32,000 nt of DNA from Pyrobaculum calidifontis JCM 11548 (GTDB lineage: Archaea > Thermoproteota > Thermoprotei > Thermoproteales > Thermoproteaceae), in contig NC_009073.1 in assembly GCF_000015805.1 (NCBI RefSeq), positions 60,001-92,000 of the forward strand, in the 5' to 3' direction. Shown here piece by piece: positions 1 through 32,000 of this stretch. Both the position numbers and the translations under genes were made by a program. Below the pieces are notes generated by a model. The model searched no databases and was not told the origin of the DNA. It saw only the letters and a list, made by a program, of their open reading frames with translations. How positions within the stretch are numbered: position 1 is the first letter of the stretch; every line of letters begins with the position of its first letter.

Positions 1-247
1 AAAAGGCGAGATTCGTTATATCGTCAGGAGTGGGGCCCAACCCGCCCGTGGATATGACCACGTCAGCCTTAGCCATCGCCTCTCTAAAAGCCTCGACTAT
101 GTCCTCCTCCACGTCTGGAACTACCACAATCCTTCTAACGCTGTAGCCCAAATACGTAAGCTTTGACGCCAGCCACGCGGCATTAGTGTTAACCACGCGC
201 CCAATCAACAGCTCGTTGCCAACAGTAATTATGTAGGCCGTAGGCAC
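1..247 (-). CDS. CinA-like / MoaB-MogA-fold molybdopterin-binding domain protein. N-terminal part only; the gene runs off the left edge.
   Basis: Absent from the ORF track because it is truncated. My minus-strand translation from GTG at 247-245 reads VPTAYIITVGNELLIGRVVNTNAAWLASKLTYLGYSVRRIVVVPDVEEDIVEAFREAMAKADVVISTGGLGPTPDDITNLAF. It contains the GGLGPTxDDxT signature of this fold. Confidence 0.75.
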   Translation of the reverse strand, partial: MPTAYIITVGNELLIGRVVNTNAAWLASKLTYLGYSVRRIVVVPDVEEDIVEAFREAMAKADVVISTGGLGPTPDDITNLAF

Positions 248-255
248 GTCTACAC

Positions 256-1113
256 CTACCTCCCCGTTTTTATCTCTTCCCAGACCACGAGCAAGATACC
301 CACCAACGTCGCCGCAATACCCACCGCCTGTAGAGGCAAGGCGCCGACGGGGGTCTCCACATAGCCCGCAGGAGTCTCACCCAGTAGAAGAGCCGCAAGT
401 AGAGTGGCGCCGACGGGCTCCCCCAAGACGCTTGTGGCAACAGTAATCGCCCTGTACTTCCCCAGGAGGTAGTTAAACACAGTATGCCCAGCCATCATGG
501 GAATTGACGCTATTAGGAGAAACATTGCGAATACCTGCCAGCTGTAATTAAAGAGGTTGGACCCCAGGACTGCTCCGGCCAGTAGGCTAACTGCCGCGGC
601 GCTTCCATACGCCACTGCCACATATCCCCAGGTATTAACCGCGCTACGCACCACCCTGCCGAGGGCTAGATACCCGGCGAAAGACACTGCGCCTAAAATG
701 GCCAGCGCATTCCCCAGAAGCCCCCCTGGCGCAAACGTGGTCAACAAGGCCCCGGCGGTTGCCACAAGGACCCCGGCCACGGCCCACTTCCCCACGCGCT
801 CCCTAAGCGCCCTGGTAAACAAGAGCATTACCACCGGGTGTATATTTACCAGCGTCGTGCTGGCGGCCACCGTGGTTAAAAAGAGCGACGGTATCCAGCT
901 CAAGAAGTGCACTGCCAGCAAGACGCCAGACGCAACAGAATATGCCAGCTCTCTCCCCCTGGGCAGACCCCTCGCCGCGGCGAAAGGCGCCACAATGAGA
1001 GTGGCCAGCGCCAGTCTCCAAAACGCTATGGCCACTGGGTCCGCCGGCGTGAGTCTAATTAGGATAGAGGCGGAGGCCACCGCCAAGACGCCGATTGGCA
1101 GAAGCCAGAGCAT
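256..1113 (-). CDS. EamA/DMT-superfamily membrane transporter
   Basis: Taken from ORF 256..1293. The product is a polytopic hydrophobic protein with two EamA-like halves (LLAVHFLSWIPSLFLTTVAASTTLVNIHPV and LLIASIPMMAGHTVFNYLLGKYRAITVATSVLGEPV). I chose the start at Met61 (MLWLLPIG, 1113) because the longer form would overlap bcp and its TATA box. Met45 at 1161 is the alternative. Confidence 0.7.
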   Translation of the reverse strand: MLWLLPIGVLAVASASILIRLTPADPVAIAFWRLALATLIVAPFAAARGLPRGRELAYSVASGVLLAVHFLSWIPSLFLTTVAASTTLVNIHPVVMLLFTRALRERVGKWAVAGVLVATAGALLTTFAPGGLLGNALAILGAVSFAGYLALGRVVRSAVNTWGYVAVAYGSAAAVSLLAGAVLGSNLFNYSWQVFAMFLLIASIPMMAGHTVFNYLLGKYRAITVATSVLGEPVGATLLAALLLGETPAGYVETPVGALPLQAVGIAATLVGILLVVWEEIKTGR

Positions 1114-1132
1114 TGAGATAAGAGCCGCACAC

Positions 1133-1141
1133 CTTATATAC
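1133..1141. promoter_or_regulatory. Shared bidirectional TATA box (CTTATATAC) for the divergent EamA and bcp genes
   Basis: The only A/T-rich element in the 46-bp gap. Its centre is about 23-24 nt from both the minus-strand ATG (1113) and the plus-strand ATG (1160), which fits leaderless transcription in both directions. Confidence 0.45.
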
Positions 1142-1159
1142 ACACATCCGTGTTTACAC

Positions 1160-1570
1160 ATGAGGTTCCCAGACGTGGAACTGGAGGCCCACACCGGCGA
1201 AAAAGTGTCACCGGCGAGAGTGGAAAAGGCCGTAGTATACTTCTTCCCCAAGGCGTTTACACAGGGATGCACCAGAGAGACAATACGGTTCAACGAGCTC
1301 TACGACAAGTTCAAAGCCAAGGGCTTTGAAGTATTTGGAGTGTCCACAGACAGCGTGGAGACCCTGAGAAAATTCGCAGAAAAGTATGGGGTCAGATTTA
1401 AGCTACTAAGCGACAGAGGAGGCGCGCTGGCCTCTCAGCTGGGCATACTGAGGCCGACTGGCACAGCCGAGAGAGTGACCTACATTCTCGTCAAAGGAGA
1501 AATAATCCACGTGTTAAAGGGCCTGCGTAGCGCGGACGAGCACGCAGACAAGGCCCTCTCGTTGATATGA
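1160..1570 (+). CDS. bcp: Peroxiredoxin Bcp/PrxQ (thiol peroxidase)
   Basis: C-terminal 136 aa of ORF 557..1570, starting at MRFPDVELEAHTGEKV. Contains FFPKAFTQGCTRE (the peroxidatic Cys motif FxPKxxTxGCTxE) followed by FEVFGVSTDSVETLRKFAEKYG. The upstream part of that ORF is an antisense shadow of the transporter gene. Confidence 0.85.
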   Translation: MRFPDVELEAHTGEKVSPARVEKAVVYFFPKAFTQGCTRETIRFNELYDKFKAKGFEVFGVSTDSVETLRKFAEKYGVRFKLLSDRGGALASQLGILRPTGTAERVTYILVKGEIIHVLKGLRSADEHADKALSLI

Positions 1571-1818
1571 AGGTCTACGAGGTGAAAGGCCCCTGCCCCG
1601 AGCTTAGCATTGTGCTTGCGAGAATAGCGGCTGAGGCCGCCGAGGGGGAAGAGGTGAAGATTGTGAGCAAGTGGCGCTACGTGTTAAACGACGTAGAAAA
1701 ATCGGCCAAGATCATAGGGCTTGAGGTAGTGAGCGCCCGCGCCTTAGGCGACGTGGTGGAGGTTGTGGTTAAAAAGTCAGCACGAGGTCGGCCTCTTTTG
1801 CAAGAGCTAGAAAGGTGA
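1567..1818 (+). CDS. TusA/SirA-like small sulfur-carrier protein
   Basis: 83 aa with YEVKGPCPELSIVLARIAAEAAEGEEVKIVS, matching the TusA CPxP-type active-site Cys pattern. Its start overlaps the bcp stop in ATGA (1567-1570). Confidence 0.55.
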   Translation: MKVYEVKGPCPELSIVLARIAAEAAEGEEVKIVSKWRYVLNDVEKSAKIIGLEVVSARALGDVVEVVVKKSARGRPLLQELER

Positions 1819-2158
1819 GAGACCCCGCGACCTCCACCCCCTCCAGCGGCTCTACGCCAAGCATCTTCAACACCGGCTCGTCGACATAGACCTTAACCCC
1901 CAGAGAGAGGCACTGCCTCGCCAGCTCCTTCACGCTGGCAGCCCCCAGTCTCTTAAGCCTGCGCTTAATGAGCCACATGGCCAAGGCCGGGAGGCCCAAC
2001 AGCCTAGTCCTTGGCCTCTTGCTAAATATGAGGGCCCCAAGGCCTGTGGCAAAGAGGTGGACCTCGTAGCCCATGGCCCTCGCCGACGTTGCCACCACCA
2101 ATGCATGATAGGCACGCGCTATGTCGTTGTCGGCGAGCATAATGACGACCTTAGACAT
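1769..2158 (-). CDS. DsrE/DsrF-like (DrsE_2-type) sulfur-relay family protein
   Basis: From ORF 1769..2404, trimmed to Met83 (MSKVVIMLADNDIARAYHALVVATSARAMGYEVHLFATGLG...EADLVLTF, 129 aa). A TATA-like ATTTAAATA on the minus strand lies about 20-28 nt upstream of 2158. The N-terminal Rossmann-like pattern is typical of DsrE-fold proteins. Confidence 0.55.
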   Translation of the reverse strand: MSKVVIMLADNDIARAYHALVVATSARAMGYEVHLFATGLGALIFSKRPRTRLLGLPALAMWLIKRRLKRLGAASVKELARQCLSLGVKVYVDEPVLKMLGVEPLEGVEVAGSLTFLALAKEADLVLTF

Positions 2159-2184
2159 AAAAATGAGAGGTCGTGTATTTAAAT

Positions 2185-2238
2185 GGTGATGATCCAATGC
2201 AGGCGGCGACTCTGTGACCGTTGACCTGCCGACTGACC
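2185..2238 (+). ncRNA. Candidate C/D-box sRNA (2'-O-methylation guide)
   Basis: GG-GUGAUGA (C box 2186-2192) ... CUGA-CC (D box 2233-2236), spanning 51 nt box to box. The ends GG/CC can pair. Possible degenerate D' GCGA (2206-2209) and C' UGUGACC (2213-2219) would give 13-nt spacers. It lies in a 211-bp non-coding gap. Confidence 0.4.
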
Positions 2239-2369
2239 CGGCACGCCAAGCCAGTGATTTTGGTTTATTCGCCGACAGCACGATTGCCCTGTCCTGTGCT
2301 TCAGGGAGTGCCGTGGCTTTTACGCAAACTCCGCCGTGTAACATACACACCGTTGCTACCCACTGCGGA

Positions 2370-3029
2370 CTAGCGACGTGTGTAAGACGGGCACTTGCTT
2401 CCAATAGGACATATATGGCATTTGGGGGCCCTTGCTGTGCATATGTCGCGGCCGAATTGAATTAGCTTTAGGTGTACTTCGAGGTATTTCTCGGGTGGCA
2501 CAGCCTCCATAAACCTACGGCTTATTTCGCCGTGGTTGCCCACAATGCCCCACCTCTTAGCTATCCGCCTTATATGTGTATCAACGGGGAACGCGGGAAG
2601 ACCCAGATTCACCAAGATTACGTCGGCCGTCTTTTCTCCAACGCCCGGCAGAGAGAGGAGGAACTTCCTAGCCTCGACAGGGCCCATCTCCCTGAGCTTC
2701 TCGGGCGTCACCTTGTGGCGTATAAACGCATCTGCCAAGGCTCTAATGTTCCTGGCCCTTATGCGGTACATGCCAGCTGGCTTGATCAACTCGGCGAGCT
2801 CGTCCTCCGAGAGCTGTAGGACCGCCTCTGGTGTAATTTCCCCGAGCCGCCTTTTCAGTTGGTCATACGCTTTAAAGGCGTTGCGGTCCGATGTATTTTG
2901 GCTCAACACCACTGCCACAGCCATTTCGAAAAGATTGCCGCCCCTGCGCCAAACCACCGGCGCTATGAATTCGTTTAGTCTCAACTCCACGGTCTTGTCT
3001 ACGGCGTCTATGAACTCCCCAAGGTCCAT
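2370..3029 (-). CDS. nth: Endonuclease III (HhH-GPD DNA glycosylase/AP lyase with a 4Fe-4S cluster)
   Basis: 219 aa. Has the HhH-GPD region LLSLPGVGEKTADVILV..PVDTHIRRIA and the C-terminal CTARAPKCHICPIGSKC motif (C-x6-C-x2-C-x5-C). Confidence 0.9.
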   Translation of the reverse strand: MDLGEFIDAVDKTVELRLNEFIAPVVWRRGGNLFEMAVAVVLSQNTSDRNAFKAYDQLKRRLGEITPEAVLQLSEDELAELIKPAGMYRIRARNIRALADAFIRHKVTPEKLREMGPVEARKFLLSLPGVGEKTADVILVNLGLPAFPVDTHIRRIAKRWGIVGNHGEISRRFMEAVPPEKYLEVHLKLIQFGRDICTARAPKCHICPIGSKCPSYTRR

Positions 3030-3076
3030 AGCGTCATCTTAAATCCCGTGTTTATATTCCACCCCCTACCCTTAAC

Positions 3077-3562
3077 GTGGAGGCCAAGTTTTCAGTGCGC
3101 AAGTCAGACTTTGACAAGTTTGCGGAGAGGCTGGGGCTTAACCCAGAGGAGCTCCTCTCGCATCTAAAGGCGGAGGTCGTAAAAGTAGGGCCTGGGTTTA
3201 GGTACGTCATAGACATGGAACACTTCTTCTTCTATGTCATTGCCAAGCTCCACGGCCAGCAGAAGTCCAGCGGCGGGGCGCAGGTAGATGGGCGTAGCTT
3301 TGAGGAGGCGTTCAACAGGGCTGTGGACGCCTTGGCGGGGGCCAGCGGCTATGCGAAGCTGGCCGAGGTTAGAGAGGCTGTGTGTAGAGAGCTCGGCATA
3401 TCAGAGGAAGAGTTTTCGAGGAGGCTGGCCGAGCTTGTGCAAGCCAAGCGCGGCGCCTACATCTTGTTGGAGGGCGGCGACGTGAAAGTGCAAGTGGGCC
3501 CAAAGAAGTATGGCTACGTCAAACGAGTAGAGAGAAAGGTGGCCGAGGTGGTGTACTACTAA
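3077..3562 (+). CDS. Hypothetical protein with a possible C-terminal winged-helix-like region
   Basis: 161-aa ORF with a GTG start. TATA-like TTTATATT (3050-3057) lies about 23 nt upstream. The C-terminal segment YAKLAEVREAVCRELGISEEEFSRRLAELVQAKRGAYILLEGGD looks like a wHTH. I recognise no family. Confidence 0.6.
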   Translation: MEAKFSVRKSDFDKFAERLGLNPEELLSHLKAEVVKVGPGFRYVIDMEHFFFYVIAKLHGQQKSSGGAQVDGRSFEEAFNRAVDALAGASGYAKLAEVREAVCRELGISEEEFSRRLAELVQAKRGAYILLEGGDVKVQVGPKKYGYVKRVERKVAEVVYY

Positions 3563-3605
3563 CATCATACCTCGCGTTGATTAATTAATAGACCCGCAAT
3601 AGTAC

Positions 3606-4379
3606 GTGACTTGCCACATTCCCACTTGGCCTGTGGCCAGCGACAAAATCGCCCTCGGCGGTAAGTCGTGGATAAGGGCCGTGGAGTCGCTGATAAAGCT
3701 CACCTCGGCGTATCCCATGGCCGTGTTGTTGGGCAGAGCCGGCATGGGGAAGAGCCAGGTGGCGTTGGAGGTGTGTAAGAGGACCAACTGCATCTACATA
3801 GATTTTACGGAGATGGGGGAGAGGTCTATGGCGAATATAGCCGCGGTAGTGGCGTGGCGGCTGCTCTCCCGCCACGGGGGGAGGGAGGCTAAGAGCAGAA
3901 TAGTCGAGGCGTATAGGAAGTTCGGCTACGAGGGTCTCCTTTCTCTGGCTAGGGGGGACCCCACCTGGACTCTAAAAGCCGCATTGGAGTTGGCCGACAC
4001 GAGAGTGGTTGTAGTCATAGACGAGCTGTTGCCCTCCGCCGAGGACCCCAAGTTCTTTGAAGCAGCGTACATCCTCCACAGGATTAGGAACATGAACTTG
4101 CCCAACGCCTCCTTCTTGGTTACCATGTTGCCAGAGGTCTACGAGAAGATCGTAGAGAGAATACCGCCGTTGGGCAACCTATTTCTACACGTCACCGTTC
4201 AACTGCCTGACGTCATTCCCGAGGAGGAGGTAGAGGACTTGGTCTCATCATTTTGTCCAGAGAAAGCCGAGTTAGCCAAGAAGATTTTGCAAGAGAAGCC
4301 CGATATAACCGTGAGAGAGTTGCTCCTAGAACTCAACAACTTACCTTCGCGGCGATTTGTGGAGTTGACGCCAGTATAG
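3606..4379 (+). CDS. Small P-loop (AAA+/archaeal-ATPase-like) NTPase
   Basis: 257 aa. Walker A is LLGRAGMGKSQVAL and Walker B is VVVVIDELL. An A/T-rich TTGATTAATTAATAG lies about 20 nt upstream of GTG 3606. Confidence 0.65.
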   Translation: MTCHIPTWPVASDKIALGGKSWIRAVESLIKLTSAYPMAVLLGRAGMGKSQVALEVCKRTNCIYIDFTEMGERSMANIAAVVAWRLLSRHGGREAKSRIVEAYRKFGYEGLLSLARGDPTWTLKAALELADTRVVVVIDELLPSAEDPKFFEAAYILHRIRNMNLPNASFLVTMLPEVYEKIVERIPPLGNLFLHVTVQLPDVIPEEEVEDLVSSFCPEKAELAKKILQEKPDITVRELLLELNNLPSRRFVELTPV

Positions 4380-4427
4380 TAGACGTAGGTAACATAAACG
4401 ATTAAAAGTAGAGATTTCTTTGTTTTA

Positions 4428-5900
4428 ATGATAAAGTCCGAGACCGTGAAACAAATCCTAGAACACTATAGGGTGATTTGGGCGCTTTCGCACGCCCAAG
4501 GAGTCATGGGATGGGACAGCGAGACTTATATGCCAGAGGAGGGGATAAAGGCGAGGGCGATCGCGAGGGCCGAAATTTCGCAACTTATTCAAAAGTTTAT
4601 GCTTGACGAGAAATTTGTCAAGCTGATTGAAAAGGCTGAGGAGGAGAAGGATTTAACAGACGTGGAGAGGGGGATTGTGAGGGTGTTAAAGCGAGATCTA
4701 AAGTACTACCAGAGAGTGCCGCCGGAGGTTGTCAAGGAGTTTGCTAAAGTCACCTCCGAGGCCTTTGTGGCGTGGCGCAACGCCAAGGAGAAGGCTAGGT
4801 TTGGCCTCTTCGCTCCGTACTTGGAGAAGATTGTGGAGTTGTCTAGGGTGATTGCGGAGAAGTTGGGGTACAAGGAGCATCCCTACGACGCCTTGTTGGA
4901 CTTGTATGAGGAAGAGCTGACTTCAAGGGACGTGGAAGAGGTCTTCTCAACGCTGGAGCCAGGCGTAAGGAGGCTTTTGTCTAAGCTGGAGGCTAGGGGG
5001 TGGCCTAGGCGCCACCCGCTGGAGGAAATGCCGTATGAGAGGCCCCGCGTAGAGGCGGCTATATTCGAGGTCTTGGAGCTCTTGGGCTATCCCAAGGCTA
5101 GGTTTAGAGTAGACGTGTCGCCGCACCCCTTCACCGTGGGTATCGGGGCCCCCTACGACGTGAGAATCACCGTCAGATTTAGAGGGGTGGACTTTAGAGA
5201 GCCCCTCTTCTCGGCGCTTCACGAGTATGGCCACGCCCTCTACGAGCTGAACATTGACGAGTCTCTGGCGTTTACGCCTGTTGGAACAGGCGTCTCGCTT
5301 GGAGTACACGAGAGCCAGTCGCGCTTCATGGAAAACATTGTTGGGAGAAGTAGAGAGTTTACTGGAAAAATCGCGCCTATCCTAAGGCGCCACCTCCCCC
5401 TAGAGCAGTACAGCGACGAAGACCTCTACTACTACTTCAACGTGGTTAGGCCCAGCCTTATAAGGACTGAGGCCGACGAGGTGACGTACAACCTCCACAT
5501 ACTGCTGAGGTATAGGTTGGAGCGTCTGATGATCGCTGGAGAGGTTAAGGTAGCCGATCTGCCAGAGCTTTGGAACAACGAGATAGACCGCCTCCTCGGC
5601 GTAAGGCCGAGAAACGACGCAGAGGGGGTGTTGCAAGACATCCACTGGGCCCACGGCAGCATAGGCTACTTCCCCACGTACACGCTCGGCAACGTTGTGG
5701 CGGCGATGATTTACTACAAGCACGGCAGAGTAAAACAGCACATCGCCGACGGCGACTTCGCCTCCATAAAGGAGTACTTGAGGGAGAAGATCCACAGGTG
5801 GGGCGCCGTCTACCCGCCCAAGGAGCTTTTGACGAGGAGCTTCGGCGAGGCCTACAACGCGGAGTATTTGGTTAAATACCTCGAGGAGAAGTACCGCTAG
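4428..5900 (+). CDS. Carboxypeptidase Taq-type (M32 family) metallocarboxypeptidase
   Basis: 490 aa. Contains HEYGHALY (HExxH), HESQSRFMEN, IRTEADEVTYNLHI and DIHWAHGSIGYFPTYTLG, all hallmark M32 motifs. Confidence 0.9.
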   Translation: MIKSETVKQILEHYRVIWALSHAQGVMGWDSETYMPEEGIKARAIARAEISQLIQKFMLDEKFVKLIEKAEEEKDLTDVERGIVRVLKRDLKYYQRVPPEVVKEFAKVTSEAFVAWRNAKEKARFGLFAPYLEKIVELSRVIAEKLGYKEHPYDALLDLYEEELTSRDVEEVFSTLEPGVRRLLSKLEARGWPRRHPLEEMPYERPRVEAAIFEVLELLGYPKARFRVDVSPHPFTVGIGAPYDVRITVRFRGVDFREPLFSALHEYGHALYELNIDESLAFTPVGTGVSLGVHESQSRFMENIVGRSREFTGKIAPILRRHLPLEQYSDEDLYYYFNVVRPSLIRTEADEVTYNLHILLRYRLERLMIAGEVKVADLPELWNNEIDRLLGVRPRNDAEGVLQDIHWAHGSIGYFPTYTLGNVVAAMIYYKHGRVKQHIADGDFASIKEYLREKIHRWGAVYPPKELLTRSFGEAYNAEYLVKYLEEKYR

Positions 5901-6549
5901 TACATACATCGCATAGGGCAACCAACGCCTCGCATAGCCCCTCTCGCCTATAACCTCCCTCCTTTTTCATGGTCGACCCCCACGCCAGCTCAAAGTCCGC
6001 AATTTCGACCTTGGGGAGGAGTTCCTCTATATGCGGCGTATGTGAATTGATTAGCCCAGCTCCTCTGGCCAACTGGACCACGTAGTTGTTTAGCCCGACT
6101 CTCGCCCTGTACAAGACATATGTCGCGGCATCGCACCTATCTCTTAGCCTTATCACTCTCCCGTCGAAGTGCAACGGCCTGGCGAGTCTGGCGGTGAGCT
6201 CAGAGGCCGCGTGTGCCGCCAGCACGCTCACTATCTTGAACGTCCTCCCCCCATAGGGGGCTTGCCCCAGGAAAATTAGGTTTATCTCGTCGCTTACCAC
6301 GTGTACAAGCTCTGCGCCGTACGTAGCCGCAAGCGTTTTTGCAGTATCTACCAGAGCCTCGTGTACAACCCTGCTCCGGGGGTGTGGGAAGTCCCTTAGA
6401 CGTTTGCCAAATCCAACTCCGTCTAGTCTAACGGCGAAGGGGGGCGCCGCGGGCTCGCATACGGCCTCGCGTTCTCGGTACGAGGCTTCGAGGGCCTTTG
6501 GGTTTAGTCTTACCAGGGTAGAGACGACGTGGGCCACATTAATATACAC
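5872..6549 (-). CDS. Thg1-like protein (tRNA-His guanylyltransferase family, 3'-5' polymerase)
   Basis: 225 aa. Contains FAVRLDGVGFGK and VVSDEINLIF, which match the Thg1 catalytic motifs (RxDGxxF and SDExS). GTG start. Confidence 0.7.
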   Translation of the reverse strand: MYINVAHVVSTLVRLNPKALEASYREREAVCEPAAPPFAVRLDGVGFGKRLRDFPHPRSRVVHEALVDTAKTLAATYGAELVHVVSDEINLIFLGQAPYGGRTFKIVSVLAAHAASELTARLARPLHFDGRVIRLRDRCDAATYVLYRARVGLNNYVVQLARGAGLINSHTPHIEELLPKVEIADFELAWGSTMKKEGGYRREGLCEALVALCDVCTSGTSPRGI

Positions 6550-6563
6550 GAGTTAAATAATGC

Positions 6564-7025
6564 GTGCAACTTAAATTCAAGAACGTAGTCCTGGGGGGCA
6601 CCTTCGACACTCTGCACAGCGGCCACATAAAGCTGTTGGCCACAGCCACGTTGATTGGGGAGAGGGTGTTAATAGGCTTGACTAGCGACGCCTTTGCCTC
6701 CTCCTATAAGCAGTACAAAGTCAAGCCCTTCTCCGTGAGACTTGCCAATTTGAAGAACTTAGTCAGCCTTATAGCCCCCGAGAAGGAGGTGGTGTACGCA
6801 GAGATAAATGATCCCTACGGCCCCGCCGCTGCTGACCCCAGGCTTGAGGCCATTGTAGCCAGTGTGGAGACTCTGCCGCGCGCTCTACAGATCAACGACT
6901 TGAGGTCGGAGAGGGGGCTTAGGCCGATGGAGGTGATTGTAATATCCACAGTGAGAGATGGATATGGTCACGTCCTCTCCTCTACGTATATTAGGAAGGT
7001 CTTAGAGAAAATGCAACAGTCCTAG
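6564..7025 (+). CDS. Archaeal-type phosphopantetheine adenylyltransferase (cytidylyltransferase fold)
   Basis: 153 aa. Contains VVLGGTFDTLHSGHIKLL (GxFxxxHxGH nucleotidyltransferase motif) and C-terminal LSSTYIR. GTG start. Confidence 0.75.
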   Translation: MQLKFKNVVLGGTFDTLHSGHIKLLATATLIGERVLIGLTSDAFASSYKQYKVKPFSVRLANLKNLVSLIAPEKEVVYAEINDPYGPAAADPRLEAIVASVETLPRALQINDLRSERGLRPMEVIVISTVRDGYGHVLSSTYIRKVLEKMQQS

Positions 7026-8318
7026 CGCCGCCGCCTCTCTATACACCTCCAATGCGTGGGAGCAGTCTCCTACGCAGAGGGTGGGGCCGCCGAATACGTC
7101 TATACGGCGGTACTCAGACCCCCTCTTTAGCGTCTCAAAGACGTTTACGTATGCCACGTCTGAGTGAGAGAAGTCCTTGAATAGAGTTAAGTAGTTGTAG
7201 ACGAGGGACCACGCCTCGTGTGGGTCCTCCACCGGGGGGAGCCCATACTCCTCCACTCTTACGCTGGGAGTTGCCGGACCTATTTTTACAATTCTCTTGG
7301 CCAAATCTGCGGCGTACAGGACGTTCTCATAGTCAGCCTGGCTGTCTAGGGGGCTGTGGTACACGTCCCAGGTGTCCCACAGAGAGGAAATGGTGACCGA
7401 GGGAAGCCCCCACCTCTCGTAGTGTACACTGTCGAAGTAGGCCTGCGGGTTCTCCACGGGGCCGAGCCGTTCCAGCTGCCCGTGTAAGTAGGGGGGCGCG
7501 TATATCCTTGGAGTGCCAACCCCCACTACGTCTATGTTGACGAGGAAAGTGGGGCGCCACCGCCTTAGGTAGTTGTAGGACCCCCACGACCAGTAGAAGG
7601 AGGGCACGTGGGGCGCCACCCCCTCCTCCGCGGTGAAGAGGCCAAGCGCTATGGGCACGTCCTCTGCCACTAGCTCGCTGAAGGCCACCACGGCGGCTTC
7701 TACGCCGGCGCAGTTGTCCGTTGCCCCCGACAGCCAGTGGTCCCAGTGGGCAGACACCATTGGGGTATTTTCAAAACTGTTAAAGGCGATTAAGCTGTAG
7801 CTATACGTGACCCTAGTCTGTACATTTACCTCGAGGCGGCCTCTCTCGCCTAAGAGGCCTTTGACGCCTTCTATGCTTGCGACGGGCACCGGCGGCGGCG
7901 CTGAGTCTAGCTTAAACCCAAGCTCGCTGGTGACCACCACCCGCCTAGGCGGCGACCCCGTAAAGATGACTGCCGCCGCCCCCCTCCTCGCCGCGTCTAT
8001 TACGACGTATTTGGCGTCGTCTAAGTCTTGTGGAAACTCCGCCACGGCTATGTTGCCCTCCACGTCGCCGTCCACTGGCACAAGCCTCCCCTCCACCACC
8101 GCGCCCCTTGAATATGGCATTGCCAATCCCCGCAACTCGGCGCCCCCCACCTCCAGCCTAGTGCCCACGTCGCGCCAGTAGAGCACCTCCACTGGCGAGA
8201 GGTGAAACCACACGCCTGGCGCGTCTAACGCCGTAATAAGCCACTGCAGAAACTCCCTCTCCTCCGGCGACCCCGCCACCAGGTCTGTAAAAGAGGTGCA
8301 ACGGGAGAAAACTTCCAC
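7002..8318 (-). CDS. M28-family aminopeptidase with a PA (protease-associated) domain
   Basis: 438 aa. The PA-like region is NIAVAEFPQDLDDAKYVVIDAARRGAAAVIF. M28 metal-ligand context is present: SAHWDHW...GATDNCAG...FTAEEG...YHSPLDS. Confidence 0.7.
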   Translation of the reverse strand: MEVFSRCTSFTDLVAGSPEEREFLQWLITALDAPGVWFHLSPVEVLYWRDVGTRLEVGGAELRGLAMPYSRGAVVEGRLVPVDGDVEGNIAVAEFPQDLDDAKYVVIDAARRGAAAVIFTGSPPRRVVVTSELGFKLDSAPPPVPVASIEGVKGLLGERGRLEVNVQTRVTYSYSLIAFNSFENTPMVSAHWDHWLSGATDNCAGVEAAVVAFSELVAEDVPIALGLFTAEEGVAPHVPSFYWSWGSYNYLRRWRPTFLVNIDVVGVGTPRIYAPPYLHGQLERLGPVENPQAYFDSVHYERWGLPSVTISSLWDTWDVYHSPLDSQADYENVLYAADLAKRIVKIGPATPSVRVEEYGLPPVEDPHEAWSLVYNYLTLFKDFSHSDVAYVNVFETLKRGSEYRRIDVFGGPTLCVGDCSHALEVYREAAALGLLHFL

Positions 8319-8405
8319 GGCCTCGGGGAAGATAAACGTTTTAAATTATCTCACCCAGCCTATTAGGCGGGTTTGTTGACTCGTGAAAGATAGAACCCGG
8401 CCTGA

Positions 8406-8777
8406 TTAGTGATGGGGCTCCGCCTCGTTTGGCCGCGTTTCTACCTCCTTGTAGCTTACCGCGAGCAGTATTTGGTCTAGCTTTGTGGAGACCTCTCTGA
8501 GGACTTTTGCCACGTCGTCAGACGTTTGGCTCTTCTGCAGCGCCTCCACCGCCGACTTAAGTTGTTTAACTACGTCAACTAACTCGTCTAGTCTACGGAA
8601 GGCGCGCAGTACGCCGTCGACATCTTCTCTAAGCTGATCCACCTTCCGCATGTTTACGTAAAGCGCTAGCACTATGGCGTCCTGTAGCTCTAGCCTCTTC
8701 TTCTTCTCCAATTTCTCAAAGGCCTCAGCCGCCAACATCTTTATCGCCGCCTCTGCCTTCTTTATGTAATCTTCCAC
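8406..8777 (-). CDS. Hypothetical coiled-coil protein
   Basis: 123-aa charged, heptad-like helical sequence. It lies 14 bp downstream of the deacetylase-like gene on the same strand, so they are probably co-transcribed. Confidence 0.55.
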   Translation of the reverse strand: MEDYIKKAEAAIKMLAAEAFEKLEKKKRLELQDAIVLALYVNMRKVDQLREDVDGVLRAFRRLDELVDVVKQLKSAVEALQKSQTSDDVAKVLREVSTKLDQILLAVSYKEVETRPNEAEPHH

Positions 8778-8791
8778 GAAGAGCTGTAACC

Positions 8792-9589
8792 CTATTTTTT
8801 AAAAACACTACTTACAACGCGCCTCACCTCGCGCAAAGCCTCTTCACTCTCCTCGCCAGGCGCCGGCTCTGCTCCTCTGCCAGCGACGCCCGCCAAAAGG
8901 CTCCCCAACGCCGAGGCGAACACCTTAGGCGTAGAGGTACACTCTATAGATATGTAGAACTGCCGCCCCCTAAGCGCTTCCCCAAGCTTGTAGAAGAGGT
9001 ACTCGCCAGCGAAGAAGTGCCCCGTGGGGTCTTCCCTATGTATATCAAAGCCAAGGTGTATTGCCAAGGGTCCCTCCGCCTTTAGCACGTGGGATATGGC
9101 CAGCCAAAAGCTCCTGTCCCCGGCGCCAGGCGGCATGGGAATGGCCACTGCCTTGTGTCCACGCCTATGTATATACCTCTGAGGGGGGCCGTCGGCGCCG
9201 CCGTATATTAAATACAGCGGAAATTTATACTCCATATGCGCCTCCCACGTGCCGCGCGGAAAGTGGCCGTCTATAGACACAACAGCGGCGCCTAGCTTCC
9301 TCGCTATATAGACAACGGCGTTGAAGAAGTGGCCACCTCTAGCCGCGTGGGGCCCCGCCATCATTGTGCCACCTATGTAAAACACCGCCTGCCTCTTGCC
9401 CAAGGCGGCGTTAGCCACGGCAACGGCCAAGAGCGGGCGCTCGCCAGCCCTCTTGGCAGCCCGCAGAAAGATCTCGCTGTGCACAAGCAGTAAGTCCTCC
9501 CAGGCGCCCACCCCTTCCACAGCCTCCGCGCCCATTTCTCTCAACGCCTTGGCAGGCCACTCGTCGAATTTGACATGTGTAAGCAACAC
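8792..9589 (-). CDS. Divergent histone-deacetylase/AcuC-like (arginase-deacetylase fold) protein
   Basis: 265 aa. Has LLLVHSEIFL, GPHAARGGHFFNAV (compare GHHA..GFCxFNN), VVSIDGHFPRGT (compare DxDxHHGDG) and LGFDIHREDP (compare GxDxxxxDP). GTG start. Confidence 0.5.
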   Translation of the reverse strand: MLLTHVKFDEWPAKALREMGAEAVEGVGAWEDLLLVHSEIFLRAAKRAGERPLLAVAVANAALGKRQAVFYIGGTMMAGPHAARGGHFFNAVVYIARKLGAAVVSIDGHFPRGTWEAHMEYKFPLYLIYGGADGPPQRYIHRRGHKAVAIPMPPGAGDRSFWLAISHVLKAEGPLAIHLGFDIHREDPTGHFFAGEYLFYKLGEALRGRQFYISIECTSTPKVFASALGSLLAGVAGRGAEPAPGEESEEALREVRRVVSSVFKK

Positions 9590-10564
9590 GGCAACACTAC
9601 GCCAGCTATAAATAACTGCGACAACAAAGATAAATACCGCAGTGGTTATGGCCTCAATGCAGGGGTTCTAGAACTAGAGAAGAGGCTCTACGAACTGCTT
9701 AAAAAGCGGGCAAAGTACAACGTCCCGCCGCTCATCGACGGCCCCCTTGCCACAGTCATAGCTGCCGAGGTCGGCAAATTGCACAAGCCCACTGTGGCCT
9801 ACCTCGGCCCAGAGCGCTCATTCACGTGGGAGGCGGCAGTCGCGCTGTTTCCCCACGGCGTGTATAAACCGGCTAAAACCATCACCGACGTGTTTAAGGC
9901 CGTTGAGGCCGGCGACGCGTTGTACGGAGTTGTCCCATTTATAAACAGCCTAGAGGGGCCCGTGGGGGAGACCGTAGACGCCTTAGCCACCCACGACTTG
10001 AAGATTGTGGCAATGGGCGAGCTTAGGATTGTGCTCTGCTTGGCAAAGAAGGGCGTGCCGCGTGTTGTTTATACGCACCCCCACGCGGCGGCGCAGGCGC
10101 GCAGAGCGCTACAAGCCCTAGGCGCAGAGGTGGTCTACACCGCGTCGACCTCGGAGGCGGTTAGGGAGTTCGAGAAATGCGACAACTGCGCCGTCTTAGC
10201 TTCTCCAAAGGCGTTGGAGGGCGTGGAGAAGACCTGCGGCGTTGAAGACGCTGAGAGCTACACGAGGTTCGCAGTAGTTTCGCGAGAAGGCGGCGTGGGG
10301 GAGAGGGCGCTACTCATATTCGCAGTGCCAAACGTCCCCGGGGCGCTCCACAAGGCGCTGGGTCCCCTCGCGAGGCGCGGGATAAACATGACCCTGATCT
10401 ACTCCAGGCCCACGAAGCTCTCCCCCTGGGACTACTACTTCTTGGCGGAGGTGCAAAGCGGCGAGGGGCTGGAAGAGGCCTTGGAGGAGATGGGCCACTA
10501 CACCACAATGCTAAAAGTGGCGGGCAGATACAACATAGTCACAATACAGCCAACTCAGCCCTGA
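9575..10564 (+). CDS. pheA: Prephenate dehydratase with a C-terminal ACT domain
   Basis: Contains VAYLGPERSFTWEAA, VPFINSLEGPVGETVDAL and ESYTRFAVV. The ACT region is ALLIFAVPNVPGALHKALGPLARRGINMTLIYSRP. The start is uncertain: ATG 9575 overlaps the divergent gene, and an internal TTG just before VAYLGP is possible. Confidence 0.8.
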   Translation: MCKQHGNTTPAINNCDNKDKYRSGYGLNAGVLELEKRLYELLKKRAKYNVPPLIDGPLATVIAAEVGKLHKPTVAYLGPERSFTWEAAVALFPHGVYKPAKTITDVFKAVEAGDALYGVVPFINSLEGPVGETVDALATHDLKIVAMGELRIVLCLAKKGVPRVVYTHPHAAAQARRALQALGAEVVYTASTSEAVREFEKCDNCAVLASPKALEGVEKTCGVEDAESYTRFAVVSREGGVGERALLIFAVPNVPGALHKALGPLARRGINMTLIYSRPTKLSPWDYYFLAEVQSGEGLEEALEEMGHYTTMLKVAGRYNIVTIQPTQP

Positions 10565-11090
10565 CGCCTTCTAGCGCCTTCTCAACCTCCTCACTAAACT
10601 GCACCTTTTCCCTCAAGCGTTGCACATAGTCAACCACGGCTGATACAAGCTCTACCACTGCCCTCGCCGCCTCCTCCCTTGTGCGGTACTTGATCAACGC
10701 CATGTCTGGGTCTGGTCCGTGGTATTGGTAGTCGTGGAGATTTAGCGCCAAATTCGTCCACGCAGACACATCTCGGTACCCCAATTCTCTCAACATCTGC
10801 GAAAGCGGTATCATCTTCGTAGTGGGGACTCGGGGCACCGCCCTCTCCTCTAGCCACCTCCTCTCCTCTTCTGTCTTTGCCAAGGCCTTCAGCCGCTCTA
10901 GCTCAAGCTTGAGGAGGACCGCCAGCACAGTCCTCCACGCCTGGAAGGCCTTTCCAGCCGCGTTGCGAGTAAGGCCGCGTCTGAGGAAGTCAATGGCAAG
11001 CTTGGTCTCCACCAACGCTTCGAGTAGGCGGGCAGAGGCGTAGTCGGCGGAGGAGGGCTTTGGAAGAGGTCTCTCTATGGCTTCGTACAT
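10539..11090 (-). CDS. All-helical PaREP1-like protein (Pyrobaculum-type repeated family)
   Basis: 183 aa. The segment LRRGLTRNAAGKAFQAWRTVLAVLL resembles what I recall of the PaREP1/PaREP8 family. This assignment is from memory, not from a search. Confidence 0.45.
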   Translation of the reverse strand: MYEAIERPLPKPSSADYASARLLEALVETKLAIDFLRRGLTRNAAGKAFQAWRTVLAVLLKLELERLKALAKTEEERRWLEERAVPRVPTTKMIPLSQMLRELGYRDVSAWTNLALNLHDYQYHGPDPDMALIKYRTREEAARAVVELVSAVVDYVQRLREKVQFSEEVEKALEGVRAELAVL

Positions 11091-11123
11091 GGGGTTTATG
11101 GTCGGCTTTGTTTATGAGCTAAG

Positions 11124-11133
11124 TGTTATAAAG
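11124..11133 (+). promoter_or_regulatory. TATA box (TGTTATAAAG) for the AOR gene
   Basis: Centred about 23 nt upstream of ATG 11152. This supports the shorter start. Confidence 0.45.
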
Positions 11134-11151
11134 GGGGCCTCCCTCTTTTTC

Positions 11152-13044
11152 ATGTATGGTGTGGCTGGTGCCGTTGTATATATTGATCTCTCAACTGGGC
11201 GCGTTGAGAAGATAAAGTTGGGGGAGGAGGTTTATAAAAAGTTTTTGGGCGGTGTGGGGCTTGGCGCTTGGTTCCTCCTTTCTAGAATGGCGAAGGGCAC
11301 GGACCCCCTGGGCCCTGGCAATGTGCTTGGATTTGTCTCAGGCTTGTTGAATCTTTCCAACGTGCCTCTCGCAGGGAGGTTTATGGCGGTGGGCAAGTCG
11401 CCTCTCACCGGCGGCTGGGGAGACGCAAACGCTGGCGGGAGGTTTGGCCCCAAGCTTAAGGAGGCTGGGTTTGACGCAGTTTTCATTTGCGGCGTTTCTG
11501 AGAAGCCCGTCTACATACTTATCGAGAACGGCGAGGTGTACATAGAATCTGCGGCAGATCTGTGGGGGAAGACGACGAAGGAGACCGAGGACGAGCTTAG
11601 GCGGAGGCACAGGGGGGCGCAAGTGGTATCCATAGGCCCCGCCGGGGAGAAGCAACAGTTGGTGGCGGCTATTATAAACGAGTACGGTAGGGCTCTGGGG
11701 CGGTCGGGCCTTGGAGCAGTTATGGGGAGCAAGAGGCTTAAGGCCGTGGTAGCAGTTGGAGACAAGCGCGTCGAGGTCTACGACAGAGATCTTCTGAGAC
11801 AGAAAATTGTGGAAATAGTCCAGCTACAGAAGGGTCCCCGCGCCAGGGCGGCGGAAATTTGGCACAAGTATGGGACCTTATACACGCTGGAGCCCAGCAT
11901 ACTCTCCGGCGACACGCCTCTGTACAACTGGAGGGGGCTGGGCTACGAGGAGGTGAAAAGGCTGGCAGAGGTCTACAAAGCAGACTACTTCATTAAGGAC
12001 AATGTAAAGCCGTATGCCTGCGCCTCGTGTACTGTGGCATGCGGCGCGTTGATTAAAAGCCGCACCAAGTATGGAGAAGTGGAGGGCCACAGAGCTGAGT
12101 ACGAAACCGCCTCTCTCTTTGGCCCAGCGCTACTAAACCTAGACCGCGACTCCGTGGTGTATATAAACGAGCTCTGCAACCTCTACGGCCTTGACACCAT
12201 CTCCACGGCCAACGTAGTGGGCTTTGCCATGGAGCTCTACGAGAGGGGGGTATTGAGCGAGCGCGAAGTGGGCTTTCCACTGAAGTGGGGCGACGCCGAG
12301 GCGGTTATAAGGCTGGTGGAGCTCATTGGAAAAGGCGAGGGGATAGGCAGAGTCTTGGGCCAGGGGGTGAAAAAGGCCTGTGAAATAATTGGCAAAGGCG
12401 CGTGTGAGTATGCCATGCACGTCGGCGGCCAAGAGCTCCCGGCGCATCACGTGAAATATCTGCCGGGCCTAGCGGTGACGTATGTGGCAGACCCAACCCC
12501 GGCGAGGCACACAGCCGGCGGCGTACACTTCATGGGAGAAGGTGGCAGATCTACGTGGACACAGTTCGACTTTGGGATAAACTTTGGCAAAGTAGAAAAG
12601 TACGCCTACAAAGACAAGGGCAGAATAGCGGCTGTGTACGCAAAGGCGGCTCAGGTGGAAAACTCGCTGGGGTTCTGCGCATTTTCATCTCAAGTGGTAT
12701 TCCGCACGTTGCCCTACGTGGAGTTGATATATGCCTTCACCGGCCTCAAATTTACGCCGCAGGAGTTGCTAGAGGTGGGCCACAGAATACAGACAATGCG
12801 CAAGCTATTCAATATAAGAGAGGGCGTAAACCCCACCCAGTGGAAACTGCCAAAGAGGGCCCTGGAGTACCCCAAAGAGGGCCCACTCTCAGACGTAAAA
12901 ATGACGGAAGAAGACGTGGAGCTCATGAGGCGCGAATACTACGAGGAAATGGGGTGGGACCCGGCCACCGGCGCGCCGCGCAGAGCCACGCTGGAGAAAC
13001 TCGGCATACTAGACCTCGCAGAGGGCCTAGACCTCCCCCCGTAG
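11152..13044 (+). CDS. aor: Aldehyde:ferredoxin oxidoreductase family enzyme (tungstopterin, 4Fe-4S)
   Basis: From ORF 11077..13044, trimmed to MYGVAGAVVYIDLSTGRVEKIKL (630 aa). Has the typical AOR N-terminal domain (GGVGLGAWFL, GKSPLTGGWGDANAGGRFGPKLKEAGFDAVFI) and the C-terminal domains (ACASCTVACG, DTIS, LGFCAF). Confidence 0.9.
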   Translation: MYGVAGAVVYIDLSTGRVEKIKLGEEVYKKFLGGVGLGAWFLLSRMAKGTDPLGPGNVLGFVSGLLNLSNVPLAGRFMAVGKSPLTGGWGDANAGGRFGPKLKEAGFDAVFICGVSEKPVYILIENGEVYIESAADLWGKTTKETEDELRRRHRGAQVVSIGPAGEKQQLVAAIINEYGRALGRSGLGAVMGSKRLKAVVAVGDKRVEVYDRDLLRQKIVEIVQLQKGPRARAAEIWHKYGTLYTLEPSILSGDTPLYNWRGLGYEEVKRLAEVYKADYFIKDNVKPYACASCTVACGALIKSRTKYGEVEGHRAEYETASLFGPALLNLDRDSVVYINELCNLYGLDTISTANVVGFAMELYERGVLSEREVGFPLKWGDAEAVIRLVELIGKGEGIGRVLGQGVKKACEIIGKGACEYAMHVGGQELPAHHVKYLPGLAVTYVADPTPARHTAGGVHFMGEGGRSTWTQFDFGINFGKVEKYAYKDKGRIAAVYAKAAQVENSLGFCAFSSQVVFRTLPYVELIYAFTGLKFTPQELLEVGHRIQTMRKLFNIREGVNPTQWKLPKRALEYPKEGPLSDVKMTEEDVELMRREYYEEMGWDPATGAPRRATLEKLGILDLAEGLDLPP

Positions 13045-15153
13045 CCCCTCGGCCAGCATCTGCCTAGCCTGCTCAATCACAGACTCCGCCAGTTTTTCCC
13101 CAAAGCCCGGCAACGAGGCAATCTCTCTAACGGTAGCCCTGGCTATGTCCTCAAGCGTCCTGTAGCCAAAGTTGTAGAGCGTGCGGGCCCTGACGCGCCC
13201 CACCCCCCTGAGAGAGGTCACTAGGCCTAAGAGCTCCTCCCTCACCCCGTACACCACCCTCGCCGTGACCACCTCAAGCCTCTTCCCGTGCTCCTCGCGG
13301 CCCACGAGACGCGCAAGCTTGGCCGCGGCGTTGCCAAGCCACTGGAACAAATCCACGTACACCCTCAAATCGCCCGGAGCCACGTCGAACTTCTCATATA
13401 TCACGTCCTCGTCGACTTCCTCAATCCACGCCATGAGCATAGACGCGGTCCGGGCCAAGTCCTCAAACTCCTCGTCCTCCTCCACATCCAACGCCGCGAG
13501 GATTCCCTCTACCACACGCTTGTCCGCCCTGCCCCTCCTCACCCTGGGGAAGTCGGGGGCTGTCAAGACCACGTAGAGGTAGGCAGGCACGTTCCCCGCC
13601 CTCAGCGACTTGATCAGCCGTATGTAGCCGGCGGCCACCTCTGGATCTAGGTAAAGCCTAGCCACCTGTCTCCCAAGCTCCGTGGCATATACAAAGTCGC
13701 CGTCTCGCTCAAGGAAGCCCCACTCCACTAACTCCTCCACCACGCCGCCGATCTTAGACCTGAGGATAGACAACTTGAGCGAGGTCTTCATCTGCGCCGC
13801 GCCCAGGGTGTTGGAGAAGAAGTCCACAAGGTCGTCTAGAGACTTGGCGTAGCCCCCGCCCACGGCGCCCAGCACGTGGGCCCTGAGGTTGGGCTCAGCC
13901 AAGATGTGGGAGCGGACCCCCTCCACTTGCCCCCTCACATAGCGCTCCATTAGGTACTCCGCCTCCCCCTTGCTCCTCGCCACAAGCACAGCCTCGCCGT
14001 ATGGATCCAGGCCAGGCCTCCCCGCCCTCCCCGCCATCTGCCTATACTCAAGCACGGGGATCTCCTCCCGGCCAAGCGCTGGGTCAAAGCGCTCGTAGTC
14101 GGCGACCACCACACGCCTCGCCGGGAGGTTGACCCCGGCCGCCAGAGTCGTGGTAGACACCACCACCTTGAGCAAGCCCCTCCTAAACCCATCCTCCACA
14201 AGCCTCCTCACCTCTAGCTCAAGCCCCGCGTTGTGGAACGCCACCCCCCTCGCCACAAGGTCGGCGAGCTCTCTGCCAATGATCTTGCTAGAGGACGCCT
14301 TGAGGACCTCCTCGGCCAGCGCCTTGGCCCCCCGCGGCACAAGGCCGGCCGCCTCCATGGCCTTCGCCACGGCCTTGGCCAGTCTGACGGTGGAGCTCCT
14401 GCTGTTGGTGAAGACCAGGGCCTGGCCCCCGCCTGCCACCGCGTCCACAGCCAAGGCCACCTCCGCGTCCCCCGGCGCGTTCACGCGTTGCATGGAGCCG
14501 TCGGAGAAGCGGATCACCCCGCCGTGGTACACACCCTCTCTGAGGGGCACTGGCCGCCAGCTAGACTCCACAAGCCTAGCCCCAAGCCACGCCGCCACCT
14601 CCCCCGCGTTCCCCACAGTGGCGCTCAAGCCGATGAACTGGGTTTTTAGGCCGAGGTGCCTCAGCTTAGCCACAATAGACTCGAGGACGGGCCCCCTCCT
14701 CGGGTCCCCCAGGTAGTGAATCTCGTCCACCACCACGACGCCCACGAGCCCGAGCCAGTTCGGCCTATGGCGCAGGAGGCTGTCCAACTTCTCATACGTA
14801 ACCACCACCACGTCAAACTCGTGGAGCCGCCTGTCGTCCGAGTCAAAGTCGCCGGTAGACACCCCCACTTTCACAAGCCCCCTGTAGTAGGAGAAGTGGA
14901 CAAGCTTCTCATAGGCAAGAGCCTTGAGGGGCACAGCGTAGAGCGCCATGCGCCCCTCCAAGCCCGCCTTGACCGCCGCCACCTCGGCCAAAAGCGACTT
15001 CCCCGAGGCAGTCGCCGTACATAACAAGACGCTCCTCCCGTCAAAAATCCCGGCCCTCACCGCCTCCACCTGAGGCGGAAACAGCCGCCCCACCCCACGC
15101 TCCTTAAGCACGGCAATGAGCCTGGCGTCCAGAGGAAGCTCAGAGACCTCCAC
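13027..15153 (-). CDS. hel308: Hel308/Hjm (Ski2-like) DNA helicase
   Basis: Contains CTATASGKS (Walker A), VVVDEIHYLGD (DEIH), SATVGN and YRQMAGRAGRPG, plus a C-terminal HhH-like region LPGFGEKLAESV. I chose the GTG at 15153 (VEVSELPLDARL) because TTTTTATAGG on the minus strand (15167-15178) lies just upstream. ATG 15162 and ATG 15204 are alternatives. Confidence 0.9.
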   Translation of the reverse strand: MEVSELPLDARLIAVLKERGVGRLFPPQVEAVRAGIFDGRSVLLCTATASGKSLLAEVAAVKAGLEGRMALYAVPLKALAYEKLVHFSYYRGLVKVGVSTGDFDSDDRRLHEFDVVVVTYEKLDSLLRHRPNWLGLVGVVVVDEIHYLGDPRRGPVLESIVAKLRHLGLKTQFIGLSATVGNAGEVAAWLGARLVESSWRPVPLREGVYHGGVIRFSDGSMQRVNAPGDAEVALAVDAVAGGGQALVFTNSRSSTVRLAKAVAKAMEAAGLVPRGAKALAEEVLKASSSKIIGRELADLVARGVAFHNAGLELEVRRLVEDGFRRGLLKVVVSTTTLAAGVNLPARRVVVADYERFDPALGREEIPVLEYRQMAGRAGRPGLDPYGEAVLVARSKGEAEYLMERYVRGQVEGVRSHILAEPNLRAHVLGAVGGGYAKSLDDLVDFFSNTLGAAQMKTSLKLSILRSKIGGVVEELVEWGFLERDGDFVYATELGRQVARLYLDPEVAAGYIRLIKSLRAGNVPAYLYVVLTAPDFPRVRRGRADKRVVEGILAALDVEEDEEFEDLARTASMLMAWIEEVDEDVIYEKFDVAPGDLRVYVDLFQWLGNAAAKLARLVGREEHGKRLEVVTARVVYGVREELLGLVTSLRGVGRVRARTLYNFGYRTLEDIARATVREIASLPGFGEKLAESVIEQARQMLAEGLRGEV

Positions 15154-15206
15154 GCCACACATAACACCTATAAAAAGAAGTACAGTGCATACTGCAAGGC
15201 ACACCG

Positions 15207-15218
15207 AAAAACATTTTA
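15207..15218 (+). promoter_or_regulatory. TATA-like box (AAAAACATTTTA) for the five-gene surface operon
   Basis: Centred about 27 nt upstream of GTG 15240, in the 86-bp divergent gap shared with hel308. Confidence 0.4.
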
Positions 15219-15239
15219 GGAACTCGACATATAGGGCAT

Positions 15240-16571
15240 GTGGAGGCAGTGGAAGTAGTCCTAGTCTCGGGGATACTCATCGGCTTCATCCTATTCCTAT
15301 TCACCCTAACCCCCCAACAGACAGAGCTCTACGCAGTGGCCCAGCCAGCCCTCATGAACCTCGCCCAACAGGCGCTAGACCGGGCAATCCTCATGCAGGG
15401 CAACATCACCACGAGGCGCGCAGACGGCTGGACCATCGTCGACCTAGCGCTATCGGCCCAGAGGCCCCTCTACCAGCCCCAGATCGATTCGGCTAAGCTA
15501 GGCGCCCTCGCCGCGCCAGCGGCCCAAGGCCCCACATGCGTAATACGACAACAGAAGCTCGTCGAGGCTTCAGGGATATCCCAAGGAGTCTTAGTGGGCT
15601 ACGGGGTCTTAGCCCCACGCCAGTCCTACGCCTGCGACTACGAGGCAATACTGAAGAACTTCTTCGGCCCCGCCTGGGACAAGTACGACATGACCCTCGT
15701 GCTAAAGCCCCTGGTGAACCTCACCATATGCCCCAACTACCCCGTCGGCTCTGTCACAATAAGACGCAACGACCCCATGTGCGCCAAGGTGCCGTTGGGC
15801 AAGATTTGGGTGACCTTAAACGCCACTGGGACAGCCGTCAACGGAACTGTGGTGGTAACGGTAATCCACTGCCCAGTGGGCGGAGAGTGCCAGATAGCCA
15901 GCGCTGAGGGCTACTTCAAGTTCGACCCTAACTTGCGCCTGTACTACTACGACGTCACGGGCCTATTGGCGCAATATCTGCAAGACGTCCCCCAGGGCGC
16001 CGGGGTGGCGGCCTTTGCCCAGAAGGTGGACTACCCCAAGGCCTTCGACTTCTGGCTATTCAACGTCAGCAACAGGCCCCTGGTGTACGGCTTCTACACG
16101 CCGGACGGCCGCGTGTGGATAACCCACGACGCGACGGTTAGTTGCGGTTCGGGGAACACCCCCGCCTTGGGCATAAGGAGGCTGGACGCGTACACGGGAG
16201 CCGGCTTTACAAACCTAGCCCAAGACGCCGTGCTAGACCCGGGGCAGGGCCAGGGACAAGTGAAGGTGGACCAGTGTAGCAAGTGCGTAGGCAATGCCAG
16301 ATGCGCCGCGTGCTACGTAACGCCGCCCCCCGGCTCGCTCTTCATGGTGGTGTGGGTTGAGAGAAACAGCCAGGGGGGCAACGCGCCAGAGGGCACAATG
16401 GTGATTATACCCCTCGCCCCCACGCCGCCCAAGGCCCCCGTCAGAGTGGACACGTGGCGCTGCCGGGGCCTCCAAAGCCCGCCGCAGACCCAGAGCGCAG
16501 TGGCCACTAGGGTAGTGGACAGCCAAGCCGCCACATACGCGGCGGAGCTCACTCTGTACAAGTGGCCATGA
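15240..16571 (+). CDS. Operon gene A: secreted or anchored glycoprotein with a pilin-like N-terminal helix carrying Glu5. Function unknown.
   Basis: 443 aa with a GTG start. The N-terminus is (M)EAVEVVLVSGILIGFILFLFTL. There are five N-x-S/T sequons (NIT, NLT, NAT, NGT, NVS) and several Cys. I recognise no domain. Confidence 0.8.
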   Translation: MEAVEVVLVSGILIGFILFLFTLTPQQTELYAVAQPALMNLAQQALDRAILMQGNITTRRADGWTIVDLALSAQRPLYQPQIDSAKLGALAAPAAQGPTCVIRQQKLVEASGISQGVLVGYGVLAPRQSYACDYEAILKNFFGPAWDKYDMTLVLKPLVNLTICPNYPVGSVTIRRNDPMCAKVPLGKIWVTLNATGTAVNGTVVVTVIHCPVGGECQIASAEGYFKFDPNLRLYYYDVTGLLAQYLQDVPQGAGVAAFAQKVDYPKAFDFWLFNVSNRPLVYGFYTPDGRVWITHDATVSCGSGNTPALGIRRLDAYTGAGFTNLAQDAVLDPGQGQGQVKVDQCSKCVGNARCAACYVTPPPGSLFMVVWVERNSQGGNAPEGTMVIIPLAPTPPKAPVRVDTWRCRGLQSPPQTQSAVATRVVDSQAATYAAELTLYKWP

Positions 16572-17008
16572 AGTGGGTAATAGAGCTGGGCCTCTCGGCA
16601 ATGGTCGTGGGCCTTGTGTTCTACGTAGTATCCGCTGCGGCGCCGGCCCCAGCGTACATAGCCGCGGAGCGGGAGGTCACAGCCAACGCCTACTTCATAC
16701 TCCTCAGGCTGACCGCAGACCCCCACTTCATGAGCGCCCTGGAGAGGGCCGTGTGCCAAAACGACACGAAGGCGGTGGCCGCCATGTTGAACGCCACAAT
16801 CCCCGTGCGGTACTACTACAACTTCACGGTGTACCTAGACGACGAGAGGCCGCCCTCCTGCCTCGCGTGCGCCAAGTGGTCCCAGAGGCTTGCCACCGCG
16901 TCCAGGCCACGAGGCCTCCCGCAGAGCGGCGCCAGCGTGGCCGCCGTGTCGGCGCTCCTCAGCGACGGCACGAGGGTAAGGCTGACTCTCTCGCTGGATA
17001 GGCCATGA
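16568..17008 (+). CDS. Operon gene B: small pilin-like protein
   Basis: I chose ATG 16568 because it overlaps the stop of gene A as ATGA (16568-16571), like the other junctions. GTG 16562 is the alternative. The N-terminus is MKWVIELGLSAMVVGLVFYVV. Three sequons (NDT, NAT, NFT). Confidence 0.75.
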   Translation: MKWVIELGLSAMVVGLVFYVVSAAAPAPAYIAAEREVTANAYFILLRLTADPHFMSALERAVCQNDTKAVAAMLNATIPVRYYYNFTVYLDDERPPSCLACAKWSQRLATASRPRGLPQSGASVAAVSALLSDGTRVRLTLSLDRP

Positions 17009-20000
17009 GGGGCCAGCTGATACTCCTATCAGCCTTCATCGCCGCCGTGGCCGTGGCGGCGATAATGACGGCGCAAATCGCCCTACAGATGGGCTCCTAC
17101 TCCGCGGGGGCGAGGACTGGGTACGGCATATACGCAAAGGCGTGGCCCGAGGTGGTGGATCTCGCCGACTCCCACGTACTCCAAGCCACGGCAAAGGCCT
17201 CCGCCCAGCTCTCAACCGCAGCAACCACCACAGGGCTCTACGCGTGGCTAAGCGACCTTCCATACTACGCAGCGAAGTGGTACACCAACAGCTCGCTCTC
17301 GCTCCTAAAAACCGCGCTGTTGCCCATAGGGGCCCAGCTGGACTTCAAATACCGAATATTCTACACAGGCTTCAACGGCACCCTGGGCCCCTACCCACAG
17401 GCAGTGGAATACTCGCGGTGGAACCTAGACCCCGTTAGGAGCGGCTTTCTCACAATACCCGGCGCAACGCTCTACAGGCTTGTGGTCACCTGGCAAAGCG
17501 ACGACTACGGCGGCTACTACGTCGTCACATACGGAGCCCACGTCTCTGAGCCAGGCGCCGCTGGCGAGGTATACAACGTAGCCCTAGCAGACCTCTTGAG
17601 AAAGCTAGGCGAATTGGAAGAAGAGAAAATCAAGTCCAGCCTCTTCGCCTTCCTAGTAGACAGCCAGACGTGCAAACTCTACCAGCTACCCTGGTGGGCC
17701 GAGATAAAGAACTGCCCCCTCTGCCTACTACACGTCAGACTGCCCTCCTCTTCCTCCGACGAGGTGTCCGGCTTTAAGCTGGAGAAGGGCAAGGCGGTGG
17801 AGGTGCTCCTCGTCTTCATTCCAAATCTGCAAGGCGACGAGATACCGGTGCTGAAGTCTGGCCCATGTGCGAGCGGCCAGCCTATGCTGTCAGACATCGT
17901 GAAGGTGAACAAGGCCGTGAACAATGAGCCAAAGGCTGCGTTCGCACCGCAAGTAGGATACGAGCAGTATCCGTGGGGCGGCCGTCCAGCGGGGTACAGC
18001 GTTTCATACTACTGGGGCGCCGACGAGATAGCCTCATGGGGCAAAAGCGTAGTTAATACGCAAGGCTGTTATCATTCGCCAACGGGCGGAGTAATTAGAA
18101 ATGAGTATGGTGTTACGGTGGAAGACGTCCCAGACTTCCGCCCCGTTGCACGAGTCTACGCCAGGTACGCCGTTGGCACCACGAATTGGGCCTTTAATGT
18201 ATATTACAAATTGAACACTCCACAAGAAGATGATGATGATAATCTGAGAAATCTTGGCTGGCGTGGCTTCACAGTGGAGGCGCTGGTCAAGCCGCTTAAA
18301 GGCATAATAAGGCCCGCCAGGCTTGACCTCTACTATGCCTGGAACACCAACCCACCCCCACCCAGCAGACACCCCATATGCGCCTACCTTCTGGCAGTGC
18401 AGGCCGTTGTGCCAGCCATCGTGTGGACAAACTGGTACGCGGGGAACGGCGTGTGGAACGGGAGGACTTGGGATGATGCGGGTTCGCTAACTTATGGCAC
18501 ATCCTGGTACCTCTTCTCCATATCGGCGGACACCTCCAGAGTGGTATACAGCGTATACAGCTACAACACGACAAGGCCCCTCATACGGCTGGCCACTAAG
18601 ACGACCACCCACTCGTTTGGCGGCGACTGGAGGTTCTACATAGTGCTGGGAAGCGCCATAGTGGACAATCCCGCCTCCGGTACGCCTGAGGAGGCGTACT
18701 ACGCCTATGTGAGAGTTAGGCCCTGGGTAGACCCGCCCCCCTCCGTGTCCCTCGCGCCCGTGGACAAGACCCCCCTCGCCAGGCCGGGCAGAGTAGACGT
18801 GGTAGCACTGAGCGCAACCAAGGTGGAGGCAAACATAAACGCCAGCGGCAGTGTGGGTCTTGCCAACGTAGAGCGGCTCAACATTTCGCGCACAATAGGC
18901 CTAAGCGTCAAGGTGGTTGAGTGGAGCGTCGATGGGAGCAACCCCAACCAGGACAGATACCACTACAGAGTTCGGGTGGAGTCCACTATCCCCCGCGGCG
19001 CCGTGGCGGCCCAGTTCACCCTCTTCTACAGCCTGGGCTCCACCTACGTCAACACCACGTGCGTCGACAACGGCTTGTGCACAGCCACACTGGCTGAGTA
19101 CCTCGGCTACTCCGGCGGCAGGGATGTCGCCGAGTGGGAGGTGGAGTTCACCGTGCCCAAGAGGGCGAGCCACGCCATATTTGTCAATGTCTTCGGGTCT
19201 AAGGTGGCTGTCTCCACGGCCCAGCCCAAGCTCTACGCGCTGGGAGGCGGCACGACGTGGTACCTCATAAACGAGGGAGACGGCACCGGCGTCTTGTACA
19301 TACCGTGGAAGAAGTCTGGCCAGCAGGTTTGCACGCGCTGGCTGGCCGACTACAGCCCCAAGGACCCGAGGTTCATAGGCGTTTACGACGTTAAGTACAA
19401 GTGTCCCAACTGCGGCCCGTGCGAGAGCTGGACAGTCGTCCTCGTACCGCCTGGCTCGCTCGTGAGGCTAGACTTCACAGACTCGGTGTCACTCAGCGTC
19501 TTGAACACGTTTAGAGCACAGTGGCAACCGCCGATTTTGCCGACACCGCCGCTACCAAGCTGTCCTAACCCTATATACGTCAGATTCTACATACCCGGCA
19601 ACGCCAGTAAGGGTTACTATGTTATTTACGTACCGCCAAGCGATACGCAGGGCCCGCTTCTCACGTACGGCGGCGTAGATAGGCGTAGTGCTTATGCATA
19701 TTTAGGCGGTAGCTGGAAGGGGGTGAATCTCTACAGAGATGGGCCAAGCGGCGTTGGCGGATATTGGGTCAGACTTGAGGGGGATTTGACTAACAAAGCC
19801 GTCTTAGCGGTCTTCTGCCAAGGAGGGACATTTACGCCTCCTCAAGACCTCTTTAGGCCTCCCCAACAACCCTCCAGCTACTTCTGGACGCTCACTGGCC
19901 CTGTGGAAGTCACCTTACAACAAGCATCGCTGAATGAGTTCAAAGACGGGTTCACCGTGGTGTTTGGCCACTACAGGAGTGTGCCGAGTTGGGTGGCTCT

Positions 20001-20445
20001 GTACAACGGAACTTGGTCGGACTCAATGCTATCGTGTGCGTCTAACAGGAGAATGGTGGGCATACAGCAAATTGGCAGTCCAAAGTGGTGGTGGGACTAC
20101 GACGGCTTCTGCTACGACAGGCACATATGGGAGCTCTACGGCGCCGTGAGTGGCGAGCGCAACTTCACAATATCGGTGGCCAGGTCCGTCGTGTTGTACC
20201 AGATCTTCACGAGCGGCGCGTGGGGGTCGGGGCAGAACCCGTGGCTTAGGTCTTACCCCAACGTCGTGCCGTCCGACGGGCCGTCAGACCTCAGAAACAG
20301 GGCCATGACGGCGTTTCAGAGGGCGCGCGCCGGGGTCGCCGGCGGGCAGAGATACAGCGTTGCGGTTATACCCTTCACGTGGCCTCGGCCGTTCTTCTAC
20401 GTGGACTCTGGCACAGCGGTTAGGGGCCCGTTTGAGACGACATGA
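17005..20445 (+). CDS. Operon gene C: giant (1146 aa) extracellular protein with a class-III (prepilin-type) signal. Function unknown.
   Basis: The N-terminus is MRG|QLILLSAFIAAVAVAAIM, a basic residue and Gly followed by a hydrophobic helix. There are nine N-x-S/T sequons and it is rich in Trp, Tyr and Gly. It has Pro-rich linkers (VDPPPSVSLAP, PPILPTPPLPSCPNP) and a Cys cluster KCPNCGPCESW. ATGA overlaps occur at both ends. Confidence 0.9.
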   Translation: MRGQLILLSAFIAAVAVAAIMTAQIALQMGSYSAGARTGYGIYAKAWPEVVDLADSHVLQATAKASAQLSTAATTTGLYAWLSDLPYYAAKWYTNSSLSLLKTALLPIGAQLDFKYRIFYTGFNGTLGPYPQAVEYSRWNLDPVRSGFLTIPGATLYRLVVTWQSDDYGGYYVVTYGAHVSEPGAAGEVYNVALADLLRKLGELEEEKIKSSLFAFLVDSQTCKLYQLPWWAEIKNCPLCLLHVRLPSSSSDEVSGFKLEKGKAVEVLLVFIPNLQGDEIPVLKSGPCASGQPMLSDIVKVNKAVNNEPKAAFAPQVGYEQYPWGGRPAGYSVSYYWGADEIASWGKSVVNTQGCYHSPTGGVIRNEYGVTVEDVPDFRPVARVYARYAVGTTNWAFNVYYKLNTPQEDDDDNLRNLGWRGFTVEALVKPLKGIIRPARLDLYYAWNTNPPPPSRHPICAYLLAVQAVVPAIVWTNWYAGNGVWNGRTWDDAGSLTYGTSWYLFSISADTSRVVYSVYSYNTTRPLIRLATKTTTHSFGGDWRFYIVLGSAIVDNPASGTPEEAYYAYVRVRPWVDPPPSVSLAPVDKTPLARPGRVDVVALSATKVEANINASGSVGLANVERLNISRTIGLSVKVVEWSVDGSNPNQDRYHYRVRVESTIPRGAVAAQFTLFYSLGSTYVNTTCVDNGLCTATLAEYLGYSGGRDVAEWEVEFTVPKRASHAIFVNVFGSKVAVSTAQPKLYALGGGTTWYLINEGDGTGVLYIPWKKSGQQVCTRWLADYSPKDPRFIGVYDVKYKCPNCGPCESWTVVLVPPGSLVRLDFTDSVSLSVLNTFRAQWQPPILPTPPLPSCPNPIYVRFYIPGNASKGYYVIYVPPSDTQGPLLTYGGVDRRSAYAYLGGSWKGVNLYRDGPSGVGGYWVRLEGDLTNKAVLAVFCQGGTFTPPQDLFRPPQQPSSYFWTLTGPVEVTLQQASLNEFKDGFTVVFGHYRSVPSWVALYNGTWSDSMLSCASNRRMVGIQQIGSPKWWWDYDGFCYDRHIWELYGAVSGERNFTISVARSVVLYQIFTSGAWGSGQNPWLRSYPNVVPSDGPSDLRNRAMTAFQRARAGVAGGQRYSVAVIPFTWPRPFFYVDSGTAVRGPFETT

Positions 20446-21128
20446 CGTCGCTTGAGGTTCTGCTTCTAACGGCAATTTCGCTGATCATAATGTTCGCGGC
20501 TCTGCCGTACGTCATTTCAACGCTGTACGCCTCTATGGCGCCTCTGGAGTATAGAAATGCGGTGGCCTACGTGCTAGCCTTTGCCGACGGGCTTGAGGCA
20601 GACTTCGGGATGGCGGGGTCGCGGAAGTACTTCCCCCTGCCCAACTTCGTCTACGGGAGCTTCGGCGGCGTCAACCGCACTTACGCCATCGCAATCCTCT
20701 GCGGCGGCACGCCGATTAGCGGGTACAGCAGATGGAACGTGGTCGAGGTGTGGTACAACTCCACCTACCTAGTGGACGGGCCGCGCCTCTACAGAGGCGT
20801 CGACGGGGGCTTGATAGCGCTCGTGGGGGACACCATGGTGGCCGTCAACGCCACTCCGCCGGGAAGGCTGAAGCTATACTTCAGACCCTTCGTGGTAAAT
20901 GGCACGGAGGAAGTGTACATCTACTTCGTTTCGTCCAGGTTCTACGCCAGGGGGCGCTACTACCTGACGTATGAGGTAGGCGGGACGCTGGCGGTGGAGT
21001 CGTTACCGTGCAACAGCCGGCTTGAGATAAGGGTGAGCGACGGCGTGCGGCAGTGGAGCTATACGACGCCCAATGTGGTGAAGCGTGTGTACTTTGTAAA
21101 CCAGACGGTGTGGATTGAGCTGAGATGA
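20442..21128 (+). CDS. Operon gene D: pilin-like protein with Glu5
   Basis: 228 aa. The N-terminus is MTSLEVLLLTAISLIIMFAALPYV. Five sequons (NRT, NST, NAT, NGT, NQT). ATGA overlap with gene C at 20442-20445. Confidence 0.8.
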   Translation: MTSLEVLLLTAISLIIMFAALPYVISTLYASMAPLEYRNAVAYVLAFADGLEADFGMAGSRKYFPLPNFVYGSFGGVNRTYAIAILCGGTPISGYSRWNVVEVWYNSTYLVDGPRLYRGVDGGLIALVGDTMVAVNATPPGRLKLYFRPFVVNGTEEVYIYFVSSRFYARGRYYLTYEVGGTLAVESLPCNSRLEIRVSDGVRQWSYTTPNVVKRVYFVNQTVWIELR

Positions 21129-21688
21129 GGGGGTCTATCTCCACGTCGGCCTTGATCCTCTTTGTGGCATTTGCGGCGACTGTGGCCGTGTTGGCCTACA
21201 TTGTGGACATGAGGGCGCAGTGGGTGTTGGAGCGGGACGTGGAGTCGCTGGCCCAGTCGGCGGCGGACTTCGCCGCGTCTCAGATTAGGGACTCGCTTGC
21301 CGCGGCGAGTATACCCGGCGTAGTGGAGCTGAACCGCTCTCTGTTGGTGCCGCGGGACTTCTACGGCTTTGACACTGCGGGCGTCTCCATATGCGTGGGG
21401 AACAGAGGCGGCTTCCTCTATGTAAACGTCACGGCGTCGGGGACGAGGGGGCGGGGCTCGGCGACGGCGAAGGCCACGGCATGGCTGTACAATGTGACAA
21501 AGTGGGCCATAGACCACGGCCGGGTGGTGTACCTCGTGGGCCAGTACGGCCCCTGCGGCAGTCCCCCCTCCACCTGCTTCGCCACAGTGATCGTTGGCGC
21601 GAGGAAGGTTGCTGTGGTCAACTTGACGCGGCCTGGCTGCTCGGCAATGCTTGTGAAGTCCGGCGTGTGGATAATTCCGCGCGGCTAG
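21125..21688 (+). CDS. Operon gene E: pilin-like protein with a class-III signal (TadG-like N-terminus)
   Basis: 187 aa. The N-terminus is MRG|SISTSALILFVAFAATVAVLAYIVD. Four sequons (NRS, NVT, NVT, NLT). ATGA overlap with gene D at 21125-21128. Confidence 0.8.
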   Translation: MRGSISTSALILFVAFAATVAVLAYIVDMRAQWVLERDVESLAQSAADFAASQIRDSLAAASIPGVVELNRSLLVPRDFYGFDTAGVSICVGNRGGFLYVNVTASGTRGRGSATAKATAWLYNVTKWAIDHGRVVYLVGQYGPCGSPPSTCFATVIVGARKVAVVNLTRPGCSAMLVKSGVWIIPRG

Positions 21689-21748
21689 GCGCCGGCGGCT
21701 CGGCAGGTATTACTTGGGTGAGTTTTTAACTCCTGCGCGTCTAGGTGT

Positions 21749-23788
21749 GTGCTTGAGGTTGAGCTTGACCTTCTGAGGGATAAGATTAGGGAGTTTATTA
21801 CGTCGAATGAGAAGGTGTCGGACGAGGTCATCAACATGATTATTCAGCAGAAGAAGTCGCTTGAGGTGGACTTCCACGACATTTTGATGTTTGACAAGGG
21901 GCTAGCCGACTTGTTTATCGAGAGGCCTCGCCTCGTCTTGCCCGAGGCGGACAAGGTGGTCAAAGAGGTGGTGGAGGAGAAGGACCCGGAGACGGCTAAG
22001 AAGCTCCGTAGGTTCTACTTCAGGGTGAGGGGGTCGCCTCTGGTGGTTCCGCTCAGGAAGTTGAGGTCTGAGTACATTGGCCGCTTGATTAGGGTGGAGG
22101 GGATTGTGACTAGGCAGACTCCGCCTAAGCACTTCCTCTACAAGGCCCTCTACCGTTGTACTCAGTGCGGCTACGAGATTGAGCTTGTGCAAGAGCTGGA
22201 GCGGCACGTGGAGCCCCCGGCCAAGTGCCCCAGGTGCGGCGCGTCGAAGAGCTTCACTCTTGTGACTGAGCTGAGCCAGTACATCGATTGGCAGAAGGTG
22301 ATTGTGCAAGAGAGGCCTGAGGATCTGCCGCCTGGCCAACTGCCGAGGAGCGTCGAGGTCGTCCTCCTGGACGACTTGGTGGACTCTGTGAAGCCGGGCG
22401 ACATAGTCTCGCTGACCGGCATAGTGGACCTCACCTTGAGCGAGCTGAGGAAGGGGAGGCCCCCCATCGTCACCTCCTACATACAGGGGGTCCACGTGGA
22501 GACTACCAACAAGGAGCTTGTGGAGGAGATAACTAGCGAGGACGAGCAGAAGATCTTGGAGCTGTCTAGGAGGCCCGACGTGAGGGAGCTCATAGTGAGG
22601 TCCATTGCCCCCTCTATATACGGCTACGAGGAGATAAAGGAGGCCATCGCCTGCCTCCTCTTCGGCGGCAACGAGATAGTGTACCCAGACGGGGTGAGGG
22701 TGAGGGGCGACATCAACATACTGCTGATAGGCGACCCGGGAACCGCCAAGTCTCAGCTCCTCAAGTTCGTGGCCAAGATAGCCCCCCGCGCCGTCTACAC
22801 CACGGGCAAGGGGTCCTCTGCGGCTGGCCTCACCGCGGCCGTGGTGCGGGACAAGCTCACGGGGGAGTTCTACCTAGAGGCCGGCGCCCTCGTCCTCGCA
22901 GACAAGGGCGTGGCGGTGATCGACGAGATAGACAAAATGGACGCCAAGGACAGGGTAGCCCTCCACGAGGCCATGGAGCAGAACACCGTGTCTATAAGCA
23001 AGGCGGGCATCGTGGCCACTCTCAACGCGAGAGCCGCCGTCCTCGCCGCGGCCAACCCGGCCTTCGGCCGCTATTTGCCAAACCGCACTGTGGCAGAGAA
23101 CATCGACCTCCCCGTCTCCCTCCTCAGCCGCTTCGACCTCATCTTCGTGATCAGGGACGAGCCCCGGGAGGACTTCGACTCTGCAGTGGCCGGCCACATC
23201 TTAGACCTCCACTCGGGGAAGACGCCCGAGGCCTTTAGAGACGTCCTCAGGCCTGACTTCCTCCGCAAGTACATAATGTACGCCAGGAGGTACGTGAGGC
23301 CCATCTTGAGCGAGGAGGCAAAGGAGAGGATAAAGGCATTCTACCTGGAGATGAGGAGGCGCTACCAGGGGCCGGGCACGGCCATCGCCATAACTGCGCG
23401 CCAGCTAGAGGCGTTGATACGTTTGACCACCGCCGAGGCCAAGATGCGTCTCTCCCCAATAGCCACCGCCGAAGACGCCGAGAGGGCCATACGCCTCTAC
23501 CTAGCCTTCCTAAAGTCTGTGGGCATAGACGTGGAGTCCGGCGCCATTGACATAGACGCCATACTCACGGGAGTCCCCGCGTCCCGCCGCGAGGCCTACA
23601 TACGCGTAGTAGAGCTGTTAAAGAAGCTGGAGGAGATCGAGAAGGGGCCAGTCAAGGTAGACCTCTTAAAGGCGGAGGCAGAGAAGCTCGGCATACCCGG
23701 CCCCGAGGTGCAGCGCATAATCGACTTGCTCATACGCAACGGCGAGGCCTACACCCCGAGGCCCGGCTACATAAAGCGCGTAGCCTAG
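21749..23788 (+). CDS. mcm: MCM replicative helicase
   Basis: 679 aa. Has a zinc motif CTQCGYE...CPRCG, Walker A GDPGTAKSQLL, Walker B VAVIDEIDKM, the arginine finger region SRFDLIF and a C-terminal wHTH. GTG start, with TTTTTAA about 22 nt upstream. The length is standard, so there is no intein. Confidence 0.95.
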   Translation: MLEVELDLLRDKIREFITSNEKVSDEVINMIIQQKKSLEVDFHDILMFDKGLADLFIERPRLVLPEADKVVKEVVEEKDPETAKKLRRFYFRVRGSPLVVPLRKLRSEYIGRLIRVEGIVTRQTPPKHFLYKALYRCTQCGYEIELVQELERHVEPPAKCPRCGASKSFTLVTELSQYIDWQKVIVQERPEDLPPGQLPRSVEVVLLDDLVDSVKPGDIVSLTGIVDLTLSELRKGRPPIVTSYIQGVHVETTNKELVEEITSEDEQKILELSRRPDVRELIVRSIAPSIYGYEEIKEAIACLLFGGNEIVYPDGVRVRGDINILLIGDPGTAKSQLLKFVAKIAPRAVYTTGKGSSAAGLTAAVVRDKLTGEFYLEAGALVLADKGVAVIDEIDKMDAKDRVALHEAMEQNTVSISKAGIVATLNARAAVLAAANPAFGRYLPNRTVAENIDLPVSLLSRFDLIFVIRDEPREDFDSAVAGHILDLHSGKTPEAFRDVLRPDFLRKYIMYARRYVRPILSEEAKERIKAFYLEMRRRYQGPGTAIAITARQLEALIRLTTAEAKMRLSPIATAEDAERAIRLYLAFLKSVGIDVESGAIDIDAILTGVPASRREAYIRVVELLKKLEEIEKGPVKVDLLKAEAEKLGIPGPEVQRIIDLLIRNGEAYTPRPGYIKRVA

Positions 23789-23849
23789 CAAACACGGCCG
23801 GAGGCAAGAGTTAGCGATAAAAACTAAGCTCCGCCTAGCGGTGACGGGG

Positions 23850-24995
23850 CTAGTGTGCAGCGTGTTGAGAAGCGGCGCTTATGGGAGCGAGGTGTGCCGC
23901 CACTTCGCCTAAGACGGCCCTTCTCAAGTACTCGGCGGCTGTGTCGGTGAGGGAGGCGAGGTATTGGTCGACGAAGCTCGCTATGAGGAGCTTGGGGATG
24001 TCCTCTCTCCTTATACCGCGGGCGCGTAGGAGGAACTCCTTCTCCTCGTCCAGCGACGCATCGGCGGCGGAGTGGCGCGCGCCAGCCACCTCGCCCGTCT
24101 CCACGAGTATGATGGGCTGGGTGTTGGCGACGGCGCCTTCCCCCGCTATGAAGACCACACCCTCCACCGAGCTGTCGCTCATGACGCCTCGCTTAGTGAT
24201 CCTCCCCACGGCCCTCTGAGTGACAAAGGACTTGTCAGCCGCTACTGCGAAGAGCTTCGCCCGCCCGACACCCCTCGGCGCGTCGTTTATAAGCGATACG
24301 ACGTGGTCTATCCTGGCCTCCCCAAGGCCTAGCTCGAGGCCTATGGCCTCTGCAACCGCCTCTTCCCCAATGCGGTACTCCTCTCGCACAGCATTCATGA
24401 CGCCCCCCACGACCAGCGGCCTGGCCTGCACCGAGGAGGCCGTGTAGAATACTGAATGTACGTACTGCGGACCCTCCGCCTTAGACACGAGGACGTACTC
24501 CGTGGGGGCCCTGGCCCACCCCTCCACCACAACTGTGTGCATGGCCCCCCTCCCGTTGGACGCGTACACCACCACCGAGCCGCCGCCCTCCACCTCCAAC
24601 ACCACGTGGCTGGCCACGTGGCCCTCGCCGAGGGCCTCCAGCTTGACCACGAGCAGAGGGACGGCCCTCTTGACTCTCACCTTCACGGCCTCCTCAAGCG
24701 CCGCGGCGTGCAGGGCAAGGATCTTGCTGTCGAGGGGGGCCAGGTTGAACACTTCCCCCGCCGTCTCTACCTCCACTCCCTCGCACTCGCCAGCCCCGGC
24801 GAAGACCCCGTTCTGCACCACTACCTCGCAAGGCCCAAGCCGCGCCGAAACGGCGGGGGGCCTCCCCAGCGGCTTAAACCCCTCAAACTTAGACCAGTCA
24901 GTGTAGTACCTAACCGCGGGCGAGTCGGCGATCTCTTGCCAGGGTAGCTTCCCCGCCAGCTCTGCGCCCAACTCCTTCGCCCTCTTAAGATCCAT
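23850..24995 (-). CDS. SufB/SufD-family Fe-S cluster assembly protein
   Basis: The C-terminal beta-helix signature is PIILVETGEVAGARHSAADASLDEEKEFLLRARGI. I chose the start at ATG 24995 (MDLKRAKELG), about 20-27 nt downstream of AGTTAAATAG on the minus strand. GTG 25004 is the alternative. Confidence 0.75.
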   Translation of the reverse strand: MDLKRAKELGAELAGKLPWQEIADSPAVRYYTDWSKFEGFKPLGRPPAVSARLGPCEVVVQNGVFAGAGECEGVEVETAGEVFNLAPLDSKILALHAAALEEAVKVRVKRAVPLLVVKLEALGEGHVASHVVLEVEGGGSVVVYASNGRGAMHTVVVEGWARAPTEYVLVSKAEGPQYVHSVFYTASSVQARPLVVGGVMNAVREEYRIGEEAVAEAIGLELGLGEARIDHVVSLINDAPRGVGRAKLFAVAADKSFVTQRAVGRITKRGVMSDSSVEGVVFIAGEGAVANTQPIILVETGEVAGARHSAADASLDEEKEFLLRARGIRREDIPKLLIASFVDQYLASLTDTAAEYLRRAVLGEVAAHLAPISAASQHAAH

Positions 24996-25024
24996 AGCCC
25001 CCACTCGATGTGACTATTTAACTG

Positions 25025-25585
25025 CTACAGGAGTATGTAGAAGTTGTACTGCCTTCCCCTCCTCAAGATGCCCATTGAGAGGGGCGGCGACGGCGCCACC
25101 TCCGCCAAGTCGCCCAGCTCGTACTGGAAGTACACTCTAACGGCCCTATCCCCCCAGGGGACTTCCCACACCCCCCGCCCCACCTCGCGGCCCCGCCACT
25201 TTGGCGGCGCCCACACAGTGGCCACGACGCGCCGGGCGACCCTCTTCGCCTCTTTAAGCGCCTCCCCAGCCGCCTCGCGGGGCATGTGATGGAGGACAGC
25301 CACTAGGTAGGCCACGTCAAAGGCGCCGTCTCTGAAGGGGAGCCGTGTCGCCTCACACTCCACGGAGTCACCCCCTGGCAGAAGCCTCCTATCCAAGTCG
25401 CAGTGTACCACAAAGCCGTGAGCGAGCTCTATGTACAAGGGCTGGGCGCCGCGGCCTGCCCCCACGTCGAGGGCCCGTGGCCCAAGTTCTCCAAAGTCGG
25501 CCACTGGGAGGGGGCGCCGCCTAGTGGCCTCGTACTCTTCCCCAATGGCCAAGTAGGCCTCTCTAGCCCTCCTGGCCCACTCCAT
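25025..25585 (-). CDS. Class I SAM-dependent methyltransferase
   Basis: 186 aa. Motif I is ALDVGAGRGAQ, followed by an acidic loop VVHCDLD and FDVAYLVAVLHHM. Confidence 0.75.
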   Translation of the reverse strand: MEWARRAREAYLAIGEEYEATRRRPLPVADFGELGPRALDVGAGRGAQPLYIELAHGFVVHCDLDRRLLPGGDSVECEATRLPFRDGAFDVAYLVAVLHHMPREAAGEALKEAKRVARRVVATVWAPPKWRGREVGRGVWEVPWGDRAVRVYFQYELGDLAEVAPSPPLSMGILRRGRQYNFYILL

Positions 25586-25619
25586 GTCTAGACGCGTAGC
25601 GGCTCTTGCCGTCCTCCAC
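25561..25619. repeat. Left copy of the duplicated gene-junction segment
   Basis: Aligns with 26152-26213 at a constant offset of 591. By hand, 25561-25603 matches 26152-26194 at 35 of 43 positions, including an exact 13-mer CACTCCATGTCTA. After a 4-nt indel, CCGTCCTCCAC aligns with CCGCCTCCAC. Confidence 0.7.
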
Positions 25620-25667
25620 AGCGAAATACTGCCGAATTGGCGACGCCTTTCTGTCGGCGCGCCCTAG
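25563..25667 (-). pseudogene. Relic of a wHTH-protein C-terminus upstream of the methyltransferase start
   Basis: The minus-strand frame reads LGRADRKASPIRQYFAVEDGKSRYASRHGVGQEG*. This parallels the intact C-terminus ...LGKLAREGYVEAVGEGRYALRHGVC* of the gene at 26163..26456. It is closed by an upstream TAA (25668-25670). Confidence 0.4.
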
Positions 25668-25962
25668 TTAAAAGCGGGAGTTCAAAGACAGTACACAAAC
25701 TGACACCGAATGGTTCAAATTTACACAACACGTCACAGCTGAAGCTTGCCGCTTGCCCGCTGGTGGCCGTTGAGCATAAAGAAGACATATGTTTCAGTGA
25801 ACTCTCCTTCACTTCTACACTATCTACACTCGTTTTTAAACTGTCGTTTGCCGTACGGCGACATGTATCTGTGCTTCAGCACGAAGAAGTTGGTCAATTA
25901 TTCAGTGGAAGTGATGAAACTGATTGCAAGCAAGCGTCTTTGCGTTTCTCGGGGGACTCATT

Positions 25963-26031
25963 GGGGGAGGGGATGATGAATGGGTGTTGAAGGGACAGAT
26001 GCCCGCGGTCTGGCTCACTGACCCCTCCCCC
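25963..26031 (+). ncRNA. C/D-box sRNA candidate closed by a 10-bp terminal stem
   Basis: GGGGGAGGGG (25963-25972), AUGAUGA (C box, 25973-25979), 38 nt, CUGA (D box, 26018-26021), CCCCUCCCCC (26022-26031). The flanks are perfect reverse complements. The 38-nt C-to-D distance equals 12+4+3+7+12. The internal D'/C' boxes are degenerate. Confidence 0.65.
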
Positions 26032-26059
26032 TCTCCATATAAACTATTTGTTAGAAAAA

Positions 26060-26064
26060 TTTTT
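26060..26064 (+). terminator. T5 run, a possible archaeal termination signal downstream of the sRNA candidate
   Basis: AAAAATTTTTCT lies about 30 nt after the 3' stem. Archaeal RNA polymerase terminates at oligo-T. Confidence 0.25.
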
Positions 26065-26143
26065 CTCCGCTGACCCGCCACCCTACTGATGTCGGTTCTG
26101 ACCGTTCCAGAGTTGATAGATCCCCTGGCTACAATGTGTTGAC

Positions 26144-26176
26144 TCAAGTTTCTTTAGCCCTCTTAGCACACTCCAT
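26144..26176 (-). pseudogene. Decayed copy of the methyltransferase 5' end
   Basis: The minus strand reads ATG GAG TGT GCT AAG AGG GCT AAA GAA ACT TGA, giving MECAKRAKET*. The real gene reads ATG GAG TGG GCC AGG AGG GCT AGA GAG GCC, giving MEWARRAREA. Confidence 0.55.
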
Positions 26177-26213
26177 GTCTAAGCGCATAGCGCCCCTCCC
26201 CCACCGCCTCCAC
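26152..26213. repeat. Right copy of the duplicated gene-junction segment
   Basis: See the left copy. This copy covers the 3' end and stop of the wHTH gene plus the pseudo-start above. Confidence 0.7.
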
Positions 26214-26456
26214 GTATCCCTCTCTCGCCAGTTTCCCAAGCGCATAGGCCACAGCCCCCTCGTCTGCGCCCACCGCGGCCGCCGCCTCCTCCGCGGACAG
26301 AGGGCCCTTGGCCAAGGCGGCGAGCAACTTGGCCTCGAGCTCCGTCTCCTCTCTCAGAGAGGCCTTCACCGGCTTGAAGAGCCTAAAGGCTAGGTACAGC
26401 ACCGCCGCCACGACGGCCGCGAGCAGTAGGACAATCCACACGTGGCGCAAAGCCAT
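26163..26456 (-). CDS. Small membrane-anchored winged-helix (MarR/ArsR-like) protein
   Basis: 97 aa. It has an N-terminal TM helix VWIVLLLAAVVAAVLYLAF, then LLAALAKGPLSAEEAAAAVGADEGAVAYALGKLAREGYVEAVGEGRYAL, which looks like a helix-turn-helix plus wing. Confidence 0.6.
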   Translation of the reverse strand: MALRHVWIVLLLAAVVAAVLYLAFRLFKPVKASLREETELEAKLLAALAKGPLSAEEAAAAVGADEGAVAYALGKLAREGYVEAVGEGRYALRHGVC

Positions 26457-26478
26457 ATATTTATATCCATTTCAAGGA

Positions 26479-27738
26479 GTGCTCCGCCTCCTACCCCCAG
26501 CGGCGGTTCTCGCGGCCGGCCTCCTCATAAGGGCATACTTTGCCCCCTTCACCGTGGGGAGCGACGTGGTGCAGTTCGCCGGATTTGCAGACAGCGTGCA
26601 CAGACACGGACTCTGCTTCTACAAATACGCGGGGGGAGAAAACGCGGAGGCAGAGGGGTGGGCGTACCCGTGGCCATTCCCCTACGGCCCGCTGGCCGTT
26701 GCCCTCTTAGCCGTTGCCAGGCTCCTCGCGCCCGGCGCAGTGGAGAAGGTGGGCGAGTGGGTGTACGCGCCCCCGGACTGGATAGTCGCCTCCAAGGCGT
26801 TGTTCATAGCCTTCGACACCGCGGTTGCAGTCCTCATCTACTCTAACGGGGCGGGGTGGCCCACTTGGCGGAGGACAGCCGCCATGGCCCTCTACTACTT
26901 AAACCCCGCCGTGATCTACACCTCGGCCATATACGGCATGTTGGACCCACTGCCAGCCGCGCTCCTCATCGCCGCTCTGAGGCTGAGGGGCGGCTTCTGG
27001 GCGGGGGCCCTTCTCGGCTTAGCCGCCGCCACGAAGCTAAATGCGGCTCCGGCTGCGCTTTTCGCCGCACTCGCGTCGCCGTCGCTGAGGCTCGCCGCGG
27101 GGTTTGCGGCAGGGGCGCTCGTCCCCGTAATGCCCTTCGAGGCGGCGTGCCCCGGTAGCCTCTTGGCGTGGGTCCACGCGGCGCTGTCGGTGGCGTCGCC
27201 CGGCTACAACCCCCCTGTGGTGTACAGCTTCAATGGGGTGACTACGCTGGCCACGTATCTGCATGAGAAGACCGGCGGAGACTACTTATGGGCCATCCGT
27301 GCGTGGTGGGTCGCGGCCGCGGCGGCCTACGCCCCCCTGCTCCTCGTAGCGAGACGGGCCGGTCCGCTGGCCTCTGCCTACTTGGCGTACTTAGCCTACA
27401 CGGCCACCTACTGGCGTGTCAACTACCAATACTTCCTCCTCCTGGCGGGCCTCGCCGCGTTGCACATAGCCGCGCCCGGCGTCAGCAGAGCAGAGAAGGC
27501 GGTTTCCCTGGCGCACTTGGCGGCCGTCGCCCTTTGGCCCTTCCTCTACCCCGTCAGCTGGTGGGCCCGCGTCCATGTGAAAGAGCCCAACGAGGCGGTG
27601 GCAACGGCGCTAGACGCTGTGTCGCTAAAGTTGTTGGACCCCGAGGTATACGTGGCGTACTCCCTCGCGTTAACGGCCCTGGCGTATGTGGCGCTTGCGG
27701 CGCACTACCGCCGGTGGTTTAAGCGTATAAACCCCTAA
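26479..27738 (+). CDS. Polytopic membrane protein, GT-C-fold glycosyltransferase-like (DUF2029/PMT_2-like)
   Basis: From ORF 26308..27738, trimmed to GTG 26479 (VLRLLPPAAVLAAGLLIRAY) because the upstream part is antisense to the wHTH gene. The TATA-like ATATATTTATAT (26455-26466) sits just upstream. There are about 10 or more hydrophobic segments, with an early conserved loop FTVGSDVVQFAGFADS. Confidence 0.6.
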   Translation: MLRLLPPAAVLAAGLLIRAYFAPFTVGSDVVQFAGFADSVHRHGLCFYKYAGGENAEAEGWAYPWPFPYGPLAVALLAVARLLAPGAVEKVGEWVYAPPDWIVASKALFIAFDTAVAVLIYSNGAGWPTWRRTAAMALYYLNPAVIYTSAIYGMLDPLPAALLIAALRLRGGFWAGALLGLAAATKLNAAPAALFAALASPSLRLAAGFAAGALVPVMPFEAACPGSLLAWVHAALSVASPGYNPPVVYSFNGVTTLATYLHEKTGGDYLWAIRAWWVAAAAAYAPLLLVARRAGPLASAYLAYLAYTATYWRVNYQYFLLLAGLAALHIAAPGVSRAEKAVSLAHLAAVALWPFLYPVSWWARVHVKEPNEAVATALDAVSLKLLDPEVYVAYSLALTALAYVALAAHYRRWFKRINP

Positions 27739-27750
27739 AGTCTCACCGGC

Positions 27751-29196
27751 GTGGAGAAGCCGTTGCGATTTATTCGGGCCGCCAGCGGCGTACACGTCGT
27801 GGCCGTCATGACGCACCCCATGCCTTGCCCAGGCCGTTGCACCTTCTGCCCAACTGCCAGAGACGCCCCCAAGTCCTACCTCTCCGACAGCCCAGTGGTG
27901 CTGAGGGCCAAGAGGAGCGGCTACGACCCCTACCTCCAGACCGCCGGCAGAGTCAAAGTCTACCTTGAAAACGGCCACGTGCCCAGCAAAGTAGAGGTGG
28001 TGGTGATGGGGGGCACCTTCTCCGCCCTGCCCCGGGGGTACAGGGAGTGGTTTGTGGCAAACGTCTACAAGGCGCTCAACGACTACCCCAACTGGGCGGC
28101 CAAGGCCGCGGAGTCCCCCTCGCTGGAGTTTGAGCAACTGCGCAACGAGGCCGCCCTCCTGAGAATGGTGGCGCTAGCCGTGGAGACTCGGCCGGACTAC
28201 GTCGACGAGGGGGAGGTGGACTTCCTCCTCCAGCTGGGCGTCACCAGGGTGGAGCTGGGGGTGCAGTCCATCTACGACGACGTCTTGGCTAAGGTGAAGA
28301 GGGGCCACGGGGCCAGGGAGGCCGCGGAGGCCACTGCCCTTCTAAAGGACGCGGCGTATAAGGTGTGCTACCACCTAATGCCCGGCCTCCCCGGAAGCGA
28401 CCCAGACCGGGACCTCGAGATGTTCAAGACAGTGTTCTCCGACCCGGCCTACATGCCAGACTGCGTCAAGATATACCCCCTATACGTCGTGCCGGGGACT
28501 GAGCTCTACGAGCAGTGGAGGCGCGGCGGGTACAAGAGCTACGACGAGGAGACTTGGCTAGAGCTCTTGGCCAAGATCTACGCCTCTGTCCCCAGGTGGG
28601 CCAGAGTCATGAGACTCGGCCGCGACATACCTCTACACCACGTGGTAGATGGCCCAAGGTGGGGCAACATGCGGCAGGTGGTGTTGAAAAAGATGGCCGA
28701 GGTGGGCCTCCCCTGCGTAGAGATTAGGTGCCGCGAGGTTGGGGTCAAGTTAGCCAACGGGGCGCCGGTGGAGCCCGGGCCAATTGAGATCAAGAGGGCG
28801 GTCTACGAGGCGTCTGGCGGCGTCGAGGTGTTTTTAGAAGCGGTGGGGCCCGACGACACTCTATACGGCATACTAAGGCTTAGGATGCCCCACGCCCCCA
28901 GGCGCCCAGAGCTCAGCCGCAGGACGGCCCTAGTGAGAGAGTTGCATGTGTACGGCCCGGCGGTGCCCGTGGGGGAGAGGGGAATATGGTGGCAACACAT
29001 GGGCATTGGGCGGAGACTCATGGCGGCGGCAGAGGAGGTAGCCAGAGAATTCGGCGCGCGCAAGGTGGCTGTCATATCTGGCGTGGGGGCGCGGGAGTAC
29101 TACAGAAAGCTTGGCTACGAGAGGTGTGGGCCCTACATGTGCAAGCCCCTAGAGAAGCCGCTGGGGCATGCAGACGAGGAGCTCATAACGGTGTAG
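27751..29196 (+). CDS. elp3: Elp3-family radical-SAM/GNAT tRNA modification enzyme
   Basis: 481 aa. Has the radical-SAM cluster region MPCPGRCTFCP, then RVELGVQSIYDDVL and CYHLMPGLPGSD. The C-terminal GNAT region is WQHMGIGRRLMAAAEEVARE. Confidence 0.85.
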   Translation: MEKPLRFIRAASGVHVVAVMTHPMPCPGRCTFCPTARDAPKSYLSDSPVVLRAKRSGYDPYLQTAGRVKVYLENGHVPSKVEVVVMGGTFSALPRGYREWFVANVYKALNDYPNWAAKAAESPSLEFEQLRNEAALLRMVALAVETRPDYVDEGEVDFLLQLGVTRVELGVQSIYDDVLAKVKRGHGAREAAEATALLKDAAYKVCYHLMPGLPGSDPDRDLEMFKTVFSDPAYMPDCVKIYPLYVVPGTELYEQWRRGGYKSYDEETWLELLAKIYASVPRWARVMRLGRDIPLHHVVDGPRWGNMRQVVLKKMAEVGLPCVEIRCREVGVKLANGAPVEPGPIEIKRAVYEASGGVEVFLEAVGPDDTLYGILRLRMPHAPRRPELSRRTALVRELHVYGPAVPVGERGIWWQHMGIGRRLMAAAEEVAREFGARKVAVISGVGAREYYRKLGYERCGPYMCKPLEKPLGHADEELITV

Positions 29197-29226
29197 AGGC
29201 TTATAAATCCCCTAAATGGGCGACGC

Positions 29227-30228
29227 GTGTCTCTGCCGCCCCCGGCAGGGGTAATCAAGCTAGACCAAAACGAGGTCCCAATACCCCCGCCCCAGCATGT
29301 GGTAGAGGCGGCGGCGCAGGCCTTGGCAGTGGCCAACTGGTATCAGCCAGCTGCGCTGTACGACGAAGTCAGAGCCCTCTACGCCGAATACGCCGGCGTG
29401 GCCCCCGCCCACGTGTGGCTCTTCCCAGGAGCAGACGACTTCTTCGAATACATACTCCACAGGGCAAGGAAGGTGGCGGTTGTGTCGCCCACATACTTCC
29501 TTTTTGAAGACCAGGCGAGGTTCCACGGTGTGGAGCTCCTCCAGACCCCGCTCAGGGGGGAGGAGTTCAAGCTAGACCTCGCCGAGTTTCTCTCCGCGGC
29601 CAAGAGGGCAGACGCCGTGTATATAGACAACCCAAACAACCCCACGGGGCAACTCCTCCTACGGCCGAAGGAAGTGGAGGAGGTCCTGGCCCTGGGGAAG
29701 CCCACGGTGGTAGACGAGGCATACTTCGAGTTCTCCGGCGTCACCGTCGCGCAGTTGGCCGAGGCGTGGCCGAATCTTGCAGTGGTGAGGACGATGTCTA
29801 AGGCCTTCCTCCTCGCCGGTATGAGGGTGAGCCCAGTCATCGTAGGCGCGGGGTACAGGCTCCACTACAACACCGTGAGGTTCAGAGTGTCTCTCTCCTC
29901 CCTCGCCGCGGCCCGCGCCGCATTGTACAACAGAGGCTACGTGGGGGAGGTGGTGAAGATTGTGAAAGAGGGCGCCGCCTACCTCCGGGAGGAGCTCGCC
30001 CGACTGGGGATAAAGGCATGGCCCACATACGCCAACTTCATCTTAGTCAAGGGCCCCCCTGGCCTCGCCGCCGTGCTGAGGGAGTACGGCGTGTGGGTGA
30101 GAGACGAGGAGCAGAGGCTGGGCCCCGGCCACGTGCGAATAACAGTGGGCACGCCTGAGATAAACGCCCAGCTCGTCAGAACGCTGAAGACTGTGCTTAA
30201 AGCTTCTCTACCTCAGCCGTCAGCTTAG
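29227..30228 (+). CDS. hisC: Histidinol-phosphate aminotransferase-like class I/II PLP aminotransferase
   Basis: 333 aa. Contains IKLDQNEVPIPPP (compare LxxNENP), YIDNPNNPTG and the PLP-lysine context RTMSKAFLLAGMRVS. GTG start, with CTTATAAATC about 24 nt upstream. Confidence 0.75.
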   Translation: MSLPPPAGVIKLDQNEVPIPPPQHVVEAAAQALAVANWYQPAALYDEVRALYAEYAGVAPAHVWLFPGADDFFEYILHRARKVAVVSPTYFLFEDQARFHGVELLQTPLRGEEFKLDLAEFLSAAKRADAVYIDNPNNPTGQLLLRPKEVEEVLALGKPTVVDEAYFEFSGVTVAQLAEAWPNLAVVRTMSKAFLLAGMRVSPVIVGAGYRLHYNTVRFRVSLSSLAAARAALYNRGYVGEVVKIVKEGAAYLREELARLGIKAWPTYANFILVKGPPGLAAVLREYGVWVRDEEQRLGPGHVRITVGTPEINAQLVRTLKTVLKASLPQPSA

Positions 30229-32000
30229 CCAGCCTCCTCCGCCTAATAAACCAGACGAGAAACGCGGCGCCGGCCGCCCCGCCCCCTACAGCCACCAGGG
30301 GGACCGGGTCTAGGCTCCACACAGCCTCAAAAGTGGTAGACGCGACGACAACGGGCATCTGTGGATAGTTGTAGACGGTGCCAGTGGCCTTGTCCCGCCA
30401 GCCGGCGAACACCCAGTGCAAAGGCGGCGGGGACCAGACGTCCATGGGCGTGGGCACGACGCCGGCCACGCCGCCCTCGTCTACCCACATCTGTGGGGGC
30501 ACTTGGCCGTAGGCCGAGGTGAAGTAGACGAGGTACTGCCTCTTCGTGGTGTACGTTATATTCAGCGGTCTGTCCACCCGCACTACCAGCGGCACCTGCG
30601 AGCCGGCGGGTCGCCCGTTTATGACCCACTGGGCGAGCACTGTGCGGACGTTGCCCCTGGACTCTATGGGCGTGGGGATAGACACAGTGACGTTGGCCCC
30701 CCTCTCCACCCACGTGGCGTTAGGCGGATTGGCCACGTATGCCGGCGGCGCCGTCCACACTCTGTACTGAACCACGTACTTCGGCCTAAGCGAGAGCGGG
30801 CCTTGCACAGTCCGCACAACCTCAAGCGCCCGCTCCTCAGGCGTAAACTCCAGCCCAGCCCACCCCACAAAGGCCAGCCTAGTCCCATTCCTAAAGTCGT
30901 AGAACTCAGGCGCCTTAAACACCACGGTAGACCCCACGTCGGCCCACAGCTGCGTAGAGCCGTTGACAGAGGCAGGCCAGGAGGTGGAGACCAGGGCCTG
31001 CGGCACGTACACCCCCTGCGCGGAGACCGGGTAGGCGGAGACCTCGGGCGCGGGGCCGGAGGCCACCACGTTCCCAGAGCCGTCGAAGACCACCACTAGG
31101 TCGAGCCTAAGCCTAGCAGTGGCGTTTATCTGGACGTACGGCGGTAGCTCCACCCTGTAAACTGCCTTAACGGACACCGGCTTATCCACGTTCACCGTCA
31201 GAGAGGGCGTCGGCACGTCCAGCCTCCTCCCATCCACCACCCAGCCCACCAGCCGCAAGACGCCGGTCGACACAGGCGAGTTGTAGACGGGGATCTCCAC
31301 CCTAGGCTCGGCGTAAAACGCCGCAGGGCCGCTAGCCCAGGCCGGCCCTCTGACAAGGCCCGCGGGCTCCACAGAGATGCGGTACTCCAAGGCGTACCGC
31401 ACTGGCACATGCTCCGCCAAGTCGCCAGTGACCTCGAGCGTGACGTTCCTCAGAGGCCTACACCTCACGTCTCCAAGGTACTTAAACTGGGGCTCCACCG
31501 ATATCTTGCTTACTGGCACCAACACGTCCTGCGCCCCAGACACCGAGTAGGCGTAGACGGCCTCGCCTGCCCTCACCACAACGTCCACCGGGAGGCATTG
31601 CTGTGGCGCGTCGGGGACAATTCTAACGCTGGCAAGTCTAACCGGCGTGACGGAGTCCCAAGTCTCGTAGGCGAGGGCCCTCCCGTTAAACGACGCGGCA
31701 AGAGAAGTGACCGGCCTGCCCGCGGAGATCCGCGCCACCTCCCTCCCCTCTTTAAACACCACTACGTGTCCCCCGAGAGTTCCCACGGCGACTATAGACC
31801 CGTCCCCCGAGGAGTAGACGGAGAGCGGGGGAGCGGGGAGGGGAGCCCTCCACGCGACGGACCCCCTCCTAATGGCCACAAGCTCGCCGAAGGTCCCCAC
31901 GAAGACCCACTCCCCATTCTGACTAACGGCAAAGGGCACCCGAGGCGTGTCAATGCCGTACTCCACTGCGACGGCGGGAGCAAACTCTAGCCCATACGGC
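30197..32000 (-). CDS. Large cell-surface protein: beta-propeller-like N-terminal repeats, four InlB-B-repeat-like (F/L-x-GW) modules and a C-terminal TM anchor. Probably 5'-truncated by the window edge.
   Basis: The ORF track starts at GTG 31966, but the frame stays open to nt 32000 (...PYGLEFAPAVAVEYGID). The 31966 form has no signal peptide and no upstream TATA. Repeats are LVGWVVDGRR, FVGWAGLEF, LAQWVINGRP and FAGWRDKATGTVY. There are seven N-x-S/T sequons. The C-terminus is VAVGGGAAGAAFLVWFIRRRR. Confidence 0.75.
   Translation of the reverse strand, partial: PYGLEFAPAVAVEYGIDTPRVPFAVSQNGEWVFVGTFGELVAIRRGSVAWRAPLPAPPLSVYSSGDGSIVAVGTLGGHVVVFKEGREVARISAGRPVTSLAASFNGRALAYETWDSVTPVRLASVRIVPDAPQQCLPVDVVVRAGEAVYAYSVSGAQDVLVPVSKISVEPQFKYLGDVRCRPLRNVTLEVTGDLAEHVPVRYALEYRISVEPAGLVRGPAWASGPAAFYAEPRVEIPVYNSPVSTGVLRLVGWVVDGRRLDVPTPSLTVNVDKPVSVKAVYRVELPPYVQINATARLRLDLVVVFDGSGNVVASGPAPEVSAYPVSAQGVYVPQALVSTSWPASVNGSTQLWADVGSTVVFKAPEFYDFRNGTRLAFVGWAGLEFTPEERALEVVRTVQGPLSLRPKYVVQYRVWTAPPAYVANPPNATWVERGANVTVSIPTPIESRGNVRTVLAQWVINGRPAGSQVPLVVRVDRPLNITYTTKRQYLVYFTSAYGQVPPQMWVDEGGVAGVVPTPMDVWSPPPLHWVFAGWRDKATGTVYNYPQMPVVVASTTFEAVWSLDPVPLVAVGGGAAGAAFLVWFIRRRRLAKLTAEVEKL

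Follow-up and report, generated by a model that had tools for sequence, protein, structure and literature searches.

Five plus-strand genes, here called A to E, lie between hel308 and mcm in the window, by which we mean the whole 32,000-nucleotide stretch of Pyrobaculum calidifontis DNA analyzed here. Both flanks, the host-like GC content (0.57-0.65, the same as in the remaining window) and the lengths and positions of the five reading frames are exactly as the first-pass annotation had given them. The features are as follows.

15163..15239, unstranded, short intergenic region separating the divergent hel308 and gene A, from sequence reading
15240-16571, plus strand, gene A, 443 aa, GTG start
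16568-17008, plus strand, gene B, 146 aa, ATGA overlap at each end
17005-20445, plus strand, gene C, 1146 aa
20442-21128, plus strand, gene D, 228 aa
21125-21688, plus strand, gene E, 187 aa
30197..32000, minus strand, C-terminal 600 codons of p900, 47.5% identical to p919 of locus L005 by tblastn

The ATGA stop/start overlap that had been described for all four junctions can be read at each of them (GCCATGAAGT, GCCATGAGGG, GACATGACGT and GAGATGAGGG), and coordinates place 4-nt overlaps in the orthologous loci as well. Gene B has a second possible start, a GTG at 16562; the conserved start is the ATG. Promoters are probably located in the divergent intergenic region, where the A+T-rich CCTATAAAAAG and ACATTTTAGG are candidate TATA elements; a bacterial-type promoter scan is not applicable to this region. 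The longest reading frame for hel308 lacks conservation in its initial ~14-17 codons, and the tblastn match begins at residue 18, so that the true start of hel308 is probably a Met near 15162.

Each of the five products was thought to begin with a hydrophobic helix, and all five do have one strongly hydrophobic segment, at the extreme N-terminus, with Kyte-Doolittle peaks of 2.1-2.7; the N-terminal sequences cited at the time are correct. A recount of N-glycosylation sequons returned precisely the 26 reported before (5, 3, 9, 5 and 4 in A to E), or 1.21 per 100 aa; in seven cytoplasmic proteins of the window, the density is about 11-fold lower (4 sequons in 3586 aa, 0.11 per 100 aa). This density and the Cys content (37 residues across the five proteins) would count towards an extracellular location. 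In searches against Pfam, NCBIfam, PHROGs and PDB sequences, A to E had no match beyond weak N-terminal hits, besides which no Pfam or NCBIfam model, those of any bacterial pilins or pseudopilins included, reached E<=1. Profile and fold searches linked none of A to E to a non-pilus family.

The amino termini resemble those of archaeal pilins. C (MRG|QLILL) and E (MRG|SISTSALILF) carry class-III-type leaders, as had been proposed, and their R-G|Q/S is of the same type as the leaders of genuine PilA orthologues in the genus (MRG|LTSME, MARG|MTSLE). The MRGQ of C does not vary among 13 sequences, and in a set of 22 its conservation is at least 90%; the P. oguniense protein has a longer, 11-residue basic leader (MSSPYKRGPRG|Q). 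E orthologues start with MRG|VVSTS, with MRG|ITAIE (Thermoproteus, Glu5 after cleavage) or, leaderless, with MRSLEV (Glu5); the E N-terminus has a weak Pfam Arch_flagellin match (E 0.31). A starts with the pilin-like MEAVEVVLV, with Glu2 and Glu5 and without a leader, and its orthologues can have one (MRG|LES[IV]EL in L005, L007 and L013; MAKRLRG|VAVSEAVE in P0033). A also has 12 Cys residues, including an invariant C-x2-C-x5-C-x2-C cluster. B (MKWVIELGLS, Glu6) lacks a leader in every orthologue.

D is the member closest to PilA. It starts with MTSLEVLLL, leaderless, and MTSLE is identical to the mature PilA N-terminus; it agrees with the class III motif at S3, E5 and L9, and M1, S3, L4, E5 and L9 are invariant in both clades. 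In L005, a stop codon three codons upstream of the D ATG makes a leader impossible, and the Thermoproteus orthologue has a full one (MSSRRALRG|LEALE). In hhalign, D aligns with the PilA family at a probability of 85% (E 6.7e-6; 39 aa, 36% identity). Modelled with AF2 (pLDDT 84.6), D has the pilin 'lollipop' layout, a predicted helix of 51 residues (3-53) followed by an all-beta domain; Foldseek found no significant match of this domain to a solved pilin or archaellin (best E 0.06). The pilin-like Glu position assigned earlier to A and D stands; the bacterial and TadE-type comparison made alongside it is superfluous, because the local archaeal PilA, with MTSLE as mature N-terminus, already provides the match to their Glu5.

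C has 16 Cys residues. Its predicted layout comprises an N-terminal helix without acidic residue, two more helices and, over some 1000 aa, beta domains that include ConA/LamG-like jelly rolls; a second, weak hydrophobic segment (456-476) falls into a beta region of the model. The AF2 model, with 22 closely related sequences as input, has pLDDT 75.7 and pTM 0.72, and its N-terminal 45 residues are below pLDDT 55. Foldseek matched it to ERGIC-53, legume lectins, laminin LG domains and sialidase lectin wings in the PDB (probability ~1, TMt 0.4-0.52), and to ConA-like/LamG viral adhesin-type proteins in BFVD. The first-pass annotation had recognized no adhesin domain in any of the five proteins, but this model predicts C to be a modular pilin with a concanavalin-A/LamG-like adhesin-type fold, a lectin assignment made at TM-scores of only 0.4-0.5.

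The order A-B-C-D-E is kept in about 15 Pyrobaculum and Thermoproteus loci (L001-L013, L015, L016 and L019), B being present wherever the block is, so that the block is conserved in both genera and, since the same order recurs, is more than chance. Flanks of the block differ between genomes. This varying context, PaREP1 repeat-family genes nearby and the likeness of the C model to LamG/ConA-like proteins of archaeal viruses (TTV1 TPX, an SPV2 structural protein, a PFV1 protein) could speak for a virus-derived or mobile cassette, for instance an integrated archaeal virus's set of receptor-binding proteins. We consider this highly improbable: the PHROG search returned zero matches, no integrase, capsid or other viral gene is adjacent, the window has no tRNA gene, the GC content is that of the host, block divergence follows the host genera (27-80% identity), and the jelly roll is a generic fold common to many adhesins.

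At many Pyrobaculum loci, the block adjoins pilA, a pilA paralogue (pilA2) and p900, which encodes a beta-propeller protein of ~900 aa. The pilA gene at the block is the orthologue of the P. arsenaticum type IV pilin 6W8U (E 1.6e-17). Both pilA and pilA2 directly adjoin the block in at least 7 loci; P. neutrophilum, WP30 and L008 have pilA, pilA2, p900 and A to E in one uninterrupted run, pilA is adjacent and divergent in L007, and it lies 3-4 kb from A in L001 and L003. In P. oguniense (L004), p900 is 4.9 kb from the block, and the DNA examined around the block contains no pilA. The p900 product (~860 aa in our data, full-length genes in L019 and L020) is a beta-propeller protein, secreted and anchored to the membrane at its C-terminus; PQQ_2 is above the Pfam threshold in the P. 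oguniense orthologue, and weaker, sub-threshold EML/ACSF4/WD40 matches occur in others. The p900 gene is immediately upstream of A in L005, L008, L012 and L013; it is not a member of the operon, but an associated gene that accompanies both module and pilA in related genomes. This partner gene is located inside the window as well; in the window's lineage, the 740 bp upstream of it are without pilA.

Assembly machinery had been reported missing from the window, and indeed no T2SSE ATPase, T2SSF platform protein, A24 peptidase or pilA is encoded there. A platform protein and an ATPase are encoded at one Thermoproteus locus: in L015, a metagenome-assembled genome, genes for a platform protein (UpsF-like, 8-TM, E 5e-10) and for a T2SSE ATPase resembling FlaI/GspE (Pfam E 5e-27; PDB 2OAP, E 1e-39) begin 1 kb downstream of E, and the next genes encode one small cytoplasmic and one membrane protein. 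Elsewhere in their genomes, P. oguniense and P. neutrophilum have four clade-4 ATPases each.

The machinery-free window, the leaderless A, B and D, the lack of a fold match between D and pilins, and the resemblance of p900 to a family with the annotation S-layer protein would all suit a reading in which the helices are ordinary uncleaved signal anchors. On this view, the five would be glycoproteins of the envelope or pseudo-periplasm, anchored in the membrane and without a role in a type IV filament, such as S-layer-associated proteins acting with p900. We judge this improbable. Among the orthologues of A, D and E, some have an "MRG"-type or [KR]G| leader and others none, with Glu +5 retained throughout, and simple anchors are not expected to keep the +1 register while leaders come and go; S3/E5 and R-G|Q stay at a fixed N-terminal distance across genera. 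Linkage to pilA and to the T2SSE ATPase with UpsF-like platform also argues against it, as does the name 'Archaeal flagellin N-terminal...' that UniRef gives to the P. oguniense D orthologue.

On balance, we lean towards a reading of A to E as a module that provides minor pilins and an adhesin to a type IV pilus of Thermoproteales, most likely one built of PilA (arCOG03739; 6W8U) by a 4E ATPase and platform encoded elsewhere in this genome. The core of the earlier interpretation, a co-translated pilin-like set that probably forms a tip or priming complex for machinery elsewhere, draws support from synteny, pilA linkage and leaders; filament membership of the five is a prediction from genes and models. 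Against a pilus role, A, B and D are leaderless, unlike prepilins as defined, and B has its Glu at position 6.

The absence of a nearby pilA in the window, L015 and L016 gives some room to another reading, in which A to E make up a short surface structure of their own, a pseudopilus or a stalk like the bindosome, and leave PilA pili undecorated. One of the four T4P-type ATPase/platform pairs would assemble this structure, and the lectin-like C displayed on it might serve, for instance, in glycan capture or S-layer anchoring. A set of five genes coupled this tightly could make a complete small assembly; the Sulfolobus bindosome already shows that proteins with class III signals need not be pilus subunits, and Makarova et al. 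report a Thermoproteales subclade 4D ATPase/membrane pair without assigned pilins. However, A to E contain no substrate-binding-protein domain and have no ABC-transporter neighbour, no member is small, abundant-type and PilA-like enough for a major subunit, the adjacency of pilA and pilA2 favours a PilA filament, and the D N-terminus is an exact copy of that of PilA. We find such a stalk rather unlikely.

The census by Makarova et al. (2016; PMC4858521) predicts this kind of locus, as T4P subclade 4E, and lists the Caldivirga 'subclade_4E' as arCOG05475-10501-10502-10503-10504; a preprint (bioRxiv 10.64898/2026.04.22.720090) describes subsystem 4E as divided over two places, with the pilins encoded far from the machinery. 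Because both had predicted its kind, the locus is less new than first claimed; this class of archaeal pilus accessory genes is known from such predictions. Our 4E assignment is by layout and one homologous gene, not by arCOG profiles or membership, and the published sets are computational predictions. The likeness covers the archaeal order, several secreted pilin-like proteins per operon, often without ATPase/TadC, the tie to arCOG03739 PilA-type major pilins and the separation of machinery and pilin loci. In L015, the ATPase, platform, small cytoplasmic and membrane proteins are those of the 4E description (PMC4858521). A profile search with A across 1.84 billion representative proteins found only 22 relatives, all Thermoproteales. 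The A profile matches the first gene of six-gene loci for class-III-signal proteins in Vulcanisaeta and Thermocladium (E 1.5e-8; hhalign probability 96% over the full length for the 501-aa Vulcanisaeta protein), which are laid out like the Caldivirga arCOG05475 locus. The Vulcanisaeta type has six genes (500-730-600-250-280-190 aa), all with leaders, and detectable homology limited to A, whereas the Pyrobaculum/Thermoproteus type has five, with 146-aa and 1100-1200-aa members and mostly leaderless subunits.

The P. arsenaticum PilA pilus (6W8U; Wang et al., 2020, PMC7347861) shares its mature N-terminus with D (MTSLEIA in PilA, MTSLEV in D) and its short R-G leader with C and E. Unlike PilA, which has 142 aa, A to E have 146-1146 aa, and their homology to PilA is confined to the first ~40 residues. 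Minor pilins or operon partners are nowhere mentioned by Wang et al. Searches with A, C and D returned no match named as P. arsenaticum, and as this species assembles PilA pili, the module may be dispensable for assembly.

We suggest the following model for the module. The N-terminal hydrophobic helix would insert each protein into the membrane, with the presumably glycosylated, disulfide-rich body outside. Orthologue comparison suggests that class III signal peptidase removes the three-residue MRG leader from C and E, and that A, B and D, which would be translated already 'mature' with the initiator Met as +1 of the processed pilin, therefore need no peptidase. The five helices may then pack into a small hetero-oligomer that primes filament assembly or sits at the distal tip. 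C, as the largest subunit and the only one without an acidic helix residue, would be outermost, as in bacterial GspK and PilX-type caps, and its predicted ConA/LamG-like domains could bind glycans on surfaces, other cells or the S-layer and so confer adhesive specificity.

Several low-abundance pilin-like proteins are likewise encoded together in GspH-I-J-K of T2SS and in FimU-PilV-W-X plus PilY1 of T4aP; GspK is a large subunit without Glu5, a big adhesin is attached, and PilY1 is an associated beta-propeller protein. By analogy, C may parallel GspK, and p900 may parallel PilY1. In contrast to these systems, leaders of A to E have 0-3 residues, the globular parts are unrelated, and there is no sequence or profile similarity. 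A bacterial lectin pilin (2023, PMC9934059) has, like C, a class-3 signal and a pilin helix with a grafted concanavalin-A-like lectin module, and is modelled at the tip, complexed with further minor pilins, for glycan adhesion; its sequence is unrelated to that of C, which has ~1100 aa, several beta domains and predicted glycan binding. The Epd pilus of Methanococcus maripaludis, also an archaeal T4P, depends on several minor pilins (EpdA-C and others) from one transcription unit and has an adhesin-like protein and a galactose-binding class-III-signal protein; it differs in being euryarchaeal, in having a peptidase of its own encoded in the cluster and in showing no homology to A to E.

An ORF call reproduces all five plus-strand genes that the first-pass annotation had placed between hel308 and mcm, with the same coordinates and lengths, and the N-terminal sequences quoted there match exactly. 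The genes, A to E, are as follows.

15240-16571, plus strand: gene A, GTG start, 443 aa
16568-17008, plus strand: gene B, 146 aa
17005-20445, plus strand: gene C, 1146 aa
20442-21128, plus strand: gene D, 228 aa
21125-21688, plus strand: gene E, 187 aa

They form a coupled operon, with the ATGA stop/start overlap seen at four of four junctions. Each product has one strongly hydrophobic segment at its extreme N-terminus, and a recount of N-x-S/T sequons returns the same 26 (5, 3, 9, 5 and 4 from A to E), a density of 1.21 per 100 aa as opposed to 0.11 in seven cytoplasmic proteins of the window. Together the five proteins contain 37 cysteines. Both flanking genes were found, and the GC content of the operon is that of the rest of the window. 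The remaining ORFs of the window encode housekeeping proteins; T2SSE ATPases, T2SSF platform proteins and A24 peptidases are absent from it, as had been said of assembly machinery, and it has no tRNA genes.

One genome per species was scanned for the block, which returned 12 loci, and gene order was checked by tblastn. The order A-B-C-D-E is kept in every sufficiently long locus, so that the block is indeed conserved, across Pyrobaculum and Thermoproteus. Its flanks (mcm, hel308, sufBD) are shuffled among loci, and a comparison of coordinates finds the 4-nt overlaps kept in orthologous loci. The kept order and overlaps indicate a unit under selection rather than ORFs that follow each other by chance. 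Loci with the A-E block include the following.

L013: P. neutrophilum V24Sta
L004: P. oguniense TE7 (genes Pogu_2354-2358)
L005: Pyrobaculum sp. WP30
L015: Thermoproteus MAG, 27-42% identity
L016: metagenome contig

In the MAG contig CALJAK010000012 (L002:3113-5708 and 9565-14403), several genes of the region (p900, pilA2, B, D, E; for the first two see below) appear frame-split or truncated; either the assembly is at fault there or the module is decaying in this lineage.

The block is linked to the gene of the structurally solved major pilin PilA. The product of L007:3089-3529 (minus strand) matches the P. arsenaticum pilin chain 6W8U_A with an E-value of 1.6e-17, and its mature N-terminus, MTSLEIA, is identical. 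Directly after pilA lies pilA2, which encodes a PilA paralogue of about 133 aa (hhalign probability 98%):

L005:4026-4427: pilA2
L007:2680-3078: pilA2
L013:6964-7365: pilA2
L001:2273-2674: pilA2

The pilA2 products have no leader (MSSLEV.., MESIQ.., MKSLQ..) and carry a conserved Cys at the end; by sequence, PilA2 is apparently another peptidase-independent pilin. A third gene, p900, encodes a secreted protein of about 850-920 aa with beta-propeller signatures and a C-terminal membrane anchor. The eight genes pilA-pilA2-p900-A-B-C-D-E are contiguous in P. neutrophilum, WP30 and L008; in L007 pilA, pilA2 and p900 directly adjoin A but are divergent from it, and L001 and L003 have all three 3-4 kb from A. 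On L012, a cut contig, p900 is directly upstream of A. In P. oguniense (L004) p900 is 4.9 kb from A, and pilA was not found in the stretch examined. The suggested co-occurrence with pilus genes holds in related genomes: pilA and pilA2 adjoin the block in L005, L007, L008 and L013. Neither is present in the window, which has only p900.

30197-32000, minus strand: p900 in the window, 8.5 kb downstream of E
L019:10971-13553: the full p900 gene, 860 aa, same organism; also in L020

This p900 protein has a Sec-type signal, a C-terminal TM anchor and sub-threshold Pfam hits to PQQ/WD40-like families. The protein could be a PilY1-like partner of the pilus, or an S-layer gate for it. A location of pilA and pilA2 just past the window end was ruled out: in L019 and L020, the 740 bp upstream of p900 contain a PaREP1-like remnant but no pilin gene, which implies that the major pilin of this lineage is encoded elsewhere. 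The remnant in L019 (13554-14292) is a PaREP1 copy with a stop codon, located upstream of p900 where other genomes have pilA2 and pilA; its position may point to a loss or displacement of the pilin genes at this site. An intact gene of the PaREP1 family lies at 10539-11090 of the window (minus strand). Between the operon and p900, at 26308-27738 (plus strand) and in the same place in L019 and L020, is a gene for a GT87-family (DUF2029-like) multi-TM glycosyltransferase, for which glycosylation of the sequon-rich proteins is a possible, putative role.

The N-termini of A to E are of pilin type. In the list below, an arrow marks the predicted class III cleavage site.

PilA orthologues: MKPKIKG↓MTSLE, MPTKLKG↓MTSLE, MARG↓MTSLE, MRG↓LTSME
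A: MEAVEVV in the window; elsewhere MRG↓LES[IV]EL, MAKRLRG↓VAVSEAVE, MQSIEL
B: M[KR]W[VL][IL]EL at every locus, a leader never being seen
C: MRG↓QLILL, with MRGQ invariant in 13 sequences and conserved to at least 90% in 22; MSSPYKRGPRG↓Q in P. oguniense
D: leaderless MTSLEV or MQSLEL in Pyrobaculum; MSSRRALRG↓LEALE in Thermoproteus
E: MRG↓S/V/A (MRG↓SIS in the window); MRG↓ITAIE in Thermoproteus; leaderless MRSLEV in the P. neutrophilum/WP30-type loci (L005-L009, L013)

The leaders proposed for C and E, MRG with the hydrophobic helix right behind it, agree with the class III pattern (a short basic leader that ends in [K/R]-[G/A], then some 20 or more hydrophobic residues), and the proposal gains from the PilA orthologues, some of which also begin with MRG or MARG. 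In the L001 PilA ORF at most 7 residues precede the Gly, which argues that in Pyrobaculum three to four residues are enough for a true class III leader. A, B and D are leaderless in the window, as proposed, all three beginning at the +1 position; orthologues of A and D, never of B, can carry leaders. For D of L005 a leader is impossible, the ATG being preceded by a stop codon at a distance of three codons. With +1 set at the cleavage site or, in leaderless proteins, at Met1, a Glu lies at or next to +5 in all proteins compared except C, and except E in the window's clade: it is E5 in A and D, E6 in B and E5 in two of the three clades of E, and C has none. The set shows the single N-terminal helix with conserved polar or acidic positions that characterizes pilins. 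In D, S3, L4, E5 and L9 are invariant in both clades, and its first 39 residues are 36% identical to mature PilA (hhalign probability 85%, E 6.7e-6). The QxSxExxxL-type motif (S at +3, E at +5) is that of the description of Pfam PF04021; the PF04021 HMM itself matches none of A-E at E<=1. B is the weakest member of the pilin-like set.

That A-E are plain envelope proteins held by signal anchors would agree with the leaderless start of A, B and D, with the failure of D to match a pilin fold and with the absence of T4P machinery from the window. We regard it as quite improbable, because the register of a processed pilin is kept with or without a leader, which fits pilin-type helices and is not how generic signal anchors would behave. 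The repeated gain and loss of leaders with the +1 register kept suggests that a moved start codon alone can make a pilin-like subunit independent of the peptidase; if so, the biogenesis of type IV filaments would have a feature not described before.

A to E represent genuine but narrow families that lack annotation. Pfam, NCBIfam and PHROGs give no significant match for any of the five, the closest being weak similarities of the N-terminal helices of C to DUF7261 (E 0.011) and of E to Arch_flagellin (E 0.31), and no PDB sequence is matched by the profile of A, C or D. Among 5.8 billion sequences, C yields 26 clusters, all of them 'hypothetical protein' of Pyrobaculum/Thermoproteaceae, A yields 18 and D 17; an exhaustive search with the A profile against 1.84 billion representatives gives 22 hits, in Pyrobaculum, Thermoproteus, Vulcanisaeta and Thermocladium. 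No named P. arsenaticum homologue is among the sequence-search matches for A, C and D, so that pili may well assemble without the module, which would then be an optional addition. The likeness to bacterial minor pilins and TadE sets did not survive as a statement about families: Pfam/NCBIfam profiles of bacterial minor pilins and pseudopilins (N_methyl/T2SS pseudopilin, TadE, PilY1) match none of A-E at E<=1, which leaves a functional analogy only. The five could also build a surface structure of their own, a separate pseudopilus or a structure like the bindosome of Sulfolobales, whose proteins likewise have class III signals. Bindosome proteins, however, combine the signal with a periplasmic-binding domain and an adjoining ABC transporter, whereas Pfam/NCBIfam find no substrate-binding-protein domain in A-E and the window has no ABC transporter genes; this reading of the block appears unlikely to us.

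Machinery does accompany the block elsewhere, as the first-pass annotation had thought worth checking. The Thermoproteus locus L015 has no pilA nearby; instead, an ATPase and an UpsF-like platform protein are encoded 1 kb downstream of E, in a group of genes that comprises the following.

L015: platform-like protein, 524 aa, about 8 TM, like UpsF (E 5.4e-10) and BasF
L015: T2SSE ATPase, 495 aa, its gene overlapping that of the 524-aa protein; Pfam E 5e-27
L015: soluble protein, 72 aa
L015: further membrane protein, 2-TM or larger

The ATPase matches A. fulgidus GspE (2OAP) with an E-value of 1e-39 and FlaI with 1e-31. By gene content, the set corresponds to the published 4E locus (ATPase, TadC, membrane protein, small cytoplasmic protein).

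Makarova et al. (2016; PMC4858521) describe very diverse T4P systems in Thermoproteales, with loci that contain a membrane and a cytoplasmic protein, and ATPase-less loci in Vulcanisaeta and Caldivirga with arCOG05475, a 'signature' of the system. Table S4 of that paper gives a Caldivirga subclade_4E locus of arCOG05475 (462 aa), 10501 (698), 10502 (532), 10503 (256) and 10504 (185), and assigns a 142-aa class-III-signal protein of P. oguniense to arCOG03739; Table S3 gives four clade-4 ATPases each for P. oguniense and P. neutrophilum, elsewhere in the genome. A preprint (bioRxiv 10.64898/2026.04.22.720090) reports subsystem 4E from Pyrobaculum and Vulcanisaeta and ties it to arCOG03739 and arCOG03740. 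Our A profile matches V. distributa ADN50684 (501 aa) with an E-value of 1.5e-8, and hhalign of the two families gives 96% over the full length. This gene heads one of two related loci:

L014:10001-17632 (CP002100): V. distributa six-gene locus, 501-728-597-249-280-190 aa
L017:5465-12918: Thermocladium MAG six-gene locus, same layout, of the type ~500-700-590-245-270-180 aa

The V. distributa locus has the layout of the Caldivirga arCOG05475-10504 set as tabulated, which suggests that the 501-aa protein, and A with it, may belong to arCOG05475. In both L014 and L017 the six-gene variant stands alone without an ATPase, and homology to A can be detected for its first gene only. When B, C, D and E are aligned to the Vulcanisaeta genes by hhalign, the outcome is weak colinear similarity (D with V280 26%, B with V597 37%), which we do not count as evidence. 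Five of the six V. distributa N-termini read as class III signals (KG↓Q, RG↓Q, RG↓Q, RG↓L, HG↓Q), and the 190-aa last gene is leaderless. We rejected arCOG09299 ('surface protein with class III signal, 2 genomes') as a match, since its entry ties it to the Halobacteria-specific pilin family arCOG09301. The block in the window fits the pilin/adhesin half of a split 4E system, whose 'distantly located pilin genes' it would fill in.

Structure predictions extend the picture for D and C. The model of D, built from 16 sequences of the closer clade only (pLDDT 84.6, pTM 0.73), has a helix at residues 3-53 followed by an all-beta domain, a predicted layout resembling the 'lollipop' of pilins. Foldseek finds no pilin or archaellin for it in the PDB (best E 0.06), so that its membership of the pilins at the level of the fold is putative. 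The model of C (22 sequences, pLDDT 75.7, pTM 0.72) has a low-confidence helix at 2-33, two helices at 47-108 and about 1000 residues of beta structure. Its Foldseek matches in the PDB are ERGIC-53, legume lectins, laminin LG domains and sialidase lectin wings (probability ~1, TMt 0.4-0.52, ~270 columns), those in BFVD ConA-like/LamG proteins of phages and archaeal viruses. These matches make C look like a modular pilin with ConA/LamG-like lectin modules, a reading of moderate strength that depends on the model. It would resemble the PilC-type modular pilin of S. sanguinis, which joins a class-3 signal and helix to a ConA-like glycan-binding lectin; C has the signal and the helix, and the lectin fold is predicted. 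The earlier statement that no catalytic or adhesin domain is recognizable thus remains correct for Pfam, NCBIfam and PHROGs but not for the predicted fold, with its ConA/LamG-like jelly rolls; a profile search of C against PDB sequences gives no match to a lectin domain. The viral counterparts of the lectin fold might suggest that A-E are a viral cassette. We rejected such an origin and consider it extremely improbable, as PHROGs has no match for any of the five.

The interpretation of the operon as a pilin-like tip or priming set is supported, with amendments. Our data suggest a model in which A-E insert in the membrane with their bodies outside. A class III peptidase would remove MRG from C and E, and A, B and D would stay unprocessed: their translation would start at the mature +1 position, the initiator Met replacing the processed N-terminus, so that D (MTSLE) equals mature PilA there. 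The five helices could then assemble, in few copies, into a complex for priming or capping the PilA filament, with C, the largest subunit and the sole one without an acidic helix residue, as the distal adhesin. GspK of the bacterial T2SS is likewise the largest subunit, with a helix without an acidic residue. Taken as one joint proposition (a priming-and-tip complex that evolved independently in archaea and corresponds to the minor-pilin/PilY1 complex of bacteria, three subunits bypassing the prepilin peptidase, and C, without Glu5, capping the filament and setting adhesion), this model is tentative, and somewhat unlikely to be right in all its parts at once. It predicts that C is found at the pilus tip and binds glycans, that C and E are cut after MRG, and that A, B and D are unprocessed. 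Viruses that bind pili, PFV2 for example, might even make their actual contact at C.

Minor-pilin/adhesin sets of type IV filaments are known as a kind of module, and computational work had already predicted their occurrence in Thermoproteales. New are this particular module of five families, its position next to a pilin of solved structure, subunits that are leaderless and so 'pre-matured', and a giant pilin that is, by its model, lectin-like.

To our knowledge, all solved structures of archaeal type IV pili are homopolymers of the major pilin, and we know of nothing on their priming, tip and binding specificity. Here the operon provides five proteins as concrete candidates, encoded beside the gene of a solved pilin, and a putative functional home for five 'hypothetical protein' families without a Pfam or NCBIfam model.

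Some smaller observations concern the operon region itself. Residues 346-358 of A (window 16275-16320) form a Cys cluster, C-x2-C-x5-C-A-A-C, that is invariant across Pyrobaculum. As part of an extracellular protein, it would be a metal site or else a disulfide knot. On both strands of window 13000-24000, many long antisense or alternative-frame ORFs of 60-197 aa overlie the real genes; high GC and few stop codons mark them as artefacts. A sigma-70/terminator scan of the operon was set aside, the host being an archaeon. The longest hel308 ORF opens with a hydrophobic MCLAVCTVLLFIGV extension (window 15162-15204, minus strand) that is not conserved, orthologue alignments beginning at residue ~18. 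Judged from these alignments, the true start of hel308 is probably an internal Met near 15162, which would widen the divergent promoter region that it has in common with gene A.

Follow-up and report, generated by a model that had tools for sequence, protein, structure and literature searches.

A probable scar of an integrative mobile element: the 549-nt spacer that separates a wHTH regulator gene from a methyltransferase gene in Pyrobaculum calidifontis

In the genome of Pyrobaculum calidifontis JCM 11548, a small wHTH gene and a methyltransferase (MT) gene are separated by a stretch of DNA that is flanked on both sides by what appears to be the same gene junction. How did this DNA come to lie between the two genes, and how did both of them survive it? 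The locus is located in a 32,000-nt stretch of the chromosome (to be referred to as the window), and its features are listed in Table 1. The first-pass annotation of the window had proposed that the two genes once overlapped, that low-GC DNA was inserted into the overlap, and that the overlap was duplicated in the process.

Table 1. Features of the wHTH/MT locus, with positions in the window
Feature	Position	Strand	Description
MT gene (class I SAM-dependent methyltransferase)	25025..25585	-	186 aa; ABO07526.1 / WP_011848783.1; PF08241, E = 9e-12
Left (MT-side) junction copy	25560..25601	-	Live MT start ATG 25585-25583; displaced ancestral wHTH tail (RHGVGQEG and stop), stop 25565-25563
MT-proximal 77 nt of spacer	25600..25676	-	More strongly conserved than the remaining spacer; candidate TATA-like box, CGCTTTTAACTAGGGCGCGCCGAC (25653-25676)
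Spacer	25602..26150		549 nt, non-coding; member of a repeated non-coding family
Inverted G-box / C-box pair	25958..26036	-	GGAGAGGGGGAGGGG (26022-26036), CATCATCCCCTCCCCCAATGA (25958-25978)
Right (wHTH-side) junction copy	26151..26192	-	Last wHTH codons; new wHTH stop TAA 26165-26163; dead MT start ATG 26178-26176 (MECAKRAKET and stop)
Small wHTH gene, TrmB/MarR-like, N-terminal hydrophobic segment	26163..26456	-	97 aa; WP_226951971.1

The direct repeat, at an offset of 591 nt, is backed by both Smith-Waterman alignment and shuffled controls. Segments 25520-25700 and 26100-26280 align with a score of 49, compared to 17.2 ± 2.4 (maximum 31) for 1000 dinucleotide shuffles. The two copies bracketing the 549-nt spacer are identical at 35 of 42 positions and share an exact 13-mer, CACTCCATGTCTA, at 25578 and 26169. 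A repeat search extends the similarity to 58 nt (25560-25617 and 26151-26208, 76% identity), and the remaining 16 nt of this longer repeat show a better alignment with mobile-element copies (see below) than with the wHTH tail. When the locus is aligned by BLAST with L009, a 95-96% identical relative with an empty site, the two blocks overlap by exactly 42 nt, and the duplicated chromosomal segment is therefore best put at 42 nt.

The translations of the two copies were reproduced as first proposed. The right copy encodes a tail ending in GEGRYALRHGVC and the short MT-frame peptide MECAKRAKET, each followed by a stop codon, and the left copy encodes the MT start MEWARRAREA and a tail ending in DGKSRYASRHGVGQEG and a stop codon. 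Together with the single junction in L009, these translations bear out that the overlap was duplicated, with each gene keeping its working end. The wHTH tail in the left copy, which had been described as a relic, is exactly the ancestral tail. In comparison with L009, the right copy has five differences, all of them from G/C to A/T and four of them within the 18 nt that follow the shared core. The left copy matches L009 at every position from the core onward, and before the core it shows a 2-nt difference (GCGCT to GCGTC).

The comparison with other genomes supports the insertion. In L009 the wHTH gene overlaps the MT gene by 23 nt, and the same overlap is found in four more distant genomes (L010, P. 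oguniense, L006 and Thermoproteus AZ2). Across 9.7 kb aligned with L009, no large indel other than the spacer is present. Because the overlap is empty in L009 as well as in more distant genomes of Pyrobaculum and Thermoproteus, the reading of DNA inserted between once-overlapping genes is supported. Both genes remain in place in JCM 11548. The MT gene is intact, and it remains under purifying selection, with omega values of 0.10-0.26 against all strains and dS values of 0.12-0.26 among the insert-bearing strains. The wHTH protein of JCM 11548, at 97 aa, lacks three residues of the 100-aa form found in its relatives. Its 90% cluster holds 11 other variants, all with an end in GVGQEG, GVGREG, GVGQKG or GVGQED, and a CAG to TAA change shortened the protein in JCM 11548. 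The type of wHTH tail (GVC or GVGQEG before the stop codon) was also considered as a marker for the empty site, and was rejected because the long tail is kept in insert-bearing strains.

The spacer has a G+C content of 49.4%, compared to 59.6% for the window. The earlier estimate of 40-45% holds for the four 60-nt lines that were counted, but such lines span 40 to 62% over the entire spacer. As had been noted, there is no credible open reading frame. None of the frames has a family match in Pfam or PHROG, and the spacer variants differ by indels with lengths not divisible by three, so a coding spacer was rejected. A structured RNA was rejected as well. No Rfam match was observed at the gathering threshold (at E <= 10 there was only a 12.6-bit chance match), no tRNA was found in the spacer, and its folding z-scores against shuffles are 0.10 and 1.10. 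The spacer has no match to known phages or plasmids, and pattern and protein scans of IMG/VR found none either. A pattern scan of metagenomes gave a single chance match, in a glycosidase gene of a low-GC organism.

Parts of the spacer are well conserved. Among five MT-adjacent spacers, the mean pairwise identity is 84-86% in the MT-proximal segment, compared to 55-74% for most of the spacer. A TTTTAAC box is located here, 83 nt upstream of the MT start codon, and is kept in nine of nine copies. The first-pass annotation had stated that the insert cuts off the MT gene from any obvious TATA box. There is indeed no box at -26, but the conserved TTTTAAC box is a candidate for an outward-facing promoter of the MT gene. 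The best-conserved block of the spacer (88%) is the region of the inverted G-box and C-box. The two boxes are nearly invariant in 10 of 10 family copies, and the DNA between them is not AT-rich.

Such blocks, conserved in 10 of 10 copies and including the G-box/C-box pair and the TTTAAAA/TTTTAAC boxes, could suggest that the spacer is a functional chromosomal element under selection, for example a gene for a non-coding RNA, a regulatory region, or a plasmid-derived origin of replication. Control regions beside plasmid rep genes often hold origins, and an MCM gene is located 1.8 kb away. This explanation is nonetheless improbable. Apart from the empty RNA searches described above, most of the spacer changes at least as fast as synonymous sites do and shows frequent indels, and the site is empty in L009 and holds inserts that vary from 0.55 to 1.75 kb in other strains. 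In addition, the four origins of this strain were mapped by marker frequency, with proposed positions of about 0.3, 514, 951 and 1688 kb (PMC4009838). These published origins are listed at other coordinates and gene pairs, which is an indirect point against an origin here.

The earlier reading had also allowed for a tandem duplication with subsequent decay. Such a duplication would involve the wHTH-MT region, in a unit of about 591 nt (roughly the junction and the MT gene), and a decay of the inner copy. The 591-nt offset is close to that of the MT gene and junction together (561 + 30 nt), and short ordered blocks (ACTTG, CATTG, GGGGA) had been taken as patchy similarity between the right-hand 100 nt of the spacer and the 5′ region of the MT gene. 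This similarity does not hold up. The in-register identity is 26 of 110 positions, compared to 26.5 for shuffles, and the stretch is instead homologous to the mobile-element copies. Beyond the repeat, blastn, tblastx and anchored alignments place the likeness of the spacer to MT, wHTH and their orthologs at the level of chance. Moreover, the spacer family adjoins unrelated genes in other contigs, and longer alleles of the insert hold an unrelated gene on the opposite strand. A tandem duplication is therefore very improbable as the source of the spacer.

A search for additional copies of the spacer in related genomes identified a repeated family in related contigs. Homologs with 67-90% identity are present in L027, L030, L035 (two copies), L036, L037, L012, L031, L032 (two copies) and L033. 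Some of these belong to sister strains (L027/L028, L029/L030, L035, L036 and L037) that carry longer inserts at the same junction, about 1.1-1.75 kb in length and in some cases with tandem units. The site is thus polymorphic among strains, with empty, 0.55-, 1.1-, 1.2- and 1.75-kb states as well as tandem forms. An insertion specific to JCM 11548, after its split from L009, was considered and dropped because the sister strains carry longer inserts and L009 nests among them. DNA was inserted, as proposed, but a simple one-step insertion does not describe the spacer, which most likely arose by deletion from a longer insert akin to a mobile genetic element (MGE).

The longer inserts add a small gene on the opposite strand, orfX, and of the element genes the sister strains retain only this one or fragments of it. 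It encodes a protein of 114 aa, with a mean column identity of 80% among 12 variants. The protein has no Pfam or NCBIfam match, and its AlphaFold model is of low confidence (pLDDT 39), too poor for a structure search. In other contigs the spacer module has a tyrosine-integrase gene on one side and, on the other, an operon that holds orfX and a gene for an 899-aa Walker-A protein; in L032/L033, the homologous region lies between the integrase gene and orfX. In L031, orfX overlaps the gene for the 899-aa protein by 4 nt. The large protein shows only weak P-loop, SF3-helicase and PBP2 matches and has a winged-helix-like C-terminus. In L033, about 140 nt separate a tyrosine integrase fragment from the spacer homolog, on the outer side that adjoins the MT gene in the chromosome. 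This fragment matches phrog_5127 (E = 2.6e-16) and phrog_1 (2.7e-9), and an ETGAR box is present.

Contigs L031 and L032 are probably MGE contigs, as suggested by their gene content, the integrase and the coverage values. In assembly ERZ1684501, the contig names give a coverage of 23.8 for L032 (NODE_180), compared to 190 for the host-like L009 (NODE_16). Searches of IMG/VR, phages and plasmids found no match for an element of the L031/L032 type. The spacer of L027 is nearer to one of the MGE-like copies in L032 (L032c1, 81.6%) than to that of JCM 11548 (71.8%), and contig L012 joins the JCM locus to an L032-like element.

These observations lead to the preferred explanation, to which we give a probability of roughly 0.6. 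The spacer would be the scar of an integrative MGE that entered the gene overlap and was then reduced by deletion. As the spacer family elsewhere separates the integrase gene from the orfX operon, the spacer is read as a deletion remnant of the MGE control region. In the ancestral state, the wHTH gene would run 23 nt into the MT gene, and the pair was probably co-transcribed. DNA of the MGE, with the order integrase gene, non-coding control region, orfX and gene for the large Walker-A protein, would then have entered the overlap, probably by integrase-mediated entry of the entire element. After this event, a junction segment of about 42 nt would have flanked the insert at each end, and the wHTH gene would therefore retain its stop codon and the MT gene its start codon. 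The insert would have been reduced later. Sister strains keep the start of the Walker-A gene, or orfX in whole or in part, together with the orfX promoter region and the control region, and JCM 11548 keeps only the 549 nt of control region. The two junction copies would have drifted where they are no longer read. The MT gene may now be expressed from the outward-facing TATA-like box of the remnant, or by read-through from the wHTH gene. The remnant has no demonstrated function of its own, and the MT is still needed.

The direct repeats would also permit unequal recombination, which would account for the tandem arrays in L035 and L037. By the same route, the empty site in L009 could be a precise loss.

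The locus shares several features with the att-flanked elements of archaea, such as the SSV-type and pNOB8-type elements of Crenarchaeota, which use a tyrosine recombinase. Repeats of about 45 bp surround foreign DNA of lower G+C content, a close relative has an empty site, and related contigs encode a tyrosine integrase beside the homologous end. The target is the 3′-distal end of a protein gene, which is restored by the duplicated segment. Integrated elements of Crenarchaeota have att sites of 29-69 bp, with a median of 45 bp, and 3′-distal parts of protein genes are known archaeal integration targets, reported for Thaumarchaeota (PMC6563490). There are differences, however. The insert in the window has no integrase or any other MGE gene, is only 549 nt in length, and is an internal fragment. 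The target here is a 23-nt overlap of two genes, and as a result both a stop and a start codon are restored. In addition, no attP copy of the repeat was found on any related contig among the few element variants sampled. The outer ends of the spacer copies in L012, L032 and L033 are no nearer to the empty site than shuffles, and a likeness between the two that was convincing by eye was dropped for this reason.

Other systems offer partial parallels. In Escherichia coli, prophage e14 and phage 21 integrate at the 3′ end of icd and bring a phage-borne substitute for this end. As in icd, the gene end is doubled here, with one copy in use and the other displaced and drifting. In contrast to icd, two genes share the site, and both copies look chromosomal, each agreeing with the empty site along all 42 nt except at later G/C to A/T changes. 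Transposons, MITEs and casposons also produce a short direct duplication of the target that brackets the insert. However, no inverted repeats are present at the spacer ends, there is no transposase and no Cas1, and the duplication is 42 nt in length rather than the usual 2-15 nt. In pRN-type plasmids of Sulfolobales, a small regulator gene overlaps the gene for a primase-helicase of about 900 aa. The 4-nt overlap of orfX with the gene for a Walker-A protein of similar size, with its winged-helix-like C-terminus, resembles this arrangement. However, the operon has no match to plasmids, PDB entries, or the Pfam prim-pol or CopG families, and membership in the pRN type is not supported.

Besides the lack of an integrase gene in the insert and of an attP copy, two further observations stand against the scar reading. 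First, the insert corresponds to an inner part of the MGE, with one joint at or just past the start of the gene for the 899-aa protein. Integration of an entire element therefore needs an extra large deletion that ends at the junction copy. Second, the three classes of wHTH-side joint are not cleanly nested, and the class with the longest MGE segment (L030) has the shortest native junction copy.

An internal fragment that is not bounded by attP would be expected from a capture mediated by microhomology, with no integrase. About 1.15 kb of MGE DNA, from the control region through orfX to ~50 nt into the next gene, would have been copied in while the DNA was replicated or repaired, by template switching or by illegitimate recombination, and the polymerase would have rejoined about 40 nt behind its exit, which would duplicate the junction. 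Short imperfect matches between MGE and target are found at both joints. At the MT-side joint GGCGA(A/G)GG matches GGGGAGGGG. At the wHTH-side joint GGGGATGAAGTAGCC matches GGGCTAGAGAGGCC, and the copy in L030 and L035, GGGCTGAAGAAGTCC, looks hybrid. The lack of an attP copy at the outer ends examined is also in line with such a capture. On the other hand, these microhomologies are G-rich and short, beyond statistical testing. Moreover, the MT-side joint does not vary between strains or between the two spacer types, and lies within a few tens of nt of the attP expected beside the integrase gene. The 42-nt repeat also fits the lengths of crenarchaeal att sites (PMC6563490). A capture of this type is unlikely, although well short of negligible.

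The joint classes also bear on how many events took place. The alleles include three wHTH-side joint classes, two spacer types that are 70-77% identical, tandem units, and the L012 contig with its link between the JCM locus and an L032-like element. Instead of a single old event, they could reflect repeated, independent integrations, along with recombination of resident remnants with incoming elements. The overlap would then be a recurrent attachment site, or landing pad, for undescribed integrative elements of Pyrobaculum, with a layout of an HTH-integrase, the conserved control region, orfX, the 899-aa Walker-A protein and a 704-aa secreted protein. This view is tentative, and we consider it a serious possibility but not the expected one.

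The locus is a tidy but fairly ordinary genomic scar, and does not represent a new kind of system. The scar reading accounts for two puzzling features of the P. calidifontis reference genome, the 0.58-kb gap and the shortened regulator gene. The locus illustrates cleanly how genes can tolerate an insertion into a stop/start overlap, as the duplicated overlap uncouples two probably co-transcribed genes and kills neither, and the strain series preserves several stages in the decay of such an insert. To our knowledge, few plasmids or integrative elements have been described for Pyrobaculum, and the spacer points to a family of integrative elements in this genus, the genes of which are almost all unannotated.

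The direct repeat claimed in the first-pass annotation, around the non-coding spacer between the methyltransferase (MT) and winged-helix (wHTH) genes, is real. A repeat search of the window finds the segments 25560-25617 and 26151-26208, offset by 591 nt, and the local alignment of 25520-25700 against 26100-26280 has a score of 49, compared with 17.2 +/- 2.4 (maximum 31) in 1000 dinucleotide-preserving shuffles. The exact 13-mer in both copies, the 35 matching positions out of 42, the four peptide readings of the junction copies and the placement of both genes on the minus strand were all reproduced. The spacer has a G+C content of 49.4% (40 to 62% in its single 60-nt lines), lower than that of the window (59.6%) and of the adjoining genes (60-70%).

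An exact look-up assigns the window to Pyrobaculum calidifontis JCM 11548. The locus is flanked by a SufBD-like gene and MCM on one side, and by a GT87 glycosyltransferase and an ELP3-like radical-SAM gene on the other. The mechanically called start of the GT87 ORF, at 26308, is an antisense over-extension through wHTH (26308-26479). The protein has 419 residues in relatives, which places its start at GTG 26479, only 22 nt from the wHTH ATG (26456); ATATATTTATAT spans this interval.

Features of the wHTH/MT junction in the window and of the inserts in sister strains
Feature	Position	Strand	Description
MT	25025-25585	minus	class I methyltransferase, 186 aa, PF08241; ABO07526.1 by exact look-up
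wHTH	26163-26456	minus	winged-helix protein, 97 aa; WP_226951971.1 by exact look-up
Left (MT-side) junction copy	25560-25601		42-nt direct repeat
Spacer	25602-26150		549 nt, non-coding
Right (wHTH-side) junction copy	26151-26192		42-nt direct repeat
Insert, L027/L028 and L036	same wHTH/MT junction		about 1.1 kb
Insert, L029/L030	same wHTH/MT junction		about 1.17 kb
Insert, L035	same wHTH/MT junction		about 1.75 kb
Insert, L037	same wHTH/MT junction		at least 1.4 kb
Tandem unit span, L035	893-2715 (L035)
Tandem unit span, L037	514-1960 (L037)

A metagenomic relative (L009, ENA ERZ1684501) carries the empty site, with 95-96% identity to the window over 9.7 kb. It aligns as two window blocks, 21717-25601 and 26151-32000, which share exactly 42 nt in L009, and the spacer is the only large indel between the two sequences. 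The wHTH protein of L009 ends in ..RHGVGQEG* and its gene reaches 23 nt into MT. A direct overlap of the two genes is also present in L010, P. oguniense, L006 and Thermoproteus AZ2. The ancestral arrangement is therefore one in which the genes overlap, and the spacer was inserted at that junction, as the main reading of the first-pass annotation had proposed; 42 nt of the junction were duplicated and now flank the spacer. The right copy differs from L009 by five changes, all from G/C to A/T (noted for 26151-26168), and four of the five fall within 18 nt that have lost their MT-coding role. Among the changes is the conversion of CAG to TAA, which removes three residues from wHTH. In the left copy, two changes are found where wHTH is no longer encoded, and the MT part is unchanged. 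The bias in the right copy is as expected for unconstrained DNA drifting to lower G+C in this genome.

The L009 alignment ends at 21717, with different, unannotated genes beyond it in L009. In the window, ORFs of 443, 148, 1146, 228 and 187 aa, without a Pfam match, lie immediately upstream of MCM, and 15240-21717 is a second strain-variable island.

The alternative offered earlier, a tandem duplication followed by decay, is wrong, as similarity to the flanking genes beyond the repeat is at chance level. Compared by blastn, at a word size of 7 nt, and by tblastx with the window and all loci, the spacer gave only chance matches. At offset 591, 26 of 110 positions match on one side and 34 of 110 on the other (26.5 and 29.5 in shuffles), and extension tests anchored on L009 found no flanking-gene similarity beyond the repeat. 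The blocks ACTTG, CATTG and GGGGA, taken earlier as likeness to MT, are within a stretch that aligns instead with spacer-family copies from other contexts.

The spacer itself has no Rfam match at gathering thresholds (a 12.6-bit chance match at E <= 10), no tRNA, and no match in phage and plasmid collections or four IMG/VR pattern scans. Its ORFs match no family, and neither strand folds better than shuffles (z-scores 0.10 and 1.10).

Contigs with exactly the wHTH or MT protein of the window are mostly 100% identical copies of the locus; sister strains with longer inserts were reached through other members of the wHTH protein cluster. From wHTH to MT, these inserts contain the wHTH-side junction copy, a small opposite-strand gene (orfX; intact, truncated or frameshifted), an AT-rich promoter region, the spacer homolog and the MT-side junction copy. 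In L035 and L037, a further unit of spacer plus junction is present in tandem, bringing the junction copies to three per locus; in L035, the identity between the two spacer units is only about 70%. In the window, L035 unit A and L037 unit 2, orfX and its promoter region are missing and the junction copy is fused directly to the inner spacer (..AGA followed by AACTTGAG..). The spacer of the window thus derives from a longer insert by deletion. In L027 (1207-2478), the ELP3-like gene encodes only 235 aa and the GT87 gene only 92 aa, indicating a deletion adjoining the locus. In L013 (1029-1405), an inverted piece of MT (window 25445-25069) follows the MT-side repeat and is probably an assembly artefact.

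The 12 variants of orfX (about 114 aa) have a mean column identity of 80%, and orfX is a real, conserved small gene, with no Pfam or NCBIfam match and no usable structure model. In contig L031, intact orfX has a 4-nt overlap with the gene for an 899-aa protein, which has a Walker A motif, weak SF3-helicase and P-loop matches, and a PBP2-like winged-helix end. The spacer homolog is located upstream of orfX in L032, L033 and L034. In L033, a divergently oriented tyrosine integrase gene (296-aa N-terminal fragment with an HTH_3 domain and ETGAR box; phrog_5127, E = 2.6e-16; phrog_1, 2.7e-9) lies about 140 nt past the outer end of the spacer homolog, and in the chromosome it is this integrase-facing end that is joined to the MT-side junction copy. 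In our reading, the spacer family represents the control region that separates the integrase gene from orfX in an integrative element. The mobility of these contigs is inferred from their gene content and from coverage in the ERZ1684501 contig names (cov_23.8 for L032, against cov_190 for the host-like L009).

L032 also has a second, inverted spacer copy with an inverted 53-aa scrap of the 899-aa gene (1270-2061), and the element itself is therefore rearranged. Two more of its products have no annotation of any kind: a secreted protein of 704 aa and a membrane protein of 186 aa. Contig L012 (1-1468; JGI 3300014768), one of those with an exact match to a protein of the locus, is 100% identical to window 26586-26022 and then about 78% identical inside the spacer, past which it continues into other DNA, with a promoter and, in its right half, a gene whose product is 91.6% identical to the L032 704-aa protein. 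L012 is either an artefact of assembly, chimeric at a G-rich block that both sequences share, or a genuine recombinant of the chromosomal remnant with an incoming element. The word-indexed protein search missed this homolog on an ENA contig, and its negatives should be read cautiously.

How the DNA entered is the weak point, with two candidate routes. Integration by the integrase with later deletion is given somewhat more weight. At 42 nt, the junction repeat is within the size range of att sites in integrated elements of Crenarchaeota (29-69 bp, with a median of 45 bp), and archaeal integration targets include 3'-distal parts of protein genes, as reported for Thaumarchaeota (PMC6563490). The MT-side joint is shared by all strains and lies beside the expected attP position. 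Counting against integrase-mediated entry, no sampled relative carries the junction sequence, and the eye-catching resemblance between the outer end of the element and the empty site scores no better than shuffles. In addition, the wHTH-side joints form three classes without simple nesting, and the insert is an internal fragment of the element layout, since its other joint falls at the 5' end of the 899-aa gene or slightly within that gene. A microhomology-mediated route, with about 1.15 kb of element DNA captured, would account for an insert that is a fragment, a duplication of arbitrary length and the short G-rich matches found at the two joints, but would leave the position of the MT-side joint beside the integrase unexplained.

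Among the five strain types, the flanking genes are 5-9% different and synonymous divergence ranges from 0.12 to 0.26; L009 nests among the insert-bearing strains. The spacer copies are mosaic and 71-90% identical; that of L027 has 81.6% identity to the L032c1 copy and only 71.8% to the JCM copy. One old insertion that then drifted nearly neutrally, recombined unequally at its junction repeats and was lost precisely in L009 fits these data, and so do several entries with exchanges with incoming elements. Contig L038 is 93% identical to the L027/L036 insert across the promoter and orfX. At either end it carries on beyond the chromosomal joint into other DNA, so there was recently a longer version.

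Every strain has an intact MT gene of 186 codons, with omega of 0.10-0.26, insert-bearing pairs included (0.04-0.20 for wHTH). MT therefore remains necessary and has to be expressed. The MT-proximal 77 nt of the spacer are 84-86% conserved, compared with 55-74% for most of it, and contain a TTTTAAC box 83 nt upstream of the MT start codon in all nine copies. Our preferred guess is that an outward-facing candidate promoter on the insert drives MT; putative read-through from wHTH is the alternative.

The spacer is thus a scar, related to a mobile element, that has decayed and is polymorphic among strains; the duplication that flanks it is the size of an att site and happens to lie across the overlap of two genes. 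It is a known kind of feature in a neat setting, and provides a lead to an undescribed family of Pyrobaculum elements.
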